DNA of 64,000 nucleotides, taken from a virus. The stretch is taken from IMG/VR virus record IMGVR_UViG_3300020050_010026, positions 3,980-67,979 of that record; one strand, written 5' to 3'. This document shows positions 1 to 64,000 of this stretch, piece after piece. Numbering within the stretch: position 1 is the first letter of the stretch; each line of letters starts with the position of its first letter. The notes beneath the pieces were generated by a model. The model was not told where the DNA came from. It did no database searches and saw only the letters and a list, made by a program, of their open reading frames with translations. The position numbers were made by a program, and so were the translations under genes.

Positions 1-2
1 GA

Positions 3-158
3 TTAGGTGATTTTACAAATATAACATCTGGTTCATCTACAGGTTATGGAACAAATACTCCTCAAATAGAATTATTAAAATTAATTATGGAAAAAGGTGG
101 TGAGCAAGGTAAAAAAATTGCAAGTTCTGCACTTAATAGAATACAAGCAAATAGATAA
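3..158 (+). CDS. C-terminal fragment of an upstream structural/virion gene (partial at window edge)
   Basis: Open frame running from the window edge to a TAA at 156-158 (…GGEQGKKIASSALNRIQANR*). Immediately followed by the ATG of the giant ORF at 161. Confidence 0.4.
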   Translation, partial: LGDFTNITSGSSTGYGTNTPQIELLKLIMEKGGEQGKKIASSALNRIQANR

Positions 159-160
159 TT

Positions 161-3100
161 ATGGAAGAAGAAGAAATAATTAATCCTAAACAAAAAAAGA
201 CAGTAGCTGCTTCTTATGATAATTCTTTTGATAATATTAAAAATATTACACCTGAACAAGCTCGTAAAAATGTTAAAAACATTGAAAAAACAGAAGGTTC
301 AGGAATTATTTTAGAATCGTTTAATACTTCTGGAAATAAAGATTATTTAAAAGGTTGGGAAAATCCTCACACTATTTATGGTGGAACTGGAGATATAAAT
401 TCAAACGATCCTTTTAGTGAAATACGTGCAATAAATCAAGGAAATTTAAACAAATTAGGAAACTTACCACTTAGAGTTAATACTAAAATTTTAGCAGAAG
501 TTGCTAAAATACCTGGATATGTTGGAGGATTAGCTGGAGGTTTATATGGAGAAACCTCAGATGCTATAACAGGTAAAAATGAATATTCTTTTACAGAACA
601 AGCTTTTAATAATTCATGGATTAAAGGAATAAGTCAAATAAATGAAAATGTAAATCAAGATTTATTACCTATATATGTAAAAAAATCTGTAAAAGATGGA
701 AATTTATGGGATAATGTTAGTTCTATAGATTTTTGGGCAACAGAAGGTGCTGACGGTATTGGTTTTATGGCTTCAATGTTAGTACCTGGTGCAATATTAA
801 AGTCGTTAGGTTTAGGTGCTAAATTAGCTCGAACATCTGAAGTAATAGCGTCAATTGGAAGTAAAGGAACTAAATTTCAAAAATTAATGTCAGGTGCTCA
901 AAAAGCGGCTAAATTAGGTTTAAATACTGAAAATTTTGATATGATAGGAGCAACTGTGGCTAATACTTATTTAGAAGCAGCAGCTGAAGCTGGAATGGCA
1001 ATAGATTCTTTTGAAAAAGAAAATAAAAATGAATTTATAGATAATGCACTTGCTTCTGGTAAAACAATAGAACAAGCTGAACAAGAATTTAATACACAAA
1101 AAGCAATTCTTGGTAAAAATATGTTTGTATCTAACGTTGCTTTATTAATAATTCCTAACGGAATTCAATCTGCAATGATGTTTGGTAAGGGAGCTAGTAA
1201 ATTTATGGCTAAATATGGAACTAAAGAGTTTTTAAAAAATAGTGGTAAAAGAACAGTAGGTTCAACATTATCTGAAGGTTTTATAGAAGAAGCTCCACAA
1301 ACTACTGTTGAAACTTATTTTAAAGAAAAAGCTAAAAAAAATAATTTAAAAGGAGATGGTTTATTTAGTTTTGATGATTTTGACCCTAAAGGATTAAAAG
1401 AAGCATATTTAGATACAATATCTTCAGTTGATGGACAAAAAGCAATATTTTTAGGTGGTGTTTTAGGTTCTTCAATGTCAGTATATCAAGGTAGAAAAGA
1501 AGATATTTATAATAAAAAAGAAAGTGATAAAGCTACATCTTTAACTGAAAGATACGAACAAACATTACACGCATTGACTGACACTAAAGGAAATGTTTCA
1601 TATGATTATCACAACAATCCTATTGTTAGTAATAAAGAAATAATTGCAAAATTTAGAACAATTGACGCATTAAGTGATAGATTTGATGAATATGATAAAG
1701 CTTTAGAATCTGGTGATGAAGAAACATTAGAAAAAGTAAGAAATAAAACTATTCAAGATGTAGTATTACCTTTTGTAAAACAAGGAGAATTAGGAATAGA
1801 AGCTTTAACTAACTATTATGATAAAATGTTAGAATCTGAAGATGTTTTAAATTCTGAAGATTATGAAACAATAAAAGAAAGAAAAGAAGAAGTTATTAAA
1901 ACTGCAGAAAGTGTTTCTAAAAAATATGATTTCTATACAAATTTTATAAATAAAAGATTTAATATTCCAATTAAAGCTAAAAATAAAGAAGAACAAAAAA
2001 CTTTAGATTTATTAAAAGCTCAATACTTTGATAAATTAAGTAGTTCTTATGCTTTAGCTGAAATGGAAAAAGAACAAGTTCAAAATAAATTAAAAAATGT
2101 AGATAAAGAACTAGAACAATTAAATAAAATTCATGGTTTAAATGAAGTAACTACAAATGAATTAATTAATGAATATGTTCATAATACAGACACAACAGAA
2201 TCTTTTACAAATAAAAAGAAAGATAATTTTGCTTCTAAAAACGAAGAATATAAAAAACTTTTAGATTATAAAAATAGATTACAAGATAAATTAAAAGAAA
2301 CTAATCTTGAAATATCTGAAAATTATTTTGATAATAAAAAAATAAATAATGATTTTTTATTAAAAGAAGAAGATAATATTGAAAATACATCTGAAATAGA
2401 AACAGATGAAGTTTTAGATGATGAAACGCCACCAGATGAATTAATGGCTACTTTTAGTAGCTCTAATCCAACTTCTGTAGTAACATCCCCAGTTGAAGCT
2501 TCTACAACAACTACACCTATTACAACTACTTCAGAGCCTTCAACAACAACAAGTCAGCCAGTTGCTAAGAAAAAGAAAGTTAAAAAAGTTGAAGATCCTA
2601 GAATTAAAGAATTAAATAAAAAAATATTTTTATTAGAAAATTTAAATAAAAAAGTAATATTAAACGGTAATATTAAAGGAACACTAATAAAAATAAATGA
2701 TGAAAGATATGAGTTACATGACGATAATTTTATTCATGAAATAAATATTAATGATATTAATTCTTTTAAATCAGATACTTTAGATTCTAAATATAATATT
2801 ACTAATATTACAGAAGACTCTGTAACTGTTAATGGTATAGATTATATTATCAATACTGATAGTAAAGGAAATATAGTTTCTTTATCACCTGTTAATAAAC
2901 CATCTCAGGAAATTAAAAATGAAAAATTAATTACTGCTGTTGAAATTAAAAGAAATCAGTTAGCATATAAAGAAGAAGTTGAAAACATTGAAGAAATTAT
3001 TGAAAAATTAGAAAATAATTATCCTAATCTTAATGCTATTTTAGATACTATTTGGGAAACAAATATGACAAATACTGTAGCTGAAGCTTTAGATAATTTA

Positions 3101-6100
3101 TACGAAGATAAGACTTTAACAAAATCTGAAGAATTACAATTATCATTATGGTTAATAGATGCTTTTAAAAGAGTAACCAGATTGTATAATGAAAAAAATA
3201 CAAAAGAAGAAACCGAAACTTTAAATCAGGCTTATAGTAATTTAGAAATAATAGAATCTTTATTATATAATTTAAAAATAAATAAAAATGAAACAGTCCA
3301 AAAAGAAAGAAGTGATTCAAAAAATGAAATTACTATCTCTTCCGAAAAAACTAAAACAAAAACTTCAGAAGTAAATAATCAAGAACTTGAACAATTAAAA
3401 AAAGAAAAAGAAGATTTACTACAACAGATAAAAGAAGAAAGTCTTGTATTTAAGATGCCTGAAATAACTGAAGAAGAAAAAATAGATTCTGTACTACAAA
3501 CTAGCGAAGTTGCTGAAGTAGAAAAAGGAGTTCAAAATCTTATAAATGAAAGTTTAGATGATGAAGGTAATCCAACAATAAGCCAAGAAGAATTCAATGC
3601 TTATATGGAACAACAAGATATTCCAGAAGAAGTAAAAGATGCTGTTGTACTTTTAAATGAAGAACAACTTAATACATTACCTACACAAGAAGTAATAGAT
3701 AATAAAGTAGAACTTATTAAAACTGAACTTGAAGGTGTTGATGAAAAAGATATAACTGAAGACGATTCTATTCATAAAGAAGAAGATGAAGATGTAGCTA
3801 ATTCATTTACAAATAGTAAAGAAGTTATTGAACCTGAACCTGAAAATAATTCATTAGGTCATAAAATTCAGAATAAAATTACAGAAGCTTTAGAGAAAAT
3901 TTATAAAATATTTGAAAAAACTCCAAGAGATAAAAGAGATGATAAAGTTACTTTTAGTTTAGGTGATTTCATTAATAACGATACAGTTAAAGATATTTGG
4001 GATAATTTTTTAAAAACTGGTAAAATTGATAAATCAGGTATTAAATGGTTAGAAGAATATTTACCAATAAAAGTTACCTTAACTAACGGAAAAGTAGAAG
4101 GTTCATCATTTTTAAAATCTAAAAAAGGCTCTCCTAATTTTGAAAGTTATGAATTACCTTTAAGAAAAGCGATTGTAAAAGCTTTAATTGAAAATAAAGG
4201 TGATTTTACTAAATTTGAAGGTTCGGTCCAAGGGCAAGGTAAAGGTAAGTTAAATTTAGATAATGCGAGTACACAAAATAATGTATTAGATATTAGTGTA
4301 CTTAAAGGAATGAAAAAACCTGAATTATTAAAATATCTTAAAGAAAATACTTATATTGTAAATCACGATAAACAATTAGTTCATGCTGAAACAGGACAAA
4401 AATCTATAGAAAGTTTTTTTAATGTTATAAAATCTTTTCATAGTGGAGATGTATTTTTAGTATTTACTAGACCTAATGGACAGAAAGTTCCTATTAAATT
4501 AAATAATAAAAGAATTACTCAAGAAAAGGCTGAAGCAACTGTTAAATTATTAGCTTTACTTTCTAATACAATTAAAACAAATCAATCAGATATTGTTTTA
4601 AATGATAAAGATTTCAAAAACTTTTTAAAAGATAATGTTGGAGAATTTTACTATAATCAATTAGAATTTGAAATAAATTTTTCTAAAAAAAATAATAATA
4701 AAACAAGATTAGAAGAAATAATTAATTATATTACCTATATTCAAAATAATAATAATATTAGTAAATTATTTATAGACAATAATGGAGATTTAACAATAGG
4801 TAGATTAATTCAAAAAGTTAATGAAGATTTACAAGTTGAAAATAATGATTATGATAAAAACCTAACAGCGATTGGTTTTAGAGGTTTTGAAGGTCAAAAT
4901 ATAGAATCTTTAATTAGTAATGAATTAGATGAAAACGCACAAGCTAGATTTAATCATTTGGTTAGATTTATTATGTACAAAAAAACTAATATTATTGCTG
5001 ATAAATTTACTGATGATAATTATATAGAACATGTTTTTGGTATTGGTGAAAATAAACAAAGTCTAGTTAGCACTAATGTTTCAGTAGATAAAGATATATT
5101 TGGAGGTTATAGTGATATATTTCTTAACAATGAAGTTACTACTTTAGAAGATGGTAAAGCTAAAGCTAAAGAATTAAAAGAAATTGAAAACACTGAAATA
5201 CCTTTAGCTAAAGAAGTTGTTTATAATGAACCTACATCTACTACTCAATCTGAAATAGAAGTTCAAAAAGCTGATATACTACAAAAAAAGAAAGAAAGGT
5301 TAGCAAACGTTAAACCTATGTATCATCATACAAATGTTGATACTAAAGACTTTAACTTTAATAATTTTCAAAGAGGGAATAAACAAGTTAGTCAATTTGG
5401 TGATGGTTTAAACGCATCATCAAATACCACTTCATTTCTAGTTAGTAGATATGGTAAACCAATACAAGGTGAAGTCAATGATGCTGATTTTGTTAAAATA
5501 GATGCTTCAAAAACTGAAAAAGAAGTATATGAAGAATTAAAAAAACAAGGTTATATATTTTCTGAGGTTCATGATACTAATGATGTTTTATCTGAAGTAC
5601 CTGGAGCAGCTATGGAGTTATTTACAGATTTTCAAAAGTCTAATCCAAATGTAAAAGGTGTTCGAGTAAGTAATCATATTATAGGTAATACTAAAGTTGC
5701 ACCATTTTATGTAATATATGATGCTAAATCATTTTATGGTCAAGGAGCTTTAAGTAAAAAAATTGAACAAGAAAGTAATGCAGAATTAGCTGCTTTAGAA
5801 AGTAAACCTAAAATTAATTTAGAAGATAAAAAAGCTGATATAGAAAGAAGAAGACAAGAAGAATTAAATGAAGAAAGTTATAGAATACCTATAGCAAAAG
5901 AAAGCAAAACATTTGTTGATGAAAATGGTACTAATTTAAAAATAACCATAACAACTTTTAAAAACGGTTCAAAAGTTTCACAAACAACTAATTTGGATAA
6001 TGGAGTTGTAACACCTAAGGAGTCTTATCCAAAAGAATTAGATAATGCTAAAATATATAACGCTGAGTCAGGAACTGAAATTAAGTTAGATGATACTAGA

Positions 6101-6760
6101 ATTGCAAAAAAAGAAGCATTATCTGATAGTAGAATAAGTGATAAAATCAATGCTAAATATGATGCAGAATTAGCTGCTTTAGAAGGAACTACATCAAATA
6201 TTGTATCTGCGTCTTTTACAGGACAGGGAACCACTCTTGAAATAGAAATCAAAGGAGAAAAGAAAGATTTTTTACTTACTTGGAATAGAAACAATACTAA
6301 TCCTACATTATGGGGAAATAAAAAAGAAGACGGTAGTTATACTACTACAGACGCATTTCCTTCTAAAGAAGATATTCAAAAATTAGTTGATAAATATGTT
6401 CCTATTAAATTATTAAATTTAATTAATGAATGGGTAGAAGCTTCTAAATTACCATCCGAACAAGTATTAGACACTCAAAGTAAAATAGAAAATAAAATTA
6501 ATGCAGAACTAAAAGCATTAGAAGAAACAGAAAATAATTCAGAAAATAATAGGATTATTGAAAATAATTTCGTATCTTTGTCTAAGATGGATAATATAAC
6601 AAATATTAGAGATAAAAATAAAATGATAGAGTTTGCTAAAGAGAATTTAGACTTTATTCCAAAATCATTAAAAACTTCAGAGAATTTTCAACAATTAAAA
6701 CAAGAATATCCTAATTCTGAAGCTTTAAATAAACAAGTAGATAAAATATGTGGTTTATAA
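161..6760 (+). CDS. Giant virion/ejected 'cargo' protein (2199 aa); function unknown
   Basis: Uninterrupted 6.6-kb ORF with phage-like codon usage and a coiled-coil K/E-rich central region. Ser/Thr-rich linker (PTSVVTSPVEASTTTTPITTTSEPSTTTSQPVAKKKK) at about nt 2460-2580. First of three contiguous giant ORFs, as in crAss-like phages. Confidence 0.7.
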   Translation: MEEEEIINPKQKKTVAASYDNSFDNIKNITPEQARKNVKNIEKTEGSGIILESFNTSGNKDYLKGWENPHTIYGGTGDINSNDPFSEIRAINQGNLNKLGNLPLRVNTKILAEVAKIPGYVGGLAGGLYGETSDAITGKNEYSFTEQAFNNSWIKGISQINENVNQDLLPIYVKKSVKDGNLWDNVSSIDFWATEGADGIGFMASMLVPGAILKSLGLGAKLARTSEVIASIGSKGTKFQKLMSGAQKAAKLGLNTENFDMIGATVANTYLEAAAEAGMAIDSFEKENKNEFIDNALASGKTIEQAEQEFNTQKAILGKNMFVSNVALLIIPNGIQSAMMFGKGASKFMAKYGTKEFLKNSGKRTVGSTLSEGFIEEAPQTTVETYFKEKAKKNNLKGDGLFSFDDFDPKGLKEAYLDTISSVDGQKAIFLGGVLGSSMSVYQGRKEDIYNKKESDKATSLTERYEQTLHALTDTKGNVSYDYHNNPIVSNKEIIAKFRTIDALSDRFDEYDKALESGDEETLEKVRNKTIQDVVLPFVKQGELGIEALTNYYDKMLESEDVLNSEDYETIKERKEEVIKTAESVSKKYDFYTNFINKRFNIPIKAKNKEEQKTLDLLKAQYFDKLSSSYALAEMEKEQVQNKLKNVDKELEQLNKIHGLNEVTTNELINEYVHNTDTTESFTNKKKDNFASKNEEYKKLLDYKNRLQDKLKETNLEISENYFDNKKINNDFLLKEEDNIENTSEIETDEVLDDETPPDELMATFSSSNPTSVVTSPVEASTTTTPITTTSEPSTTTSQPVAKKKKVKKVEDPRIKELNKKIFLLENLNKKVILNGNIKGTLIKINDERYELHDDNFIHEININDINSFKSDTLDSKYNITNITEDSVTVNGIDYIINTDSKGNIVSLSPVNKPSQEIKNEKLITAVEIKRNQLAYKEEVENIEEIIEKLENNYPNLNAILDTIWETNMTNTVAEALDNLYEDKTLTKSEELQLSLWLIDAFKRVTRLYNEKNTKEETETLNQAYSNLEIIESLLYNLKINKNETVQKERSDSKNEITISSEKTKTKTSEVNNQELEQLKKEKEDLLQQIKEESLVFKMPEITEEEKIDSVLQTSEVAEVEKGVQNLINESLDDEGNPTISQEEFNAYMEQQDIPEEVKDAVVLLNEEQLNTLPTQEVIDNKVELIKTELEGVDEKDITEDDSIHKEEDEDVANSFTNSKEVIEPEPENNSLGHKIQNKITEALEKIYKIFEKTPRDKRDDKVTFSLGDFINNDTVKDIWDNFLKTGKIDKSGIKWLEEYLPIKVTLTNGKVEGSSFLKSKKGSPNFESYELPLRKAIVKALIENKGDFTKFEGSVQGQGKGKLNLDNASTQNNVLDISVLKGMKKPELLKYLKENTYIVNHDKQLVHAETGQKSIESFFNVIKSFHSGDVFLVFTRPNGQKVPIKLNNKRITQEKAEATVKLLALLSNTIKTNQSDIVLNDKDFKNFLKDNVGEFYYNQLEFEINFSKKNNNKTRLEEIINYITYIQNNNNISKLFIDNNGDLTIGRLIQKVNEDLQVENNDYDKNLTAIGFRGFEGQNIESLISNELDENAQARFNHLVRFIMYKKTNIIADKFTDDNYIEHVFGIGENKQSLVSTNVSVDKDIFGGYSDIFLNNEVTTLEDGKAKAKELKEIENTEIPLAKEVVYNEPTSTTQSEIEVQKADILQKKKERLANVKPMYHHTNVDTKDFNFNNFQRGNKQVSQFGDGLNASSNTTSFLVSRYGKPIQGEVNDADFVKIDASKTEKEVYEELKKQGYIFSEVHDTNDVLSEVPGAAMELFTDFQKSNPNVKGVRVSNHIIGNTKVAPFYVIYDAKSFYGQGALSKKIEQESNAELAALESKPKINLEDKKADIERRRQEELNEESYRIPIAKESKTFVDENGTNLKITITTFKNGSKVSQTTNLDNGVVTPKESYPKELDNAKIYNAESGTEIKLDDTRIAKKEALSDSRISDKINAKYDAELAALEGTTSNIVSASFTGQGTTLEIEIKGEKKDFLLTWNRNNTNPTLWGNKKEDGSYTTTDAFPSKEDIQKLVDKYVPIKLLNLINEWVEASKLPSEQVLDTQSKIENKINAELKALEETENNSENNRIIENNFVSLSKMDNITNIRDKNKMIEFAKENLDFIPKSLKTSENFQQLKQEYPNSEALNKQVDKICGL

Positions 6761-6777
6761 AAAATAAATATTAAAAT

Positions 6778-9700
6778 ATGGGATGTACAAAAATTAGTAA
6801 AACTAATAAAGGTGAATCTAATTTATTTAATACTATATATAATGGAGTAGCTAATGGTAATGAACAATTAGCTACTCACTATTATAATTGGTTTGAAAGT
6901 AAAAGATTTGATGAATTATTTGGTTTTAATTATATTAATGCTTATAAAAAAGGTATTCAAAATGAAAGACTTGATGAAAATGGAGAACCTAAATTATTAT
7001 ATGATAAGGAAACAAGTAAATATTATTTCTTAGATAAAAATAATTTAAAATCTTATTTTCCATCATCTTCTAAGGGATTATCTAAAACATGGTCTGGTCA
7101 ACAAATTAAAAATGTAACATCAAGACTTGTTTCTTCATATTTTAAAAGATATTCTAATATCGATTTTAACAATATTGATTTTTCAACATTAACTAATTTA
7201 CCTAATTTAGATAAATTTATTAAACATGAAATTGATAAAAAAATTGCAAAGTTAAACGAAATTGTTGATAATGGTACTGAAGATGAAGCTGATGTTGCTT
7301 TAGCTAAATTAGGTTACTTAGAAGATGCTTCTAAAAACTTAAACGAACTTAAAGAATTAGTTGTTAAAAAGTTTAAAGATATTGGTGCTGATTATAGTGA
7401 AGATGAAGATAATGATGATTTTAGTGAAGATGTAAAAGAAACAAGTAGGGAAGGTGTTGTTGGTAAAGCTTCAATAGAACGTTCTAGTAGATCTAAAGTT
7501 ACAGCTAATGTTAAATTAAGATTAAGTTTATTAGATGATTTAGAAAATAAAGATGAACTTTGGGATGATTTTACTTTACTTGAATTTGATAAAGTTTATA
7601 AAAAACTTCAAGAGTTATTATCTAATAAAATTCCTTTAGAAGGAGAATTTTTATATGATAATTTTGTTAAAATAATAAATGAAAATGTTAAATATTTTCC
7701 TTATTTGAAACAACTAAATCAAATGTTAGCCGATAATAAAGATGAGAATTTTCCATATGAATTTACTCAAGCTTTTTATAAAGCTAAAAATACATTTGTA
7801 AATGAGGAATATAAAAAAAATGAAAAAGGTTATACTCAAGAAACAAGAGATTTATCAAATAGGACAGATAAAAAAGTAATTATTAAAGATAAACTTATTC
7901 AAGGATTTACTAATAAATTTATTGTAAAAGACTCAAATGGTAATTTAATTCTTTTTGACCATACTAAACAAGTACTGATAGATAGTATAAAAAGTCTAAA
8001 AGAAATGTTTAACCGTTCTGCAACATTATCTAATAAAGATAAAGTAGATGTAAAAAAAATAGAAGATTTTAAAACTTTTACTTTAAATACATTAAAGAAA
8101 CTAGGTTTAAATATTTCTGATAAAGGATTTAATCATTATATTGGTTATCCTATAGATATAAAATTAGAAAATTTAACTGAAGAAGAAAGAATTAAAATAT
8201 TTAATAATATTTATAATTTAGTTGCTAAATTAAGTAATTATGCTTTTAAAGAAGTAACTACTGATGTAAATAAAATATTTAATTCTACTAATGAATTTAA
8301 TAAATTAATTGATTCTGAAGTATTTGTTTCTGATAATGATATGTCGGAAGATATGGTTCGAATTGGTGGTGAAAAAAGATATGTGTTTAGTAATCCTTCA
8401 CATCTTCATATGGAATTAGAAAGATGGAAACAAGATCCTTCTATTTTATTAAAAGAATATTATAATGATCCTTATATGGAAGGATCCAGACTTGTTACTG
8501 AATGGTTTGAGTTAGATACAAATCAAGACAAATCTTTTGAAGAACTTGTAGAAATAGGTAGAAAAAATCTTAAAAATGTAAAACTTGGTATATTTGGTGA
8601 AATGACATTAGGTGGAGTTAAGAATAAATTTGAAAAAACAACAGATTTAGAATTTAAAGATTATTTTACAAACAATATAAATTCAGTATTAAACAATCAA
8701 GGTTTTGTAAGAACAATTACTCAAGCAGATAAATCTACAGAATTTGTCTTTAAAACACTTGTTAATAGAATTAAAGGTTATTTAGGATATAATACAACTT
8801 TAAATGAATTTGAAATAACTGACGAAGTTAAAAAAACTTATTTTAATTATTATTTATCTGAATTAAAAAGTGCATTACGAGCAGATCAAGTTGTTAACGA
8901 AGCAATTAAAAATAATGACGATACTAAATTAACTCCTCATTATCATTATCAGTATGAAGTTAAAAATGATAAAGGTGAAACAATTATAAATCAAAATCGT
9001 TTTGATAAATCTGGAAACGACTTTAAATCTCAATATTTTGATAAGCTAAATCAATATACAGAACAAGAATTAAGACTTTTAAAAGCAGATAAATTACCAA
9101 AATCTAAAATAAAATCTAAATTAGAAGAAGAAATTGTAAATATTGTATATAATAAAGACGGTTCTTTAAAAATAAAAGATTTAAGTACATTCACTTTAAA
9201 TGATTTAGAATTAGAAAGTAAATTTGGAGAATATCTTCAACAAATGATTACTTCTGAGGCTAGAGAAACACTTAAAGAAATGAAAAATCTTGGTATTATA
9301 GAAGTTAAAAATGGAAAATATTCAAATAAACTTTTAGATACTAATTTAGTAGAAGAAAATACAAGTGGTACTGGTGAAATTGGTATGAGTAATGCAATAA
9401 ATAAAATTGCAATAAATTACATGATTAATGGTATTTCTAACAGTATAGAATTTACCAAATTATTTACAGGGAATATTGCTTACTATAAAAATTCTGTGGA
9501 TTTTAAGAAAAGAGTACCTGCTACTCAATTAGAAGGAATCCCTCTGATACTAAAAAAAGGTGAAGAAGCTTTTAATATTGCTACAATTGAAGCAGTAATA
9601 CAAGATAGTCCATTTTTAGAAGCTTTAAAGAAAGATAATGATGAAAATGGTGTAGATGCTCACACAATTAAAATGTTGTCAGATATTAATAGTACAGATG

Positions 9701-12700
9701 CTCAAGCATGGTGTACTCCTGAAAGATGGAAGTTTTTAATAAAAAGAACTGGTAAATGGTCTAAAGCTCACGATGAAGTTTACAGAAAAATGCAATCTGA
9801 TAAAAATGAAAAGTGGTCTAAAGAGGAATTAAAACTAGCAGCTCAACCTTTAAAAGGAGGTTATTTTTATAAAATAAATGGTAAACCTACTTATTTAAAA
9901 TACTCTCTAGCAGTATTATCTAAAGCAATGATAAAAGGTACTGATTTAGAAAGAGTTTTTAATAAAATGGTTGAAAATAAAATAGATGAATTAATTACTT
10001 TTGATGGTGTTAAAGTTGGTTCAATAACTCCAACTAAAATACATGATGAAAATGGTAAAGTTTTACCTGATGAACAATTAACTTTTAATGTTCAAACTTT
10101 AAATAATCATGGTTGGAAACTTCAACAAGATTTACCTGTTAAAAATTTTAAAAATGCAGATGTTGGTTCTCAACTTCAAAAGAATATATCAGCAGGACTT
10201 AAATTTTTATTAAAAAATTCTAATTATACTTTTAGAGGTAAAAAAATAACAGGTGAAGAATTACAAAATGAACTTGTAAAAACGGTTGGTAATTTAAGTG
10301 ATGAGGGTTATAAGAGATTAATTAATAAAGCAGGTATTGATAAAGATGGTAAAATTACTAACACTAGAAAATTTTATAAATCATTAATTACTGAATTAAA
10401 ATCCAGAGGTGGTTCTGAAAATTTAATAAATGCTTTAGAATCAGAAACTTCACTATTTGGAATACCTCAAGCAACAGGTAAAATATTTCAAATATTTGCA
10501 AGTATGATTAATAAAGCGGTTATTAAAATTCAAACTAATGGTGGTTCATTTATTCAAATGGCTGATTTTGGATTATCTTTAGATGCTGTTACAAAAGGTA
10601 ATAGTGGTATAAGATTAAATCCAAATGTAGATGGTTTAAAACCACCAATGATTAGGACTAATGAAGATGGTAGTAGAACAGTTACTCCTGGTAGTGTATT
10701 TGTACCAGCATCATTCATAGCTAAATATATTCCAAATTGGACAGAATATTCTGATTATGAATTGTTTGTAAGTTATAATGGTGGTCATCCTATTATAGAC
10801 CACAGAATACAAGAAAATATTATTGGTTATAGAATACCTAATCAAGGTTTACCTTCAAATGATGCTTTAACAATTGCAGGAATACTTCCTGAAGCTGCTG
10901 GAGATACAATTGTAGCTTATGTCGGTATTACTTCTAAAACCGGTAGTGACTACGATATTGATAAAATGTATGTGATGTTTCCTCAATATGAAAAAGTTAT
11001 TGATAAAACAACAGAAGAAGCTGTTTTTGAACAAATTGAAAAGAACTTTAGAGGTATTAATAATGAAGAAACATTAAGTAATTATAAAAACTTTTTAGAT
11101 AAATTTGAAGAATTAGATAATGAAGTATTATCTGGTAATTTTATTTCAGATTATAAAAATATTGAAAATAAAGAAGAAAAAACTTTATTTTTAAGAAATG
11201 TAAGAAAAGAGTTAATAAAACAAATTGTTAATAATATAGATTCTAAACAAGTTAAAAATATATTTAAAGAATTGGAATTTAAAACAATCGGTTTAAAATA
11301 TTCTACAAAAGGTTTTGCTGGTGAACAAAATAAACTTATTGAAATATATAAATCAGTATTGACTAATCCTGAAGTATATAGTGATATAATGAAATCTATT
11401 GATAATGATTTTATTAAAAAAGAAATTAACGATTTAAAACCAGATAATTCAGATGCGTTTATGAATGCGATGAATCCTAGAGAAGATGTTAAATTAAGAT
11501 ATTCATTATTAGGAGCTAAAGCAGGTGTTGGTATGGAAGCTAATGCTATGACAGATATTTGGAGAACTGGTAAATTAATAATTACAAATTTAGCTAATTT
11601 TACTTGGGGTAATTATGATAAAACAACTAAAGAAACAGAATTAGATAAAGAATATTCTGAAGAATTATCAGAAGAAGATTTAAATTACTATGTTTCTGAA
11701 ATGATTAAAGAAGATGCACCTAAAGAAAGAGTTGAAGAATTTAAAAATTCAATTAAAAAAATTAAAATTGGTGAAACGTTAGGTACGATTCTTAATGCAT
11801 TTGTGGATATTGCCAAAGATCCTTATATTTCAAAAGGTAACTGGACTACTTCAACAACTAATGTTGGTAATTTAATGATTAGAATGGGTGTTCATCCATT
11901 ATATGTTATTAATTTCTTAGGTAATCCTATTATTGAAGAATATAATCAATTTCAACAAAATAATGAAGGATTATTTGATAATAATTCAGGAGATATATTT
12001 AATAAATTTAAAGAACATATTATTGAAAAATCTTTAGGAGATATAAATTCTAAATTTATTTTAGTTTATAAAACTTATTTTAATACTTTAAATAAAGATA
12101 CTTTTGAAAAAATTAAAGAAGAAGTATTAAACCTAGAAAATGGTAATAATTTAACAGAACAAGAGTTTGATTTATTTATAAAAGAATCAGAACGTTTAGT
12201 TGATGAGGTTTATAAACCACAATCTTTAAATTTATTTGATAGAACAACCGAACAATATAATAGAAATAAACTAAATTTAAAATACTTTAGAAACTCTATT
12301 AAAAATAAAGATAGTGTCGATTTAAATTTTAGAATTACATTATTAAATGAATTTAGAAATATTCAAAGTTCAAGTAAGTTTTTAAAATCAATTGTAGATT
12401 TTGGCAAATTAGATGTTAATGGTATAGGTAAAGATCCAAATATGATATTTCAATATGAAGATTTACTAACAGAAATTTTAGAAAATGCTGAAAAAACTGT
12501 TGATGAAAACGGTAAACCTATTAAAGGTGTTATAAAAGGTTTTGAATCTAAATTAGATAATACAATTCTTTCTAAATATTATAATAATCTTTTAAAAGTT
12601 AAAACTATTTTAGAACAAAATCCTTCAATGTTTCCAATGTCTATTGAAAATGTAAGAGGACTTATTAAAACAATGGTTAATGATATAACTAAATCTTATT

Positions 12701-14589
12701 CTAAAAAAGAAGAAGTTTCTGAAAAAATATCAAAACAATTTAGAACTTATATTTATTCAAAAGTATTTGACATACAAGATTCTGATAGAAAAAAAGTTAT
12801 AGATAACATGCCTAAATATTTACAAAAGTTTCAATTAGAAAATAAAGGTAAATATTTTATGATTGATAATTTAAATGTTGTTGGTACTGAAATAGGTTTA
12901 AATAATTCAGATAGATCATTAGAATTTCAAAGAATGTTTACTAATTCTTGGGAACAACTATTTGAAGATCATCCGCAATTTGCAGAATCATTAGTAAAAT
13001 ATAGTTATTTAACTTCAGGATTTAATTCTAATAGAACACAATTTTATTCTTATATTCCTTTTGAATATTTTATTAAATTAAATATAAACGGTAAACTTAA
13101 TGATATTTTTAATAAAGGTAATTTTGATGAATTTGAAAATAAGTTTTATTTAAATAATTTAAATGATACTTCTATTGTTAAAAATGTATTAGCTTCAAAT
13201 GTTTCAGTTACACCTAATAATGAAAATGGTTTAATATCTGAAAAGAATAAAGGTCAATTTATAACAGTTAACGATGAATATTACAGATTAATAGGTAAAA
13301 ATGAAGATGATTCATTTGTGTATATTAAAATTAACAATACACCTGTTACAAATGATTATAATGTAGAATTACAATTAAATTCATTTGATGACTCAATATT
13401 AAAAGTTGAAGAACCTTTAGAACAACAAGAAGAACAACCTATTACTTTAGAACCTGAAACTAAACAAGAAGTTAAATCTGAAATTATTGATAAAACATCA
13501 ATTCAAATGCAACCTCAAAATGTAGAAAAAATACTCAATGGTACAAAAACTACAACAATTAGAGAAAGCATTCCTAAAGGTGGTAATATTGCGGTAGGTG
13601 AAACTAAAATAGTTAATTTTGGTGGTAAAGATTTTTATGTAAAAAATAGAGGACATTTAACTATTCAAGAAGCTGGAGGACTAGAAAATATGCTAAAATC
13701 AGAAGGATTAAAATCTATTGATGATTTTATGTATAATCAATCTAAAAATTGGGCTAAAGGTAATGGTAAAATGTATGTTTTTGATATAAAAGAATCCAAA
13801 GAAGTTAAATCTGAAGTTAGTAATATGAACGAACTAACAAATCATTCGGGTGGTGCAAAAGGTGGTGATATGTTTTGGGATAATATTGGTAAAGAATTTG
13901 GTGTTACAAATCATAATCATTATACTACTAAATATTTTGAAGATTTAAAACAAAGTCAACAATTAGAATTATCTCAACAATATATAAAATCAGCAAAATG
14001 GTTAGGTAGAGGAGTTATTAATTCAGAAACATATGCTGGTAAATTAGTTAGAAGAGATATGATTCAAGCTAATAATAGTGATGCTATTTTTGGAATAACT
14101 GAATTAGTTAAACCTGGAATTAATGGTAGAAAAGGTTACAATAATAAAACAAATCATTCTATTCCTGAAGGAGGTACAGGTTATGCTGTAACAAGAGGTA
14201 TTTTAACTAATAAACCAACTTTTGTATTTAATCAATCTGATAATTATGGTAATGAAATTGGATGGTATAAATGGGATGTTAAATTAAATGATTTTATTAA
14301 AGTAGACACTCCAATATTGACTAAAAATTATGCAGGTATTGGTTCACAAGAAATTAATGAATTAGGTATTCAAGCAATTAAAGATGTTTATGAAAAAACT
14401 AAAAATTCATTATCTGAAATTAAAAATACTAATAAACCTCAACAATTATCTTTATTTGATCAACTTGAACAAGATAAACAACGTTGGGAAGAAGTTAAAG
14501 ATAAATGGATTGAATCTGGTAGAACTGAAGCTGATTTTAATTCTATGAGTAATGAAGAAAGAGAACATATAATTGAAAACTGTTTATAA
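6778..14589 (+). CDS. Giant protein (2603 aa); candidate virion-packaged RNA polymerase of crAss-like type
   Basis: Single 7.8-kb ORF. Contains a D1391-Y-D1393-I-D1395 (DYDID, nt 10948-10962) metal-binding-like DxDxD motif in the central region, as I recall for crAss-like virion RNAPs (phi14:2 gp66; double-psi beta-barrel, YonO-like), from memory not alignment. The position (about residue 1390 of about 2600) and the context between other giant cargo ORFs are consistent with that. Confidence 0.5.
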   Translation: MGCTKISKTNKGESNLFNTIYNGVANGNEQLATHYYNWFESKRFDELFGFNYINAYKKGIQNERLDENGEPKLLYDKETSKYYFLDKNNLKSYFPSSSKGLSKTWSGQQIKNVTSRLVSSYFKRYSNIDFNNIDFSTLTNLPNLDKFIKHEIDKKIAKLNEIVDNGTEDEADVALAKLGYLEDASKNLNELKELVVKKFKDIGADYSEDEDNDDFSEDVKETSREGVVGKASIERSSRSKVTANVKLRLSLLDDLENKDELWDDFTLLEFDKVYKKLQELLSNKIPLEGEFLYDNFVKIINENVKYFPYLKQLNQMLADNKDENFPYEFTQAFYKAKNTFVNEEYKKNEKGYTQETRDLSNRTDKKVIIKDKLIQGFTNKFIVKDSNGNLILFDHTKQVLIDSIKSLKEMFNRSATLSNKDKVDVKKIEDFKTFTLNTLKKLGLNISDKGFNHYIGYPIDIKLENLTEEERIKIFNNIYNLVAKLSNYAFKEVTTDVNKIFNSTNEFNKLIDSEVFVSDNDMSEDMVRIGGEKRYVFSNPSHLHMELERWKQDPSILLKEYYNDPYMEGSRLVTEWFELDTNQDKSFEELVEIGRKNLKNVKLGIFGEMTLGGVKNKFEKTTDLEFKDYFTNNINSVLNNQGFVRTITQADKSTEFVFKTLVNRIKGYLGYNTTLNEFEITDEVKKTYFNYYLSELKSALRADQVVNEAIKNNDDTKLTPHYHYQYEVKNDKGETIINQNRFDKSGNDFKSQYFDKLNQYTEQELRLLKADKLPKSKIKSKLEEEIVNIVYNKDGSLKIKDLSTFTLNDLELESKFGEYLQQMITSEARETLKEMKNLGIIEVKNGKYSNKLLDTNLVEENTSGTGEIGMSNAINKIAINYMINGISNSIEFTKLFTGNIAYYKNSVDFKKRVPATQLEGIPLILKKGEEAFNIATIEAVIQDSPFLEALKKDNDENGVDAHTIKMLSDINSTDAQAWCTPERWKFLIKRTGKWSKAHDEVYRKMQSDKNEKWSKEELKLAAQPLKGGYFYKINGKPTYLKYSLAVLSKAMIKGTDLERVFNKMVENKIDELITFDGVKVGSITPTKIHDENGKVLPDEQLTFNVQTLNNHGWKLQQDLPVKNFKNADVGSQLQKNISAGLKFLLKNSNYTFRGKKITGEELQNELVKTVGNLSDEGYKRLINKAGIDKDGKITNTRKFYKSLITELKSRGGSENLINALESETSLFGIPQATGKIFQIFASMINKAVIKIQTNGGSFIQMADFGLSLDAVTKGNSGIRLNPNVDGLKPPMIRTNEDGSRTVTPGSVFVPASFIAKYIPNWTEYSDYELFVSYNGGHPIIDHRIQENIIGYRIPNQGLPSNDALTIAGILPEAAGDTIVAYVGITSKTGSDYDIDKMYVMFPQYEKVIDKTTEEAVFEQIEKNFRGINNEETLSNYKNFLDKFEELDNEVLSGNFISDYKNIENKEEKTLFLRNVRKELIKQIVNNIDSKQVKNIFKELEFKTIGLKYSTKGFAGEQNKLIEIYKSVLTNPEVYSDIMKSIDNDFIKKEINDLKPDNSDAFMNAMNPREDVKLRYSLLGAKAGVGMEANAMTDIWRTGKLIITNLANFTWGNYDKTTKETELDKEYSEELSEEDLNYYVSEMIKEDAPKERVEEFKNSIKKIKIGETLGTILNAFVDIAKDPYISKGNWTTSTTNVGNLMIRMGVHPLYVINFLGNPIIEEYNQFQQNNEGLFDNNSGDIFNKFKEHIIEKSLGDINSKFILVYKTYFNTLNKDTFEKIKEEVLNLENGNNLTEQEFDLFIKESERLVDEVYKPQSLNLFDRTTEQYNRNKLNLKYFRNSIKNKDSVDLNFRITLLNEFRNIQSSSKFLKSIVDFGKLDVNGIGKDPNMIFQYEDLLTEILENAEKTVDENGKPIKGVIKGFESKLDNTILSKYYNNLLKVKTILEQNPSMFPMSIENVRGLIKTMVNDITKSYSKKEEVSEKISKQFRTYIYSKVFDIQDSDRKKVIDNMPKYLQKFQLENKGKYFMIDNLNVVGTEIGLNNSDRSLEFQRMFTNSWEQLFEDHPQFAESLVKYSYLTSGFNSNRTQFYSYIPFEYFIKLNINGKLNDIFNKGNFDEFENKFYLNNLNDTSIVKNVLASNVSVTPNNENGLISEKNKGQFITVNDEYYRLIGKNEDDSFVYIKINNTPVTNDYNVELQLNSFDDSILKVEEPLEQQEEQPITLEPETKQEVKSEIIDKTSIQMQPQNVEKILNGTKTTTIRESIPKGGNIAVGETKIVNFGGKDFYVKNRGHLTIQEAGGLENMLKSEGLKSIDDFMYNQSKNWAKGNGKMYVFDIKESKEVKSEVSNMNELTNHSGGAKGGDMFWDNIGKEFGVTNHNHYTTKYFEDLKQSQQLELSQQYIKSAKWLGRGVINSETYAGKLVRRDMIQANNSDAIFGITELVKPGINGRKGYNNKTNHSIPEGGTGYAVTRGILTNKPTFVFNQSDNYGNEIGWYKWDVKLNDFIKVDTPILTKNYAGIGSQEINELGIQAIKDVYEKTKNSLSEIKNTNKPQQLSLFDQLEQDKQRWEEVKDKWIESGRTEADFNSMSNEEREHIIENCL

Positions 14590-17500
14590 ATGAAAAATTG
14601 CGTAAATTTTAATAGTCCAGATGTAGCTAAAATAGCAGGAGAACTAAATGTTTCTCCTGTTGTTGCTGCTGCAAAAATAGGATTGTGGCAAAGTAAAAAT
14701 AATATAGAAGATAGATTTCCTACTGTTGATGAATTACAACAATCTAATAAGATTAATTATCAAAAGAATCAAACTAATTCTAACGAAGGTATAATTGCTT
14801 CTGAAAAAACTATTAGAGATTTGGCTGCTAAAATAGCAGATAGAATAGGTATGACTGTTAAATTTGAATCTGATAGAAGTAAAGAGTATAAGGGTAAAAT
14901 TGAAAATAATGTAGCTTATGTTAATTTAGCTTACGCTACTCTTGACACTCCTATACATGAAATATTAGGACATCCTATTATTAGAGCTATTAAAAATAAA
15001 ATAAGTTTTAAGGAAAAAGTTTACAACACTGACTTAGGGAAAGAAAGTATTTTAGTAGAACAACAATCTCAATTATACCAAAACCTACTCAAAGAACTTG
15101 AATATGGTAAAGGTAAAGAAGTATTAGATAGGATTAAGAGGGATTATGTAAATAAAGAACCTAAAACTATTTTAGATAATTGGAATCCAAAACAATACAC
15201 CTTAGAAGATCAACAGGAAGAAGCTATTGTTGAACTATTAGGTTTAATGACTGCTGAAAAACTTGATAATGTTAAAGATGGTAAGTTAATATCTTTACTT
15301 AAAAGATTGCTTAAAGAAATGAAACAATTTATTCGTTCTTTAATTAATCAAAAAGAAGTAGAAATTGATAAATTACCTGATAATATGACTATTAATGATT
15401 TATCAGATTTGTTAGCTTATTCTAATAGTAAATTAATATTACCTGGATATGAAGTAGAATATACTACTCCTGATAATATGAAGTTTAAAACTTATCAAGA
15501 AGCTAGTAATCATATTAGTGAATTAACTAAAAGTGTTGAAGATGTTGATTTAAGTAACACAAATATTAACTATAAAGATATAATTCATGAAATTCCTAAA
15601 GAAGTTAATAATTTTATCTATAAAGGAACATTTGGAGAATTTGGGGAAATAGATTTAGATTTAAAAGTTGAAAAAAGGGATGATGGTTGGTATTCAGAAA
15701 CACCTTATGACAGTGGTTTTATAAAAATAACAAATGCACAAGCTTTTCAATTTTATACTCAAGATCAAAGTAAAGGTGTTGCTAATATTAAAGAATTTAT
15801 GGAAAAAAACAAAGAGTATGAACAATCTAAAGAGATTATAGAAGAATGGAAAAAAGTAAATAACATTCAATATAATCCTGAAGAAATATATTCAAGAGGT
15901 CAAGAATTTAGTTCTGTGGTAGGTGCTTATTCGTCATTTGATGTAAATCTTATGATGCAAAATCTATTATCTCATATAGAAGATAATGAAAAAGCTGGTG
16001 GTAAATTTGCTATATCTGCTTATACTAAACCTGTTGATAAACAAATAGGTCATTTAGAAGGTGGTGGAGGTAAAATTAAGTTTAAACTATATCCTAAATC
16101 TAATGATATATTATGGGCTGCCAATACAGATGTTTATAGTGGTAGTGTTTGGGATGCTTCTGAAAAAGTTAATAAAGATAAGAAATCTGAGTTACTTGGA
16201 GTATCTTATACTAAATATCCTTCTTTACGTAGTATAAATACTGTTCAACCTAATTTAGCTGCTATTGTAGAAAATTTAGCATATCATCACAATGAACTAG
16301 GGATTACTTTAACTGGTAATAATTTTAGACTTGAATATGATGAAGATATTCCTTACACTACTAAAAAGATTATTGACGGAATTAATAAAATATTAGATCA
16401 AAAATATGGTAAATTAATTAAACCTGAAATTAATATTTTAAAAAATGTACCTGAAGAAGATGCTGAACTTTTTGATCATTTATTAAGATTAGAACAAGAT
16501 GATGAAAATTCTCATCCAGATGCTAATGCATTATTAAGTTCACAAGATAAAATAACATTACAAGAATTTAAAAAACTTTATATAATCCAACCAACACAAA
16601 CTAATGAAACTTTAAAAGAAAGTATTGATAGTATTAAAAATTCTAAAAATATTGATAAAAATAAAGATCAAACAATCATATATTTAAAAGAAAGGTTAGA
16701 AGATTTAAACAATGTTAAAATATTAAAATCTAATAAAAATAAAGACCCTTATAAAGATTATGATAGAGTTGTGTTTTTAGATGAAGTAATGTTGTATGAA
16801 CAAAATAAAGAATTTTTCTTTGTAGATTTAACAGAACAATATGCCGAACCAAATTCTATAACTAAAGAACAATTTGAAAAAGATCTTTTAAAATATGGAG
16901 ATGCTAAAAAAATTAAAATTGAAGATGATTATTATTTAAATGTTCCTGATAAAATATTCTCTTTCTATGAAAGATTTAATACCGAAAAAGAAGCAACAAT
17001 TTTTGTTAAAAATGAAAAAGATAATATTAATAAAAAACTAAAATCTTTAGAAAGTGATGAGGTAAAAGAGTACACTTCTCAAGCATTAATAAACACTAAA
17101 ATAGCAGCTTTAAAAGAAGTAGCTAAAAAACAACCTAGAAGTTTAATTAGAAGTGAGGTTAAACCTATTCAACAAGCAAGACAACCTTTATCTTATTTTA
17201 AAGATGAATTACCTTTTCAAAAAGTACCTTCTAAAGATTTATCTGAATTTGAATCTGATGAAAATGAATCTATTTTTAGTGAATCTGTTAAAGAACCTGT
17301 AAAAGTTAAAGAAGATAATTTTGAAGTAAATAAAAAATTATTGTTTGGTGATGAAAAAGATACAAATAAATCTTTTACAGCTAAAGAAGTATTACAAAAT
17401 ATAATAGATTTTGACTTAAATTTATCTGATGCTGGAACTAATTTAGTTTTTAAAGCAATAAACATTTTAAATTTAGCTAAAACTAGAGTTAAAATAATTA

Positions 17501-20500
17501 GTCAAGAACGATTTGACGAATTAACTAAAGATTCTAAAGGTGAAGGTACTGCTGTAATGGCTTATAATTATGATGCTGGTAATGTAATATATATTACTGA
17601 AAATTCTTTAAAAATGTTCAATAAAGAACAAATTTTAGAAGCTTTTATTCATGAAGTAGCTCATAATTTAAGTATTAAAGCTTTAGTTAATCCTGTAACA
17701 TTTGAAGAAAAAGAATTTCACGATTTAATATTTAAAGCTTTTGAACAATATAAATATTTAGGTAAAACTTTAAATGGTTCTGGTAGTTATGGTTTTACAA
17801 ATGAAAAAGAATTTGTAGCTGAATTATATTCAAATGTTGAGTTTAGAAAAGAAATTCAAGATTTAGAAAAAGGATTTTGGAAAAATTTTGTTGATGGTGT
17901 TAGGTTATTATTTGGTTTATCAAGAACATCTACTAATAATGAATTGATTAGTAGTATTTTATTAATTGAAAGTGTTGAAAAGTTTATTGAAAGTAATACA
18001 ACTGCTGATGAAAATGTATTTAAAAATGATTATTCAAATTCTTTTAATAGTGTTTTGTTTAAAAAAGTAAAAGATATTAAAGATGCAGATACTTACGAAT
18101 TAGAAACAATTGATAAAAAAGCTGAACATTTAGTTAATAAAGCCAAAAGTAAAGTTGCAGAATTAATTAATAGAACTAAGGCGTCTGATAAAGAAAAAGC
18201 TGGTGAATTTTTAGAAGAATTTAAAAAACTTGAAAAAGAATTAGAAACGTTATCTTCTTTAAATAAATGGAAAGCTATTACTGGTTATATGGTATCTTTT
18301 AAGTCAGCTATTGATAAATTAAACAATGGTTTAGAAAATAAATTCAAAGTTAAAGAAGTTACATTTAATGGTGTAAAATATACTAAAGTAAAAAATTTAG
18401 ATGGTTTTAAGAGTGAAAATGGAGAATATATAATTCCTGAAGACCAAAAAAGTAAAGTAGATAAAGATTTCTTTGAAGCAAATAATTTTATAGTTGATTC
18501 TAACTTATATAATGATATTGAAAATGAAGGAATTAAATCTTTTTCAAATAAAGATTATTTAAGTTTAGCAAATGATTATGATGATTATTTAGCTTCTTAT
18601 GATTTATTAGAAGAAGTTAAAAAGTTAATTGGAGATACGGTTAAAGACCATACATTAAATCGTGAAGATAAGTTAGAAATTAAACAGATTAAAGAAATAA
18701 TTAATGAAATTTCTAAACCTCATGACAAATTAATAGCTAGAATTAAAGATTTAAGAAAAGATTCTGCAATTAAATTATTTTCAGACCCTTCCAATAATAA
18801 AAAAGTTACAGCTAAATGGAGACGTAGATTATCCTTAGAATATAGTAAACTTAAACATCCAAAAGAATCTCGTGATGAATGGATTGGTTATCATTTAAAT
18901 AATACATATGCTGAAGAGTTTAAAAAAGATTTAGAAGATGCTGCTAGAAAAATAATTGAAAATCCTTATACTGATATTTCAAGCTATGTTAAAAATTGGA
19001 TGGATTTGTTAAATACAAATAGTCCTTTAATTAATATGATTGCAAATATTGTTGGTAAAATGAGAGATTCTATCTTAAAAGAAATAACAGTAATTAATTT
19101 TAAAATAGATGAAGTTTTTCAAGAATATTCTAAATTTAATAATTCACTTTCTATGTCTAAAAAACATGGAAATTTAGTTGAATTAAATGAATCTGAAGAT
19201 ACTTATTATTTAAAAGGTAAATATTCTATTAAATTTAAAGAAAATTATAATAAAATGTTAAATTCTTTATTAGAAAAGAATAAAGAACTGGAAAATTATG
19301 ATTATAAAAAAGACATAGAATATAAAAAATGGATTAAAGAAAATACGATTAAAAATGAATTAGGTCAAACAATACCTCATTCTAAATATTTAAACAAACC
19401 ATTAAATCCAGCTGAAGAAAAAGCTTTAGATTTTTTTAGAACACAAACTAAAAGTAATCATGAATTAAATTATAAAGGTAGGGGTGGTTTATATTCAACA
19501 TTCTTTGGTGCTGAATATTATAAACTACCATCTAAAACTAAAAGTGATGGTGAAAGAACTTTAGAAGGAGATATTAAAGGTCAGATTAAAGATAAATGGA
19601 CAGATTTAAAAGAAACTAAAGTTGATGACATTCATTATGGGGAAGCCTTTGATAGTAAAGGTGGTGAATTAAAAAGAGTTAAAATTAATTTTAGAGGTAA
19701 ATTAGAAAGTAAAAATCAATCATTAGATTTATTTACTGTTTACAGAGCTGAAGAAGCAAATGCTATTTCTTTTAAACATCGTTCAGCTAATGAAAATAAA
19801 CTAAAATTATTTTTAGATATTGCTAAAAATAAGGATTATAAAACAAAATCTTTATCAACTAGTAAATGGGCTTTGAATCTTTTTGCTAAGAAAGGAGTAC
19901 AAGGTCAAACTTTTTCAGGTGAACAAAGTAATGAATATGCTAAAATAAAAGGTATTTTAGAAACTGCTTTATATGATATTACTTCATATAGTGAAGTTAA
20001 ATTAGCAGGAAAGGATGTTAATAAAATTATTTCCAAGGTTAATGGAGCAGCTGCTTTTATTGGTATGACATTAAATATTGGTAGTGGTGCAGTAAACTTT
20101 TTAAATGGTCAAACAACGATGGCTATGTTAAGAATTGGTGGTAATTATATTAATAAATCAAATTTATCTAAAGCTGAATTAAATTATACAGCTAATTTAC
20201 CTAAAATAATGGCAGATATTGGTAATCCTGTTAAAAAATCATTTCACAATCAAATGTTAAATATGTTTGATATCATTGGTGGGATGAATATTAATAAACA
20301 AGATTTTTTAAATAACAGTACTGTAAAAGAAATGTTATCTTTACACAATGCTAATTTTATCAATGAAACTATTGAACACGGATTAAATTGTGTTTTAACT
20401 GAGGCTGTATTACGTTCAATACCAGTTATGAATAAAAATCATAAATATATCGATAAAGAAGGTAACGAGGTTAGTGAAGATAAAGCTGCTTCTATATTTG

Positions 20501-21354
20501 ATATGTTATATTTAGATAAGGATGGTATTTTAAAAACTAAAGAATATTTTACATATTCAAAATATAATTTAGTAGATGATTATCACACAACAGGTAAACA
20601 ATCTATAAATTATTTTTTAAAGAAAAATGTAGAAAATCTTTATGGTGTTTATGATAACAATATGAAAGCTGAAATAGCTAAAAATTGGTATGGTAAATTA
20701 TTAATGATGTTTAAAAGTTTCTTCTTATCTCAAATGGAATATAGATATAAAGGATTAAGAACTGCAAATAAAGCTAAAGATGAATTAGATGATGAAGATT
20801 TAACTTTTAATAATGCAGAGCAAGAATTTACTGAAGGTATTTATGTTACAGCGGTTAGAACTTTTTATCCTTTACTTAGACATTTAAATTTACAAATGAC
20901 TAAAGAGAATTTTAAAAATCTTTCTGATTATGAAAAAGCTAATTTAAGACAAGTATTTTTTGAAGTATCTTTAACTGCTATTTTATTACCTTTATTAGGA
21001 GCTATAATGGCAGCAAATGCTGGAGATGATGATGACGAATTATATTTCTTATTGTTTGCTTTTAGAAGATTGGAATCTGAAATGTCACAATTTAGAAATA
21101 TTGCTGAACTAAATAGAATGATTAGTAATCCTATTGCTGCAAATAGGTTTTTACAAAATGGTTTTACTGTTGTAAATGATATATTTACACCTATTAATTT
21201 CCAACCAGAAAAAAATGAAAGTTATTTTGATTGGTTAAGTGAAAATTCTAAAGGAGAAAATATAATGGGTAATCATGCTTTTAGATTTGCACCATGGAAA
21301 TCATTGTATATGAATACATATAAACAACGTTGGTCATTAATAGATAATAAATAA
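14590..21354 (+). CDS. Giant protein (2254 aa) with two zincin-like HExxH motifs and C-terminal transmembrane segments; candidate ejection/pore-forming protein with peptidase domain
   Basis: ATG directly abuts the TAA of the previous ORF. HEILGH (about nt 14956-14973) and HEVAHN (nt 17650-17667) zincin-type motifs. Hydrophobic helices near the C-terminus (…GAAAFIGMTLNIGSGAVNFL…, …VSLTAILLPLLGAIMAANAG…). Confidence 0.55.
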   Translation: MKNCVNFNSPDVAKIAGELNVSPVVAAAKIGLWQSKNNIEDRFPTVDELQQSNKINYQKNQTNSNEGIIASEKTIRDLAAKIADRIGMTVKFESDRSKEYKGKIENNVAYVNLAYATLDTPIHEILGHPIIRAIKNKISFKEKVYNTDLGKESILVEQQSQLYQNLLKELEYGKGKEVLDRIKRDYVNKEPKTILDNWNPKQYTLEDQQEEAIVELLGLMTAEKLDNVKDGKLISLLKRLLKEMKQFIRSLINQKEVEIDKLPDNMTINDLSDLLAYSNSKLILPGYEVEYTTPDNMKFKTYQEASNHISELTKSVEDVDLSNTNINYKDIIHEIPKEVNNFIYKGTFGEFGEIDLDLKVEKRDDGWYSETPYDSGFIKITNAQAFQFYTQDQSKGVANIKEFMEKNKEYEQSKEIIEEWKKVNNIQYNPEEIYSRGQEFSSVVGAYSSFDVNLMMQNLLSHIEDNEKAGGKFAISAYTKPVDKQIGHLEGGGGKIKFKLYPKSNDILWAANTDVYSGSVWDASEKVNKDKKSELLGVSYTKYPSLRSINTVQPNLAAIVENLAYHHNELGITLTGNNFRLEYDEDIPYTTKKIIDGINKILDQKYGKLIKPEINILKNVPEEDAELFDHLLRLEQDDENSHPDANALLSSQDKITLQEFKKLYIIQPTQTNETLKESIDSIKNSKNIDKNKDQTIIYLKERLEDLNNVKILKSNKNKDPYKDYDRVVFLDEVMLYEQNKEFFFVDLTEQYAEPNSITKEQFEKDLLKYGDAKKIKIEDDYYLNVPDKIFSFYERFNTEKEATIFVKNEKDNINKKLKSLESDEVKEYTSQALINTKIAALKEVAKKQPRSLIRSEVKPIQQARQPLSYFKDELPFQKVPSKDLSEFESDENESIFSESVKEPVKVKEDNFEVNKKLLFGDEKDTNKSFTAKEVLQNIIDFDLNLSDAGTNLVFKAINILNLAKTRVKIISQERFDELTKDSKGEGTAVMAYNYDAGNVIYITENSLKMFNKEQILEAFIHEVAHNLSIKALVNPVTFEEKEFHDLIFKAFEQYKYLGKTLNGSGSYGFTNEKEFVAELYSNVEFRKEIQDLEKGFWKNFVDGVRLLFGLSRTSTNNELISSILLIESVEKFIESNTTADENVFKNDYSNSFNSVLFKKVKDIKDADTYELETIDKKAEHLVNKAKSKVAELINRTKASDKEKAGEFLEEFKKLEKELETLSSLNKWKAITGYMVSFKSAIDKLNNGLENKFKVKEVTFNGVKYTKVKNLDGFKSENGEYIIPEDQKSKVDKDFFEANNFIVDSNLYNDIENEGIKSFSNKDYLSLANDYDDYLASYDLLEEVKKLIGDTVKDHTLNREDKLEIKQIKEIINEISKPHDKLIARIKDLRKDSAIKLFSDPSNNKKVTAKWRRRLSLEYSKLKHPKESRDEWIGYHLNNTYAEEFKKDLEDAARKIIENPYTDISSYVKNWMDLLNTNSPLINMIANIVGKMRDSILKEITVINFKIDEVFQEYSKFNNSLSMSKKHGNLVELNESEDTYYLKGKYSIKFKENYNKMLNSLLEKNKELENYDYKKDIEYKKWIKENTIKNELGQTIPHSKYLNKPLNPAEEKALDFFRTQTKSNHELNYKGRGGLYSTFFGAEYYKLPSKTKSDGERTLEGDIKGQIKDKWTDLKETKVDDIHYGEAFDSKGGELKRVKINFRGKLESKNQSLDLFTVYRAEEANAISFKHRSANENKLKLFLDIAKNKDYKTKSLSTSKWALNLFAKKGVQGQTFSGEQSNEYAKIKGILETALYDITSYSEVKLAGKDVNKIISKVNGAAAFIGMTLNIGSGAVNFLNGQTTMAMLRIGGNYINKSNLSKAELNYTANLPKIMADIGNPVKKSFHNQMLNMFDIIGGMNINKQDFLNNSTVKEMLSLHNANFINETIEHGLNCVLTEAVLRSIPVMNKNHKYIDKEGNEVSEDKAASIFDMLYLDKDGILKTKEYFTYSKYNLVDDYHTTGKQSINYFLKKNVENLYGVYDNNMKAEIAKNWYGKLLMMFKSFFLSQMEYRYKGLRTANKAKDELDDEDLTFNNAEQEFTEGIYVTAVRTFYPLLRHLNLQMTKENFKNLSDYEKANLRQVFFEVSLTAILLPLLGAIMAANAGDDDDELYFLLFAFRRLESEMSQFRNIAELNRMISNPIAANRFLQNGFTVVNDIFTPINFQPEKNESYFDWLSENSKGENIMGNHAFRFAPWKSLYMNTYKQRWSLIDNK

Positions 21355-21360
21355 AAAGTC

Positions 21361-21410
21361 AAAAAAAAAGCCGTAGCTACTATTTGTAGACTACGGCTTT
21401 TTTGTTTTTA
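21361..21410. terminator. Bidirectional rho-independent terminator between convergent gene blocks
   Basis: A9 run, then GC-rich hairpin gccgtag-ctac-tattt-gtag-a-ctacggc (21370-21397), then a T-rich run (tttttt g ttttt). Lies between the stop of the + ORF (21354) and the stop of the - ORF (21408). Confidence 0.8.
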
Positions 21411-22115
21411 TTCCATTTTCATTATTAATTCTTTATATTTCTCACACTTTTCTTCAAATTTAATTCTATCGTCAATAACTTTAAGTACATTATCAAATTT
21501 ACCTTCAGTTTCATTTTGAACTAAATTCCACATTTGTTGTGCAACTTCTCTAATTTCTAACTGAGCATGTTCACTATTTCTCAATTTAATGAAATTAGCA
21601 AAACTTCTCATATTAAAAGTTACATCAGCTTGAATTTGTGAATTATATGTTTTAAAAAATCTAGCACTTTCTTTAGCTCTTTTACGACCTAAAATAGGCG
21701 TTAACTGTTCTAGAGCTTTGTGATATAGCATATTACTTGTTTTAGTAAAATCAATAAGTATATCATCCCATTTAGTATATACATCTTCTCCAGTCTCTGT
21801 TACAACATTCCAATCTTCAGGAATATAATATTTATCTTCTTTTAATTCTTTATATCTAGCTGATTCACCATTAATATTAGACATTCTATGCTTTAATAAA
21901 TGAATATGACTAGCTATGTCAGTATCTACTAAAAAATGTACCGTAACCTTCTCAAAAGGTGTTTCGTGATGATTAGACCAAAGCATTTCTAATAAATTAG
22001 GAATTCTTTCTCTTTTAGCTTCTGTAATATCTCTTGAAGTACTTGTCCAAGCTGATTGTGCTATAACTTCATCACTTCCATAAAATCCTAATAATTCTAC
22101 TGTATTTTTATTCAT
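21408..22115 (-). CDS. thyX: Flavin-dependent thymidylate synthase ThyX
   Basis: ThyX signature KHRMSNINGESARY (RHR-x7-S-x-R motif), plus the N-terminal TPFEKVTVHFLV…HLLKHR segment typical of ThyX. Confidence 0.7.
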   Translation of the reverse strand: MNKNTVELLGFYGSDEVIAQSAWTSTSRDITEAKRERIPNLLEMLWSNHHETPFEKVTVHFLVDTDIASHIHLLKHRMSNINGESARYKELKEDKYYIPEDWNVVTETGEDVYTKWDDILIDFTKTSNMLYHKALEQLTPILGRKRAKESARFFKTYNSQIQADVTFNMRSFANFIKLRNSEHAQLEIREVAQQMWNLVQNETEGKFDNVLKVIDDRIKFEEKCEKYKELIMKME

Positions 22116-22794
22116 ATATTAATATATTTCCATTACTACTTAATTTACCAAATTTACCATCAGTAACAACACTTCCATTACTAAATATTGTAGGATAATC
22201 TGATAATTTTAAAGTTCCTGCATTAATAATATCTTCACAATTATGAATATGTCCAAATAATGAATATTTAGGTTTAATTCTATTTAAAATATGATCCCTA
22301 AGGCTTTTACAGCCACAATATTCTAAGTTACCTTCTCTACTATAACTTAAATCTAATATTCCTTTAGGAGGTCCGTGTGTAACTAATATATCTATATTTT
22401 CAGGTATTTGTTTCCAATATTCATCCATTTTATGTCTAGCTTTCATAAAATACCAGTTTCCAAAAGATGGAGTTATTGGACTACCATAAATATTAATTCC
22501 TTCAATTTCAACAAATTCATCTTCTAAATATATAATATTCATTGCATTACAAAATTCTCTTAATTCAAATGTTACATTAGCAGCATAAGCATCATGATTT
22601 CCTGCAATTAATATTTTATATTTTATTGGTAAATTTGCGTACCATTGTAAAAAATCTTTAGCTTCAAGTCCATTTTTAAAAATATCATAATAATTACTAA
22701 AATCACCTGAATGAATAACAATATCAATATTTTCTGGAATAGTTAATAATCTATGATAACTGTGAGTATCACTAATGTGCCAAATCTTTTTCAT
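22108..22794 (-). CDS. Calcineurin-like metallophosphoesterase
   Basis: Motifs HISDTH, IHSGDF, AGNHD, VTHGPP and GHIHN. These are the canonical MPP metal-ligand blocks (D-x-H / GD / GNH[DE] / H / GH-x-H). Confidence 0.75.
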   Translation of the reverse strand: MKKIWHISDTHSYHRLLTIPENIDIVIHSGDFSNYYDIFKNGLEAKDFLQWYANLPIKYKILIAGNHDAYAANVTFELREFCNAMNIIYLEDEFVEIEGINIYGSPITPSFGNWYFMKARHKMDEYWKQIPENIDILVTHGPPKGILDLSYSREGNLEYCGCKSLRDHILNRIKPKYSLFGHIHNCEDIINAGTLKLSDYPTIFSNGSVVTDGKFGKLSSNGNILIYE

Positions 22795-23077
22795 TTACTT
22801 CTTGTATTTTATAAGTTGAATTAGCTGTTTTTAAAATCATATTTTTTTTATCAAACGATTTTACAACACTAGTCCAAGCTTGAGGTGATGATGTAAATTT
22901 TAATGATGGAAATAAAAATAATTGTTCACCAACATTAATACCTAATTTCGGATAACCTTGAATTATTGTAGAACCAACATTTACTCCGTTAGGATGATTA
23001 CCATTAAATTTATCATCACTTATTTTAATAAGTTTTAAATATTTAATTTTTTTCTTCATTACTTTCAATTTTATCAA
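22772..23077 (-). CDS. hypothetical protein
   Basis: ORF in a compact same-strand array, overlapping its neighbours by a few codons. Confidence 0.4.
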   Translation of the reverse strand: MIKLKVMKKKIKYLKLIKISDDKFNGNHPNGVNVGSTIIQGYPKLGINVGEQLFLFPSLKFTSSPQAWTSVVKSFDKKNMILKTANSTYKIQEVNEKDLAH

Positions 23078-23378
23078 TCATACTAGCCATTTTTAATATA
23101 AGATAAATTACATTGTCTCCAAATTTCTCATCAATTGTAGAGATTTTAGGTAATATACCTTTTTCTAAATCATTAGTTATATCTGCAATAGATATTTCAT
23201 GTTTTAAAAGAAACCCATCTAATACTTTTTCACGTATTAAACCACTTCTTTTACTTCCTTCATCAAAGTTATGAAATACATTACCATTACGGCGATATTC
23301 GCATCCTTTAACAATAAGAGTTTCTCTAATACTATTTAAAAATATATCTACTACTTCATCAAATCTTTTTTCTGTCAT
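23043..23378 (-). CDS. hypothetical protein
   Basis: ORF in a compact same-strand array. Confidence 0.4.
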   Translation of the reverse strand: MTEKRFDEVVDIFLNSIRETLIVKGCEYRRNGNVFHNFDEGSKRSGLIREKVLDGFLLKHEISIADITNDLEKGILPKISTIDEKFGDNVIYLILKMASMIDKIESNEEKN

Positions 23379-23379
23379 A

Positions 23380-23769
23380 TTATTTAAACACTTTAATTAT
23401 ATTTTGTGTACCTACAGGATTCATACTATGTACAAACATAATAGGTAAATCTAAATTATTATGATTATAAAAGTTTTTAACAAATTTAGCACAATCAAGA
23501 CCTGTTGCTTCTTTAAAAGAATCATAATGTTTATTATATTTTTCTTCTCCAGAATACATGTCTTGAGTATAGTGTTCATCTGCAAGATCATGATCATAAG
23601 AAATATGCGTAATATCATTATAATTATTAGTTATAACTTCTATAAAATCATTGTAATTTTTTACTATAGTCCATTCTTCTAAATAAATAGGATTAAGTGG
23701 ACCAATTCTTTTATACATATAATTTACACAATCTTTTGGTATTCTAACATCATCTAAAAATACTTTCAT
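23380..23769 (-). CDS. hypothetical protein
   Basis: ORF in a compact same-strand array; no recognisable motif. Confidence 0.4.
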   Translation of the reverse strand: MKVFLDDVRIPKDCVNYMYKRIGPLNPIYLEEWTIVKNYNDFIEVITNNYNDITHISYDHDLADEHYTQDMYSGEEKYNKHYDSFKEATGLDCAKFVKNFYNHNNLDLPIMFVHSMNPVGTQNIIKVFK

Positions 23770-24059
23770 TATATTCCTCCTTTATATTTACCTTGTTTAA
23801 TATATTTTTTAAATTTATTTAATTTAAAATTAATTCTTTTCTCAACCTCTTCTCTATTAAAAAAATTAGATATAATTTTTAATCTAATTTCAACATCACC
23901 TAATTCATCAATAACTTCTTGTTTATCAACATGTTCTTTTTTCAAAGCCATTTGAGTTAAAACTAAAGCTAGTTCTTGAAGTTCTTCTGATGTTTTTAAT
24001 AAATTATATTTATAATCATTATTTTCAACAAGATATTTTATTATTTCTTCATTATTCAT
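23769..24059 (-). CDS. MazG-like nucleotide pyrophosphohydrolase (all-alpha NTP-PPase), putative
   Basis: Small helical protein with EELQE…(x)…DELGD, an EExxE/ExxD metal-binding arrangement like MazG/HisE. Confidence 0.4.
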   Translation of the reverse strand: MNNEEIIKYLVENNDYKYNLLKTSEELQELALVLTQMALKKEHVDKQEVIDELGDVEIRLKIISNFFNREEVEKRINFKLNKFKKYIKQGKYKGGI

Positions 24060-24074
24060 ATTAATTTATTTTTG

Positions 24075-24476
24075 TTAAAAATGCTTTTTTCCTAATCTAC
24101 AATATCCGTTATTTTTTAAATTTAATTTATGATTTTCAGATTTTAATTTCCCTTTAGACGCAATTGACATTTTCAATTTAGTTTCTTCTGATAATTTACC
24201 TGATTTACTATTATATGTTGTTAATCTACAATTTAATCCTTTTAAAACATTGTAATAATCTTGCCAATATCGCTCTCTTTCATTAAGTAAATTAATATCA
24301 CATTCTTCTAATATTTCAAATTTATGATTTTTTTCAAACATTAAACTATCATATAATTTTGTTTGAAATTTGCAATTTTGTAATTTTTTATATTGTTTAA
24401 ATCTTTTTTCAATATCAATACTTTGACCAATATATATTTTATCAGAAGGTGATGTTATCTTATAAATTCCTATCAT
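24075..24476 (-). CDS. GIY-YIG homing endonuclease with NUMOD3 motif (freestanding)
   Basis: N-terminal GIYKITSPSDKIYIGQS…R…Y…E (GIY-YIG). C-terminal SEETKLKMSIASKGK (NUMOD3-like). Confidence 0.65.
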   Translation of the reverse strand: MIGIYKITSPSDKIYIGQSIDIEKRFKQYKKLQNCKFQTKLYDSLMFEKNHKFEILEECDINLLNERERYWQDYYNVLKGLNCRLTTYNSKSGKLSEETKLKMSIASKGKLKSENHKLNLKNNGYCRLGKKHF

Positions 24477-24524
24477 ATTATTTGTATTTTATAATACAAA
24501 TATACAAAAAATTTATGAAAATTC

Positions 24525-25727
24525 CTAATTATTTTGCTTATATTTTTCAATACATTCTTGTATATTTTCACAATAAATTGTTTCAAATCCTGAAAAATTT
24601 TCAATCATTTTCTGAAACCATACAGTTTCTTGAGTGTCCTTTGTTAATAAAATAAAAACGTTTCCAATTTTTTCTCCATTTTTTCGTAATCTTCCAATTT
24701 TTTGAGTAAGATGTCCTTCAGAAGAATAATATGACATAATTATACAATTGTCTAAATTATCTAAATTTGCACCTTGCATTAATTTACGAAAGCTACCTAT
24801 AGTTTGTATCTTATCAGCTTCAAACGCTTCTCTAATAGCTTTATTTTCATCTTCAGAGTATCTTGACGATACTACATCTGGTGTGATTTGTAATAAACTA
24901 TCTAAACTATTACCAAATATTATAGTTTTACCTTCAATATTAGATAATAATTCCTTAACTGTATTTACTTTTGATGGTAAATTAAATAATAAATTACTTC
25001 TTTTTGTGGATGTTATTCTTATCTTTAAAGATTTCATTTCTAAATCTTCAATAAACCAAGATTTTTTATGTTCTTTATCCCAATAATCATAAGCTTGTTT
25101 TTCAGTTTGAAAAAAAGATTTAAACTGATTACCTGCTTTTATTGTTTTATTAACATCGTCTAATTCTTGATTAATAACATATACTTTTAAATTTCTACCA
25201 ACACCGTCATTTTTAGCTTGTGTTAATGTGTATTTAAAACAAATTGGAGCAATCTTATTGAGTAAATCACCTTTGGTAATAAAAGTATTATTAATTTCAT
25301 ATTTTGTATTAATATCAATTGTTGCAGATAAACCTACAATAGCATTATATTTATTATTAAAATAGAATTTAGAATATTCCGGAGTTAATGAATTATGTAT
25401 TTCATCAGCACCAATCAATCCGAATTCATATCTTTCTAATTTATAAGCTGATTGATAAGTTTTAAATTTTAAATTATAATCTTTTAAGGTATTTGTATTA
25501 AAAATAGAATCATATTTAATAATATCATCCCATAAATCTTTTTTTCTATCTGTAACTTCAGCAAGAAATAAGTGAACATCTTTATTTTTAGGCATTTTGT
25601 GAAGACAGTGTAGGAACATAAAAGTTTTTCCTACACCAGTCGACACATTAAATGTACCTTTTAAATTAGATTCTAACCATGAAGCTACTGCTTCCATCTG
25701 AATTTTATCTTTTAAAAGGTTGTTCAT
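24525..25727 (-). CDS. Superfamily-2 DEAD/DEAH-box helicase
   Basis: Walker A STGVGKT, Walker B/motif II GADEIHN, motif III SAT, motif VI QKIGRLRK. Confidence 0.65.
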   Translation of the reverse strand: MNNLLKDKIQMEAVASWLESNLKGTFNVSTGVGKTFMFLHCLHKMPKNKDVHLFLAEVTDRKKDLWDDIIKYDSIFNTNTLKDYNLKFKTYQSAYKLERYEFGLIGADEIHNSLTPEYSKFYFNNKYNAIVGLSATIDINTKYEINNTFITKGDLLNKIAPICFKYTLTQAKNDGVGRNLKVYVINQELDDVNKTIKAGNQFKSFFQTEKQAYDYWDKEHKKSWFIEDLEMKSLKIRITSTKRSNLLFNLPSKVNTVKELLSNIEGKTIIFGNSLDSLLQITPDVVSSRYSEDENKAIREAFEADKIQTIGSFRKLMQGANLDNLDNCIIMSYYSSEGHLTQKIGRLRKNGEKIGNVFILLTKDTQETVWFQKMIENFSGFETIYCENIQECIEKYKQNN

Positions 25728-25730
25728 ATA

Positions 25731-27596
25731 TTAAATCTCGCAACCAGCACCACTACAAGCAGCTTGGTCTTTTAAATTAGTAGTATCATTTACTTCAATA
25801 ACTTTTGTTAAATCTACATTTTTTAAAGAAAGCATTAGTTTTTCAAATTCTTCTTTTGTACAATCAGAAAAAGGCATTTGTTTATAAGTACCACCATTAT
25901 AAGGTAATACAGATAATCCATTATAATAATCTTTATTAACCCACATCCACTCACCTACAATTTTCCATTCATCAGGTCTTACAGATACAGTACAAGATAC
26001 ATTGTGTGTATTTTGACCTTTAATATGTCCTGTTTTAACCCAATCTTTAGAAATAAGTTTAACTCTTTCTAAAGCATCAATTGTAGATTCGTGTCGTGTT
26101 ATAGCTCCTTCTGGTGCTTTTTGTGGTACTGTGATTACCGCAGTAGTATTTGGACTAAAATATTCATCTTCAATTAACTCTGGATGATAAATAGCTAAAT
26201 ACTGATATAATGCTTCATTTTTATTAATACGCATTCTTCTTAAATAATAATCATTATGCCAAGCATGAATTCCTGATGATGTACCTAAAACTAAACTAGT
26301 AGTTCCAGCAGGTTTTACAGCAGTAGTTCTTGCTGCAGGATTAATACCTAAAACTTCAGCTAATACTTTATTTTGTTCAATAACAATGTTTGCAGCTTGT
26401 TCATAATCTAATTCAAGATTACTTTTAGAAGCAATACCTGTCATTGAAACACCAATTAAAGCATCTTTTTCAGTATTTTTCTTCCATATATCTCTAAGAT
26501 AATGAAAGTCTGTATAAGAAGCTTGTAATGTACCTATATAAGAAGCAGCTTGACATCTTTCATTTAAATCTTGTTGTGATTCAATATTAGACATATTAAT
26601 TTCACAAAGATTACAAAAAGAATTTGGTCTTAATGCTATTTCAACACAAGGGTTACTACCCCAATCTTTATCATTTGTAAGATAAAGACCTGGTTCACCA
26701 CTACCTGATGCTTCAATACGTTCCCACAATTTATCAAAAGTTTTTTTATCAATTTTATGACGTAATAAAACAGCTGAATTATTAGCACGACCTCTTTGTG
26801 GATTATTTTCCCACCAATTACCAGCTTTACAATTAATCATAGCGTCACTGTTTAAATCAAAAAGACTTAATAAAGCAGCACGTCTTATTCCTCCTGCTAA
26901 CACGGCATCTGCAATATGACATTGAATATCGTGACATTCTAAATCTGTTAATTTAGAATCATCTTCTTTTTCTCTTAAAATAGCTTCAATTTTAACTAAA
27001 CATACACGAAGTGGTTCAGGTCCTGGAGCTTTACCTCCAGCAGTTACTAATAATGCTCCTTTTTGTCTAATATCAGATAAATCAAATTGAATATGATTAC
27101 TTGATTTACTTGTATATGATTTAAGTAAAACTTTAATTGCATCTGCCCAACCTATAATAGAATCTTGAACAACATAACGTGTATGTTTGTTATAATTAGG
27201 TTTTTTTATAGATGGTAATTTTTCAACATGATGAGTTTGTACTGAATATCCAATCCCAGTACCTCCGAGCAAAAGAAACATTGTTTCACTAAAACTTCTA
27301 ATATCATCTACTGGTAAAAATGCACAATTGTAAATTCTACTATTATTCATTTCTATTGCTTTACCACCAAATTGTAAACTACGCATTGAAGGTAAAATTT
27401 TCTTAGTTAAAACAAAGTTTTTATAAACATTTTCAATATCATTTTTAATATTTGGATGTTTTTTTATATGCATTTGCATATTTCTTTCAACTAATTCTTC
27501 CCAAGTTTCTCTACGTTCTAACTCAGGTAAATGTTTGGCATATTTTGAATATACCGTAATATCACTTAATATTTTTTTATCTAAACTTAAACTCAT
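25731..27596 (-). CDS. Ribonucleotide reductase catalytic (large) subunit, class I/II family; no partner small subunit seen in the window, so class II is suspected
   Basis: Active-site block GSNPCVEIAL…CNLCEI (thiyl-radical Cys / Glu). PSMRSLQFGG…NC block. C-terminal redox pair CSGAGCEI. 621 aa. Confidence 0.6.
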   Translation of the reverse strand: MSLSLDKKILSDITVYSKYAKHLPELERRETWEELVERNMQMHIKKHPNIKNDIENVYKNFVLTKKILPSMRSLQFGGKAIEMNNSRIYNCAFLPVDDIRSFSETMFLLLGGTGIGYSVQTHHVEKLPSIKKPNYNKHTRYVVQDSIIGWADAIKVLLKSYTSKSSNHIQFDLSDIRQKGALLVTAGGKAPGPEPLRVCLVKIEAILREKEDDSKLTDLECHDIQCHIADAVLAGGIRRAALLSLFDLNSDAMINCKAGNWWENNPQRGRANNSAVLLRHKIDKKTFDKLWERIEASGSGEPGLYLTNDKDWGSNPCVEIALRPNSFCNLCEINMSNIESQQDLNERCQAASYIGTLQASYTDFHYLRDIWKKNTEKDALIGVSMTGIASKSNLELDYEQAANIVIEQNKVLAEVLGINPAARTTAVKPAGTTSLVLGTSSGIHAWHNDYYLRRMRINKNEALYQYLAIYHPELIEDEYFSPNTTAVITVPQKAPEGAITRHESTIDALERVKLISKDWVKTGHIKGQNTHNVSCTVSVRPDEWKIVGEWMWVNKDYYNGLSVLPYNGGTYKQMPFSDCTKEEFEKLMLSLKNVDLTKVIEVNDTTNLKDQAACSGAGCEI

Positions 27597-27817
27597 TAAA
27601 ATTTTTAAATTATTAATTAATTGTAAAATTTATTAATAGTTTAGTAATGTTTTTAAGTTTTTTTTTATTTTTTTTAATAAATTTTATTAAAAAAGAATCC
27701 CTAACAGCTTCACTACGTAACTAATTCTATATATTCAATATATAGAAACGGACGTTTCGGGTCTTTCAAGGTTACTGGTTTGGATTCAAGCTACTATAAA
27801 CCTTTGTTCACTTTATT

Positions 27818-27988
27818 TTATAACTTCATAATTACCATATGGAAAATATTGTCTTAATTCATTATATGATGAAAAACTTGCTAAAATAGCCCCTTCAGCA
27901 ATTGCTACAATATTTAAACACATGTTTTTAACTCTTACTGGTTTACCAGTGTATTTTTGAAATTTTATTTCATCATATATTGTCATAA
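27818..27988 (-). CDS. small hypothetical protein (57 aa, below the ORF-track cutoff)
   Basis: ATG at 27986-27988 directly abutting the dUTPase stop, open to about 27818. Found by reading the intergenic region. Confidence 0.2.
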
Positions 27989-28417
27989 TTATTTTCCGCT
28001 AGAACCAAATCCGTTATTCCCCCTTATAGTATCAGACAATTCATCTACCACTTCAAATTCAATTTTAGGAATTGGTTGAATTATTAATTGTGCTATTCTA
28101 TCTCCTACATTATAAATAGTTGTATTTGGAATAGCTTTAAATCTACATTTTATAGAACCTCTATAATTACTATCGATTGTGCCAGGTGAATTTGCTAATA
28201 TTAAACCGGTATTACTTATTGAACTTCTTGGTCTAATTTGACCTTCATAACCTTCAGGTATTTCAATAGCTAATCCTGTATCATATTCAATATAACCATA
28301 ATTACCTTTATCTACAGTTGTTACACTAATTGCTGTTAAATCTAAACCAGCATCACCTTCTTTAGAATATGATGGTATTACAGCACTTTCATGTAATCTT
28401 TTAATTTTTATATTCAT
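27989..28417 (-). CDS. dut: dUTP diphosphatase (trimeric dUTPase)
   Basis: Canonical motifs AGLDL, GLILANSPGTIDSNYRG, RIAQLII and C-terminal RGNNGFGSSG. Confidence 0.85.
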   Translation of the reverse strand: MNIKIKRLHESAVIPSYSKEGDAGLDLTAISVTTVDKGNYGYIEYDTGLAIEIPEGYEGQIRPRSSISNTGLILANSPGTIDSNYRGSIKCRFKAIPNTTIYNVGDRIAQLIIQPIPKIEFEVVDELSDTIRGNNGFGSSGK

Positions 28418-28961
28418 TTATCTTAAACGTTTCATTTTCTATTTCAACTTTTTCTCCTAATTCAGCATTATCATCTAATATTAGTTTATGTTTTTCAGAA
28501 CTTAATCTTTCTTCAATTTGTTTTTTTAATTTAGGATCTTTGTATAATATTTTTTTTATAGAAAGTATAAGATTTACACCAGTAGTTTTTTTACCATATA
28601 ATTTAGTCCAAAAATTTAAAATTTGCTGTTTAGCATCTTCTCCAAATTCTGAATACTTACTATCTCTTAAACAATAATATTCGTGTAAATATTCTTCTGG
28701 AAAATTAAATATATATAAAACTTTTTCAGAATCAATATCTATTAATTTTTTAAATAAATAAGATTCTGTCATTTTATGTTCATATTTTGTAAATTCTGGA
28801 TTTTTAAAAGAAAATTCATGTAAAATATAAAAACATTCGTTGAATTCTGAATTAGAATCAAACATAAATGTATTTTCTAAATTATTTATAAATTTTTCTT
28901 CTATACCTATTAATGGAGCAATTAATGGTAATAAATATGTTTTACTTTTATTATACCTCAT
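28401..28961 (-). CDS. hypothetical protein
   Basis: ORF in a compact array. Confidence 0.4.
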   Translation of the reverse strand: MRYNKSKTYLLPLIAPLIGIEEKFINNLENTFMFDSNSEFNECFYILHEFSFKNPEFTKYEHKMTESYLFKKLIDIDSEKVLYIFNFPEEYLHEYYCLRDSKYSEFGEDAKQQILNFWTKLYGKKTTGVNLILSIKKILYKDPKLKKQIEERLSSEKHKLILDDNAELGEKVEIENETFKINEYKN

Positions 28962-28963
28962 AA

Positions 28964-29275
28964 CTATTTAATTTGTAATTGATTATAAAATTTAATAAAT
29001 TTTACACATTCATTATAAGTTGGTTGTATATAGGGTATGTTATCTGTAATTATATAATATTTTTCTAAATCATCGTTTTCTGAACAAATATTAAGTATTT
29101 TTTCAACAACTTCCATTAACCAATTCCAATCTGTATCAAATTCTAATATAAATCTTGAATCTAATTTATAAATTGGGTCTGCTAAATTTTTAGGTAATAC
29201 ATATGTTACACAATTTTCAGTGTTAATTGTTTCCCAATTTAAAAAATTTGCGATAATTTTATTATTTTCTTCCAT
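28964..29275 (-). CDS. hypothetical protein
   Basis: ORF in a compact array. Confidence 0.4.
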   Translation of the reverse strand: MEENNKIIANFLNWETINTENCVTYVLPKNLADPIYKLDSRFILEFDTDWNWLMEVVEKILNICSENDDLEKYYIITDNIPYIQPTYNECVKFIKFYNQLQIK

Positions 29276-30300
29276 TAATTAACTTCTATAAAATTATCAT
29301 TTAAAATTAAACATCCATTTTGTTCATATACATCTTTGGAAAAATCATATTTATTGTGTTTCCAATGATAATATACTTTCTCAAGATTTTCATCTATACC
29401 TGTATAAAAATATCCAGATTTAGTTTTAAAACCTTTAATTGCAGCATGATTCCATTTTTCTGTAAATTCAAATATAATAGGTATGTTCTCAGATTTGCCT
29501 ATAAATAAGAATTTAAAGTTTTCTAATGTGTAATTAACTAAATTAAATTTATCACAAAAATATTTAAAAGCCATTCTGTAAATAGCACCTTGATAGTAAT
29601 ATCTATAATCTATAAAACTTTTTAAAAATGTTTCAGATTTACCTGATCCAGTTTTTAAATCAATCATACGAACTTTTTTATTTTTATGGTCTATTTGAAA
29701 TATATCTAAAATACCTTTAAATTTAAATCCTTTATATTCAATCTCAAATGGTAATTCGTGATAATTTTCAAAATCATTATAAAATATATCTTTAGAATAT
29801 TCATGTGATAGTAAAGTATTAACTGTATTTTTAGCACTTAAATGTTCATTAAAAGTGATTACTGTTTTATCTTTAATTTTAAATTGTATTTTAAGATATT
29901 CCCAAAATTCAATATTATCAAATTTAGAAATTAATGTATCTTCTTTAACAATATTATTCCAAAAAGCATTATTTTTAACTATTTTTAGAATAGTTTCCTT
30001 GGATGGTAATTTATCATAATTATTTAAAATAATATCACATAATTGACCCAACATTGCAGTCGGTTTATTATCATTATATATGTAATATCTATTAGAAAAC
30101 AATGGTTCTCCAGTTAATTTTTCAACAAGTAAATCATTAACTATTGAACCATGTTTAATTCCTTTATTCTCCACATCGCTTTTTCTTATTAAAGCTTGTG
30201 GTCCATTTCTGTCAAAATCTGACAGCCTACTATAACTGAGTGTTAGGTCAATTTTTTCTTCATTATTTAATATTTGGTTCAAATTGTTGTTCTTTTTCAT
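29275..30300 (-). CDS. PD-(D/E)xK nuclease (YqaJ/RecB-Cas4-like exonuclease), putative
   Basis: N-terminal LSYSRLSDFDRNGP. GILDIFQID (motif II D), MIDLKTG (motif III D-x-K), YYYQGAIY (QxxxY motif). Confidence 0.45.
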   Translation of the reverse strand: MKKNNNLNQILNNEEKIDLTLSYSRLSDFDRNGPQALIRKSDVENKGIKHGSIVNDLLVEKLTGEPLFSNRYYIYNDNKPTAMLGQLCDIILNNYDKLPSKETILKIVKNNAFWNNIVKEDTLISKFDNIEFWEYLKIQFKIKDKTVITFNEHLSAKNTVNTLLSHEYSKDIFYNDFENYHELPFEIEYKGFKFKGILDIFQIDHKNKKVRMIDLKTGSGKSETFLKSFIDYRYYYQGAIYRMAFKYFCDKFNLVNYTLENFKFLFIGKSENIPIIFEFTEKWNHAAIKGFKTKSGYFYTGIDENLEKVYYHWKHNKYDFSKDVYEQNGCLILNDNFIEVN

Positions 30301-30556
30301 CTACTTCTACATTAACAATAAGATCTATTATTAAATTTTGTAAATTATCAAGCTGTTTATATTCATTAACATGTATTTGATTATCTGAATTAGTGAAAAT
30401 ATCAATTTCTTTAATTTCCATTAAATCATCAATCAACAATCTTGCTGCATTTAATTTATTATTTTCTAATAAATTAAATAATTTATCATATTCGGTATCA
30501 TTTAATATAAAAGTACTTAATAATTTTATATTTTTTAATTTTTCTTTATTGTCCAT
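30263..30556 (-). CDS. hypothetical protein
   Basis: ORF in a compact array. Confidence 0.35.
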   Translation of the reverse strand: MDNKEKLKNIKLLSTFILNDTEYDKLFNLLENNKLNAARLLIDDLMEIKEIDIFTNSDNQIHVNEYKQLDNLQNLIIDLIVNVEVDEKEQQFEPNIK

Positions 30557-30570
30557 CTTGTTTTAATTAA

Positions 30571-31044
30571 TTAAAATATTTTCACATAAACTCCTGGATT
30601 TTCTTTATCTATATTATACCACTTATGTTTTCTAAAATTATCTTTATCTGGTAAAATTCCATCAATAGTCATTACTGATGGAAAAATATATTTTACATTA
30701 TCATCAGGAATTATATCATGTGCGGTAAGTAAATCAAATAAAATTTCTGTAGCATTTCCAAAATCAAAAGAATGTTTTGTATTTCTTACAAAATGAAATC
30801 CAATTAAAACAGGAAAATCTTTATTTTCCAACATTTTTTCAAACTGATTTCTAAATAATTCAAATTGATTTGGTTTATTTACATAACCTTTTACTATTTT
30901 TTTACTTGATGAGTAACTTTGTATTCCTAATAAATTAAGATATTTTTTAACTGTTTTAGAACTAAAAACACCCCTAGATGTTTTAATTTTGCTATTTTTT
31001 AATGAAGGGGTGTTAAAAGGTATAAAAATTAAATCATTTATCAT
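30571..31044 (-). CDS. hypothetical protein
   Basis: ORF in a compact array. Confidence 0.4.
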   Translation of the reverse strand: MINDLIFIPFNTPSLKNSKIKTSRGVFSSKTVKKYLNLLGIQSYSSSKKIVKGYVNKPNQFELFRNQFEKMLENKDFPVLIGFHFVRNTKHSFDFGNATEILFDLLTAHDIIPDDNVKYIFPSVMTIDGILPDKDNFRKHKWYNIDKENPGVYVKIF

Positions 31045-31065
31045 TTTTTAACTATTTCTGGTTTT

Positions 31066-32979
31066 TCATTCTAAACTTAAATATTCATCTGCTATAAAAT
31101 TTGACAATAGTTCTTGATGATTATAATGTAATAAATCTTGTCCTTCGCCTATTTTTATTACATTATTTTCTATAAAATTTGTTGTATTTAAAGAAATCAT
31201 TGGATTGATAAAAGGATCATTAATAGCCATAGGTTTTTTTTGTTCTTTTCTACTAAGTGGTCTATTTAAAGTTTTTTTTGAACTTGTTTGTGTTTTAGAT
31301 ATACTAGATATTCCAAAATCATTATGAGTTTTCCCAAAAGAACTATAAAAATGAAAATCATCTAAAAATTTTGGATCAATTGTATTAAATTGAGGTCGTT
31401 TTATTAAAATTTCCTCATCTAATTTAATATTATTTTCATTATTGTTTAATGATATTTTTTTATTAAAATTAAAATCTATTTTTTCAAAAATTTGAATTGA
31501 TTTTTCATCAAAAATAATATTACCATTTCTAGTTAATTCTTCAACTTTATGTTTTCTAAAACGAACATAATCAATTAAATAACTAAATATTTTACTCAAA
31601 GTATTTGATATATTAAATTCGTTTGAAATAAAAAACTTTATAAGATTTGTTAATGTTGATTTATCACCATAGGCTATATTTATTTTCTTAAAAAAACAAG
31701 GATCTTTTAATATATCATCTTGATGTTTTTGAGTAAATTTAATTAATATAGTATTTAATATTAAAAACATCAGTATTTTATAACTATCGAATGTTGGTGT
31801 ATGAATTCTAAATTCAATAGTTTGTTTATTTCCAAAAATTAATGGTATAAAATTATGTAAAAAATATCGAGTTTTAATATTCCATTTTTGATTACTATTT
31901 GTATCAAAAGGATGGCTTTCTACATTTCTTAGATCTTCACCATAATCTGCAAATTTTTTAGAATTAGATGTTAAAAATTTAAATAAAACATCAAAGTTTT
32001 TATTTATATTAGATTTATCTATTATCGGATCTAATTCATTAAATATTTCGAATATATTATATGGTTTACTATAATTTTTATTTTTAATACCCATATTATA
32101 TTTCTTATATAATGGAAATAATGAAAATATATCATCTTGTAACCATGAACTAGTTTTTAGAAAAGCTAATATAAATTCAGGAGTTCTTGGAATATTTCCA
32201 ATATGTAAATGTAAAGAACATGAATTATCATATATTGTTCTATATTCTAATTCTTCACAAATATCAATTACTGTTTGAACACCTTTTTTACCAGATAATG
32301 GAACTGTAACATATTCTAATCCTGAAATACTACCATCTCTTAATGGGATTAACCCTAATCTTTTAGTTACACGTTCTGGTACAAAACCTGCAATCGTTTC
32401 AAACTCTAATCCAAAAGTTAATGGTTCTATAAAATTACCAACACTTTCAACCTCATAATTTATTTTAGAATCATATAGATGATTGTACATATCTAAATGT
32501 TTATCAGTAATACCTTTTGAGTCATAGGGTAAACTTGTTTTATAATTAGATTGTGGTGGTAAAATTTTATTAAAATCGGTTGCTTTTAATAATGAAATAT
32601 GAAGATAATCACCTGTTATTAACCTTTCTCTATAATTTTTATTCTTTTTAAGAACTTCTTCATTAATAGCAAAAGTTTTAGTTCCATCCTCAAGTGTTAC
32701 TGGTATTTTATTTTCTTCATTTCTATTAAAATAACGTAAATTATTATTTTCAACTAATCCTAAGATTATTGCGTTTGAATACAATTGGTATTTTTTTTCA
32801 GAATAATTAAATATTACTTGACCGGTTTCATATCTATAAAATTTATCGTTAATTTTATAACAATCTCCTGAATTTTCAACATTAACATCACCTATTTTAT
32901 AATAACCATTTGTAAATTTTTTAGCTTTAGAAATAGGTAATTCTTCTCCATTTATTGTTGTTATATATTTTTTTGACAT
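31066..32979 (-). CDS. Amidoligase-like protein (glutamine-synthetase fold, COG2170/Amidoligase_2-like), putative
   Basis: FGLEFETIAGF (GS-like G-x-E-x-E metal site, compare GS 'GPEPEFF'). RDGSISGLEYVT. CSLHLHIGN (H-x-H metal ligands, compare GS 'MHCHMS'). The same motif set recurs in the 268-aa paralog at 34981-35787. Confidence 0.4.
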   Translation of the reverse strand: MSKKYITTINGEELPISKAKKFTNGYYKIGDVNVENSGDCYKINDKFYRYETGQVIFNYSEKKYQLYSNAIILGLVENNNLRYFNRNEENKIPVTLEDGTKTFAINEEVLKKNKNYRERLITGDYLHISLLKATDFNKILPPQSNYKTSLPYDSKGITDKHLDMYNHLYDSKINYEVESVGNFIEPLTFGLEFETIAGFVPERVTKRLGLIPLRDGSISGLEYVTVPLSGKKGVQTVIDICEELEYRTIYDNSCSLHLHIGNIPRTPEFILAFLKTSSWLQDDIFSLFPLYKKYNMGIKNKNYSKPYNIFEIFNELDPIIDKSNINKNFDVLFKFLTSNSKKFADYGEDLRNVESHPFDTNSNQKWNIKTRYFLHNFIPLIFGNKQTIEFRIHTPTFDSYKILMFLILNTILIKFTQKHQDDILKDPCFFKKINIAYGDKSTLTNLIKFFISNEFNISNTLSKIFSYLIDYVRFRKHKVEELTRNGNIIFDEKSIQIFEKIDFNFNKKISLNNNENNIKLDEEILIKRPQFNTIDPKFLDDFHFYSSFGKTHNDFGISSISKTQTSSKKTLNRPLSRKEQKKPMAINDPFINPMISLNTTNFIENNVIKIGEGQDLLHYNHQELLSNFIADEYLSLE

Positions 32980-32987
32980 TTTATATT

Positions 32988-34952
32988 TTAATTTATAAAT
33001 TCTTTCATATTTTGCATAGTATTGTCTATAAAGGAAATAACCTTTACTGCAAGATTATTTTCTGAATATTTTAAAACTTTATTTCGTATTTGTTGAAAAT
33101 CTTTTATAGGTTCTGTGAAATCTTCATCACAAATATCTCTAATAATTTGTTCAACTTCTTCTTCTTGAGCAATCATTTCTTCTAGTAATAATTCATCATT
33201 TTGTTCTAAAATTTCTAAATTATCATTTACTTTGAAAAGTACATTCTCAAAATCAGAGATTTTATTTTCCATTGATAATTTTATAGGTTCTTCTTCTATT
33301 TTGTAATAATCTTCTTTCATATTTGAAAAATAAAGACTAGTCTTTGTATCAATTAAATTACCATGTTTAATATTATATATTTTTTCAGCACCAAGTACAG
33401 TTGTTGTACCTGAATAACTAATTCCATTTTTTACAATATTTTGTTGATTAATGTCTTTTAATTTGAAATTAAGATTTATTACAGGATGTACTGCCACATG
33501 AGATAATTCAATATAATCTATAAAACTACCAGGTTTAATCATAGAAAATTTATGATAAAAATGAGTATAATCCATAGAAGTTCTTATTTGAACACCTTCT
33601 ACAAAATAAAAAAATGAAGGATTTATACATTCTGAAGATTGAAATGGAATTTTACCTTTAACATTAATATCTTCAGAAATAAATGATTCACCATCAAATA
33701 CTTTGTCAACAATATAATAAAATCTTTCAGTTGCATCTTTTATAGTAGTCCCTATATTATAGAAACCATATTGATTTATCCATACATAAATACCAGTTAA
33801 TAAATGACCATTTCTAAACCATCTTAATTTATTAAAATACGGTATTGATCTATAATCATTTATATGTTTTAAAGGTTTTTCCTCATATATATTTATAAAT
33901 CCATTATCTTTGTTTACTTCTTTCAAAGCGGGAAGATTTATTAAACTTCTTACTTCTTCTTCCTCTTTTTTCTTTTTTGTATTAGTGTGAGAAGTTTCAT
34001 TATGATTTTGATAGTCAAATTCTTCAGAAAAAGATTCATAAGTATTAAAATAATAATTGTTTTGTTTACTATAACTTAAATTTTGAGTAGCATTACTTCT
34101 TGATATATGAATTAATTCTGCATTTTTAAAATCACCATCTGTAATTTTATAAACTACATTAGATTCAATATCAATGATATTATTATCATTACCTCCAATT
34201 GTTCGTAATGATTCCTCTAATGAGGAATAATACATTGAATTTTTATTTTCAATATATACAAATAATGGTCTTTCAGTTGTTTCATGAGTACTTACAGCCC
34301 AATCTTTTGATTTACCTTTAAATAAATATAAAACATTTGGAGATGTTGTATCTGTAAAAGCTAATGCAGCTCCTCCAATATAATCATTTAAAACTTTAAA
34401 ATTTTTATGTTTATATATTATTTCTAATAATATTTCAGAATCTATTTTATCTCTATTTACAACAACTTCTGTATCTAACTTATCGTAAAAGGTATTTTTA
34501 GCTGTTTTTTCAATATCATATTTTTTAGCAAGTTCAATATGATTTTTTAAAGTTCCATTATGTGTTCCTATAAATATAAAATCACCATTATTATCACCAA
34601 ATCCAAAAGGATGAGCATTATATACATTTACAGAACCAACACTAGATTGTCTTGTATGACCGATCACTATAGGAAATCTTTTTGGTTTTATATCTTTATC
34701 TACAATAAAATCAGTATATAGTTTATTACTATCAATTCCAATTTGAATATCTCCGTCATAGGAAATACCACAAGAACTTTTACCTCTTTCTATATTATAT
34801 ATACCTAATTTATCAAATTTATCTTTATTAAAAGATTTTGGAGTTTTTCCAGCAAATCCAAACAATCCACAATTTAATGTATTATGTTTAGGTTTGAAGA
34901 TATATAATCCAATATAATGTATTATCAATAATATCAATATTATTTGTATCAT
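32988..34952 (-). CDS. Class-II glutamine amidotransferase (Ntn hydrolase) domain fused to an unknown about 400-aa C-terminal domain; about 27-aa hydrophobic leader precedes the nucleophile Cys
   Basis: …TLN-CGLFGF (nucleophile Cys after a leader, as in PurF propeptides). GHTRQSSVGSVNVYNAHPF (GH-x-R…N-x-HP). GTHNGTLKN (HNG-x-I-x-N block of AsnB/GFAT/PurF). Confidence 0.55.
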   Translation of the reverse strand: MIQIILILLIIHYIGLYIFKPKHNTLNCGLFGFAGKTPKSFNKDKFDKLGIYNIERGKSSCGISYDGDIQIGIDSNKLYTDFIVDKDIKPKRFPIVIGHTRQSSVGSVNVYNAHPFGFGDNNGDFIFIGTHNGTLKNHIELAKKYDIEKTAKNTFYDKLDTEVVVNRDKIDSEILLEIIYKHKNFKVLNDYIGGAALAFTDTTSPNVLYLFKGKSKDWAVSTHETTERPLFVYIENKNSMYYSSLEESLRTIGGNDNNIIDIESNVVYKITDGDFKNAELIHISRSNATQNLSYSKQNNYYFNTYESFSEEFDYQNHNETSHTNTKKKKEEEEVRSLINLPALKEVNKDNGFINIYEEKPLKHINDYRSIPYFNKLRWFRNGHLLTGIYVWINQYGFYNIGTTIKDATERFYYIVDKVFDGESFISEDINVKGKIPFQSSECINPSFFYFVEGVQIRTSMDYTHFYHKFSMIKPGSFIDYIELSHVAVHPVINLNFKLKDINQQNIVKNGISYSGTTTVLGAEKIYNIKHGNLIDTKTSLYFSNMKEDYYKIEEEPIKLSMENKISDFENVLFKVNDNLEILEQNDELLLEEMIAQEEEVEQIIRDICDEDFTEPIKDFQQIRNKVLKYSENNLAVKVISFIDNTMQNMKEFIN

Positions 34953-34980
34953 TTTTTATATTTTTTATAATTTATTAATA

Positions 34981-35787
34981 TTATGAAAATATCAATTTAA
35001 GTTGTTTTTCTTTTTCTATTTCTAGTAATAAAAATTCAGCTTCAATTCTATCATTTGAATCTATTACTTCTTGAACTTTTTTTGAAAATTTATCAATGAA
35101 TATAGAATCGTTATTATTTAATACCATTTCAACAGCATTAATTGTTTGATCAAAAACCCATTTTATTAATTCATCAGAATGAATCCAAAAATTAGATAAA
35201 GATCTACATTCTACTCCAAAACTTTTAATTCTGAAAGAACCTGCTTTACCATATAATTCTCTTCTTCTATTATCTGGATCTTTCAATAATGATGGAAGAG
35301 TTACAAAAATATCAAACATTTTAACAATTCTTTCGCTAATTTCAAAATCTGGATTTGGATAACCAATATGAACATGTCCTCCAACACATCTTAAATTTGT
35401 ATTTGAATTGGGTTTTGGATTTAAATCTTGTAAATATACATTAAAATCTGGTTCACAACCAAATGTTTTAGCTTGTTTTGTTTGTAAATATATTGGATTT
35501 ACATCATAAGAGGCTAAAACTGATAAAGCACAATTATTTGCTCCTGCTATTACTGATAAATGTTCTTTTACAAAATTTATATTTTCAATATATTCTTCAG
35601 ATGTTGAACATGCAGGTATGTTGAATTCAAATGCAATATTATCTGTTTGAATACAATGTCCTTTATCAGTAATTGGATGTGGTTCATTTTTAGTACCAGG
35701 TATCATTCCAACTGCAGATATTACTTCTCCATTTCTTTCTATAAATATTTCAGGGTCACTACCTAATTTTATATTATGTTTATTCAT
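34981..35787 (-). CDS. Amidoligase-like protein (small GS-fold paralog), putative
   Basis: GSDPEIFIE, GCEPDFNVY, GGHVHIGY, ECRS. Parallels the E-x-E / H-x-H / E-x-R pattern of GS-fold carboxylate-amine ligases and of ORF 31066-32979. Confidence 0.35.
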   Translation of the reverse strand: MNKHNIKLGSDPEIFIERNGEVISAVGMIPGTKNEPHPITDKGHCIQTDNIAFEFNIPACSTSEEYIENINFVKEHLSVIAGANNCALSVLASYDVNPIYLQTKQAKTFGCEPDFNVYLQDLNPKPNSNTNLRCVGGHVHIGYPNPDFEISERIVKMFDIFVTLPSLLKDPDNRRRELYGKAGSFRIKSFGVECRSLSNFWIHSDELIKWVFDQTINAVEMVLNNNDSIFIDKFSKKVQEVIDSNDRIEAEFLLLEIEKEKQLKLIFS

Positions 35788-35810
35788 GTTTTATCTATAT
35801 TGTAGTTTTT

Positions 35811-36632
35811 TTAAAAATTTTCATCATTTATTTCATCATAAATAGGTGGTAAATTTGTATTGTTTAAGTTATTATCGTTTAAAAATTTTTTTTCAATTAA
35901 ATAATAATCAATTAACCTTAAACATTCGTTTGAACCAATACTTCCAATACACCATTCAGGATGAGATTGAATACATAAACTATTTGTTATGTTATAATGT
36001 ATTATTTCTGGTTCTAAAAAATTTTTTGGTAATTCAATTTCATTATTCTCACCATTTAAGTAAGTATTACTTTGAAAATTTTTAGACCAACCAAGTAATT
36101 CATATTTAGATTTTTCTAAATTATAAGGAAACATCATTTGATGGTGATCTGAAGAAACTTGAATAGTTTTAGAACCTTCTATTGAATGTTTCTTCAATTC
36201 TATTATTTGTTCATTATTATTATGTCCAACCACATGTTGAATTAATTTACCACCATTATAAACAGTTAAAAATTGAGCACCTCTACATATTCCTAATTTT
36301 GGAATATTTCTTATAATAGAGTTAGGTATTTTACCATTAATTAATTTAAATTCTAACGCATCTCTTTGTGAATTTATATTAGTATATTTACCAACTGTTT
36401 CACCATAATATAAAGGGGAAACATCTTCTCCACCAGTAAAAACCATTAAATCAATTGATTTTACAATATCAACTGTTTTTTGATTAACATTAAGTATTAA
36501 TTCTTCAGGAATATTAATTATATTAATATTATAAGATTGTTTTAAAAAATTAACTATTGATTTGTCAACCATATTTGCACTAAAATATACATTTATGTTT
36601 TTTTTCATTTTAAATTGTTTTAGATTTTTCAA
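35811..36632 (-). CDS. Class-I glutamine amidotransferase, peptidase C26 / gamma-glutamyl hydrolase (PuuD-like)
   Basis: LMVFTGGEDV, nucleophile elbow LGICRGAQFL, HVVGH, catalytic QSHPE. Confidence 0.6.
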   Translation of the reverse strand: MKNLKQFKMKKNINVYFSANMVDKSIVNFLKQSYNINIINIPEELILNVNQKTVDIVKSIDLMVFTGGEDVSPLYYGETVGKYTNINSQRDALEFKLINGKIPNSIIRNIPKLGICRGAQFLTVYNGGKLIQHVVGHNNNEQIIELKKHSIEGSKTIQVSSDHHQMMFPYNLEKSKYELLGWSKNFQSNTYLNGENNEIELPKNFLEPEIIHYNITNSLCIQSHPEWCIGSIGSNECLRLIDYYLIEKKFLNDNNLNNTNLPPIYDEINDENF

Positions 36633-37527
36633 TTATTACTTTTCTAATTTCTTGAATATATTTTTTAGCACATACCGATAATTCATCTGTACCATTATCC
36701 ATTGAACTAGCAGAATTACATTCTAATAGAATATAATCTTGATAATCTCTGTATTCACCATCTTTATTAGTAGGTGTTTGAACTTTTACATCAAAAGATA
36801 ATATATCAGCTCCAATTGAATTTAATGCCGATACACAATCATCAATTATATCTTCCCATGAATTAGGTTTATTGAAATTTTCATTTTCTTCTAAAAACCA
36901 TACACATATATCGTCATGTCTTCTCCATTTTTGATCTTCTGGTACATCTGCTTTTAATGCTTTTCTACAAGCATAAAAACAACCTTGTTTTGTAACATGT
37001 AATCTAAATTCATAACCATAATTTATAAATTTTTCATAAATATAATTAGAAGGACTATGTGTTTTTAACCATTCATCTAATTCTTGAGCAGTTTTTATTA
37101 ATGTATTGCCTTTTCCTTTAGAACCATAATGCGCTTTTGCTACAATTGGAAACTTTTCAGAAGCCCAGCCTCTTAAAGATTCTAAATTAGAAAAAGTTGT
37201 CCAAATAGCTGTTTTTACATGAGCTTCTTCAAACTTTTGTTTCATTAATAATTTACTTGCTGAATTTTTAATACTTTGAATAGTATTTATTTCAATTCTT
37301 TTACCACCATTTGCGACTGTATCTTCAATTTCCGTTGTTGATCCAAATCTAACAACAGATTTAAAAGGTAATAAGTCTATATTTTTATATTTAGCTCTTA
37401 AACAATTATGACTAGGGTGTCTAGATAATATCATTGGTCTAAAAGTACTAATTTTTTTTGATTTTTTATTACCAATAACACCTCTACTGGTAAATAGATT
37501 AGATTGATTTTTTAAATTAGTTGTCAT
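36610..37527 (-). CDS. ATP-grasp ligase (RimK/glutathione-synthetase-like)
   Basis: FPIVAKAHYGSKGKGNTLI (P-x-V-x-K…GS-x-G-x-G). YIYEKFINYGYEFRLHV. C-terminal ILLECNSASS (E-x-N Mg site). Confidence 0.55.
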   Translation of the reverse strand: MTTNLKNQSNLFTSRGVIGNKKSKKISTFRPMILSRHPSHNCLRAKYKNIDLLPFKSVVRFGSTTEIEDTVANGGKRIEINTIQSIKNSASKLLMKQKFEEAHVKTAIWTTFSNLESLRGWASEKFPIVAKAHYGSKGKGNTLIKTAQELDEWLKTHSPSNYIYEKFINYGYEFRLHVTKQGCFYACRKALKADVPEDQKWRRHDDICVWFLEENENFNKPNSWEDIIDDCVSALNSIGADILSFDVKVQTPTNKDGEYRDYQDYILLECNSASSMDNGTDELSVCAKKYIQEIRKVIIEKSKTI

Positions 37528-38179
37528 ATTTTAATAATTTTCTTATAATTTTAGATGAGATTGGATCGTATATTTCTTCTGGATGATATTGTACTCCATA
37601 TATATTTTCTGAAAACTTAGCTATTTCAACATTTCCAAAATCTTTATCATTTGCAATAACTTCTATTTGAGATCCATTATTATTTATATCAAAATAACCT
37701 TGATGATGTAAAGAATTTACTTGGTATTTATTTTTTTTCAATAAATCTGTTGGGAAAACATTAAATGCAATATCTGTAAATTCTAAAGTATCTACTAACT
37801 CCATTCTATTTTTATTAGAATAATTGAAACCATAATTTTGAATAAGTTCTCCTCCAAATTTTACACATAATTGTTGAAATCCTAGACATATTCCAAATAT
37901 AGGTATTCCTGATTCAATATATTGATCAAGATTATTGTCATAAAAATATTGTTTCATTATGTCAGGATTGGATGTATAAAATCCAGGTACTTGATTCATT
38001 GATTGAGGTGCTATATCTAATCCACCTGGTAATATTAATAAATCAATAGATTTGTCAATTCCTTTTTGAGGTGATAATATTTGAACGATTCCAAAATTAC
38101 TTAACCATTCTATATAAGGTTTTGTAACACCAAAACTATTTTCACCTGTATTCCAACCTACTATTCCTATTTTTTTCAT
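37517..38179 (-). CDS. Class-I glutamine amidotransferase, peptidase C26 / gamma-glutamyl hydrolase (second copy)
   Basis: LLILPGGLD, GICLGFQQL, HHQG, QYHPE. Confidence 0.65.
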   Translation of the reverse strand: MKKIGIVGWNTGENSFGVTKPYIEWLSNFGIVQILSPQKGIDKSIDLLILPGGLDIAPQSMNQVPGFYTSNPDIMKQYFYDNNLDQYIESGIPIFGICLGFQQLCVKFGGELIQNYGFNYSNKNRMELVDTLEFTDIAFNVFPTDLLKKNKYQVNSLHHQGYFDINNNGSQIEVIANDKDFGNVEIAKFSENIYGVQYHPEEIYDPISSKIIRKLLKYDN

Positions 38180-38196
38180 TTTATTTATTTATTGTT

Positions 38197-38619
38197 TTAA
38201 TTTTTTAAATTTATTGTATAATTTATATAATCGTAATAATCATAATCGTCAATCATATTTTCATTTTTAATATGAGAATGTACATCCATATAAATATATG
38301 CTTTACCATAAGGAGTATCTATTAAAATCTTTTCACTTAAATTATTTTTATAATCTTCATAATAATATGTTTTTAATAGATTTATTTTTTCAAGTGTTTT
38401 TCTATCAATTTGATATACTTCAAATACAACAGATTTACTACCTTTTTTTATACCGACTTTACAAGCAATGTCTGGTAATTTTATTAATTGGTATTCCGGA
38501 TAAGATAAAAAATCTCCTAATTTTTTAGAAGTATCTAATAAGGAATGATTAGGTAAACCTTCTCGAAGTTCACAAAATACAGCAATTAAAATAGTTTTTT
38601 TTTCTGAAATTTTAATCAT
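38197..38619 (-). CDS. Gamma-glutamyl cyclotransferase-like (GGCT/AIG2 family) protein
   Basis: Architecture and motif spacing match the paralog at 47516-47911 (YGSLRKG…LGDF…Y…L…V…GEVYEVD…L…EGY…YG). Here the motifs read IAVFCELREG…LGDFLSYP…VFEVYQID…YGKAYIY. Confidence 0.4.
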   Translation of the reverse strand: MIKISEKKTILIAVFCELREGLPNHSLLDTSKKLGDFLSYPEYQLIKLPDIACKVGIKKGSKSVVFEVYQIDRKTLEKINLLKTYYYEDYKNNLSEKILIDTPYGKAYIYMDVHSHIKNENMIDDYDYYDYINYTINLKN

Positions 38620-38620
38620 T

Positions 38621-39634
38621 TTAAAAAAGTAATAATTGTGAAGTTATTAATTGTTTTGCTTCTATTAAGCCATATTTTTTAACAAAATCTGAAAAATCTT
38701 TACATTCATATTCATCTTTTATTATTATATTATAAACATCGAACGATTCTTTAAATTTTTGAGCAAAAATTTGACCCCAGTTATTTTCTTTATCAAAATC
38801 ATTATCGTAAAATATATAAATATCTTCAAATCTATTGATTAATTCTTGAAAAACTTGTTTTTTAGGTAATAAATTTTCACATTGTAAAGCAATTGATGGT
38901 ATTCCTGTTATTTCATGAATAGCCATTACATCTTTTAATGATTTAGTAATTATGAGAGTATCTCCTTTTTCAGGTAATTGTGACCAACCTTGCCATATAC
39001 TATTATTATGACTATTTATCCATTTATATATTTTATTAAAAGGTTGGTATATTTTATAAGTTTCTAAATCGTCTTTAAATTCTTTGAAACAATAAGCATG
39101 TTTATCAGCGGTAATTATTTTATCATTTATAAAAAAATAAGAAATTGGTTCAACGTTAAAAATTTCTAATGTTTTTAATGAAATTCCATATTGTTGCCAA
39201 TATAATAAATCATAAGATTTCCATTCTCTTTTTGTTTTTTTAATATTTAAAGTACCAGCTTTATGTAAAAATTCATCTCTATTGATAGGTATAATATCAT
39301 TTGTTTTAGATTTTTCAATTTTCTTAACAATAAAATCATCTTCCATTCCAAAATCTATTGCTATTTTTGATAATGCTTCAAAATAATTTAAATTAAATTT
39401 CATTTGAACAAATTTAATACAATCTCCACCACCTAATTTAAAATCTTTAAAACATATTTCATTATTTTCACCTTTAAAAAATCCAAAAGAAGCCGTATTT
39501 TCATTTCTAAGTGGTGATAACATTACTTTTCCTGGAATAATTTCTTCATTAATATATTTTTGATATATTTCAATATCTGTTATATATCTTAACAATTTAT
39601 TTTTTGTAACTAATTGTTTATTTAAATTAATCAT
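38621..39634 (-). CDS. DnaG-like primase (degenerate zinc-binding region + TOPRIM-like DxD), putative
   Basis: SPLRNENTASFGF…FKDFKLGGGDCIKFVQ resembles the DnaG CHC2 zinc-ribbon region with ligands substituted. IYIFYDNDFDKENNWG is a TOPRIM-like DxD; the conserved TOPRIM Glu is not obvious. Confidence 0.35.
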   Translation of the reverse strand: MINLNKQLVTKNKLLRYITDIEIYQKYINEEIIPGKVMLSPLRNENTASFGFFKGENNEICFKDFKLGGGDCIKFVQMKFNLNYFEALSKIAIDFGMEDDFIVKKIEKSKTNDIIPINRDEFLHKAGTLNIKKTKREWKSYDLLYWQQYGISLKTLEIFNVEPISYFFINDKIITADKHAYCFKEFKDDLETYKIYQPFNKIYKWINSHNNSIWQGWSQLPEKGDTLIITKSLKDVMAIHEITGIPSIALQCENLLPKKQVFQELINRFEDIYIFYDNDFDKENNWGQIFAQKFKESFDVYNIIIKDEYECKDFSDFVKKYGLIEAKQLITSQLLLF

Positions 39635-39636
39635 AC

Positions 39637-39819
39637 TTAATTTATTATATGTAATTTTCCATTAAAAATAAAACTTTCAATATCACAACTATTATAGATA
39701 AAATCAATTTCTTTACCTTTGGTTTTTTCTTCAATAATTTTAGCTTTAGAAACTAACATTTCAAAATAATCTTTCATACTTTTATTTTTTTTAACTGTTT
39801 CTTCTTTTATTATACTCAT
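39637..39819 (-). CDS. hypothetical protein (60 aa)
   Basis: Small ORF in a compact array. Confidence 0.3.
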   Translation of the reverse strand: MSIIKEETVKKNKSMKDYFEMLVSKAKIIEEKTKGKEIDFIYNSCDIESFIFNGKLHIIN

Positions 39820-39826
39820 TTTATTT

Positions 39827-40357
39827 TTAAATATTTATTACAGATAAATAAACTCTATTTTGTGTTCTTTTATTTATAACATTATGTATATCTTTCCAAC
39901 CATTTGTTTTTAATAATTTGCGTTGATTTATATTCTGTTCAATATCTGTACATAAAACAGCTGAATAACCCAATAATCTACCTAAATCTTGTCGTAATTG
40001 ATTTAAAATTGTACCAATTCTTTTATTTCTAAAATTTTCTTCAACTTTAACATTACACGATACCATAAAAGCACAACAATGTGGTAATTGATATAATTTA
40101 AAAGTTGATATTATATCATCATTAAATACAATTTTATAATTTCCTAAAGACCAGTCTGTTTGTATTATTAAAAAATCATCATAATTAAAAGTAATATTTT
40201 GTTCTTCACAATATAATCTTGCTTCTTCTTCAGATTTACTATGCTTTAATTCACCTATAATTTCATTATCTTTAATAAAATTAATTTCTTCTGGTTTACA
40301 ATTTAATATTCCAGATATTATTTTTCTATATTTATCTAATATTTGTAACGTTTTCAT
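39827..40357 (-). CDS. GNAT-fold acetyltransferase-like protein (paralog A)
   Basis: FRNKRIGTILNQL…GYSAVLCTDIEQNINQRKLLKTNGWKDIHN is a motif-A-like R-x-x-G-x-(G/A) block. Clear paralog of 58851-59303 (…LCTDVSDNIAEVKTLDKNGWKHIYN…). Confidence 0.4.
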   Translation of the reverse strand: MKTLQILDKYRKIISGILNCKPEEINFIKDNEIIGELKHSKSEEEARLYCEEQNITFNYDDFLIIQTDWSLGNYKIVFNDDIISTFKLYQLPHCCAFMVSCNVKVEENFRNKRIGTILNQLRQDLGRLLGYSAVLCTDIEQNINQRKLLKTNGWKDIHNVINKRTQNRVYLSVINI

Positions 40358-40388
40358 TTCATTTTGTTTAATTTTTAGTTAATATTAG

Positions 40389-40491
40389 AAGTTAAGACAG
40401 GATTCGAACCTGTAAGATATTGACCGTATCAAGCTCTTAATATAGTTTATCATTCTATAGAACTTTGTGTTTACCATTCCACCACTTAACT
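40389..40491 (-). tRNA. tRNA-like gene, atypical (103 nt): perfect 7-bp acceptor and canonical T-arm, long extra hairpin, non-canonical anticodon region
   Basis: Minus-strand read AGTTAAG…CAGG-TTCGAAT-CCTG-T-CTTAACT. Acceptor 7/7 bp, T-loop TTCGAAT, 3-bp D-stem GTG/CAC with a GG-containing D-loop. A 5-bp stem TATAG/CTATA has a 9-nt loop. A about 25-nt extra arm forms a 9-bp hairpin (type-II-like). No encoded CCA. Confidence 0.4.
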
Positions 40492-40664
40492 ATAAAACCA
40501 GTTTATACAGAGAGCTGGTATCTGAACATTTTTTAAGATACTATCTTATAGTAATGTTAACTACTAATGTTGAGAACATTTGTGTTGTAAAGGTATGCTT
40601 AAAATACTATTTATAAGTCAATCTTTCTACAATTCCTTTCTCAAGGGAACAACACATTTATTTA

Positions 40665-41231
40665 TTACCAATCAGTTGCTGGAGCTTGAGTTGAGTCAGT
40701 TGATGGTGCATCTGCTTCAATTCTTTCCATTAAATCTGCTGGTTTTTTAGCTAATCTTGAAACTGTTGTATCAGAAGATTCAACAAAATCAAAATATCTA
40801 AGTCCTAAATATTTAGAAGCTTTTTGTGTAGTACCATAAGTAACAAACACATTAACTGTTTTACCTTCACAGTTTTGTCTAATTAAAGAAAATAAATAAT
40901 CAACTACCTCTTTAGCTGTATCTTTATTTTCAAAAACAAAATCTTTTGGTAATACAGATTTAGCAATTGATAAGATTCTACCAATTGTCCATCCTTCTAA
41001 ATCTTTATTTCTTTTTTCATCAAATAAAGGATTTGCAACAGGATAATAAAATCCTACATTTACATCTCCAATAGCATCTGAAAATACCACCTTATAATCA
41101 GGTGCGTTATCTGGATCTACTGCTGTTTTTTTATTTACAGCAACTTTTACGTTATTAACTTTTCCTGCAATTCCATTATTGAAAATTGCAACACTTCCAT
41201 CAAAACTCTTATCATTTAAGTTAAAACTCAT
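40665..41231 (-). CDS. ssDNA-binding protein, putative (T7 gp2.5-like: acidic C-terminal tail ending in an aromatic residue)
   Basis: 188 aa. C-terminus …ERIEADAPSTDSTQAPATDW. Sits between primase/helicase genes in the replication module. Confidence 0.3.
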   Translation of the reverse strand: MSFNLNDKSFDGSVAIFNNGIAGKVNNVKVAVNKKTAVDPDNAPDYKVVFSDAIGDVNVGFYYPVANPLFDEKRNKDLEGWTIGRILSIAKSVLPKDFVFENKDTAKEVVDYLFSLIRQNCEGKTVNVFVTYGTTQKASKYLGLRYFDFVESSDTTVSRLAKKPADLMERIEADAPSTDSTQAPATDW

Positions 41232-41264
41232 ATATTCTTTCTTTTTTTAAATTATTTTTTGGCT

Positions 41265-41298
41265 TATATAAAAAAGTAAGTTTTTTACAGAAACTTAC
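41265..41298 (-). terminator. Intrinsic terminator-like hairpin downstream of the P-loop ATPase gene
   Basis: gtaagttt-tttacag-aaacttac (8-bp stem, 41276-41298), followed on the minus strand by a T6 run. Confidence 0.45.
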
Positions 41299-41332
41299 AA
41301 AACTGCTCGTTAATAGTCAGACTAAATAACTA

Positions 41333-42097
41333 TTATTCTATAAAAATTTTTGACCAATCAATGGTTAGTTTACCATCTTTATCAGATTCAATTAATGTTA
41401 TAGTTTGATTCTTCAAATGATCAGGTCTAGACCCTACAATTAAAGATTCTGAAGGTGCAAAATTTACTAAAGTTTTATTATCATCACGATATACATAACC
41501 TATTGCATCTACCTGAGAACATAGTATAGATGCTATTTTACCAGTTAATGCTAATCCTCTAGATTCCATTTCTTTTCCCTCTTTTTCAACAAACTTGGCT
41601 TTAAGGTGTCCTAAAATAATTAAGGTATCACACAAAGGTTCTATTTCATTTAAAATAACATCCATTGCTTCTCTAAGATATTGATAACCAGCTCCATTTG
41701 GTAGCTTAGTTACGTCTTCTCCAGTCCAATTTCTTCCCATTGGTGTTTTACGATACAAAATGTTTGCTAATTCCAATGCAATATCTTCTAATGCAGATAC
41801 AGTATCTAAAGTGATAAACTTATAAGTATAACCTCCTTTTTTTTCATTGGATTCTCTTATAGTATTAATTATTTCTTTTAACACTGTTAAAGGTGTTTTG
41901 TTGTTATCTCTTGCGAGTTGTAACACATTTATTTTTAAAGCATCTAAAAATTCAGAACCATTTTCTAAATCTAAAATAAGGTTGTTTTCTAAAGCAGCAA
42001 CTGCTGTAGTTTTACCTGATTTAGGATTTGAAAATAGAATAATTTTTTTAGGATTTACTCTAGATGCTTTACTTTTTTGTGTAGGTAATTCAATCAT
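41333..42097 (-). CDS. P-loop NTPase (RecA-like / AAA_24 Sak4-like ATPase), putative
   Basis: Walker A KIILFSNPKSGKTTAVAAL near the N-terminus. Walker-B-like CDTLIILGH. About 250 aa, a size typical of phage Sak4-type ATPases. Confidence 0.45.
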   Translation of the reverse strand: MIELPTQKSKASRVNPKKIILFSNPKSGKTTAVAALENNLILDLENGSEFLDALKINVLQLARDNNKTPLTVLKEIINTIRESNEKKGGYTYKFITLDTVSALEDIALELANILYRKTPMGRNWTGEDVTKLPNGAGYQYLREAMDVILNEIEPLCDTLIILGHLKAKFVEKEGKEMESRGLALTGKIASILCSQVDAIGYVYRDDNKTLVNFAPSESLIVGSRPDHLKNQTITLIESDKDGKLTIDWSKIFIE

Positions 42098-42133
42098 ACA
42101 TTTTTCTTCCGTCCATATACCACCACTATTAAA

Positions 42134-42383
42134 TTATTTTCTAATACTTTTTATAAAATTACACACTTTATGTAATTTTTCACCATCATTTGGTAAAGGT
42201 AGTTCTTTAAAATAATTTACTGCACCATCAAAATATAATGGACAAATAGTTCCACCACCGCCTTCTCGTCCTCCTAAGATTTCAAGGAATCTAATATTAT
42301 CTTTAAAAAATGTAACATCATAACCTAAATACTCTGGTATTTCATGTCTAAAAGGTGAAAACAATCCAACAACAACATTGGCC
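42134..42383 (-). CDS. DnaB/gp4-like replicative helicase, exon C (3' exon)
   Basis: ANVVVGLFSPFRHE…EILGGREGGGGTICPLYFDG aligns to DnaB …DADLIMFIYRDE…IIIGKQRNGPIGTV. The ORF caller's 'M' is a TTG coinciding with the intron omega-G, so it is not a real start. Confidence 0.6.
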
Positions 42384-43366
42384 AATATGTTATCTCATAG
42401 GCTCTTTATCCTATGATTCTATATGTTACCATATAGTTCAGACTATATCTTCAGTACCGTGTACTGCTGGGATTTCGTGGATATATTATATTCTGTAATA
42501 AATGTGAGAGCCTCACACTTTTGATTGTTTTACTCGACACATACTTTTCGTATTGGTTTATATCAGCCAAACGCCTGCATCAGGTTCTACTCTCACATTA
42601 TTACAGTTTCAATATCTAGTCGTTCGACCTTCTATAATCATTTAAATTATAGCTTGGTACGGGATTGTCCTATTAGGATATTCCCCGTTTAACCCAGTTA
42701 CGTGACACATTTATTTTGGAAGTTTATATAACATTGTAGGATGTATATGTTCAATAACTAATTCTTTAAATGTATTATAAAATTTAGCAGGAAGATAAAT
42801 TTTATTATCTGACATTATATTAAAACGAATTTTAAATTTATCAAATAAAAAGTCTATAAAATCTTCAAGTTCTATTTTATTAAAACAATTTGTAGAAATC
42901 ATTATTGAATGAGATGTTTTATAACCATCATCCATAAACATTACAGCTAAAGATAATTCATTAAAATAGGAATATATCCCTTTAGATATAACCTTTTTTT
43001 TATCTTTATAAAACATGTGATACAACTGTAATAATTCTTTTTTATTACAAGTTTCTAAAGTAGCAGACGTATAAAACTTACCATTTCTTTTATCTGGTGT
43101 TTTTCTTGTCCATATTTTAAATTTTGGAGATAATGATTGAATCATTTCTTTTTTCCATTCACAATATTCTGCTTGTTTTGGACCATGATCACATTTAAAT
43201 CTTGGGTTTATACATGCTTTATCAATTCTTAAATGACCATCTCCTAAGACGCATCCTATTAAAAATTGAATTTCTTTTTTAGGTAAATTCATATTTTATA
43301 TATTTTAAAATACAAAGATACAAAAAATATTCCACATTTCCTAATGTTTTTTAACTTTTTTTGCCT
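42384..43366 (-). mobile_element. Group I self-splicing intron (983 nt) carrying a LAGLIDADG homing-endonuclease ORF
   Basis: Minus-strand core elements: P4/P5-like ACGGGGAAT…AATCCCG; P7 5' GGTCGAACGACTAG; P7 3' GAAGATATAGTCTGAAC (the conserved 'AAGAUAUAGUC' S element). Exon 1 ends in U (…CAACGTGAT|). Omega-G at 42384. Joining restores …ETQRD-ANVVVGLF…, co-linear with DnaB. Confidence 0.75.
42711..43292 (-). CDS. LAGLIDADG homing endonuclease (double-motif, intron-encoded)
   Basis: Two LAGLIDADG motifs: LIGCVLGDGHL and LAVMFMDDGYK. Located inside the group I intron. Confidence 0.8.
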   Translation of the reverse strand: MNLPKKEIQFLIGCVLGDGHLRIDKACINPRFKCDHGPKQAEYCEWKKEMIQSLSPKFKIWTRKTPDKRNGKFYTSATLETCNKKELLQLYHMFYKDKKKVISKGIYSYFNELSLAVMFMDDGYKTSHSIMISTNCFNKIELEDFIDFLFDKFKIRFNIMSDNKIYLPAKFYNTFKELVIEHIHPTMLYKLPK

Positions 43367-44056
43367 ATCACGTTGGGTTTCTTTGTTTCCAGCTAGACCA
43401 TCTAATGTTGGTTTTAATTTGTTATATTTTTTATTTTCAATTGATTCTTGAGCAGCAGCTTGTTGTTGTATAACGACAGGTATGTATTTGAATCTATTAC
43501 GAAGTTTAATTAAATAATCTGAACTTAATTTTCCTATTGATTCATGTAATGTCATAGGTATTCCCGTATCATAATTTTTTTCAGGACTAATAAGTCCAAT
43601 ATGATCTATCATTACAATTACATATTCCTCAGGATTATTAGGTTCATAATAATCTTCAACTTCTATTGCTTTACCTTCTATAGTAATAGTTCTATAATGA
43701 ACTTTACCATTAGCTAAAGCATATTTTCGTACTAAATTGTAAATGCCGTATGGATTTCTCACATCATCGACAAATTCAACAATTTCTTCAATCTTATTAA
43801 AATATTCTTTATATTTTTCTATTACTTCTAAAACTTCTTGAGGTAAAATATTATCTGCTTTTGTACTTTTTAATTGAGTTGGACTCAATCTAATACCTTC
43901 TTTAATATATAAAATATTAGAGAATGCTGACAACATCTTTTCTTCTTTACTAATTTCTAATGTAAAATAGAATATTTTTAATTTAATATCTAAGTTATTA
44001 TCAATTACTTGTTGAATTGTATTGTATAAAAATAAGTAATCTGCAATTTGTGTTTT
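43367..44056 (-). CDS. DnaB/gp4-like replicative helicase, exon B (middle exon)
   Basis: The frame is open from a TAA at 44060-62. KTQIADYLF…IFYFTLEISKEEKMLSAF aligns to DnaB GKT-TFAMNL…LIFSLEMPSEQIMMRSL (H1a). YVIVMIDHIGLI is Walker B/H2. SIGKLSSDYLIKLRNRFKYIPVVIQQQAAAQ aligns to EISRSLKALAKELNVPVVALSQLNR (H4). The ATG at 43936 is an internal Met. Confidence 0.65.
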
Positions 44057-44071
44057 CGTTTAATAAAATTA

Positions 44072-44527
44072 TCATATTAAACATTGTTCTTCTGAAAAGC
44101 CCATTAATCCCATTAAATCATAATAAGAATATTTTCCTTTCCCTTTATTATTTAGTTTTGATTCACTATTATTATAATTATATAAATATTTATATTTATT
44201 ACTTGAATTCGACATATATATGATATTCATAAATACCCATTTATTTATATCAGTACAATATAATAATTTTAATTTTTTATTGTATCGTAATAGTTTTTCA
44301 ATTTGTTTAGCTAAATGTTTTTCTGAACAATTTGGATAATATGTTTTAATTACAGTGTGTAAATCTTCAAAACTTCTATTTGCTTGAAAACACTGTGTTT
44401 CTGTTAAATTAATATCAAAGTAAGTTTTTTTAAATTTAAAATCTACTTTGTTCATTTGATAACATTTTTTTAAAAACGTAGTAACTCTTTCTCCCTTTTT
44501 TCTTTCTACATCTACGTATAATTTCAT
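44072..44527 (-). CDS. hypothetical protein, family 1 (paralog of 46034-46462); intron-associated
   Basis: Shares …TETQCFQANRSFEDLHTV…LLYCTDINKWVF…YSYYDLMGLMG with the paralog …TIEQCKSTANRSITDLHRI…LVWCTQINKPVL…YSLKDYEEIMKK. Confidence 0.45.
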   Translation of the reverse strand: MKLYVDVERKKGERVTTFLKKCYQMNKVDFKFKKTYFDINLTETQCFQANRSFEDLHTVIKTYYPNCSEKHLAKQIEKLLRYNKKLKLLYCTDINKWVFMNIIYMSNSSNKYKYLYNYNNSESKLNNKGKGKYSYYDLMGLMGFSEEQCLI

Positions 44528-44550
44528 TTTCTATAATTTAATAATTAAAT

Positions 44551-45156
44551 TTATTGTTGATTTATAATACCATACCATAATTTAATTTGATTACCGGAAT
44601 TTGGATTAAAAAACCATTCACTATTTGATGTTGATTCTTCATCTAAAATTGTATAATAATCTTCAAAATCTTCTTGAAAATTTGTTGAAAACATCCACAT
44701 TCCTTTAGAAGTTTCTCTATCTATCCAATAGTTTATAACTTTTAAAAATAATGCTTGTTTTAATTCAAGTAAATCATCTTCATCGGTATTTACAAATTCA
44801 TCATTTTCAATATGATTTATTAAGTTATTAAGACCTTCAAATCTAACAATTCCACAAGAAAACTCGTTATTAGAATTTCTAGTTAAATTTACAGTTGTTA
44901 CTTTATCAATATTATTGATATCTATATAACTTAATTGATTATTTTGATAAACTATTGAATTTATACAATCCAATTCGGTTCTTAATATAGGTGTTGGTAT
45001 TGTAGAAGGTTCATCTTCAAATAATGATGAATGAAATCTTACGTTTTTACCATTATCATTAATGATTCTAATATAATCATCTTCTTCTAATAACACTTCG
45101 TAGATTTTACCTTCTGTTAATTTATAGTTTTTAGCGTTTTTGCAAATTTTATTCAT
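44551..45156 (-). CDS. hypothetical protein (intron-internal ORF)
   Basis: 201-aa ORF immediately 3' of the internal group I core; no recognisable nuclease motif. Confidence 0.4.
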   Translation of the reverse strand: MNKICKNAKNYKLTEGKIYEVLLEEDDYIRIINDNGKNVRFHSSLFEDEPSTIPTPILRTELDCINSIVYQNNQLSYIDINNIDKVTTVNLTRNSNNEFSCGIVRFEGLNNLINHIENDEFVNTDEDDLLELKQALFLKVINYWIDRETSKGMWMFSTNFQEDFEDYYTILDEESTSNSEWFFNPNSGNQIKLWYGIINQQ

Positions 45157-45184
45157 TTAATTTCTAAATTTAATATTTATATTT

Positions 45185-45300
45185 ATAGTCTAGACTATCT
45201 CATCATCCCATAAGGATGCCGGACGCTGTGGACTGATCGTAATCTTCCTAGTCGTTACACCTTCATCAGTCTTCCCTGAAGCTTGGCACGGTATTATCTA
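45185..45300 (-). ncRNA. Group I intron catalytic-core-like element (P6-P7-P8-P7'-P9), homologous to the core of the LAGLIDADG intron
   Basis: Minus strand: CCGTGCCAAGCTTCAGGGAAGACTGATGAAGGTGTAACGACTAGGAAGATT…GATGAGATAGTCTAGACTAT. Parallels TACCAAGCT…GAAGGTCGAACGACTAGATATT…GAAGATATAGTCTGAACTAT of intron 42384-43366. GC-rich island between two ORFs. Confidence 0.55.
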
Positions 45301-45987
45301 CTTAAAAACATGAAGTAAATATTTTTCAGCAGCTTTAAAATCTTTTGCTTTTAAAAAATTAAAAATAATTTTCTTTTCTTTTTTAAAATTTGAAGATGTT
45401 TTATAATCAAAAATATTATTATACAAACCATTCGTTTTCATATGATATTCTCCAAATATATTTTTAAAACTTTTTAAAGTTTTATATGGTTTATTAAGAT
45501 ATATTTTAGGACTATATCCAGAAGGATCGTAAAATCCATCCATACTTATATTATAATATGGTATTATTGTTTGTAAATTATTAAAATCATATTCTTTTGA
45601 ATTATAATAATGAGATAGTAAAAATGCATTTTGTATTTTTACACCTTCTTTATTCATAATTAAAGTATCTTCTAATATTTTTTTAATATTTTTATATCTA
45701 ACATATCTACAAATTCTAAAGAAAAAAATTTGTTGAGTTTCAAATTCACTTTCAAATTCAAAACTATTTTTTCTAACATTTGTTATTTTTGTTTTAAATC
45801 TAAATTTTTTAATAATTTTAATCAACAAAGATATATCGGTTTCATCATCTGAATAAAATAAATGTTTTAATCCTTCTTTATATCCATTACCACAAGACAT
45901 ATTTTGAATATAATAATTACAATTTAACATTTTTTCACCTCTTATTTTGTAAGTACCACTTTTTAATTTTCTTAAATATTTATTCAT
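45298..45987 (-). CDS. hypothetical protein (intron-internal ORF)
   Basis: 229-aa ORF whose stop abuts the group I core element. Confidence 0.4.
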   Translation of the reverse strand: MNKYLRKLKSGTYKIRGEKMLNCNYYIQNMSCGNGYKEGLKHLFYSDDETDISLLIKIIKKFRFKTKITNVRKNSFEFESEFETQQIFFFRICRYVRYKNIKKILEDTLIMNKEGVKIQNAFLLSHYYNSKEYDFNNLQTIIPYYNISMDGFYDPSGYSPKIYLNKPYKTLKSFKNIFGEYHMKTNGLYNNIFDYKTSSNFKKEKKIIFNFLKAKDFKAAEKYLLHVFK

Positions 45988-46033
45988 TTTTTAAATAGAT
46001 TTTCACCGTTTTCATCCGGTTTAATAATAATTA

Positions 46034-46462
46034 TCATAATTTTTTCATAATTTCTTCATAATCTTTTAAGGAATAACCATCTACTCCTTTTTTAGTAAAA
46101 TAATTATCTTTACTATACTTACTTATCCATTCAGAGGTTTTATTATTTACAAATTTTAAAACTGGTTTATTTATTTGAGTACACCATACCAATATAATTG
46201 ATTTGTCCTCATCCATAAATTGTTTTACAATTTTAATAACTTGTTCTAAACTTGTTTTTGGAAATCTAGATTGTACTATTCTATGTAAATCTGTAATACT
46301 TCTATTAGCTGTTGATTTACATTGTTCAATAGTACATTCTGGATCTGAATAAGAAATGTAAGCTTTACCTCTTAAAAAATACCTAATAAATTGTTTTCTT
46401 GTACTAGTTAAAGGTATGCTATTTAAAGAAACATAAATTAATTCTTGATTGTTTTGATTCAT
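46034..46462 (-). CDS. hypothetical protein, family 1 (paralog of 44072-44527); intron-associated
   Basis: See the paralog alignment under 44072-44527. Confidence 0.45.
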   Translation of the reverse strand: MNQNNQELIYVSLNSIPLTSTRKQFIRYFLRGKAYISYSDPECTIEQCKSTANRSITDLHRIVQSRFPKTSLEQVIKIVKQFMDEDKSIILVWCTQINKPVLKFVNNKTSEWISKYSKDNYFTKKGVDGYSLKDYEEIMKKL

Positions 46463-46537
46463 GTTTTTATATTTTTTTTTATTTTGTAAAATTATTATTT
46501 TTACATCTAAATATTACTATTTAGCTGGGCAAAATTT

Positions 46538-46715
46538 TACCCACTTTACTATTTGCAGTCACATTATAATATTTTCCTTGTTCTATACCTGGATTTTCTT
46601 CTTCAAATCTAGGTAATCCCCAAGGAATACAATTTATTTTACCTGAAAGAATTCTTTCACGTCGCTCTACTAAAGTGTTAAACACTCTACTGTATAAACT
46701 ATTTTGTTCTGTCAT
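46538..46715 (-). CDS. DnaB/gp4-like replicative helicase, exon A (5' exon; ends inside Walker A)
   Basis: MTEQNSLYSRVFNTLVERRERILSGKINCIPWGLPRFEEENPGIEQGKYYNVTANSKVG(K) corresponds to DnaB …TG(F)xxLD…GLxPGDLIIVAARPSMGK and T7 gp4 …VIMVTSGSGMGKS. The ORF runs 4 codons past the GK into the intervening sequence before a stop. Confidence 0.55.
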
Positions 46716-46718
46716 AAA

Positions 46719-47303
46719 TTATTTAAGTTGTGAAGTCCAATTGTCAGTTACTTTTGTATCTATCTCGTCAATAAAAGCACTCAATCTTGAACTTTCTTCT
46801 TTACCATCTTTTTTATAAATAAAATAATCAGCTTGTTGTAAATAAGTTAAACTATTTAAAGAATTTATATATATATCTGCAGCTTTAAGTATTTGTTGTG
46901 GTGAATATGTAGGATTTTCTTGCATCCATCTTTTCATTTTCTCTTTACAAGTACTTAAACTACCCATACTTCCAGGTTTTAAACCTTTCCATTTATTTCT
47001 AAATTCTTCAATAAATTCATTTAATTCATTATTAACGAGTCGTTCTGATTTTCTTATTTCTTTTTTGTTTTTAACAGAATTTATTTTTTCTATTAATAAT
47101 AATTCTATTAATAAATTACCTTTTTCACGAATAATTATTTCATTTTCAGTAAGTTTTATAAATTGTTTTTGTTGTAAGGAATCTAATATATTAGATTCTA
47201 CTTCTAAGTTTTCATACAAATGTATTAAACCTAGAAATTCATTAATAGAAATATTCTGTTCTTTCAATACTTGAAAATCAAGTATGTAAGAATTTTCTAT
47301 CAT
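46719..47303 (-). CDS. hypothetical protein (194 aa) immediately upstream of helicase exon A
   Basis: ORF in a compact array; could encode an N-terminal accessory domain. Confidence 0.4.
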   Translation of the reverse strand: MIENSYILDFQVLKEQNISINEFLGLIHLYENLEVESNILDSLQQKQFIKLTENEIIIREKGNLLIELLLIEKINSVKNKKEIRKSERLVNNELNEFIEEFRNKWKGLKPGSMGSLSTCKEKMKRWMQENPTYSPQQILKAADIYINSLNSLTYLQQADYFIYKKDGKEESSRLSAFIDEIDTKVTDNWTSQLK

Positions 47304-47513
47304 TTAATCTGATTTTATGAATAATAATTCTTCATTTTTATCAATTCTCCATAAATCCCAAACATCATCTCCTTTATTATAAGGTCCATTTTGTTTGTTA
47401 TGAACTTTTAATTCATTAGATAAACTAGAATCTTCAGACATATTATTATATAAGGCAACTTGCATATTTTCAGGATATTTCTTTAATTCTTCAATTAATT
47501 CAATAACAGTCAT
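47304..47513 (-). CDS. hypothetical protein
   Basis: Small ORF in a compact array. Confidence 0.3.
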   Translation of the reverse strand: MTVIELIEELKKYPENMQVALYNNMSEDSSLSNELKVHNKQNGPYNKGDDVWDLWRIDKNEELLFIKSD

Positions 47514-47515
47514 AA

Positions 47516-47911
47516 TTAATTCATTGTTGGTGTGAAATATCCTTGTTTAAAAGCTATCCAATCACCAGATTCTACAATTCTTTCTTTTGGTATATCATTT
47601 ACATAAATATACACACTTGCTTCACCATAAGGTGTTTCAATAGGTATTTTATCATAAAATGTATTATTACCACCAGGAGTATATCCTTCAAGTCGATCTA
47701 CTCTTTCAGCAGTTTTTTCATCTACTTCATATACTTCCATTGTTACAGATGTATTACCATCTTTTTTTAATCCAGGATAAAAACCTAAATCATAAAGACT
47801 AAATTCTGGATTAGTTTGAAAATCTCCTAAATAATTAGAGGTTGATAATAAATGATCATTACCCATCCCTTTCCTGAGGCTACCATACACCGATATTAAT
47901 ATTTTTTTCAT
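47516..47911 (-). CDS. Gamma-glutamyl cyclotransferase-like (GGCT/AIG2 family) protein, second copy
   Basis: YGSLRKGMGNDHLL…LGDF…YDLGFYPGL…VTMEVYEVDEKTAERVDRLEGY…YGEASVYIY is a classic AIG2/GGCT YGSL…EVY…D…EG layout. Confidence 0.55.
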   Translation of the reverse strand: MKKILISVYGSLRKGMGNDHLLSTSNYLGDFQTNPEFSLYDLGFYPGLKKDGNTSVTMEVYEVDEKTAERVDRLEGYTPGGNNTFYDKIPIETPYGEASVYIYVNDIPKERIVESGDWIAFKQGYFTPTMN

Positions 47912-48306
47912 TTGTTTTTTACTATTTCTATTAATTTTTTAAGACATTCAAGTTCTGCTTCTTCGTATGTTTTAAATATGGTATTTTCATTTTCTTCCAT
48001 ATAAGGAATCAGAATAACTTCTCTATATCCATAACCATCCATTTGAATATTTTTACAAATAATATAATGTAATCCATACTTCTCTCTAAAAAATCTGAAT
48101 GCTTGTTGATAAAGTGGTGCTATAATACAATATTTAGTTTGATTAATTGGGTCAATATCAGCATTAAAAGGATTTTCAGTACTTATATGAAAATATCCAT
48201 CTTTATAGTGTTTATTATTAATACTATAAAAACCAATACAAGGCTCATCAAATCCTAATTCTTTTAAAGCTAATGCTTCTACATAAGGTATAAAATCTTT
48301 ATTCAT
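47908..48306 (-). CDS. hypothetical protein
   Basis: ORF in a compact array. Confidence 0.4.
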   Translation of the reverse strand: MNKDFIPYVEALALKELGFDEPCIGFYSINNKHYKDGYFHISTENPFNADIDPINQTKYCIIAPLYQQAFRFFREKYGLHYIICKNIQMDGYGYREVILIPYMEENENTIFKTYEEAELECLKKLIEIVKNK

Positions 48307-48317
48307 ACTCTTTTATC

Positions 48318-48539
48318 TTAACGATATTGTTTTTTACCACATTTTATACAACTTGAAACTCTTACTTTATTGTTGTAAATTAATTCTGAATCGAACATGT
48401 GTTCACAAATATTAACTTTATAAATAGGTTCTAATATTTTCATTTCATTATAAAAATTTTGTAAATCCATCATCAACTTATCATCTTCAGGATATGAAGA
48501 TTTTATTCTATTTATATATTTATTTATTATGTTATTCAT
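48318..48539 (-). CDS. hypothetical protein (Cys-rich)
   Basis: Small ORF; C-x…CIKCG pattern. Confidence 0.3.
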   Translation of the reverse strand: MNNIINKYINRIKSSYPEDDKLMMDLQNFYNEMKILEPIYKVNICEHMFDSELIYNNKVRVSSCIKCGKKQYR

Positions 48540-48724
48540 AATATAAATTTTGTAAATTTCTTTTGTATTCTGGCATTGTTATATCTTCAATATTATTTAT
48601 TATTTCTAATATTGGGAATAGAAAGTATAATAATTTCATTATTTATTATTTTTAGAATCGTTTAATACTCTTTCTCTTACAGCTCCAGATAAAAATCCAA
48701 TCATAAAAAAGATTAATCCGATAG

Positions 48725-49021
48725 TTATTTTTTCATACATAGTGCTTTATTTTTAAATTGTTCAAACCATTTATTAAAATCGACTTCTACCCAATCTTGA
48801 TATCTATTCGACCATTCTCTACTGCTGGTATAAAATGCCTCTATAATATCGTCTTTAGTAAACATTTTCTTGTCTTGTTCTTGTTGCCATTTAGCACCAG
48901 CTATGAAGTCTTGTTTAGCTGATTCTACTAATTCATTTGCTTTTACTGCATTAGAAAAAGTATTTCTTTTAATTCTCCATCCATAGTTTTCAGCAGCTTC
49001 TTCAAGTGTTTCTTGTTTCAT
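48725..49021 (-). CDS. hypothetical protein
   Basis: ORF in a compact array. Confidence 0.35.
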   Translation of the reverse strand: MKQETLEEAAENYGWRIKRNTFSNAVKANELVESAKQDFIAGAKWQQEQDKKMFTKDDIIEAFYTSSREWSNRYQDWVEVDFNKWFEQFKNKALCMKK

Positions 49022-49554
49022 AGTTTATTTTTACGGTTATTGATCATTGCTTCTCTGACTAAGGGTGCTATGTGTGGAAGTTTTAGTATTTTTACTAGTT
49101 CCTCTTCACTACCAGCTTCTTTTACTAATTCATCCCAAGACAAAATTTCTTGTTTAGGTTCTAGAGGACCACAATCACAATAACTTGTGTGACCGCAATA
49201 GCATTTTGTTTTAGGTTCTTCTTTTGGAATGATTATTTCGTAATTATAATAATCAAATTCAGGATAATCTGTTTCATCTCTTGATTCTTTAAGAATTATC
49301 ACACTATTTATTTCAACTTCCTCACAACTTGGATTCTTAACAATCCATTGAAGAAATTCATCATCAATAGCTTGTACACCATCTTTGATTAGCAATTTAT
49401 TAGTAGTAAGTATTACTTTATAAGCATTCTGACCATTTCTATTCCTTAGAATATCTCCAGTAAATGAACACCTTGCCCATATTCCATTTTGAGTAACTTT
49501 ATCATTATTGTCTATTATGTATAACTCATTTTGTATTTTGTATAAATTCTTCAT
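49018..49554 (-). CDS. hypothetical protein
   Basis: ORF in a compact array; Cys cluster CYCGHTSYCDCG. Confidence 0.4.
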   Translation of the reverse strand: MKNLYKIQNELYIIDNNDKVTQNGIWARCSFTGDILRNRNGQNAYKVILTTNKLLIKDGVQAIDDEFLQWIVKNPSCEEVEINSVIILKESRDETDYPEFDYYNYEIIIPKEEPKTKCYCGHTSYCDCGPLEPKQEILSWDELVKEAGSEEELVKILKLPHIAPLVREAMINNRKNKL

Positions 49555-49757
49555 AAATATTTAAAATTTGTTTTGTTAGGTTTTTTATTTCTTATCATCT
49601 CCATAAAGTAGTTATAACAATATTGCTCTTTATGATAATTTTCCCAAGCTTCTCTTGCGCAATCAAAAACTTCATTAGTTTATATGTTCTATATAATCTT
49701 TTACGCATAGTAATAAATTACTTGGTTGATGTGTTGGTAATATGTGTAGATTTTTCA

Positions 49758-49949
49758 TTACCAATCATCATTAGTTTCAAAATTATCTTCATTCATTGCA
49801 AATATAAAATCATCTGCAATTTGTGAATCAACACTACCATGACCATTACATAAACTACAAGATTTATATTCAAAACCTTTAGTTTGTTTTGGAACCATAA
49901 TTTCTTTAGCTCCTAAACATTGTGGACATTCTATTAAATTATTGTTCAT
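49758..49949 (-). CDS. small zinc-finger protein (DnaJ-type CxxCxGxG repeats)
   Basis: CPQCLGAKEI and CSLCNGHGSV. Confidence 0.35.
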   Translation of the reverse strand: MNNNLIECPQCLGAKEIMVPKQTKGFEYKSCSLCNGHGSVDSQIADDFIFAMNEDNFETNDDW

Positions 49950-49952
49950 TTT

Positions 49953-50162
49953 TCAATAATTTTGTTCATATTCTATTTTGTTTGATTGTTTTTCATAATC
50001 TTCTAATTTGTTAATATCTATATAATCAGCAATTTGATGAATACTATAATTTAAACCTAAATCTTCTTCAATTTTTTCAGCAATAATTACAGGATTAGAT
50101 GTTTTATATTCATAACTTACTAAATCTACAGCTATAGCTAATTGTGAGTATGGTTTTGTCAT
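49953..50162 (-). CDS. hypothetical protein
   Basis: Small ORF in a compact array. Confidence 0.3.
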   Translation of the reverse strand: MTKPYSQLAIAVDLVSYEYKTSNPVIIAEKIEEDLGLNYSIHQIADYIDINKLEDYEKQSNKIEYEQNY

Positions 50163-50163
50163 A

Positions 50164-50403
50164 TTAAGGTAATTTAATTTCTATAGTTTTTCTAACTGGT
50201 TCAAAATCATCAGTTAAACCTGCTTCACTTACTTGTTTACCGTTTTTATCTGCTACAAATAATCCACAGACTTCATAAATTTCAGCACCAAACATACCAA
50301 AAGTTACAAAACCTTGTTCAAATATTTTATCTCCAATATAGATAGCTACTTCTTGACCTAAATAAAAGGTTTTATTTCCAATTTTAAATTGTAATATGTT
50401 CAT
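50164..50403 (-). CDS. hypothetical protein
   Basis: Small ORF in a compact array. Confidence 0.3.
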   Translation of the reverse strand: MNILQFKIGNKTFYLGQEVAIYIGDKIFEQGFVTFGMFGAEIYEVCGLFVADKNGKQVSEAGLTDDFEPVRKTIEIKLP

Positions 50404-50404
50404 T

Positions 50405-50908
50405 TTAAATTAATTTTAATGCTTCTTGTAAACCTTTTTCTAATGCTTCTTCATAAGTTTTCCAATTATCATATTCATCATACCAACCATTTACATTCTG
50501 ATTTCCGTTTTTATCTTTTTGTTGTAAAAAACCCCAACTTGTATAAAATTGTATTTTTGTTCCGTCAGAAGTTAAATCATGGTAACTTTCTACATAAATA
50601 TTATGAACTTCTCTTAACCATTTTTGAAGTAATGATTGAGTTGGTGCTGAAAAGGTTTCTAAATAATCTTGTTGTTTTGAACAACCAAAACATCTATCTC
50701 CAGTTTTCTTAGTTAACCATTTATCATTCCAATTTTCATTAAATTCTGATAAATTAAATTCATATTCATCACCATAATATCCGTTGGTTCCTTTAAGAGA
50801 ATTTTCTCTAAATTCACCATCTTCAAAATAATAAGAATGTTGTAAAATATTAAAACCTTTTTCTTTAGCTAATTTAGCTGTTTCAAAACTTATTAATTTT
50901 TCTTCCAT
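50405..50908 (-). CDS. hypothetical protein directly downstream of the DNA polymerase
   Basis: 167-aa ORF separated by 1 nt from the PolB gene. Confidence 0.4.
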   Translation of the reverse strand: MEEKLISFETAKLAKEKGFNILQHSYYFEDGEFRENSLKGTNGYYGDEYEFNLSEFNENWNDKWLTKKTGDRCFGCSKQQDYLETFSAPTQSLLQKWLREVHNIYVESYHDLTSDGTKIQFYTSWGFLQQKDKNGNQNVNGWYDEYDNWKTYEEALEKGLQEALKLI

Positions 50909-50909
50909 T

Positions 50910-52796
50910 TTAAAATAATTTTAATTGGTTGTTGTGATTTATTTCGTCAATAATCTTTTGTGTTGCAGATATATAATAATTATAATTAATATTATATTCT
51001 TCCCACGATTGTTGTTGATGATTATTATATAAAGTTACAGCTTGACCAACATTTACATGTTGCATTGTACCTTGACCGTGTTTTTGTTTAAATAAATAAG
51101 CACCTTTTTTATTAAAGTAATATCTATTTAATTGTTGTTGAATCTGATTATTCCAGTAAACTACGAAATCTTTACCAATCTTGTTACTTTTACAATAATC
51201 ATAGATATGTAAATCATATTTATCAGGATTAGAAATAAATTCTCTAGGTGAAATATCTTTAGTATAATAAGCTTCTAATGCTTTTGCTATTACTAATTCA
51301 TCTACAGAATTTCCTAATAATGGTTTAGGAACAAACAGTCCTTTTTGTTTATATTTACCATCTTGAGTTATTGCAATATAATTATTTACATTTTTATAAA
51401 TAATTTTAGAATATATTTCATGCTCTAAATCTAAATTAAATTTATTACATGTCATATCTAAAATTTCTTGATATTGTTTTTGCATATGTTTTGGAACAAT
51501 TACTTCAATACCATCAGTATTAGCTGAAACAACTTGCCAATTATTAATAATACAAGTTTCAATACATTTAGTTAAAATAATCTGACCAATAAGACGTAAT
51601 CTCATAGCACCTTCTGGATAATACAACCAACTATGTTGATTATCTATTAAACCTGAAGTTGAATTAAGAATAAGTTTAAGAAAACTATCTTTAGCTTTAT
51701 CTTTAGCTTTTTTAGCTATTAAACGTTCTGTTTTAACTTCTTTATATCTTTCTAATACTTCATTAAATCTTAAACAACCATAATTAATCATTAAATTTGG
51801 ATACAGTGAAGCAACATCAGAAGTTATAACAATAAAATCTTTATTAGATTCATATTGTTCATTTTCATTAACTGAATGTAAACCACCAATACCATAAGTA
51901 AGTTTAATAGATGTATTAGCTTGATTAACAATTAATTCTTTACTAAAACTATCTTTAGATTTTAAAATATCAAACCATAATTGTTTAAATATTGGCAATC
52001 TAAATTGTGGATCAAAACCATGTAAACATTCATTTAAATATAATACAGGTTTCTCAAATCGTTGTTTTCTGACTTCATTTACATTTTTACGAGTTATTCT
52101 ACAATAATCTTGTAATAATGCTTCAGAAGCAATCTTTGGAGCATCCCACGACCAACAATCAAGTTTATATTCTTTATTAATATTAGCTCTAAGTTTTATT
52201 TCATCTTCCATTTTATTACATAATAATTCAGTAATAGTTAAATCGTGTACTGTATTATATGTACGAAGTTTTGGTAAATCTTCTAAAGTTAATATTGAAT
52301 TAGGTTTGTATGGTAATTCTTGAACTACATCATAACCTAATTGTATTGCTAAAGATTTTAAACTAATCTTTTTAGATATTCTTAACATTTTAGACCAATA
52401 ACAAAATAAATCAATATCTGTCCAATTTGTTTTAAACCATTTTAATTTAGATATTTCATCATCATAAATATCTCCAATAATCTTATCTGATAAATATTTT
52501 AATTCACCACATATGTTTTCATATTTTAAATCTTTAAGATTATGATAATTCATTAAAATATATTTAATAATTAAATTATCATAATGCACTCCATTAAAAG
52601 TTATTAAAAAACCATTATATGTTTTAAAATAGTTATAAACTTTATGAATATCATTTTGTTGTTCACTTATTTCATAATAAGTAATTTGCTTTGTAATATA
52701 ATTCTTTATACCAACGCAAAAAAAGTTAGTATAAACTTCTATATCCATTACTATTTTTCCTTCATTCATCCATATATTTAATTTAAAGTGAGTCAT
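50910..52796 (-). CDS. Family-B DNA polymerase, compact phi29-like (protein-primed type) with 3'-5' exonuclease domain
   Basis: Exo I IVMDIEVYTNFF (D-x-E). Exo II ITFNGVHYDNLII (compare phi29 HNLKFDGAFII). Motif A DVASLYPNLM (Dx2SLYP). Motif B KLILNSTSG (Kx3NSxYG). Motif C ANTDGIEV (DTD). 628 aa. Confidence 0.7.
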   Translation of the reverse strand: MTHFKLNIWMNEGKIVMDIEVYTNFFCVGIKNYITKQITYYEISEQQNDIHKVYNYFKTYNGFLITFNGVHYDNLIIKYILMNYHNLKDLKYENICGELKYLSDKIIGDIYDDEISKLKWFKTNWTDIDLFCYWSKMLRISKKISLKSLAIQLGYDVVQELPYKPNSILTLEDLPKLRTYNTVHDLTITELLCNKMEDEIKLRANINKEYKLDCWSWDAPKIASEALLQDYCRITRKNVNEVRKQRFEKPVLYLNECLHGFDPQFRLPIFKQLWFDILKSKDSFSKELIVNQANTSIKLTYGIGGLHSVNENEQYESNKDFIVITSDVASLYPNLMINYGCLRFNEVLERYKEVKTERLIAKKAKDKAKDSFLKLILNSTSGLIDNQHSWLYYPEGAMRLRLIGQIILTKCIETCIINNWQVVSANTDGIEVIVPKHMQKQYQEILDMTCNKFNLDLEHEIYSKIIYKNVNNYIAITQDGKYKQKGLFVPKPLLGNSVDELVIAKALEAYYTKDISPREFISNPDKYDLHIYDYCKSNKIGKDFVVYWNNQIQQQLNRYYFNKKGAYLFKQKHGQGTMQHVNVGQAVTLYNNHQQQSWEEYNINYNYYISATQKIIDEINHNNQLKLF

Positions 52797-52887
52797 ACTT
52801 TAAATAATGGATTTGAAAGAAATAACTAGGCTGAATTATCTACCATTTAATCTATTCCTTAAATAGACACCTAGTTATTAAATTATT

Positions 52888-53706
52888 TTATTGTTGTTTC
52901 ATTAAAGTAACAGGAGTATTACCATATAATGGTGTTTTACCATCCCATTTTTCAATAAATTGTTCTTGAAGTAATTGTGATGTAATACCTGAACTTCTAA
53001 TTTTATTCTGTTCAGCTTTTAATACTTCTAATTCATTACGTTTACGTTGTTCAGTAATTTGTTGATCTAATACAGAAATATTTGTATTTACTTCATTTCT
53101 TGTATCAATTTTTTCTTTAACTTTTTTACTAAAATCTAAATTGGCTGAAAATGTAATTAGTTCTAATCCTTTAGCTTCAAATGATTTTTTAACTAAATCT
53201 TGCACTACATTTTCAAATCGTAAACTACCACCAGAAGTCATTAAACTATCTGTTGTATATTTTCTACTTTCTTCTTTAATTAAATCATAAATATGTGGTT
53301 CTAAAACATTAGATTCTAATGCTAACATAAAATCTTGACCATTACCTAATCTTGAATTTTGAAAAACTAAATCTACAACTTTATCTGGAATTACTTTATA
53401 GGAATATAAAGGACTTGCTGTAAATGCGGTATTATCAGCAGCTTTTAACTGAAGAGTTCTTTTAGTATTGTTTTCATCTTCATTGTTAAATTCACCTCTT
53501 TGTTCAAATGCTGGAACTTGAAATAATTCAGAACCTGGTGAAAAAATTGTACTAACTCTACCTTGAACTTTAGAATAATCTGATTTACCAGATTTACCAT
53601 AGTTTTCCATTAATACTCCATAATAATTTGGAGCTACACGATCACAAGAAGTTAATAATACTAAAGCTAATAAAAGCATTCCTGAAAATTTTAATAATTT
53701 TTTCAT
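52888..53706 (-). CDS. Predicted lipoprotein (signal peptidase II lipobox)
   Basis: N-terminal MKKLLKFSGMLLLALVLLTSC with the lipobox LLTS|C. C-terminal coiled-coil region. Confidence 0.5.
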   Translation of the reverse strand: MKKLLKFSGMLLLALVLLTSCDRVAPNYYGVLMENYGKSGKSDYSKVQGRVSTIFSPGSELFQVPAFEQRGEFNNEDENNTKRTLQLKAADNTAFTASPLYSYKVIPDKVVDLVFQNSRLGNGQDFMLALESNVLEPHIYDLIKEESRKYTTDSLMTSGGSLRFENVVQDLVKKSFEAKGLELITFSANLDFSKKVKEKIDTRNEVNTNISVLDQQITEQRKRNELEVLKAEQNKIRSSGITSQLLQEQFIEKWDGKTPLYGNTPVTLMKQQ

Positions 53707-54365
53707 TTTTTTTTAATTTTTAATTTGTTTTAAAATTGTTTTAATTGATATATAAATTGTTAATAATACATAACCTATACCTAACCATGCATTAATATGA
53801 TTAAAAAACCATATACCTAAATACAAACTTCCTAAAATTAGTAAGATTGTTAAAATCCATTTATTCATTTCTTAATTTTTAAATATTTAAATAATATGTT
53901 TTTTCTACCAAAATCTTCTGTTGATAATTTTTTACTTGGTGTAATTAATAAATAGATTAAATGTCCTATAAAACCTAAGGAAAAAATAACAGCTACTATA
54001 AAAATAACTGTTATTAATATTTTGTTAATCACTATAACTCAAATTTAATTGCACCTAAATCCCAACAAGTATCTTCAAAAACTTTCATGATTTGTTGTTG
54101 AGAACGTAAACGTCCTTTATCATCACGTAAAATAGCATTGTTAATACTACTCACTTGTTTACCACCATCCTCAAAATGATAGGTAACTGTTGTTAATTTA
54201 TCCATTATTTTTTTTCAGATTTAATTGTTATTTTAGATCCACATACTGTGCAGTTAGCTTCGGTTTCTTTTTCATTGATATTGAAAACACGATTTCCTTT
54301 ATCATATGTATTATCTTGAAAAGGATGAATACATTTACATTTTAAAATTTTTGTTCCGGACATAA

Positions 54366-54659
54366 TTAAGCTAATTGTAATTGGTTTTGAACTCTAATTG
54401 GTGATTTGATGTTTTGTTTAAAATCATTCCACATAGCAGTTCTTTGTTGTCTTGATACAAGTTCAACATTTTTCTCTTTATCAAATAAGTGATTCATACT
54501 TTTTCTAAAAGAAAGAAATCTTCCAACTTGTTTTTCTTTTACATCTCCATGACGAACCTTTGTAGTTCTTGATATAATTTCTTGGTCACCATTAATAATG
54601 TGACATGTTGTAGCGTTATTTTTATAACTCCAACGAACATTTAATCCTCCTAAATTCAT
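54366..54659 (-). CDS. hypothetical protein
   Basis: ORF in a compact array. Confidence 0.35.
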   Translation of the reverse strand: MNLGGLNVRWSYKNNATTCHIINGDQEIISRTTKVRHGDVKEKQVGRFLSFRKSMNHLFDKEKNVELVSRQQRTAMWNDFKQNIKSPIRVQNQLQLA

Positions 54660-54670
54660 AATTTGTTAAT

Positions 54671-55420
54671 TTATTTGTTGTTATTTAATTTTTCTTTTAC
54701 TAATTGTTTTAAACTTTCAGTTATTGCTTCTTTAGCCATTTTACTAATTCTTGGTGCAGGAATATTTAATGTATTATTTATAATGTCATTAATAGATAAA
54801 CAAGGCTTATTCATTAAAATATATTCTTCAGCTTTTTCTTTTGTTGAAAATTCTATAAAATTATCAGTAACATAAACTGTATTAATATGTTTTATTGCCA
54901 CTATATCAAATTTAGAGTTATGAACTCCATATGAATAATCACCATCAAAAATATCTACACCATCTTCAGTTGTGAATAATGGTTGTTTAGATTTTTTAAT
55001 ATTATTTAAATTATAATGCAATCTTGAACCATTTGGATTATTTGTATCATATAAAGCGGAAACCATACATTTATCATTTACAATATCAATTTTATTTATT
55101 GTATAATTTACATATTCACTAAAAACTTTATCACCAATAGTAAATATTTCACCATCTGACAGTCTTTTAACTGAATGAATTTTAAAATCTAATCTATGTA
55201 ATATTCCTTGATTATCTTTTTCTCTAAAAATATTATTGTTATTATCACTATAAGATAATATCTCATAATCTTTTTCAACAACTTCTTGCCAATCTTCACC
55301 TTTAATAATATCACCTAAAATTAAATTAGAATTTCCAATTAATGTTTGACATGATAAACCTGTTTTACCTCCTATTTTTATAACTTTATTTGTTAATTTA
55401 TGTTTAAATTTTCTTTCCAT
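54671..55420 (-). CDS. hypothetical protein
   Basis: ORF in a compact array. Confidence 0.4.
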   Translation of the reverse strand: MERKFKHKLTNKVIKIGGKTGLSCQTLIGNSNLILGDIIKGEDWQEVVEKDYEILSYSDNNNNIFREKDNQGILHRLDFKIHSVKRLSDGEIFTIGDKVFSEYVNYTINKIDIVNDKCMVSALYDTNNPNGSRLHYNLNNIKKSKQPLFTTEDGVDIFDGDYSYGVHNSKFDIVAIKHINTVYVTDNFIEFSTKEKAEEYILMNKPCLSINDIINNTLNIPAPRISKMAKEAITESLKQLVKEKLNNNK

Positions 55421-55469
55421 TTTATTAGGATATGTTAATTATTTTTCGTATATTTGTAAAAATTTTAAT

Positions 55470-55790
55470 ATGAAATCAACTCAAGAACAACGCTATATTT
55501 ATAATAAAAAATATAGAGAAAATAATATTGAATTAATTAAAAATCAAAAATTAATTGCAAGATATGGTATTATATTAGAAGATTTTAATAATCTTTTAAT
55601 TTTACAAAACAATAAATGTGCTATTTGTTTAAATGAACTTAAACAAGGACGTTCTACTCATGTAGATCATTGTCATAATTCTAATAAAGTTAGAGGATTA
55701 TTATGTGTAAAATGTAATCTTGCATTAGGTCTTCTAAAAGATAATATTGAAGCATTAGATAGAATATATAATTATTTAAAAAATACTTAA
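55470..55790 (+). CDS. HNH endonuclease (endonuclease-VII-like zinc HNH), freestanding homing-endonuclease candidate
   Basis: CAICLNEL…HVDHCH…NKVRGLLCVKCNLALG is a C-x-x-C…H-x-D-H…N…C-x-x-C-N layout. Lone plus-strand gene inside the minus-strand block. Confidence 0.7.
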   Translation: MKSTQEQRYIYNKKYRENNIELIKNQKLIARYGIILEDFNNLLILQNNKCAICLNELKQGRSTHVDHCHNSNKVRGLLCVKCNLALGLLKDNIEALDRIYNYLKNT

Positions 55791-55833
55791 TTTATGACAA
55801 TTCCTAATTATTCTTTAATTAATTTATATTTTT

Positions 55834-57198
55834 TCATAACTTAAAAATGTTTTTAGTTAATATTCTACATTGAGAATTTGTATTACCACTTCCTACATAT
55901 TCATAAAAAGCTACAGAATGACCATTAATATATTGTAAATCATAAATTTTTTTCTTACCATTATGGATAATATCACCAATTTCAAATCCATTATGTAATA
56001 CATATTTTTTAAATTGTTCAAGTGTGATTTCAGTATAACCTAATAGATTTTTAGGTTTATTGTATCCATAGCTTTTATCAGAAAACATACAACATGAATT
56101 ATTTTTAAGATATGCTACATTTTGATTTCTTCTATTATTTTCCCATTTATTTAAAATTTCAGCATTATCAACATTTCTTCGAACATACCATTTTTCAGGT
56201 AATTTGAAATCTTCTACAATTTGTTTAGATTCTGGATATAATTCAATTTTATCTAAACCAATACCATTTTTACCATGAATTTCAGTAATAGCACAAATAG
56301 CAGTTTTAGCATTATTCCATCTAAAACTTTTTATAGTCAATTTTCTACCTTTATTTGGTGAATTTTTAGTAAATACAGTAATTTTATCATTTAATTGATA
56401 AATAGCTCCTTCTGAAGATTCTACTCTAATTATTTTTCCAATATTTAAATCAATTCCTTCTTTTTCTAAAACTTTATCTTTAGGTTCTTCTAATTGTTCT
56501 TTTAAAACATATTGTTTAAATAGATCAAATGTTATTTCAGTATTACTTAATGTATTAAAAATAGATGTACAATGTACACCATTATAACCATAATACATAC
56601 CAATATTACCACTTCTTTCACCATCATTAGTATTTTTATTAATATAATCAATAACAGTTTTTTGATTTTCACTTGTCAATTTAATACACCATAATTCAGG
56701 TAACACAAATTCAGGTTCTTTAACTACAAATTGAGCATCATAAGCTTCTTTTGTTGATGGTTTAAAACGTTTCCAATTAGTTCCACACCAACCATTTGCT
56801 TTACCTTTTTCGTCTATAAAATTAAAAGTAGCTTCTAAATTATTTTTATTAACTATTTTATAAGTTTTACCTTTAATAAATTCTGCACTGTTTGCATTAG
56901 TTTCACCTATATATTCATAATATTCAGGAATAAATGTTTTCATAGCTTCTTCATAAGATATAAAACTATTAGCAGCGATACATACTTCAAGCCAATGTTT
57001 TTCTTCTGAAGTTGCTAATCTTAATTTACTAATATTAAAAACATTATCTTTATTTTTTCCAAATGTGCTACGATTATTTCCAATATAAAAACCTTTAATA
57101 CCTGTTTGATAATATTCAGTTTCATATTGAACAATATTTCCATTATTAGATGTGTAAATTTCACCTTTGATTAAATCTTTTTTTTTTAATTGTTTCAT
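55834..57198 (-). CDS. hypothetical protein with internal repeats (454 aa)
   Basis: Recurrent …KG(E/K)IY…N…I/V… segments, suggesting a tandem beta-repeat domain. Confidence 0.45.
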   Translation of the reverse strand: MKQLKKKDLIKGEIYTSNNGNIVQYETEYYQTGIKGFYIGNNRSTFGKNKDNVFNISKLRLATSEEKHWLEVCIAANSFISYEEAMKTFIPEYYEYIGETNANSAEFIKGKTYKIVNKNNLEATFNFIDEKGKANGWCGTNWKRFKPSTKEAYDAQFVVKEPEFVLPELWCIKLTSENQKTVIDYINKNTNDGERSGNIGMYYGYNGVHCTSIFNTLSNTEITFDLFKQYVLKEQLEEPKDKVLEKEGIDLNIGKIIRVESSEGAIYQLNDKITVFTKNSPNKGRKLTIKSFRWNNAKTAICAITEIHGKNGIGLDKIELYPESKQIVEDFKLPEKWYVRRNVDNAEILNKWENNRRNQNVAYLKNNSCCMFSDKSYGYNKPKNLLGYTEITLEQFKKYVLHNGFEIGDIIHNGKKKIYDLQYINGHSVAFYEYVGSGNTNSQCRILTKNIFKL

Positions 57199-57549
57199 TT
57201 TATTTATTTTAGTTAATTAAGAACAAACAACTTCATTGTTTATCCATTCTTCCATTTCATCTAAATAATGAATTTCATCTCTATCCATGATATTTTGATG
57301 TTTTAATTTTACAAATTTCGTATTGTTTATGTTCAATACCTACAGGTAAACCTATTACGTTTACACCTAACTGAAAGTATGTTACACATACTAATTTCCA
57401 CATATTCATATTTTATAATTATTTTAAGTTATTTTTAATTCATAATATTTAAAAAATGTGAGTTACTAATATATATCTGTTTTTACAGTTATACATTTTC
57501 ACTCACATATCAACTAACTAATCAAATAAACATTATGAAAGTTTATTTG

Positions 57550-57625
57550 GTGTTGTAACAGGGGTCGAACCTGCATCTACATAACACCCTGTTATATAAA
57601 TCTTACCCTTAGATATGATACAACA
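57550..57625 (-). tRNA. tRNA-like element (76 nt) with canonical acceptor/T-arm but non-canonical anticodon loop; possible pseudo-tRNA
   Basis: Minus strand: TGTTGTA…ATCT-AAGGGTA-AGAT…TATAA-CAGGGTG-TTATG…GCAGG-TTCGACC-CCTGT-TACAACA-C. Acceptor 7/7, D-arm with GG. The 7-nt loop has A at position 33 and a pyrimidine at 37. Confidence 0.3.
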
Positions 57626-57814
57626 ACTCCCTAATATTTAAACCATTGTTAATTTTGTACAATTAGTTTAAATGTCGACTTTTTTTTTTAATATTATCTT
57701 TGAATTTTCCAAAGACTTTCGTAAGATTTACCTTTTTTTCTAAAAATTAAAAACGATAATAAAGTTATTATGGGTATTACTATCATTGGAACAGTTTTAC
57801 AATACATCTTATTT

Positions 57815-58045
57815 TCATAATATTTTTTGATTTAAAAAGTTTATAATTTTTTTCTTTTGCATATGAATAAAAAAAGAAATAAACAATATGGAAGTAAGAC
57901 ATGTTAAAGCAAAGATTAAAGCTGCAAATATTTCAAAAGGTGTTGGATTTAATTTATTAAATAAATCAATATGTATAATTGTATATATGTTTAAATATAA
58001 TATATATATTAACATAAGTATTAATAATAAATGTTTTACTTTCAT
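57815..58045 (-). CDS. small membrane protein (two predicted TM helices; holin-like)
   Basis: MKVKHLLLILMLIYILYLNIYTIIHI… and …IFAALIFALTCLTSILFISFFI, followed by a basic tail. Confidence 0.35.
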   Translation of the reverse strand: MKVKHLLLILMLIYILYLNIYTIIHIDLFNKLNPTPFEIFAALIFALTCLTSILFISFFIHMQKKKIINFLNQKIL

Positions 58046-58377
58046 AATTTTAATTTTTTAAACTCAGAATATAAATAATCTACTGGATGAGATTCCCACC
58101 AACTTGATTGTAAAATAGAATTGAATTCGTAATCTAATTCATTATCATAATTTGGTAATTCTCCTAATTGTAACATTTTATCAGCTAAATGTGTCATACA
58201 AAATTCAAACCAATGAATTCTTGTAATATTTTTATTTTTAATAAAATATATATAACCGTCAGGTTCTAGATCATAATCATTCACACCTAAATATGTTTCA
58301 ATATATTCAGGAAATAATACTTTACACATTTCTAATAATTTAGATTTATGCTCTTCTGTTAATTCAATTGGTTTCAT
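58042..58377 (-). CDS. hypothetical protein
   Basis: ORF in a compact array. Confidence 0.35.
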   Translation of the reverse strand: MKPIELTEEHKSKLLEMCKVLFPEYIETYLGVNDYDLEPDGYIYFIKNKNITRIHWFEFCMTHLADKMLQLGELPNYDNELDYEFNSILQSSWWESHPVDYLYSEFKKLKL

Positions 58378-58646
58378 TTTGTTTGAAGTTTATCAAAATT
58401 AGATTTTAAATATTTTAAATTAGATTCTTTTTGTAATAATTCAATTTCTTGATTTTTGATTTGATTTTCTTTCATTTCAATTAAATTATTTTTTATTTCA
58501 TCTAAAATAATTAATTGTTGATGTGAATCCCAATTATCAAATATGTGTTGTGATAGTCTTTTAGCTTCCATTACAGCTAATTTACTAGTACCTGGTATAT
58601 AACATATAAATTTATATTTTATATATCTTTTAAAACGTTTAAACAT
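58374..58646 (-). CDS. hypothetical protein
   Basis: ORF in a compact array. Confidence 0.35.
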   Translation of the reverse strand: MFKRFKRYIKYKFICYIPGTSKLAVMEAKRLSQHIFDNWDSHQQLIILDEIKNNLIEMKENQIKNQEIELLQKESNLKYLKSNFDKLQTK

Positions 58647-58850
58647 GATAATCTATGTTAATTTAACGTTCATATTAAATGAACGACGATTGTTTCTAGC
58701 TACAGCATTAGCTAAATAATGTTTCAATTGTTCTTGTGATGTAAATTTAATTTCTCTTTTAAAGAAGTTAGGTTTACGATTACTGTTACTATTATTCGCA
58801 GTAATCTTTGGTGTGTTTTGTGTATTCATAATGTTTTTAATTTGTTTTAG

Positions 58851-59303
58851 TTAATTTAATTCTTTTATTGAAATGTTAATTTTATTACTTGTTCTTGGAT
58901 TTCTAAAATTGTAAATATGTTTCCAACCGTTTTTATCTAAAGTTTTAACTTCAGCTATATTGTCAGAAACATCTGTACATAATAATATTCCATATCCTAA
59001 TTCTTTAGCAATATCTATTCTAAAATTATTTAAAATAGTATTTACACCTTTATTTTTATAATTATTAGAAACAAAAACTCCTGTGCTAACACAAATACCA
59101 CAACAACCAATCATTTGTACTAATGTAAAATTAGATATTATTATTTTAGTATTTGTTACAGTAAATTTTAAACCGTTAGGATTATTTTTAACATAAATTA
59201 AAAGATTATATGTTAATTCTACCCATTTATTATCTAAAAAGATTTTTATTTCTACATCAGTTTTTAATAAATCTTTTAATTGTCCTATATATTTATCTAT
59301 CAT
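58851..59303 (-). CDS. GNAT-fold acetyltransferase-like protein (paralog B of 39827-40357)
   Basis: …GCCGICVSTGVFVSNNYKNKGVNTILNNF…GYGILLCTDVSDNIAEVKTLDKNGWKHIYNFRNPRTSNK; co-linear with paralog A. Confidence 0.4.
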   Translation of the reverse strand: MIDKYIGQLKDLLKTDVEIKIFLDNKWVELTYNLLIYVKNNPNGLKFTVTNTKIIISNFTLVQMIGCCGICVSTGVFVSNNYKNKGVNTILNNFRIDIAKELGYGILLCTDVSDNIAEVKTLDKNGWKHIYNFRNPRTSNKINISIKELN

Positions 59304-59638
59304 GATTGTAAAGATTCTAAAATTTTCATACCAATATGTTGTGATTCAACATTTTTTACTTTGGTAACTTCACTCCATGATTTTGACGATTCATATCTAA
59401 AATCATTTAATACAAAATTCCAATATAGGTTCCATAGATAATTAAAATAAGGTTTTGTTAAATAACCTAATTTGTTATACTTGTTTTTACATCTACTAAA
59501 TTCATCTTGTTGTACAAGACGTAAATGTTTGAATATTTCTTGTGATTCAATAGCTTTAATCATTGACATCACTTTAACTCCTTTATATCCAGCTTTTTCA
59601 AGCTCTGTTTTAGATATAAATTTTCTTTTTTTTTCCAT
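59300..59638 (-). CDS. hypothetical protein
   Basis: ORF in a compact array. Confidence 0.35.
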   Translation of the reverse strand: MEKKRKFISKTELEKAGYKGVKVMSMIKAIESQEIFKHLRLVQQDEFSRCKNKYNKLGYLTKPYFNYLWNLYWNFVLNDFRYESSKSWSEVTKVKNVESQHIGMKILESLQS

Positions 59639-59664
59639 AATGTTGTTAATTTTAATTAGTTAGT

Positions 59665-59913
59665 TTACCATTCTGTATTTGGATCATTACATGGTCTACC
59701 ATTAATGAATAATTCTGTACTAATAGAAGTATTTTTTATTAAAATACTATCAATTGATTGTGGTATATCAGATGTTTCTTCTAAATCATCTTCTGTAATA
59801 GTTCTTGTTGCTTTTTTAATTAATTTATCTTCAGCATATTTTAATCCGTAATAACACGTTTTCAAAATATCAAGTTTTTGTTTTGATAATTTTGTTAAAT
59901 CTAAATTTTTCAT
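59665..59913 (-). CDS. hypothetical protein
   Basis: ORF in a compact array. Confidence 0.3.
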   Translation of the reverse strand: MKNLDLTKLSKQKLDILKTCYYGLKYAEDKLIKKATRTITEDDLEETSDIPQSIDSILIKNTSISTELFINGRPCNDPNTEW

Positions 59914-60577
59914 AATGTTGTTAGTTTTAGTTTGTTATTGATATAATAAAAGAAATAGGTATTGTTTTTTCAAACTTTTTATCATCAAAAATAACATTTA
60001 CAGTATTAGTTTTATTGCAAAATGATATTTTATCTATTTTTGATATTATACCAGAATTATTCCATTCATCTTTATATTTTAATATCATAATTAGTTAAGT
60101 TTTAAACAGTTATTTAAATCAATAGTATTCCAAATATGTACATAAGTAAATTCACCATTTGGAAACCATAGTCTAAGATATTGAGGATTGCTCATAATTA
60201 AAATATTAAAAATAATGTTTCAATTATTACAATACAAATTAAAAATCTAATAGACATGTTAGCATTTTGTAATTGTATTTCTAATGGTAATTTTTTGTAT
60301 TCTGAATTTTTCATAATAGTTAATTGTTAGTTAATAATTTTTTAATGTTCAATAATAAAAAATAAGGGTCTAGATGTAAAAGACGGATTCAATATCTCTA
60401 ACATTTACGAAGACCCTTATTTTCGTTCTATTTAAGTGAGTGGCGTACTGCTCACAAATTTCTATTATATCATATAGACGGAGTGACTACGGGTTAATTT
60501 GTAAACAAATCGTTCCGACTGATGACCGTAACTGATAATATAATTTCATTCTCTGCCATTTTAGAGATTAAATATAG

Positions 60578-60650
60578 GGTGATAGGTGAGGGTCGAACTC
60601 ACATTTTTCTGAACCACAATCAGAGGCTTTACCCTTAAGCTACAATCACC
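60578..60650 (-). tRNA. tRNA-His (anticodon GTG) with 5' G-1
   Basis: Minus strand: g-GTGATTG-TA-GCTT-AAGGGTA-AAGC-C-TCTGA-TTGTGGT-TCAGA-AAAAT-GTGAG-TTCGACC-CTCAC-CTATCAC-C. All four stems pair. Anticodon loop is U-U-GUG-G-U. Extra 5' G opposite the C73 discriminator (His identity). Confidence 0.8.
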
Positions 60651-60680
60651 ATGTAAAAATATAAAAGAATTATATTTTTG

Positions 60681-60752
60681 TATTTCCAGAGAGAATTGAA
60701 CTCTCGTTTTTAGGTTGAAAACCTAATGTCCTAACCACTAGACGATGGGAAC
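60681..60752 (-). tRNA. tRNA-Glu (anticodon TTC)
   Basis: Minus strand: GTTCCCA-TC-GTCT-AGTGGTTAGG-ACAT-TTAGG-TTTTCAA-CCTAA-AAAC-GAGAG-TTCAATT-CTCTC-TGGAAAT-A. Resembles the bacterial tRNA-Glu D-arm (TCGTCTAGTGGTTAGGAC). One acceptor mismatch. Confidence 0.7.
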
Positions 60753-60811
60753 GGTTTCTGTATGCTTTACGTAAAGCTATGGTAGTACAGACACTATTAT
60801 TCCATTATTCT

Positions 60812-60938
60812 GTGGAGGTGCCGGCATCGAAACCGGGTCCATAAACAATTTCAATACAATAATATATTACAGCTTAGTTATAGATTTACGTGTTTAACTA
60901 CACATAGGTCAACTGATTAATCAGAATGACTCCACCAC
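60812..60938 (-). other. tRNA-like / hairpin-rich element (about 125 nt) of uncertain nature
   Basis: 3' part CCGG-TTTCGAT-GCCGG-CACCTCC-A resembles a T-arm plus acceptor. The 5' part GGAGTC…CTGATTAATCAG… forms a long imperfect palindrome. No canonical cloverleaf found. Confidence 0.25.
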
Positions 60939-61956
60939 TTCATTTAATCTAATGAAGAAATCTTAAAACAACTTAAAATTAAGCAGCAATTAATTCTTGT
61001 TTCCAAGAAAAATCACCACATATCACATCATTATTTAAAATGTTGTGAACTACTTCCATATTTGCTCTAACTTGAGCGTTTGTATTCTTGTCATTTATTA
61101 ATTCACCTTAGTTTACAGTTATCTCTCTGGCTGATTATTATATTTACTACTATCTATGTCAAATCCTGTCACCCCCTTAAAATAATCTCATTTTGATAGA
61201 ATGTGATTAGTATAACTATTTTCAATATCTTTATATAAATGATGTCACGAGAAACGTGCTTCTCTTACCCTATAGCGTACTAGGAGCATTTATAAAGGTA
61301 TTAAATGTTTAACCTATTTGAGAGTTTTATCATTGCAACTCACAAGTGTTTTCTTTTCTTCAGAAACCAATAGCACCCATTTAACATTGGGTACACCATG
61401 TTTTTATAAAATCACTTGTCCAAATTCTAGTGGAATGGTTACTATGTTGACGTACTTACAACACATGAACATCTTTACAATAAACACAACTGCTAGTACA
61501 GTTTATAATTTGGTGTGCGTACCTAATTCTCCACCTTCATTATTATTTATCTTCAAGCAAGTGATTATATTAAAAACATTGAAAAATACTAGGATTACTC
61601 CTTGGGTTTGCAATGGGTCGAACCCATACTACACACCTCAATCTTCTGTCAATTCAGAAGTAGTATCTTTTTATAAATTATACACCCTATGCGTGCATCA
61701 CATCTTTTTAGCACTTAATGTAGGTAAAATCTTATTATACATTATTCTTATGATTTATAAAATTCAATGTTTAACTTTTAATTTAATTTTGTTTATTACA
61801 ATCTTTACAATTTAAAAATTCTTTTTCATTTCCATGAATGATTTTATTAGTATTACAAAACCATTTCTTTTCATACGGAATAAATATTTCTTTAAAATCT
61901 TTATATTTATACAAACATACAAAAAACAATATCACGCAACTAAAAGGAACAAAACA

Positions 61957-62229
61957 ATGTTAAAAGCAACTGTAAAAACAAACAAAACTGAAACAATTAA
62001 AGGCACTGCAAAATCTGGAAAAGAATATTCCTTGATTGTTCAAAATGAAATTTATGTCACAAATGGGGAGGAACGGTTTCAATTGCCTATTACCCTTGAC
62101 GATAATCAGTCGCCGTATGAGCCTGGCGAATATCAATTTAGTGTTGAAGAAATGATACAAAAAGGTCGTTTCGGCCTAGAGGTAAAGCCATTTTTTCAGC
62201 CAAAATTAATAAAAATTCTAAAGCTTTAA
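61957..62229 (+). CDS. Filamentous-phage gene V-like ssDNA-binding protein (g5p)
   Basis: MLKATVKTNKTETIKGTAKSGKEYSLIVQNEIYVTNGEERFQLPITLDDNQSPYEPGEYQFSVEEMIQKGRFGLEVK aligns along its length with M13 gVp (…RQGKPYSLNEQLCYVDLGNEYPVLVKITLDEGQPAYAPGLYTVHLSSFKVGQFGSL…). AGGAA RBS 8 nt upstream. Confidence 0.7.
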   Translation: MLKATVKTNKTETIKGTAKSGKEYSLIVQNEIYVTNGEERFQLPITLDDNQSPYEPGEYQFSVEEMIQKGRFGLEVKPFFQPKLIKILKL

Positions 62230-62336
62230 CTTTGGAATGTATGAATTCCGAACTTCCGGAATACAAGCTTTTCTCGATTATTGCTTGAACAAAAAAAATC
62301 GAATTTCACTTAACTTTTAATTTTATAGGCAATCAA

Positions 62337-62534
62337 ATGAAAAACTTTTTAAAAAATGGTGGTTTAGTCCTTGTCGGTTCAACTGTAGCAATTCCTGCTT
62401 TTGCCGCTGTTCCTGCTTCTGTTACCACTGCACTTGGTGATATGAGCACTGACTCCATTACTATTGCGTCTTTGTCTTTTGTTGTTTTTATTGGTATTTT
62501 GGCTTTTACTTATTATCGTAGAGCTGCCAAGTAA
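62337..62534 (+). CDS. Inovirus major coat protein (g8p-like)
   Basis: 65 aa: signal peptide (…AIPAFA|A), short acidic segment, hydrophobic helix (IASLSFVVFIGILAF), basic C-terminus (YYRRAAK). Followed by a strong terminator, as for M13 gene VIII. Confidence 0.6.
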   Translation: MKNFLKNGGLVLVGSTVAIPAFAAVPASVTTALGDMSTDSITIASLSFVVFIGILAFTYYRRAAK

Positions 62535-62535
62535 A

Positions 62536-62568
62536 TACTAAGGGGGTGCAAGCCCCCTTTTTTTTTTC
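62536..62568 (+). terminator. Rho-independent terminator after the coat gene
   Basis: aagggggtgcaagccccctt hairpin followed by a T10 run. Confidence 0.8.
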
Positions 62569-62596
62569 TTATCAAAAAAAATTAAAGGTGATAAGC

Positions 62597-62962
62597 ATGG
62601 CTTGGTCATATAACGGATATTGCTACCCAACTCTTGAAAACATAGGTGACATTGTTAAATCAACTGACACTTATGTTTTATCTAATGGCTGGTCTTTTCC
62701 TTCTTCCTATACAGTGCAAGCTGGTACTGGTACGATCACTTATACTCTTTTGTATAAAGCTGGTGGTGCGACTACTGTTATGGGTTCTGTTCCTGGTGGT
62801 TCTTTTTCCCGTAATTATTCACCATGCACAAATGTTGGTTATTTAACGAATTATTCAGGTCTCGAGCTTACGGATGCTGTTTCAGTTTCTTGGATGGTTG
62901 TTCTTGTATGGGTTACTGCTTACACTTTTAAAATGTGGCGACAAGCTGCAAGAGGTTATTAA
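62597..62962 (+). CDS. hypothetical virion/minor coat protein candidate (122 aa)
   Basis: ATG at 62597 with AAAGGTG RBS. Ends with a hydrophobic helix (WMVVLVWVTAYTF). The ORF-track entry 62546-62962 is the same frame with an upstream extension. Confidence 0.4.
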   Translation: MAWSYNGYCYPTLENIGDIVKSTDTYVLSNGWSFPSSYTVQAGTGTITYTLLYKAGGATTVMGSVPGGSFSRNYSPCTNVGYLTNYSGLELTDAVSVSWMVVLVWVTAYTFKMWRQAARGY

Positions 62963-63036
62963 TGACTCCTGATTTTTATTTAATAGCTGTTTACATGGCA
63001 ATAACAGGTGCGGCATGGATTATATTCAACGGATAA
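62962..63036 (+). CDS. small hydrophobic virion protein (24 aa; g7p/g9p-like)
   Basis: MTPDFYLIAVYMAITGAAWIIFNG. ATG overlaps the upstream stop (TAATG). Overlaps the start of the g3p-like gene, as gVII/gIX do in Ff phages. Confidence 0.3.
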   Translation: MTPDFYLIAVYMAITGAAWIIFNG

Positions 63037-64000
63037 TACTTTTATTATTAATAACACCGGTTTCTTATGCCGCTGTTATGGATACATCTGGAAAATGGGT
63101 TGTTAAGCCTATTGGCGGAACTATGACAGTTAACCCAAGGGATATAAAAATCATTCCAACAATGGAATCAATGATTAATGATGCCTTCAGGAATTACAAT
63201 CCTGTTTCTCAAACGGCTCCGACATACCAAGCTTATAACGCCGGTGCGCAACCGGCTGCATCTGCTTCATCAAGAATGCATATACCTGTATCTGGCAAAT
63301 CAATTCCTGTTGATGTAAAGGGAATATTCAACAAAAGTAACATGGCGGCTGCCGCTCGTTTTGGTATGCGTGCATTACCTTATGCTTTTGCTGCTGGAGC
63401 AATATATGATTGGTTCACAAACTCTGGTTTTTCCGGTTCTGGTGATTCCATTAATAAAACCACTCCAGTTTATTCAAACTGTGAATATGCCGGTGCATAT
63501 ACTTCTTATGAAAGTTGTTTACAAACAATTGGCACAACTATAGGTTATTGTGAAAAGCCAACACCCGACTATTATGCTTGGTTTAGATACCAATGCGGCT
63601 CGGTAACTCAGTCATCAATTCCTGCAACTGATACCGATATTGAGCAAGGTTTGAATAATACTTCTTATGATCCTGTAGCCTCTATCCAGGATCTGACAAG
63701 TAAAGGTGTTATTCCTCAACCATCAGACCACCAGTTCACTTACCCACAATCAACCTCAGTTGGTGGGTCAACATCAACATTACCTGATGGTACTGTTCAA
63801 AATCAGGACACAACAATTAAGATTTCTGAAACTCCAACAACGGTAAATGGTACACCAACAAAAGAACTAACTATTATCAAAGAAACTGTAACTACAATAA
63901 CTAACACTAACAATACAACATCAACTACAACAACTGTAACTGCGCCTGATGTCCAACAGGATACGCAAGAACAGAAAACAGATTGTGACAAATACCCTCA
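63015..64000 (+). CDS. Inovirus adsorption/minor coat protein (g3p-like), 5' partial; continues beyond the window
   Basis: Open frame from ATG 63015 to the window end. Signal peptide MDYIQRIILLLLITPVSYA|A. Cys-containing N-domain. Thr/Asn-rich low-complexity linker (TTITNTNNTTSTTTTVTAPD). Confidence 0.5.
   Translation, partial: MDYIQRIILLLLITPVSYAAVMDTSGKWVVKPIGGTMTVNPRDIKIIPTMESMINDAFRNYNPVSQTAPTYQAYNAGAQPAASASSRMHIPVSGKSIPVDVKGIFNKSNMAAAARFGMRALPYAFAAGAIYDWFTNSGFSGSGDSINKTTPVYSNCEYAGAYTSYESCLQTIGTTIGYCEKPTPDYYAWFRYQCGSVTQSSIPATDTDIEQGLNNTSYDPVASIQDLTSKGVIPQPSDHQFTYPQSTSVGGSTSTLPDGTVQNQDTTIKISETPTTVNGTPTKELTIIKETVTTITNTNNTTSTTTTVTAPDVQQDTQEQKTDCDKYP

Follow-up and report, generated by a model that had tools for sequence, protein, structure and literature searches.

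The seven consecutive genes described here, from a 64,000-nucleotide stretch of viral DNA (hereafter, the window; IMG/VR record IMGVR_UViG_3300020050_010026), are a crAss-like copy of the already described and widespread phiEco32-type amide-ligase cassette. The details newly noted here are a gamma-glutamyl cyclotransferase without the catalytic Glu (GGCT1), the leader and the C-terminal domain (CTD) of a class-II glutamine amidotransferase (GATase-II), and an alternating gene order.

Layout of the locus

The window represents a Crassvirales genome, and its closest cultured relative is Cellulophaga phage phi14:2. All seven ORFs delimited in a first-pass annotation of the window were recovered at exactly the coordinates in Table 1; every one lies on the minus strand. 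Pfam and PHROGs searches bore out the domain identities proposed for them. Neighboring ORFs of the cassette overlap or are spaced by ≤28 nt, and no terminator-like site was found within the seven-gene array. The cassette is bordered on one side by the gene for a DNA primase (38621-39634) and on the other by that for a RusA-like resolvase (30571-31044). An amidohydrolase gene precedes a ligase gene three times in succession (C26b and ATP-grasp, C26a and COOH-NH2 ligase, and GATase-II and Amidoligase_2). The surrounding module encodes ThyX, a metallophosphoesterase, a helicase, RNR, dUTPase, an exonuclease, Sak4, and DNA polymerase; among the nucleotide-metabolism neighbors named previously, ThyX, dUTPase, the phosphoesterase, and RNR were recovered, whereas the MazG-like protein was a weak match only (E = 0.01). 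A search for a carrier or tag peptide encoded in the cassette found none.

Table 1. Genes and protein domains of the cassette and the GGCT1 paralogue in the window
Feature	Position	Strand	Residues	Basis or remark
GGCT1, degenerate GGACT/AIG2-fold	38197..38619	-		First gene after primase
C26b, class-I GATase / Peptidase_C26	37517..38179	-		Pfam, PDB alignments
ATP-grasp carboxylate-amine ligase	36610..37527	-		Pfam, PHROGs
C26a, Peptidase_C26	35811..36632	-		Pfam, PDB, NCBIfam
COOH-NH2 ligase type 2, GCS/GS-fold, phiEco32-like	34981..35787	-		PF14395, phrog_3815
Class-II (Ntn) glutamine amidotransferase fusion (GATase-II)	32988..34952	-		GATase_6
GATase-II conserved hydrophobic leader	34872-34952		1-27	27 residues before catalytic Cys
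GATase-II Ntn domain	34053-34871		~28-300	With Cys28
GATase-II new C-terminal domain	33258-33935		~340-565	
Amidoligase_2 (GS-fold)	31066..32979	-		Pfam, phrog_2443
Amidoligase_2 conserved all-beta N-terminal domain	32455-32979		1-175	
Amidoligase_2 catalytic core	31690-32454		~176-430	With GLEFET, LHLHIG, IEFRIH
GGCT2, YtfP-type gamma-glutamyl(amine) cyclotransferase	47516..47911	-		Pfam GGACT, PHROGs, PDB

Active sites and domain architecture

The COOH-NH2 ligase type 2 is the signature gene of the cassette (PF14395, 35 bits; phrog_3815, E = 6e-74). Alignment of seven sequences showed that D11/E13, H138/H140, and E193/R195 were invariant, with E54 as a further invariant active-site residue. 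The Amidoligase_2 protein (Pfam, 25.2 bits against a cut-off of 22; phrog_2443, 5e-34) contains the motifs GLEFET, LHLHIG, and IEFRIH at residues 190, 256, and 388, respectively, and has a low-complexity tail that is not conserved. The ATP-grasp protein (Pfam, 27.7 bits against a cut-off of 27; phrog_2599, 1.9e-20) was 46% identical to phi14:2 g038; its RimK-like label comes from the PHROG name, and its NCBIfam matches (purK and rimK_fam) were weak.

The catalytic residues of both class-I amidohydrolases were intact in alignments with PDB 3fij and 7d4r. C26b, whose gene shares 11 nt with the start of the ATP-grasp gene, matched both Peptidase_C26 (81.6 bits) and GATase (64.3 bits) and retains the triad Cys98-His199-Glu201, with the motifs GICLGFQ and YHPE. 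In NCBIfam, GuaA/TrpG-type glutaminases (guaA_Nterm, 4.5e-12; trpG) ranked above PuuD for this protein, none of them near the cut-off, and C26b additionally matched CobB/CobQ-type GATase_3. Because ordinary glutaminases and gamma-glutamyl hydrolases score alike, a hydrolase role for C26b is not established. C26a scored higher with Peptidase_C26 (72.8 bits) than with GATase (29.4 bits) and retains the nucleophile Cys116 in GICRGAQ together with His224-Pro-Glu226. Its top NCBIfam matches were gamma-glutamyl-CDP-amidate hydrolase (1.5e-7) and PuuD (1.8e-6), both far below their cut-offs. The called start codon of C26a, TTG, is uncertain; the same frame contains a Met 8 codons further downstream.

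The GATase_6 match of the GATase-II fusion protein (31.8 bits) was confined to its N-terminal third, and the catalytic Cys becomes N-terminal only if the leader is removed. A low-complexity linker connects the Ntn domain to the CTD, and the protein ends in an acidic, poorly conserved tail. The CTD was present in this fusion only, and no relative with a solved structure was found for it. The two accessory domains of the cassette, which may serve in target recognition, matched no known fold, including DNA-binding and glycosylase-like folds.

GGCT1 and GGCT2 are clear paralogues (41% identity, E = 1.7e-24). GGCT1 matched phrog_2520 (3e-5) but remained below the Pfam GGACT cut-off (19.6 against 22.8 bits), and alignment with 3JUB and YtfP placed FCEL at the YGxL motif and Lys at the catalytic Glu (E82 of human GGACT). 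The annotation of the cassette gene as a cyclotransferase was accordingly upheld by phrog_2520 and the GGCT2 paralogue and not by the Pfam score or the catalytic residues; judged from its sequence, GGCT1 is probably catalytically inactive or repurposed. GGCT2, located ~9 kb from the cassette, had been proposed as a second cyclotransferase, and the searches agreed (GGACT, 70.1 bits; phrog_2520, 2e-26; E. coli YtfP, PDB 1xhs, 5e-20). It retains the YGSL motif and the Glu of LEG and is likely, by prediction, the active cyclotransferase of the system. Two further ORFs previously described as GNAT-like paralogues are true paralogues of each other (E = 5e-29), but their GNAT assignment was sub-threshold (E = 0.012-0.054), and neither had a significant match in PDB.

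Distribution and relation to known systems

The COOH-NH2 ligase was recorded in 317 phage records, and nearly all of its matches in cellular genomes lay on phage-sized MAG contigs. The same genes co-occurred around it in ~30 independent loci, with a recurring triad of COOH-NH2 ligase, GATase-II, and Amidoligase_2. In these loci, a C26 gene lies directly upstream of the COOH-NH2 ligase gene, the commonest adjacency in other phages and that of C26a in the window, and Amidoligase_2 adjoins GATase-II. This arrangement is not due to chance. The cassette spans very different replication systems, namely those of crAss-like phages, Kuravirus, Bruynoghevirus, and a cyanophage. All seven gene types are present in cyanophage Lbo-JY46, the core set is present in Kuravirus SU10 and in LUZ24-like phages (PMC3890496), and crAss-like contigs of ~100 kb (L004-L006) carry the same cassette and synteny, including the threefold amidohydrolase-ligase order.

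The phi14:2 genes g037-g041 (Crassvirales, Steigviridae; NC_021806) form an orthologous cassette (34-46% identity) in identical synteny (primase, GGCT, ATP-grasp, COOH-NH2 ligase, GATase-II, amidoligase, RusA, exonuclease, and RNR). Orthology extends to the GATase-II leader region and CTD and to the amidoligase N-terminal domain, and the virion RNAP of phi14:2 has an ortholog in the window. In contrast to the window, phi14:2 lacks C26 genes, its only GGCT retains the catalytic Glu, and a gene for UDG follows that for the amidoligase. The virion RNAP transcribes the replicative module of phi14:2, which is of the early class (bioRxiv 10.1101/2020.03.07.982082), and by orthology the window cassette would also be expressed early. 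Since the phi14:2 cassette is annotated gene by gene in GenBank and the cassette type is in the literature, the proposal that such a system had not been described for crAss-like phages fails; the gut crAss-like phage cr108_1 also encodes the GATase-II fusion with the CTD.

The link to the amidoligase analyses of Iyer and Aravind was drawn correctly: the phiEco32/LUZ24/RIO-1-type gene set was predicted by Iyer, Abhiman, Burroughs & Aravind (2009; Mol Biosyst 5:1636), and the hypothesis that it modifies cell-wall peptides to block superinfection is attributed to them. Duhaime et al. (2017), citing Hardies et al. (2013), applied the term "seven-gene peptidoglycan modification cassette" to RIO-1-like podoviruses and placed it among replication genes (PMC5498523). 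The literature searched contained no biochemical or genetic test of a cassette member. The window shares with phiEco32-type cassettes PF14395, PF12224 (Amidoligase_2), class-II GATase, ATP-grasp, AIG2/GGCT, and, in many of them, C26/GATase-I, as well as tight clustering and a position among early and replication genes. It differs in having two C26 genes, each ahead of a ligase, and a degenerate GGCT in the cassette with an intact paralogue 9 kb away. Podovirus versions have a ~200-aa SU10-gp087-like gene between two GS-fold ligases, which the window lacks, whereas the CTD of GATase-II and the N-terminal domain of the amidoligase were not detectable in SU10.

The E. coli Puu system (PuuA/PuuD) likewise combines a GS-fold ATP-dependent ligase with a Peptidase_C26 hydrolase for gamma-glutamylation and its subsequent removal, and in PDB the window C26 proteins are most closely related to structures of the PuuD/SpuA type. 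This general logic of ligase and gamma-glutamyl hydrolase had been recognized rightly, but the window ligases belong to Amidoligase_2 and COOH-NH2_lig rather than Gln-synt_C, the PuuD equivalog scored 27 bits (NCBIfam cut-off, 266), neither a PuuB nor a PuuC oxidase/dehydrogenase was found, and the Puu system has nothing that corresponds to the ATP-grasp, Ntn-GATase, and GGCT members. In the butirosin system (BtrJ/BtrG) and the gamma-glutamyl cycle, the gamma-glutamyl group attached by an ATP-grasp or GCS-type ligase is later removed as 5-oxoproline by a cyclotransferase of the GGCT fold, showing that such ligases and a GGCT are able to work in one pathway. Unlike the butirosin system, the window has no carrier protein, PLP decarboxylase, or acyltransferase partners, and there is no detectable sequence relationship beyond the fold families.

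Candidate functions of the cassette

The first-pass annotation suggested that the cassette makes a post-replicative base hypermodification (thymine or cytosine carrying, for instance, a glutamyl- or polyamine-type adduct) or a modified nucleotide. Thymidine hypermodification clusters (5-HMUDK and aGPT-Pplase, with or without PLP, radical-SAM, and amidoligase; Lee et al., 2018, 2021; PMC8989533) are also phage-encoded near nucleotide-metabolism genes, and some metagenomic contigs carry amidoligase and amidotransferase Pfam domains beside them (Lee et al., 2021). The early, intra-replication-module position of the cassette and the top NCBIfam match of C26a, a hydrolase of a nucleotide-linked gamma-glutamyl compound, point the same way, and the window leaves out ~21 kb of the probable 85-kb source contig. 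However, that published link to hypermodification always occurs alongside 5-HMUDK and aGPT-Pplase (PMC8989533), and PHROGs and Pfam searches found neither of these, nor dUMP hydroxymethylase, TET/JBP, DpdA, or QueC-like proteins, among the window ORFs, which include a standard ThyX (116.8 bits) instead. The folds absent from the accessory domains and the range of replication systems sharing the cassette also argue against a DNA substrate. Moreover, ordinary enzymes have served to cut and clone the DNA of cassette phages such as tf; tf virion DNA is cut by RsaI, HpaI, EcoRV, SmaI, and HaeIII (PMC3517423). We regard this hypermodification or modified-nucleotide reading as extremely improbable.

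It is also conceivable, albeit unlikely, that C26b, C26a, and GATase-II are glutaminases channeling ammonia to the ligase encoded just downstream, much as in GatD/MurT (iso-Glu to iso-Gln on lipid II), CobB/CobQ, or the small and large subunits of carbamoyl-phosphate synthetase; up to three carboxylates would be amidated, and no gamma-glutamyl peptide would be built or trimmed. The threefold gene order in the window and L004-L006, the conservation of the C26/COOH-NH2 ligase and GATase-II/Amidoligase_2 adjacencies across unrelated phage backbones, the glutaminase and GATase_3 matches of C26b, and the nucleophile Cys kept in all three amidohydrolases are consistent with such channeling. Nevertheless, the pairing is not obligatory, because the phi14:2, Kuravirus, and LUZ24-like cassettes have three ligases and no C26 gene. 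Additionally, C26a is much nearer to Peptidase_C26 than to glutaminase models, a scheme of amidation alone leaves the GGACT genes without a role, and, to our knowledge, no GS- or GCS-fold ligase has a glutaminase partner. Very unlikely, in our estimation, is an auxiliary metabolic role without a specific product, in which host gamma-glutamyl compounds (glutathione, gamma-glutamyl-polyamines, muropeptides, or folyl-polyglutamates) would be broken down and rebuilt, freeing glutamate, glutamine, or nitrogen for nucleotide synthesis while the phage replicates. Proximity to RNR, dUTPase, and ThyX, the catabolic nature of the GGACT and C26 families, the PHROGs class (auxiliary metabolic genes), and the term "host material recycling genes" used by Duhaime et al. 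for the degradative members (PMC5498523) fit this scheme. A purely catabolic pathway accounts poorly for three ATP-consuming ligases, though; the signature ligase is essentially confined to phages and not copied from a host gene, and none of the cassette proteins reached an NCBIfam equivalog cut-off for a housekeeping enzyme.

The sequences show which genes are there, that their active sites are intact, that co-occurrence and adjacency are conserved, and that the distribution is phage-restricted; from these we infer both the chemistry, using knowledge of the families, and the target of the cassette. The glutaminase-like scores of C26b, the probable inactivity of GGCT1, the internal position of the GATase-II Cys, the two accessory domains with no known fold, and the lack of a carrier or tag peptide were counted against the reading we prefer. 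In that reading, which we consider reasonably probable, this crAss-like version of the phiEco32/LUZ24/RIO-1-type cassette encodes early cytoplasmic enzymes that make and edit gamma-glutamyl-type amide bonds on a non-DNA substrate. The ATP-grasp, COOH-NH2 ligase type 2, and Amidoligase_2 proteins would each form one amide or isopeptide bond via an acyl-phosphate in an ATP-dependent manner, and the thiol amidohydrolase encoded before each ligase (C26b, C26a, and Ntn GATase-II) would trim or remove gamma-glutamyl groups or deliver the amine. GGCT2, the intact GGACT protein, would convert leftover gamma-glutamyl-amines to 5-oxoproline. The acceptor may be peptide-like, the candidates being peptidoglycan precursors or recycled muropeptides, the side chain or C-terminus of a protein, and amine metabolites.

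Genomic setting and gene content of the cassette

The window belongs to a Crassvirales genome whose nearest cultured relative is Cellulophaga phage phi14:2 (Steigviridae). This assignment is based on a G+C content of approximately 24% with three giant ORFs on the plus strand, on the orthology of the middle giant ORF with the phi14:2 virion RNA polymerase g066 (tblastn; 28% identity, 81% of the query, E = 8e-167), and on a minus-strand replication module encoding ThyX, a metallophosphoesterase, a helicase, RNR, dUTPase, an exonuclease, RusA, primase, Sak4, and DNA polymerase. None of the giant ORFs had a match in PHROGs or contained the exact DFDxD motif, and no near-identical DNA was found in the phage collection. 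A promoter scan returned 95 sites versus 102.7 expected and was uninformative in this AT-rich DNA.

Seven minus-strand ORFs, with boundaries in the window ORF list exactly as proposed in the first-pass annotation, were arranged head to tail with gaps or overlaps of at most 28 nt. The primase on one side and RusA, the exonuclease, and RNR on the other confirmed the proposed location of this cassette within a replication and nucleotide-metabolism module. The domain identifications of the first-pass annotation agreed with the Pfam and PHROGs matches (see table), and the motifs that it had named were found in the sequences. The Amidoligase_2 protein contained GLEFET, LHLHIG, and IEFRIH, and D11/E13, H138/H140, and E193/R195 of the COOH-NH2 ligase were invariant in an alignment of seven sequences. 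The two Peptidase_C26 proteins both had a Cys-His-Glu triad (GICRGAQ and SHPEW in C26a; GICLGFQ and YHPEE in C26b) that aligned to 3fij and 7d4r.

Features of the window, with positions in window coordinates and supporting matches
Feature	Position	Strand	Match or description
Giant ORFs	161-21354	plus	2199, 2603, and 2254 aa
Calcineurin-like metallophosphoesterase; cREC_REC domain protein	22108-22794; 23380-23769		64.7 bits; PF20274, 60.4 bits
Homing-endonuclease genes	24075-24476; 42711-43292		GIY-YIG/HNH-type phrog_314; LAGLIDADG phrog_11023
RusA-like resolvase	30571-31044		cassette flank
Amidoligase_2 (PF12224)	31066-32979	minus	Pfam 25.2 bits (cut-off 22); phrog_2443 'amidoligase' 5e-34
GATase-II, class-II GATase (GATase_6)	32988-34952	minus	Pfam 31.8 bits, N-terminal third only
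GATase-II leader, residues 1-27	34872-34952	minus	MIQIILILLIIHYIGLYIFKPKHNTLN
COOH-NH2 ligase type 2 (PF14395)	34981-35787	minus	Pfam 35 bits (cut-off 25); phrog_3815 6e-74
C26a, Peptidase_C26	35811-36632	minus	Pfam 72.8 bits
ATP-grasp	36610-37527	minus	Pfam 27.7 bits (cut-off 27); phrog_2599 2e-20
C26b, Peptidase_C26	37517-38179	minus	Pfam 81.6 bits
GGCT1, GGACT	38197-38619	minus	Pfam 19.6 bits, under cut-off 22.8
DNA primase	38621-39634		cassette flank
GNAT-like ORFs	39827-40357; 58851-59303		Acetyltransf_1 under cut-off, E = 0.054; 0.012
GGCT2	47516-47911		GGACT 70 bits (Pfam); E. coli YtfP 5e-20
tRNA-His and tRNA-Glu	60577-60752		
SSB-like protein	61834-62229	plus	phrog_1199 5e-8

No cassette protein reached an NCBIfam equivalog cut-off, and in NCBIfam the resemblance of C26b to ordinary glutaminase subunits was at least as strong as that to PuuD. 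The cassette differed from the Puu-type gamma-glutamyl-polyamine pathway in both ligase and hydrolase: no cassette protein matched Gln-synt_C, the family of PuuA-type ligases, in Pfam, and the PuuD equivalog NF008471 gave only 27.6 and 26.6 bits versus a cut-off of 266. No Pup/LysW-like carrier or tag peptide encoded by the cassette was found near the primase, where the small ORFs were not conserved among relatives; an insert near the primase in L005, a crAss-like relative, looks like a homing endonuclease. Two homing-endonuclease genes also occurred in the replication module of the window, and an HNH-like insert was located within the L005 cassette itself (L005 9479-9994).

Several neighboring genes were re-examined. 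The two ORFs described as GNAT-like paralogs were indeed paralogous (35% identity, E = 5e-29) and retained traces of GNAT-like motifs, but their assignment to GNAT did not attain significance in Pfam or in a profile search of the PDB, in which the best acetyltransferase had E = 0.34, and neither ORF had a PHROG or NCBIfam match. These ORFs were not kept beside the cassette in relatives, and only one homologue was found in 40 related loci (L025 17594-17938). The 'MazG-like' protein had only a weak match of 16.5 bits. The metallophosphoesterase gene lies near that of a cREC_REC domain protein. The jumbo-phage literature ties this 'cyclic-phosphate processing receiver' domain to RNA-end repair, and the function of the two proteins may lie in RNA repair or cyclic nucleotides and not in nucleotide metabolism. 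The right end of the window (59640-64000) comprised a gene-poor stretch containing two tRNA genes and, after it, a change to plus-strand ORFs including an SSB-like protein, and the G+C content of the last 2 kb was 0.38 versus approximately 0.24 elsewhere.

Distribution of the cassette among phages

The GenBank annotation of phi14:2 lists primase, GGCT, ATP-grasp, COOH.NH2 ligase, an 'aminotransferase' corresponding to GATase-II, and amidoligase in the same order as in the window, followed by RusA, exonuclease, pyrophosphatase, and RNR. The cassette proteins of the window and phi14:2 shared 34-46% identity. Homologues of the GATase-II fusion were encoded on many contigs of approximately 100 kb, three of which (L004-L006; 64%, 41%, and 37% identity) had all seven genes in this arrangement, both C26 genes among them, and structure search detected the fusion in the gut crAss-like phage cr108_1. 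The cassette is thus present throughout a clade of environmental crAss-like phages with genomes of ~100 kb and is not new for crAss-like phages, contrary to the claim that such a system had not been described for them. Some of the ~100-kb crAss-like contigs and other phage-sized contigs, such as L008 (DASVUV010000089.1), were deposited within bacterial MAG bins with names such as 'Allosphingosinicella sp.' and 'Candidatus Saccharibacteria'; these probably reflect binning artefacts, and hosts or taxa could be wrongly assigned as a result.

Beyond this clade, the COOH-NH2 ligase was found in 317 phage records, including Bruynoghevirus/LUZ24-like, Kuravirus/phiEco32-like, Proteus, Aeromonas, and Vibrio phages. 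Kuravirus SU10 carried the same gene set, and each of the seven gene types was represented in cyanophage Lbo-JY46, which had a counterpart for either C26 paralogue. The same set was listed for the LUZ24-like phage UFV-P2 (PMC3890496), and the cassette was reported to be conserved in RIO-1, phiEco32, 7-11, PA11, tf, MR299-2, LUZ24, PaP3, and CW02 (Duhaime et al., PMC5498523). A scan that took a single genome for each bacterial or archaeal species detected only 34 ligase loci in cellular genomes, nearly all on phage-sized MAG contigs, and we therefore regard the ligase as essentially phage-restricted.

Neighbor profiles iterated over 41 loci identified a triad, nearly universal among them, of the COOH-NH2 ligase with GATase-II and Amidoligase_2. 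GATase-II almost always adjoined Amidoligase_2, an adjacency seen in about 30 loci, and where C26 and the COOH-NH2 ligase co-occurred, C26 was usually directly upstream. The window and its close relatives repeated an amidohydrolase-then-ligase order three times (C26b/ATP-grasp, C26a/COOH-NH2 ligase, and GATase-II/Amidoligase_2). Podovirus cassettes contained an extra gene of ~200 aa (SU10 gp087-like), whereas the crAss-like versions did not. In podovirus and MAG versions, this conserved family separated the COOH-NH2 ligase gene from that of Amidoligase_2 (SU10 gp087, L003 7817-8434, and 15 more loci, e.g., L011 5997-6602 and L020 768-1421) and was unrelated to the N-terminal domain (NTD) of the window amidoligase; the possibility that the NTD is a fused copy of this gene was rejected by an hhalign probability of 0.3%.

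The window shares with phiEco32-type cassettes, also named 'peptidoglycan modification' cassettes, the COOH-NH2 ligase type 2, the adjoining Amidoligase_2 and class-II GATase clustered with it, ATP-grasp and AIG2/GGCT in the cluster (GGCT1 being degenerate), and a location among the early and DNA-replication genes of a lytic phage. The window cassette is a member of this known phage cassette with lineage-specific elaborations, and not a new kind of system.

Variations in the cyclotransferase and the class-II amidotransferase

The second reported GGCT was verified, 9 kb from the cassette, and GGCT1 and GGCT2 were clear paralogues (41% identity, E = 1.7e-24). GGCT2 had YGSL and the Glu of LEG. 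GGCT1 had FCEL in place of the substrate-binding motif YGxL and, when checked against 3JUB, Lys at the position of Glu82, the catalytic residue of human GGACT. In the alignment, this Glu was also missing from the cassette GGCTs of L004-L006 and was kept in GGCT2, phi14:2, SU10, and Lbo-JY46. These substitutions suggest that GGCT1 is probably inactive, a pseudo-enzyme that appears to have been retained in the cassette, and that GGCT2 is probably the working cyclotransferase. The primase-adjoining GGCTs of the crAss-like clade (in the window, L004 6069-6464, L005 5802-6359, and L006 4591-5331) had lost YGxL and the Glu throughout, the latter being replaced by Lys or Asn, and an intact paralogue was located elsewhere in the window and in L006 (5344-5748).

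The nucleophile of GATase-II, Cys28, was invariant in 118/118 homologues and was preceded in the window by a conserved hydrophobic leader of 27 residues. Such a leader was present in 61 of these homologues; the remaining 57 begin with 'MC'. Ntn amidotransferases require the catalytic Cys as residue 1, and the leader would therefore have to be removed, or would anchor or inactivate the precursor. The leader is probably cleavable and suggests autoproteolytic maturation or membrane tethering of GATase-II. Its hydrophobicity is compatible with, but does not prove, action of GATase-II at the membrane. We know of no description of such a leader before the Cys of an Ntn amidotransferase. A lipoprotein signal was rejected on inspection of the sequence because there was no lipobox, eight polar residues separated the hydrophobic stretch from the Cys, and the Cys is catalytic in the 'MC' homologues.

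None of the known synthase partners or fusions (PurF PRTase, GlmS SIS, AsnB PP-loop, and GltB) was found for GATase-II. Its C-terminal domain (CTD; residues ~340-565) was predicted confidently (pLDDT 87, pTM 0.83), and structure search among viral models returned no match beyond this same protein from phi14:2 and from cr108_1. Of 1.84 billion representative proteins, only 199 clusters contained the CTD, with the fusion architecture shared by nearly all full-length ones. The CTD and the amidoligase NTD, both fold orphans, are candidates for target recognition.

Candidate chemistry and acceptor of the cassette

To the first-pass annotation, the cassette suggested DNA base hypermodification or synthesis of a glutamylated polyamine or nucleotide. 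The families and the Iyer/Aravind-type logic invoked there hold, but the DNA hypermodification part of that interpretation was not supported, nor was its novelty for crAss-like phages. Scans with PHROGs and/or Pfam, which covered the window ORFs of 90 aa or longer and one 60-aa ORF, gave no match to 5-HMUDK or aGPT-Pplase, and neither TET/JBP nor a ThyA-like dUMP hydroxymethylase was found; the window, which spans all but about 21 kb of the probable 85-kb source contig, differs from thymidine hypermodification pathways in both the kinase/aGPT-Pplase step and the source of 5-hmdU. The only thymidylate-synthase-type gene was ThyX (Thy1, 116.8 bits), which yields ordinary dTMP. No glycosylase-like fold was seen in the GATase-II CTD or the amidoligase NTD. 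In addition, DNA of the cassette-bearing phage tf was cloned after digestion by RsaI, HpaI, EcoRV, SmaI, and HaeIII (PMC3517423). Amidoligase and amidotransferase domains have been observed beside thymidine-hypermodification genes in some metagenomic contigs (Lee et al., PMC8989533), a published hint in favor of base modification. The location of the cassette among replication genes is accounted for by shared synteny and early expression, since in phi14:2 the virion RNA polymerase transcribes the whole replicative module as early genes (bioRxiv 10.1101/2020.03.07.982082) and the podovirus cassette also sits amid replication genes (Duhaime et al., PMC5498523). Taken together, these data make DNA base hypermodification by the cassette very improbable. 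We give similarly little credence to a glutamyl or amine adduct placed on DNA or a nucleotide precursor independently of 5-HMUDK and aGPT-Pplase, with the CTD and NTD recognizing nucleic acid or nucleotide. Such a role would account for the constant association of the cassette with the replication genes of phages.

The chemistry of these families is established. ATP-grasp and GCS/GS-fold ligases form amide bonds through an acyl-phosphate; the thiol amidohydrolases of the C26 and Ntn families act on glutamine or gamma-glutamyl amides; and GGACT converts gamma-glutamyl-amines into 5-oxoproline. On this basis, the best-supported reading is a pathway, active early in infection, whose cytoplasmic enzymes would build and edit a peptide or amide of the gamma-glutamyl type on an acceptor other than DNA. 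Its main competitor treats each of the three amidohydrolase-ligase pairs as a glutamine-dependent amidotransferase following a GatD/MurT-like logic, which is favored by the conservation of the pairs; scavenging is a less likely alternative. For the gamma-glutamyl pathway, the acceptor could be the peptidoglycan peptide: PMC10580990 credits Iyer et al. 2009 with proposing cell-wall modification against superinfection for these enzymes, and both this source and PMC5498523 present peptidoglycan peptide modification and a superinfection block only as a hypothesis. The literature searched contained no experimental test of any cassette member.

Among phage enzyme sets whose assigned roles are so far hypotheses, the cassette is one of the most widespread. 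Its carriers include Pseudomonas phages used in therapy (LUZ24/PaP3 group), Kuraviruses of E. coli, podoviruses from the sea, a cyanophage, and a crAss-like clade. The window offers handles for functional tests in its conserved amidohydrolase-ligase pairs, leader-bearing GATase-II, two fold-orphan domains, and pseudo-GGCT. Because phi14:2 can be cultured and RNA-seq data exist for it, this phage would be a practical model for asking whether the product is a cell-wall, protein, small-molecule, or DNA modification.

Follow-up and report, generated by a model that had tools for sequence, protein, structure and literature searches.

On the minus strand of the window, i.e. the whole stretch of 64,000 nucleotides of DNA from a crAss-like phage analysed here, a DnaB-type helicase gene lies in three pieces. 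Exon A (46539–46715) has 59 codons, from ATG to a GGT that encodes the Walker A glycine; exon B (43367–44056; 230 codons, AAA ACA to CGT GAT) contains the K-T of Walker A and the motifs H1a, H2 and H3; exon C (42134–42382) holds 82 codons and the stop codon. Joined in this order (46715–46539, 44056–43367, 42382–42134), they encode a helicase of 371 amino acids. They are separated by two predicted group I introns on the same strand: intron 1 (44057–46538; 2482 nt, boundaries drawn from colinearity), which contains four ORFs, and intron 2 (42383–43366; 984 nt), in motif H4 (QRD|AN). A previous sequence-only reading had recognised three pieces of one colinear DnaB domain, as well as a 2.48-kb interval with four ORFs, and both are found here. 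Its outer limits of exons A and C (46715 and 42134) are kept, while the inner ones are shifted by one base: exon A ends at 46539 (GGT) and not 46538, and exon C starts at 42382 and not 42383, because 42383 is the terminal G of intron 2.

Once joined, the product matches intact homologues from related crAss-like phages colinearly, without the loss of a single residue; it aligns end to end with the cr108_1 helicase (50% identity) and with that of phi14:2 after joining (57%). The alignments are unbroken at both junctions, ANSKVG|KTQIAD and TQRD|ANVVVGLF, and the same junction residues are present in about 55 uninterrupted genes, as shown by a tblastn search with the three pieces across 80 related loci. 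The proposal that the pieces might turn out to belong to different proteins, put forward as a test, is thus answered in favour of one protein. A comparison with PF03796, also suggested then, is less direct: Pfam DnaB_C gives 23.6 bits for a cut-off of 27, and NCBIfam phage_DnaB 16 bits; the helicase-family profile, on the other hand, matches the solved DnaB C-terminal domains 4a1f (E = 3.8e-6), 4zc0 and 2r6a, with Walker A, H1a, Walker B, H3 and H4 aligned in order. In this alignment IPVVIQQQAAAQ, formerly designated H4, corresponds to what we take to be H3 (QLNR), and the site of intron 2 coincides with what is presumably H4 (EQDAD in the family; TQRD|AN in the window helicase).

Purifying selection acts on all three exons: among intron-bearing phages the dN/dS of the joined gene is 0.13–0.24, and for exon A by itself dN is far below dS in the comparison with relatives. 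The three exons are open and in register in relatives of 57–96% identity. This weighs against a dead helicase whose fragments are never rejoined, the phage using a host helicase or another one. The separate status of g024 and g029 of phi14:2 in RefSeq would agree with such a loss, as would the scores of the two introns, whose own sequences fall below the Rfam gathering value. But no second helicase copy was found in the 64-kb window, and the intron guides described below track synonymous changes of the exons, which is inexplicable without splicing. A dead gene is, in our opinion, very unlikely.

Intron 1 separates the codons of Walker A at GGU|AAA. For both introns the 5' exon ends in U and the last base is a G (44057 and 42383 respectively), a pattern noticed in the sequence-only reading and confirmed here. 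The junction at Walker A is ambiguous by sequence, since AAA opens both intron 1 and exon B, so that G|K and GK|T are two ways of writing it. The split between G-K and T announced in the title of the previous reading is not retained: the junction that fits the group I rules is G|KT (GGU|...G|AAA). The body of that reading, unlike its title, agrees with G|KT.

The predicted internal guide of intron 1 lies at 46526–46534. Its GCCCA (46530–46526), already singled out as a candidate and rightly so, pairs with the exon UGGGU (46543–46539) to form P1, with a U.G at the splice site, and P10 arises between its UUUU (46534–46531) and the AAAA that opens exon B. Both helices covary with the exons. The U.G of P1 is invariant (10/10 sequences) and the fourth pair swaps from GC to UA (columns 9–24: GC 8, UA 2), so that the guide follows synonymous exon changes in relatives: GUG/GCCCA versus GUU/GCCAA. 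In phi14:2 the P1 pairing is GAUUU/AAAUC.

The remainder of intron 1 can be folded as a group I ribozyme. A GNRA-looped hairpin, P2 (CUAAAUA-GUAA-UAUUUAG, 46507–46524), has 100% of cells paired and three double-sided changes; the 5' strand of P2.1, AAUAAUAAUU (46490–46499), finds its partner AAUUAUUAUU at 46032–46023, with both sides changed in five of the ten pairs and L037 displaying UAAACUAUUA/UAAUAGUUUA instead. The 5' strands of P3 (CCGGAUG), P4 (ACGGU) and P5 (AUCUA) follow at 45996–46019. The 3' half of the core (45193–45300) comprises P5', P4', P6/P6a, P7 (GACUA, 45253–45249), P7.1, P3' (45225–45219), P8 (45218–45204) and P7' (UAGUC, 45197–45193), and matches the S-element motif exactly. 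Two pairs covary in P3, and covariation is also found in P6, P6a, P7.1 and P8. Altogether (64 pairs, 12 helices, 10 sequences), 93.6% of the cells are paired against 31–45% with slid partners, and 24 pairs undergo double-sided changes against 3–7 when slid, a score reached by none of 500 shuffles. Covariation thus supports P1–P8 and P2.1, with P4 and P7 being invariant and contributing no covariation information.

P9, P9.1 and P9.2 were considered solely as per-sequence duplexes, registered by hand on a small set of related sequences. The 5' strands of P9 (CUAUAA) and P9.1 (AUUAAAUUUA), at 45165–45188, show coordinated changes in the duplexes of 10 relatives; their 3' strands lie at 44531–44553 (UAAAUUUAAU for P9.1, which overlaps the stop codon of ORF3, and UUAUAG for P9). 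Relatives devoid of the ORF4 gene have their 3' splice site within 7–8 nt after these 3' strands. In the window, the first 10 nt of ORF4, AUGAAAUUAU, form the 5' strand of P9.2; its 3' strand AUAAUUUUAU (44072–44063) is followed by UAAAC and the terminal G, the whole occupying 44057–44072. P9.2 is compensated in relatives: AUAGUUUCAU in L005, AUGCAA/UUGCAU in L006 and AUGAAGUU/AACUUCAU in L055.

The four ORFs, all on the minus strand, are distributed over four predicted loops: ORF1 (46034–46462, 142 aa) is enclosed by P2.1; ORF2 (45298–45987, 229 aa) lies in the P5 loop, its UAG stop being within the 3' strand of P5; ORF3 (44551–45156, 201 aa) lies in the P9.1 loop; and ORF4 (44072–44527, 151 aa) is closed by P9.2. 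ORF1 and ORF4 are paralogues (30% identity, E = 2e-10) with a weak winged-helix-like fold, and the dN/dS of ORF1 is 0.21–0.29. ORF2 displays a dN/dS of 0.61–0.86, and no Pfam domain was found in its family among 47 homologues. ORF3 associates an SH3-like N-terminal domain with a GNAT-like C-terminal fold. No homing endonuclease is recognisable among the four; we infer that they are accessory cargo and not mobility machinery. The stems that close the ORFs are AU-rich and weak, and draw their support from covariation among a few related sequences: the P9.1 duplex reaches -9.0 kcal/mol (p about 0.03 versus shuffles) and that of P9.2 -7.5 kcal/mol (p about 0.23). The flanks of ORF2 form a duplex of -20.6 kcal/mol, and 0/500 shuffles do as well.

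This weakness of the peripheral stems raises the question of whether intron 1 is spliced but not autocatalytic, one of its own proteins, e.g. of the ORF1/ORF4 family, acting as a maturase. The resemblance of the ORF1/4 fold to nucleic-acid-binding winged helices goes in this direction, and so does the minimal Walker-A intron of 761 nt, whose sole ORF belongs to this family. At the opposite, the phi14:2 intron is devoid of any ORF1/4-family member, and distant members are ordinary free-standing phage genes. We regard a dependence on its own maturase as unlikely, though serious enough to be kept in mind; intron 1, translated by ribosomes in four places, may need protein help to fold.

Intron 2 is simpler. 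Its P1 loop contains a gene of 193 aa (42711–43292, minus strand) for a LAGLIDADG homing endonuclease (LAGLIDADG_2, PF03161: 109.4 bits, E = 2.4e-31, cut-off 25; PHROG 11023), the translation of which displays two motifs of this type, LIGCVLGDGHL and AVMFMDDGYK. The location of this gene, the separate stem-closed loop of each ORF in intron 1 and the lack of a known endonuclease among those four are additions to the sequence-only reading. The predicted ribozyme (42383–42710) comprises P3 (42697–42693), P4–P6, P7, P7.1, P8, P7' (42445–42441), P9 and P9.1, with about 100 nt of cargo on the P7.1 stem, and the guide GUCACGU (42706–42700) lies just upstream of P3. P1 (ACGUGAU/GUCACGU) has its U.G in all five sequences and two covarying pairs; here also the guide follows synonymous exon changes (ACGUGAU/GUCACGU versus ACGAGAU/GUCUCGU). 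Overall 98.6% of cells are paired, compared with the 31–45% of the slid controls, and there are 14 double-sided pair changes against 0–2 when slid; in both introns P3–P8, with the P3/P7 pseudoknot, show compensatory changes. By blastn, intron 2 matches non-coding DNA from phages of Streptococcus thermophilus, Staphylococcus (Twort-like), Clostridium and Lactobacillus, its 3' core sharing 77–89% identity with them over 50–100 nt. We infer that intron 2 spreads by means of its own LAGLIDADG enzyme.

The Rfam search proposed earlier (Intron_gpI, RF00028) gives different results for the window introns and for their homologues. No match was obtained in whole-window and 5-kb searches; in local searches the core fragment of intron 1 scores 25.5 bits (E = 6.3e-5) and that of intron 2 44.5 bits (E = 2.5e-10), each being the top Rfam match, but neither attains the gathering score of 50 bits. 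We attribute these low scores to the ORF insertions, intron 1 being missed because its four ORFs break the ribozyme into pieces. Homologues do exceed the threshold: 70.2 bits for that of L059, whose core is contiguous, and 51.7 bits for the ORF-less one of L075, located at the same site as intron 2. The group I assignment made from the sequence alone is thus strengthened by P1 with its U.G, the terminal G, the covarying core and these Rfam-positive homologues, and both intervals qualify as group I introns by the sequence-level definition.

Counting the window and phi14:2, 21 loci have an interrupted Walker A, by introns of more than one type that all insert within a stretch of 10 nt; these loci have a patchy, scattered distribution on the helicase tree. 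A terminal G is found at the tblastn-derived boundary of 18 of them, and in L053, L056 and L075 once the junction is moved by one base. The interruption measures 0.76 to 3.6 kb. The cultured Cellulophaga phage phi14:2 carries, unannotated, the same Walker-A intron as the window. In relatives L003, L006, L037 and L059 the introns at Walker A are in tandem, and several relatives have two back-to-back introns flanking a 9-nt micro-exon. This, together with the modular ORF content of Walker-A introns among relatives, might suggest that interval 1 is made of nested or tandem elements (a twintron) spliced separately, or of ordinary genes lying between two small introns. However, the S-element motif occurs once only within it (46538–44057), a single set of P3–P8 strands pairs across the ORFs, Rfam finds no second core, and G59 is followed by K60 without missing residues, so that no micro-exon is required. 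Such a composite structure is very improbable, and we keep to a single intron 1.

The DnaB P-loop is also a classic insertion site of inteins, selfish elements that target this very motif in this gene family. The two halves of the helicase could then be joined by an intein, whole or split, or assemble non-covalently as separate polypeptides. DnaB inteins, however, are in frame and protein-splicing, whereas every frame is closed by stops in the intervals, which contain several independent ORFs and a non-coding RNA structure; moreover a Pfam search found no Hint or intein domain, and a fragment of 59 residues that stops within the P-loop would hardly complement the rest. We consider a joining at the protein level extremely improbable. 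An intein identity as such was rejected on the stop codons, the separate ORFs and the lack of a Hint domain.

All these data suggest that, very probably, the helicase is one gene from whose RNA two group I introns remove themselves, restoring a continuous mRNA; splicing and its autocatalytic nature are here deduced from sequence. A precursor transcript of 4.6 kb would span the whole gene, and no terminator-like site was found on the coding strand in the window. In intron 1, UUUU-GCCCA would bind the end of exon A (P1, U.G) and the beginning of exon B (P10); as it pairs with both exons, one short element would specify both splice sites. The P3–P8 core would be built from three separated stretches, with ORF1 looped out by P2.1, ORF2 by P5, ORF3 by P9/P9.1 and ORF4 by P9.2. 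Since the start codon region of ORF4 would double as one strand of P9.2, intron folding and ORF4 translation should compete. Intron 2, in motif H4, would fold around its P1-loop endonuclease gene with the guide GUCACGU upstream of P3. The removal of both introns would leave a continuous mRNA of 371 codons for a DnaB-type replicative helicase reduced to the RecA-like domain.

Phage group I introns are known in T4 (td, nrdB, nrdD(sunY)), in the SPO1 DNA polymerase gene, in Twort and in phages of Streptococcus thermophilus and Lactobacillus (JCL1032); they carry zero or one endonuclease ORF and measure roughly 0.25–1.4 kb. By sequence the window introns appear alike in P1–P9 and of the self-splicing type, share, between P7 and P3', the additional hairpin of P7.1 type seen in subgroup IA, and likewise interrupt an essential replication gene at conserved motifs. 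Intron 2 resembles them further by its single homing endonuclease gene; intron 1 does not, being unusually large, 2.5 kb, with four accessory genes in four loops of the ribozyme fold and no recognisable endonuclease. Fungal mitochondrial group I introns usually have one cargo ORF per intron. They include non-endonuclease cargo (rps3, N-acetyltransferases) and side-by-side tandem introns (PMC8393795). Intron 1 would be comparable to them as a carrier of ordinary genes, putative acetyltransferase-type proteins included, a likeness of organisation, and the tandem arrangement recurs in the four relatives cited above; the fungal introns are nevertheless organellar and those of the window viral.

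Yutin et al. (2021, PMC7886860) described group I introns with LAGLIDADG endonucleases in several core genes of crAss-like phages, among them MCP, PolB and primase; most came from the gut Delta and Zeta groups. The window introns appear to share with them the viral order, the core-gene targets and the LAGLIDADG endonucleases. A text search of their paper gave no passage on a helicase intron, nor does phi14 appear in its main text. Those introns were found via endonuclease domains, and searches of this kind would overlook intron 1.

The window is crAss-like phage DNA whose closest DNA relative is the Cellulophaga phage phi14:2 (Crassvirales, Steigviridae), and all its features described here lie on the minus strand. 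In its replication module a replisome-organiser-like gene (47303-46719) comes first, then the split helicase (46715-42134), then a Sak4-like AAA_24 gene (42097-41333). The sequence-only reading saw in the helicase three colinear pieces of one gene; we confirm this from the continuity of the junctions, some 55 intact homologues and a DnaB profile match. Once joined, exon A (46715-46539), exon B (44056-43367) and exon C (42382-42134) give 371 residues that can be aligned over their full length with two proteins, the uninterrupted helicase of the crAss-like phage cr108_1 (50% identity) and the joined product of phi14:2 (57%). Against both proteins no residue is lost at the junctions ANSKVG|KTQIAD and TQRD|ANVVVG, and a scan of viral contigs finds an uninterrupted helicase with identical junction residues in about 55 of 80 related loci. 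The pieces first delineated are real, two of their borders being one base off; the Walker A motif, thought to be split as GK|T, is divided as G|KT. In the alignment with DnaB (PF03796) proposed by the same reading, the helicase-family profile matches solved C-terminal domains (4a1f, E = 3.8e-6) with motifs H1, H1a, H2, H3 and H4 in order, the Pfam DnaB_C score lying slightly under its threshold. The stretch previously named H4 is H3 in this profile alignment, and motif H4 is the site of the second interval.

The joined helicase has a dN/dS of 0.13-0.24 among intron-bearing phages, exon A being constrained also by itself. No terminator-like site was found on the coding strand across the locus, nor any second helicase within the 64-kb window, and phi14:2, a cultured and viable phage, carries intron 1 at the identical codon. 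In two related loci (L011, L069) otherwise intact helicase genes contain in-frame TGA codons, which suggests that stop codons may be reassigned in some relatives. Among the ways in which the pieces could be rejoined, an intein and a twintron were rejected, as were excision at the DNA level (there is no recombinase gene, and the borders share only a 4-nt AAAA repeat) and translational bypass, for which 2.5 kb is far too long. The best reading is that a single precursor RNA would be made, from which both introns would excise by the standard two-step guanosine-initiated pathway. The resulting protein of about 43 kDa would contain the junction peptides ..NSKVGKTQIADY.. and ..ETQRDANVVVG.., and the proposed spliced junction of phi14:2 would read ...AAAGUGGGU joined to AAAUCACAA.

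Intron 1 (46538-44057, 2482 nt) interrupts the Walker A codons at GGU|AAA. The Rfam search put forward in the sequence-only reading gave no group I match for either intron in ordinary runs on the whole window and on 41800-47000; as ORF insertions lower its sensitivity, this is not evidence of absence, and local searches match Intron_gpI in both introns (for intron 1, 25.5 bits and E = 6.3e-5 at 45140-45320). In the shortest copy of intron 1 (L042/L043) the ribozyme is contiguous within the first 280 nt, with one ORF behind it; in L059 a copy almost identical to it reaches 70.2 bits against Intron_gpI. The window has these ribozyme blocks too, in the same order and with ORFs in between. From ten aligned ORF-deleted copies we propose stems P1, P2, P2.1, P3, P4, P5, P6, P6a, P7, P7.1 and P8. 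Paired cells reach 93.6%, versus 31-45% with slid partners, and both sides have changed in 24 pairs versus 3-7; none of 500 shuffles reached the observed values. P1 is formed by exon UGGGU and guide GCCCA, relatives with the synonymous valine codon GUU having guide GCCAA. P10 joins the four U directly 5' of the guide to the AAAA opening exon B; in phi14:2 exon B opens with AAAUC and the P10 element is GAUUU. The 3' consensus motif of P7 has exactly two occurrences in the 64-kb window, one per intron. One otherwise near-identical intron 1 (L054) bears an extra hairpin, CAUACGU-UAUUU-ACGUAUG, in the P1 loop within its first 35 nt.

The four ORFs of intron 1 occupy four loops. ORF1 (46462-46034) lies between the P2.1 strands AAUAAUAAUU and AAUUAUUAUU, which are replaced by UAAACUAUUA and UAAUAGUUUA in the related locus L037. 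ORF2 (45987-45298) occupies the P5 loop, and its stop codon is part of the 3' strand; its flanks form a duplex of -20.6 kcal/mol, matched by none of 500 shuffles. ORF3 (45156-44551) sits inside two stems, P9 (CUAUAA/UUAUAG) and P9.1 (AUUAAAUUUA/UAAAUUUAAU), the strands of the latter co-varying in L037, L045, L055 and L042 as judged from per-sequence duplexes. ORF4 (44527-44072) is closed by P9.2, in which its own first ten nt, AUGAAAUUAU, pair with AUAAUUUUAU just 5' of UAAACG|; the partners in relatives are AUAGUUUCAU, AUGCAA/UUGCAU and AUGAAGUU/AACUUCAU, and in relatives without ORF4 the splice site falls 7-8 nt past the P9 3' strand. The model is least secure in the P9-region stems: they are AU-rich and energetically weak, the duplex energy of P9.2 is not significant, and, MAFFT being unable to align these 3' stems, P9, P9.1 and P9.2 were registered sequence by sequence through duplex predictions. 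Once the stems close the four ORF-bearing loops, the scattered core strands would meet, and the nine-nt element UUUUGCCCA would align both exons. Splicing is probably efficient without protein help. As the start codon of ORF4 is within P9.2, translation of ORF4 and folding or splicing of the intron would exclude each other, and P9.2 presumably limits this translation.

None of the four ORFs matches Pfam, NCBIfam or PADLOC. Against PHROGs, ORF3 has weak matches to its N-terminal part alone and ORF1, ORF2 and ORF4 have none; the ORF1/4 and ORF3 family profiles find nothing in the PDB, and ORF4 nothing in a viral structure library. The predicted structure of ORF3 has a pLDDT of 87.7, and no acetyl-CoA motif was seen in this protein; a single-protein search of viral contigs found no ORF3 relatives, and in the contexts sampled the relatives of ORF2 and ORF3 are confined to intron 1. 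With dN/dS values against close relatives of 0.21-0.29 (ORF1), 0.40-0.48 (ORF3), 0.42-0.51 (ORF4) and 0.61-0.86 (ORF2), at least three of the four look like working genes. ORF1 and ORF4 are paralogues (30% identity, E = 2e-10) of a family with no Pfam model, which a profile search of 1.84 billion representatives extends to 953 clusters at 50% identity. The distant members examined, on phage contigs, are ordinary tightly packed genes, not intron-borne, adjoining GATase, ThyX and Sak4-like genes; the family, with loci L091-L094 as examples, is a small protein widespread among the replication and nucleotide-metabolism modules of phages.

No recognisable homing endonuclease was found among ORF1-ORF4. 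The ORF1/4 family is unlikely to be the endonuclease of intron 1, since it has no nuclease motif, has no member in the phi14:2 intron and is free-standing in its distant members. Intron 1 possibly spread with the help of the GIY-YIG endonuclease of a neighbouring intron in relatives, possibly by recombination in co-infection, or possibly through an unrecognised activity of the ORF1/4 family; alternatively, this family could represent a novel type of mobility or maturase protein for introns. Another small family of intron-borne ORFs, with a conserved (D)NPVPS(L/I) motif (g027 of phi14:2, and ORFs in L056, L060, L061, L063, L065 and L075), recurs in a second subtype of the Walker-A intron, a subtype absent from the window.

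Intron 2 (43366-42383, 984 nt) contains a LAGLIDADG endonuclease gene (43292-42711, 193 aa, Pfam 109 bits). Directly past its stop codon, the guide GUCACGU (42706-42700) pairs with exon ACGUGAU to form P1, with U.G at the splice site; the endonuclease gene therefore lies inside the P1 loop. An ORF-less 373-nt intron at the same codon in L075 scores 51.7 bits against Intron_gpI (threshold 50), and its exon ACGAGAU and guide GUCUCGU represent a compensated synonymous change relative to the window. Five family members were aligned after deletion of ORFs and loop cargo: among 57 proposed pairs 98.6% of cells are standard, versus 31-41% with slid partners, and both sides have changed in 14 pairs versus 0-2. 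The core of intron 2 is the best Rfam match of the local search (44.5 bits, E = 2.5e-10, 5'-truncated). Non-coding DNA of Streptococcus thermophilus, Twort-like Staphylococcus, Clostridium and Lactobacillus JCL1032 phages, all lineages that carry group I introns, shares 77-89% identity with the 3' part of the intron. The intron is missing from the nearest relatives of the window phage (helicase identity 90-96%). Intron 2, which presumably moves by means of its own LAGLIDADG enzyme, is simply a further member of an already known intron type.

Members of the intron 2 family also occupy a second helicase site, motif H1a (LE|MS), in L059, L062/L088 and L086; there GAGAU again closes the 5' exon, and the guide has been retargeted to GUCUCUU. 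The P7.1 loop holds a tRNA-like sequence in the L075 relative (6865-6939, Rfam tRNA 31.1 bits, threshold 29) and likewise in L086, at the position where intron 2 of the window holds about 100 nt of unrelated cargo. Elsewhere the window has a 103-nt tRNA-like element (40389-40491, Rfam tRNA 42 bits, not called by ARAGORN), with acceptor and T arms, about 35 extra nt in the variable region and an unremarkable fold energy (z = -0.55), which L055 8487-8584 resembles. It also has a tmRNA (60810-61176, Rfam 56.7 bits versus a threshold of 47), uncommon in phages, beside tRNA-His (60577-60649) and tRNA-Glu (60680-60752) genes.

The Walker A codons are interrupted in 21 loci, window and phi14:2 included, by 761-3601 nt, within a 10-nt stretch and by introns of more than one type. 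The intron 1 type stands alone at GGU|AAA in 11 of them and has a second, GIY-YIG intron upstream in 6 or 7; L053 has only a GIY-YIG-ORF intron at GU|A, and the intron of L056 and of L075 lies 4 nt upstream, at GU|A GGA, the third insertion point, with which L053 is grouped. Two group I introns lie back to back in L003, L006, L037/L052, L058, L059 and L065. The upstream one carries a GIY-YIG endonuclease gene (not evident in L065) and is inserted after AGU (Ser56); a 9-nt micro-exon, AAAGUGGGU, then precedes the intron 1 homologue. Both tandem cores pass Rfam in L059 (e.g. 1899-2422), with 92.7 and 70.2 bits. Two or three different introns thus target this stretch of P-loop codons. In a neighbour-joining tree, helicases with and without introns are interleaved, which indicates repeated intron gain or loss. 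Motifs H1, H1a, H3 and H4 are each interrupted in some relative, with intron-type cores shown at H1, H1a and H4; the insertion near H3 (L070) is 1.1 kb long, and all four helicase insertion sites are in conserved motifs. This helicase is a compact natural case of selfish elements competing for one conserved target.

Phage genes for replication and nucleotide metabolism are classic hosts of group I introns. Phage group I introns are regarded as small ribozymes bearing no more than a single endonuclease gene. The basic interpretation is textbook biology; the architecture is out of the ordinary, and the cultured phi14:2 allows it to be tested. What is new in intron 1 is its 2.5 kb with four ORFs in four separate loops, no known endonuclease, and a cargo that varies between relatives. 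This cargo comprises a small winged-helix-like family whose members elsewhere stand free in the replication modules of phages, an SH3-plus-GNAT-like protein and an uncharacterised 229-aa protein; among relatives it is reshuffled, from a single ORF to five or more, and the interrupting sequence covers 0.76-3.6 kb, the longest cases being two tandem introns. We tentatively propose, with rather more doubt than confidence, that intron 1 is a "cargo" intron and not a conventional homing-endonuclease vehicle: within an essential early gene, its ribozyme would offer ordinary accessory phage genes safe landing sites in the peripheral loops. Group I introns are abundant in some crAss-like phages, where they were detected through endonuclease domains (PMC7886860); a text search of that article brought up nothing on a helicase intron. 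Fungal mitochondria have introns with non-endonuclease cargo (rps3, N-acetyltransferases) as well as tandem introns (PMC8393795); they share the former with intron 1 and the latter with its phage relatives. Our literature searches found no phage example.

In the RefSeq record of phi14:2 (NC_021806, 12982-16707) the intron is not annotated: exon A is given as g024, a hypothetical protein, and exons B and C together as a 280-aa "DnaB replicative DNA helicase" (g029) started at an internal ATG; the PolB gene of this record was joined in 2020. In current annotation the helicase of this crAss-like group, phi14:2 included, appears as a truncated protein alongside hypothetical genes taken as unrelated; its correct product needs the joining of exons, three in the window and two in phi14:2. 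With intron 1 one must ask how an RNA can fold when its loops are being translated by ribosomes; the intron, being multi-gene, points to introns as gene-carrying platforms in tightly packed phage genomes.

Follow-up and report, generated by a model that had tools for sequence, protein, structure and literature searches.

The window, by which we mean the whole 64,000-nt stretch of viral DNA that was analyzed, has a G+C content of 24.8%, and its best DNA matches are two crAss-like phages, Cellulophaga phage phi14:2 and the uncultured phage cr108_1 (both Steigviridae/Asinivirinae). The genes around the intron described here lie on the minus strand. Its host gene encodes a DnaB-like replicative helicase, one predicted 371-aa protein made from three exons (46715-46539, 44056-43367, and 42382-42134), and holds at least two introns, the larger one upstream, in the P-loop. 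The features are given below in 5' to 3' order of the minus strand, with the evidence for each in brackets.

46539..46715, minus strand: helicase exon 1, 59 codons, ending ...ANSKVG inside the Walker A motif/P-loop (tblastn with the cr108_1 helicase)
44057..46538, minus strand: upstream group I intron A, 2482 nt, with four ORFs inside it at 46462-46034, 45987-45298, 45156-44551, and 44527-44072 (splice-site features, L012 homology)
43367..44056, minus strand: helicase exon 2, 230 codons, KTQIAD...ETQRD (alignment to intron-less helicases)
42383..43366, minus strand: group I intron (exact stretch missing from L005, L007, L025, L006, and L008; Rfam match; covariation)
43293..43366, minus strand: intron 5' leader, first part of the P1 loop, 17.6% G+C (sequence and ORF list)
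42711..43292, minus strand: ORF for an I-SceI-type homing endonuclease of 193 aa with two LAGLIDADG motifs (Pfam, PDB, and PHROG matches)
42700..42706, minus strand: internal guide GUCACGU, P1 3' strand (pairs with the exon end over 7 bp and places U.G at the splice site)
42659..42697, minus strand: P3 5' strand CUGGG (42697-42693), P4 ACGGGG/UCCCGU, P5 UCCU/AGGA (Rfam alignment, covariation)
42628..42657, minus strand: P6 (CC/GG) and P6a (CUAUAAU/AUUAUAG) (covariation)
42617..42621, minus strand: P7 5' strand GACUA, pairing with UAGUC at 42445-42441 (invariant in 12 introns)
42480..42616, minus strand: expanded P7.1/P7.2, 137 nt (one long hairpin, MFE -36 kcal/mol)
42441..42471, minus strand: P3 3' strand CCCAG (42471-42467), P8 CAGUAC/GUACUG, J8/7, and P7 3' strand (GAAGAUAUAGUC) (Rfam alignment, covariation)
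42395..42436, minus strand: P9 (CUAUAUG/CAUAUAG) and P9.1 (UCAUAGG/CCUAUGA) with the conserved loop AUAAAGAG (covariation)
42383..42394, minus strand: 3' tail GAUAACAUAUUG, whose last base is the terminal G at 42383 (kept in at least 120 viral contigs)
42134..42382, minus strand: helicase exon 3, ANVVVGLFSPF...SIRK, 82 codons and stop (alignment to intron-less helicases)

The downstream element comprises 984 nt (window 43366..42383, minus strand) and splits the helicase at ...TQRD/ANVV..., the slash marking the insertion point. On the minus strand, the exon ends in ...ACC CAA CGT GAT, the element opens with AGGCAAAAAAAG, and 74 nt precede the ATG of the 193-aa ORF, after which the sequence runs TAA ATGT GUCACGU AA CUGGG ... 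GAUAACAUAUUG / GCC AAT GTT .... The first-pass annotation had placed the intron at 42384-43366 (983 nt); its 5' end at 43366 was exact, while the 3' end moves by one position to the terminal G at 42383, because both the reading frame (...CGT GAT / GCC AAT...) and the blastn break points in five intron-less relatives fall there. The boundaries thereby read U / ... G, which is what group I chemistry calls for. In blastn alignments to the five closest intron-less relatives, window positions 43367 and 42382 correspond to locus positions 4690 and 4691, with no gap in the relative. The helicase proteins of these relatives are 90-96% identical to that of the window, their downstream flanks are 94-96% identical in four cases and about 85% in L008 (blastn), and for 60 nt to either side of the insertion site the joined exons have nearly the same sequence as L005 and L006. 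The element is a clean presence/absence polymorphism among close relatives. The joined exons also align without gaps to the intron-less helicases of phi14:2 (TQRDADVV; ...LTQRDADVVLGLFSPFRH at the junction) and cr108_1 (TFRDADLF; ...TTFRDADLFFGLYSPYRY), the break falls within the invariant ...RD/A... helicase motif, and the predicted ligated-exon junction reads CAACGUGAU-GCCAAUGUU (also written ...AACCCAACGUGAU-GCCAAUGUUGUU...). Pfam DnaB_C is matched, weakly (E 3.9e-5), by the spliced product only, the unspliced fragments giving no match, and both the P-loop (ANSKVGKT) and the ...QRDA... motif of the spliced product align to SPP1 G40P. These exon alignments and the DnaB_C match bear out the earlier assignment of a helicase as the host gene.

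The guide starts 4 nt past the endonuclease stop codon, and P1 is formed by the last 7 nt of exon 2, ACGUGAU (43373-43367), with GUCACGU (42706-42700), placing the U43367.G42706 pair at the splice site; as the guide comes after the stop codon, the ORF together with the 74-nt leader makes up the P1 loop. The first-pass annotation had mentioned neither this position of the ORF nor the larger intron upstream. A guide-paired P1, the U.G at the 5' splice site and a terminal G (G42383), all expected of a group I intron, are thus present. The RNA motifs pointed out in the first-pass annotation were all recovered on the minus strand where it had placed them: P4 (ACGGGG…CCCG) as ACGGGG 42688-42683 with UCCCGU 42664-42659, the P7 5' strand as GACUA at 42621-42617 within GGTCGAACGACTAG, and the near-consensus element as the P7 3' element AAGATATAGTCTGAAC at about 42451-42436. 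Its description of this part as a GC-rich island is true in a relative sense, with 35.7% G+C in the 328 nt after the ORF against 24.8% in the window and 23.0% in the ORF, but not in an absolute one, since 35.7% is all that is reached. The P7.1/P7.2 extension that distinguishes subgroup IA occurs in its proper place between P7 and the P3 3' strand (42616-42480), measuring 137 nt here vs. 34–42 nt in most relatives. P2, also looked for in this subgroup between P1 and P3, is absent because only AA separates the guide from P3; the same applies to 9 of the 12 aligned relatives. By inspection, P10 with the 3' exon amounts to only about 2 bp (G.U, C-G), and in relatives it comprises 4–6 bp that follow their own 3' exons (e.g., UGUAAU with AUUACA in L104 and L188). 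The missing P2, the weak P10 and the closing of P1 over a loop of about 660 nt are points against the group I reading of this locus.

The Rfam Intron_gpI model (RF00028, curated gathering score 50 bits) matched window positions 42742-42419 over its full length (model 1-253) with 46.5 bits (E 2.6e-10) in a scan of 1.5 kb; P3, P4-P6, P7, P8, and P9 were aligned in order, with 137 extra nt between P7 and the P3 3' strand. At 46.5 vs. 50 bits the element falls short of group I membership by the curated score. Neither the whole-window scan at the gathering threshold nor a whole-window scan with a permissive E-value returned the intron, in the latter case because the filters are stricter at that scale. 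A search with the Rfam group I model had been suggested earlier as a check, and the answer is divided: a match in the 1.5-kb scan, below the cut-off, and none across the whole window. The lack of a covariance-model hit had also been named as refuting evidence; given that the gathering score is missed, a routine scan would here produce a false negative. Relatives do score above the cut-off (L048 56.6, L004 52.5, and L012 67.1 bits), and the L048 ribozyme, which is 86-93% identical to that of the window (90-92% for its two core halves), carries only 34 nt at the P7.1/7.2 position. Because L048, which lacks the long insert, and L004, which occupies the same site, both pass, the shortfall is best explained by the 137 nt inserted at P7.1/7.2 and by the lack of P2, rather than by a degraded core.

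Covariation was assessed in 12 related introns with recognisable full cores. A plain MAFFT alignment of these cores misaligned P3'/P8 between two ribozyme types and was replaced by a final alignment that was hand-assembled from sequence-anchored, N-padded segments, with variable loops and P7.1/7.2 removed; pairs were counted for P1, P3, P4, P5, P6, P6a, P7, P8, P9, and P9.1. Standard pairs filled 92.8% of the paired cells, vs. 28–43% when the 3' partners were slid by 1–3 columns, changes on both sides were seen in 34 of 55 pairs, and none of 500 shuffles reached any of the observed covariation measures. Compensatory change was found in every helix but P7, which is invariant (P1, P3, P4, P5, P6a, P8, P9, and P9.1 covary), so that on this hand-assembled alignment the core helices P3–P9 are kept in the way group I introns require. 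As the first and last hairpin bases were taken, pairing is favoured in P8 and P9, whereas P1, P3, P4, P6a, and P9.1 are sequence-anchored and independent of this choice. Compensatory change has kept the core helices intact across diverged copies, which implies that the RNA is under selection. P1 tracks synonymous exon codons (CGUGAU/GUCACG, AGAGAU/GUCUCU or GUUUCU, CGAGAU/GUCUCG) in eight introns for which the host protein sets the 5' splice site, and this backs the position given to the guide. The conserved 3' domain AUAGUCYGAAC - P9 - P9.1 (loop AUAAAGAG) - GAUAACA...G recurs in at least 120 viral contigs and marks a large phage intron family.

These data also bear on a reading in which a free-standing endonuclease gene divides the helicase into two separately translated polypeptides, an intron-less invasion of the kind known from some split phage genes, and the RNA-like motifs are relics. 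The GenBank record of PhiCrAssBcn14 is annotated in just this manner, with two "replicative DNA helicase" CDSs around a hypothetical protein, and translation of an 83-aa ORF could in principle begin with the TTG at 42385. Yet the break lies inside the invariant ...RD/A... motif, the core helices are kept by compensatory changes, the guide follows the codon choice of the exon, and the ends of the element are the canonical U / ... G, all of which make a split gene highly improbable. We thus return to the intron, the reading favoured by its precise absence in close relatives, the seamless exon junction, the covariance-model match, and the strong covariation. Both the sequence and the comparison with relatives support the group I interpretation, with splicing predicted. 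On the whole, we put the probability that a mobile group I intron of phage-type subgroup IA interrupts the replicative helicase (DnaB-like) of this crAss-like phage (Crassvirales) at about 0.88.

The intron ORF (43292..42711) had been described as a double-motif LAGLIDADG protein, and this proved correct: LIGCVLGDGHL and LAVMFMDDGYK are both present, and Pfam LAGLIDADG_2 (PF03161) is matched with E 2.4e-31 (109 bits, cut-off 25) over profile positions 2-155 of 168. Together with the Rfam E-value of 2.6e-10, this is well outside what chance would give. The PDB matches extend over the whole length (mitochondrial intron endonuclease 6x1j, 1.7e-9; I-SceI, 2.7e-9), PHROG 11023 ("homing endonuclease with LAGLIDADG motif") is also hit, and the aspartates of both motifs align (...VLGDGHL and ...FMDDGYK vs. 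...ILGDAYI and ...FMDDGGK in I-SceI), so that one chain holds two LAGLIDADG motifs with catalytic acidic residues. The frame of the upstream exon runs 25 codons into the intron, and its TGA overlaps the endonuclease ATG (ATGA, 43292-43289); this overlap would allow termination-reinitiation on unspliced RNA as a possibility and nothing firmer, because it is not conserved in L003. A promoter of its own for the endonuclease was considered on account of a Bacteroidetes-type -7 box (TAnnTTTG, 43320-43313) and rejected, the box not being enriched in the window (110 found, 136 expected). By eye, a TAnnTTTG box is also seen upstream of the ORF in L003 and L004.

Inteins are classically hosted by DnaB-type helicases (PMC4760082) and may contain LAGLIDADG domains, so an intein was weighed, together with a group II intron. 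An intein would be an in-frame insert with a Hint domain, and neither was found, the exon frame stopping after 25 codons; the group II reading has neither a reverse transcriptase nor an RNA match in its favour. Reading frames and domain content refute both, and we attach practically no weight to them. A less remote alternative, though still an unlikely one, is that the group I intron is competent for splicing while its endonuclease is no longer active, the element being fixed and vertically inherited and its ORF either decaying or serving as a maturase. In its favour, the ORF has 193 aa vs. 289–291 aa in the same-site relatives (L003, L004), lacking their N-terminal helix-turn-helix-like extension of about 100 aa, without which DNA binding may be reduced or lost; it is shorter than I-SceI (235–237 aa) as well, and LAGLIDADG maturases are known, one bacterial case included (PMC3984707). 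On the other hand, the ORF is uninterrupted, it covers PF03161 nearly end to end with both catalytic aspartates kept, and four contigs from three samples (one of 85 kb from a JGI metagenome, and short ones from Logan) encode the identical protein. The closest relatives lack the intron, a pattern into which recent gain or ongoing mobility fits better than old fixation. The preferred reading therefore remains that of a mobile intron with its endonuclease.

In order to place the intron among related phages, viral contigs were searched with the helicase alignment and the best 80 loci were compared. The intron is absent from 78 of these, including the five closest relatives, and a homologous intron with a LAGLIDADG ORF sits at the same codon junction in L003, L004, L152, L104, L118, and PhiCrAssBcn14; in L003 and L004 this is the ...TTRD/ANLV... 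junction of a crAss-like helicase. This is the distribution of a mobile intron, sporadic among close relatives and at the same site in distant hosts. The flanks gave no signal of co-conversion tracts, as they are nearly identical to those of the intron-less L005 and L006. The two parts of the intron have different nearest neighbours. L048 and L060 hold introns at a different site of the gene (TLE(I/M)/SKEE), and their ribozymes are 86-93% identical to that of the window per half (88-91% in the mini-core), with endonucleases at 36-37% and helicase exon DNA at 74-78%; these copies differ from that of the window mainly in the 7-nt guide, which is GUCUCUU. The same-site introns (L003, L004, L152, and others) have ribozymes at 61-67%, and the same-site endonucleases (L003, L004, PhiCrAssBcn14) are at 43-48%. 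The closest ribozymes are thus found at a different site of the same gene and the closest endonucleases at the same site, from which it would appear that the endonuclease goes with its target site while the ribozyme tracks something else. By the accepted view, ribozyme and endonuclease are separable mobile units, and the discordance fits it. It suggests retargeting of one ribozyme scaffold within a gene; the fuller scenario, in which the two parts have separate histories shaped by retargeting through the guide and by endonuclease swap, with the gene acting as a multi-site intron hotspot (at least four sites), is tentative, and we would rate it at somewhat below even odds.

The first-pass annotation had regarded a LAGLIDADG enzyme as uncommon in a phage intron. 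This agrees with a review in which phage introns mostly carry GIY-YIG, HNH, PD-(D/E)xK, or EDxHD enzymes (PMC3984707), and with the finding of an endonuclease homologue in 14 of 50,697 GenBank phage records, the best being four cultured Bacteroides phages, PhiCrAssBcn14-18. The view is right only in part, however: dense group I introns, including ones with LAGLIDADG enzymes, have already been described from crAss-like phages, where they interrupt core replication and structural genes (PMC7886860), and there is a PHROG family for such enzymes. Among the members of the intron family on viral metagenome contigs with enough upstream sequence, 15 of 102 have an I-SceI-like ORF on the same strand, and in 14 of these 15 the ORF ends 240–320 nt before the intron 3' end, about where the guide lies in the aligned cores. 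The element is real, cleanly bounded, and ordinary in kind.

The upstream 2.48-kb intron with its four ORFs is more unusual than the endonuclease intron. It has a U before the 5' splice site, a guide GCCCA that pairs with UGGGU, and a terminal G at 44057, together with a P2 hairpin, P3 (CCGGA/UCCGG), P4 (ACGGU/ACCGU), P6, P7 (GACUA/UAGUC), and P8; P5 (AUCUA/UAGAU) encloses ORF A2, and ORFs A3 and A4 lie in the P9 region. The predicted ligated junction is ...AAAGUGGGU-AAAACACAAAUU.... This intron gave no Rfam match, but its compact 761-nt homologue in L012 is the one that scored 67.1 bits on Intron_gpI, and P3 and P8 covary among relatives. Of the best 80 helicase loci, about 37 have an empty P-loop site (exon 1 is contiguous with exon 2 in about 37 homologues) and about 30 contain 0.76–3.6 kb there, with intron ORFs gained and lost loop by loop across the loci; in L005 and L008 a further intron, which carries a GIY-YIG enzyme, lies three codons upstream. 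The four ORFs of intron A show no resemblance to known endonucleases. Two of them, A1 and A4, are paralogues from a family that numbers 960 representatives and lacks a Pfam domain, and the model of A4 shows weak winged-helix resemblance only. Neither the odd tRNA-like gene nor the tmRNA was called by ARAGORN.

The steps of splicing and homing can be outlined from the anatomy of the downstream intron and established group I chemistry. The exon end ACGUGAU and the guide GUCACGU, some 660 nt further downstream, would come together as P1 around a loop with the endonuclease gene; exogenous guanosine bound in P7 would attack just behind the U of U.G; G42383, the terminal G, would then take the G site, and exon ligation would restore ...TQRD-ANVV.... 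Translation of the endonuclease and folding of P1 are probably mutually exclusive on one RNA molecule, because a ribosome ending the endonuclease ORF would cover the guide and P3. During co-infection, the 193-aa protein is expected to cut intron-less helicase alleles at ...CAACGTGAT/GCCAATGTT..., and repair of the cut allele would copy the intron in. The intron-less L005/L006 site is the candidate cleavage substrate (L005 allele: CAAAGAAACCCAACGTGATGCCAATGTTGTTGTTGG), which supplies a defined candidate endonuclease/target pair. For annotation, the consequence is that the helicase, both here and in cultured relatives like PhiCrAssBcn14, should be treated as one protein and not as fragments plus "hypothetical proteins", and that both helicase introns are missed by routine Rfam scans. 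The DnaB-like helicase is added to the crAss-like genes known with homing introns, and the loci compared form a natural series for intron site change and endonuclease swap (one ribozyme at two sites, and two ribozyme types sharing one site). What is generally understood about group I introns stays the same.

The nearest known systems are the crAss-like introns of Yutin et al. 2021 (PMC7886860), which come from the same virus order and are group I introns with endonuclease ORFs; the window, by its best matches, is nearest to Steigviridae/Asinivirinae relatives, and no description of the DnaB-like helicase, the RD/A site or the RNA structure was found in that work. The Bacteroides phages PhiCrAssBcn14-18 (OQ221549 and others) share the gene, the RD/A site, a LAGLIDADG ORF that is 48% identical, and a second intron in the P-loop, the same two-intron arrangement being seen in L004. 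The annotation order of PhiCrAssBcn14 (GIY-YIG nuclease, helicase, hypothetical protein, helicase) corresponds to such a two-intron gene with the introns unannotated. They differ in a ribozyme core that is only about 61-65% identical (L003/L004 type), in a 291-aa endonuclease with an extra N-terminal domain, and in a P-loop intron that carries a GIY-YIG enzyme instead of the four ORFs of intron A. Beyond crAss-like phages, the 3' domain of the intron has blastn matches in 61 Streptococcus and 25 Staphylococcus phage records. Phage IA2 introns (T4 td/nrdB/sunY, Twort, Streptococcus thermophilus phages) have P7.1/P7.2 between P7 and P3' and a conserved GAAGAUAUAGUCUGAAC element, and they share both of these, as well as homing by an intron-encoded endonuclease, with the intron described here. 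Their enzymes are of the GIY-YIG or HNH type and are placed in P6a, P9.1 or other loops, and P2 is present, whereas the enzyme of the window intron is of the LAGLIDADG type and sits in the P1 loop, and P2 is missing. I-SceI of the yeast mitochondrial LSU (omega) intron belongs to the same single-chain two-motif family (PF03161) and can be aligned end to end, but identity is about 25-30% by eye, and the ribozyme subgroup, the host gene, and the position of the ORF in the intron are different. The PhiPA3 intron endonuclease gp210 (PMC11620839) differs in phage, gene, and enzyme. Since an intron endonuclease can determine how a co-infection of related phages ends (PMC11620839), competition among crAss-like phages could be affected by introns that occur sporadically in an essential replication gene.

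Introns cluster in the helicase gene of crAss-like phages, a hotspot in which at least four separate positions are occupied across the window and the helicase homologues at loci L003-L084:

Site SK|VGK: occupied by GIY-YIG introns in L005 and L008.
Site G|KT: inserts of 0.76-3.6 kb in ~30 loci.
Site TLE(I/M)|SKEE: occupied in L048, L060, L080, and L081.
Site RD|A: occupied in the window (984-nt intron), L003, L004, and others.

In the window, the helicase gene carries a further intron upstream of the one at RD|A:

44057-46538, minus strand: second group I intron, 2482 nt, interrupting the helicase within the Walker A motif.

Its splice junctions read GGU|AAA...ACG|AAA, and its four ORFs are spread over three regions of the ribozyme (the P2-P3 interval, L5, and the P9 region), none of the four containing a known endonuclease domain. 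Rfam detection of both helicase introns varied with the length of the sequence scanned, as the 984-nt intron (42383-43366) was matched in the 1.5-kb scan only and the 2482-nt intron was detected in no scan; standard pipelines will yield fragment annotations for helicases with such introns.

Within the 984-nt intron, the exon frame continues past the splice site and ends at a stop codon that overlaps the start codon of the LAGLIDADG endonuclease (ATGA, 43289-43292, minus strand), an arrangement that would allow translational coupling of the two frames on unspliced RNA and that is not conserved in the homologous locus L003.

Two structured RNA genes were also matched by Rfam in the window, neither of which was called by ARAGORN:

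40389-40491, minus strand: tRNA-like gene, 103 nt (Rfam tRNA, 42 bits).
60810-61176, minus strand: tmRNA-like gene carried by the phage, scoring 56.7 bits against the Rfam tmRNA model (cut-off 47).

The tRNA-like gene has a long variable arm and an ambiguous anticodon, and the ~25 nt standing in place of the expected 7-nt anticodon loop suggest an 18-nt insert or intron. The match to the tmRNA model is of low confidence in its middle part; the gene adjoins tRNA-His and tRNA-Glu (60577-60752).

The same two-intron helicase is found in a cultured relative, Bacteroides phage PhiCrAssBcn14 (L205; OQ221549.1, 86936-92487), where the locus is annotated, in order, as GIY-YIG nuclease, helicase, hypothetical protein, and helicase, with no intron features, and this phage would serve as a ready-made experimental system.
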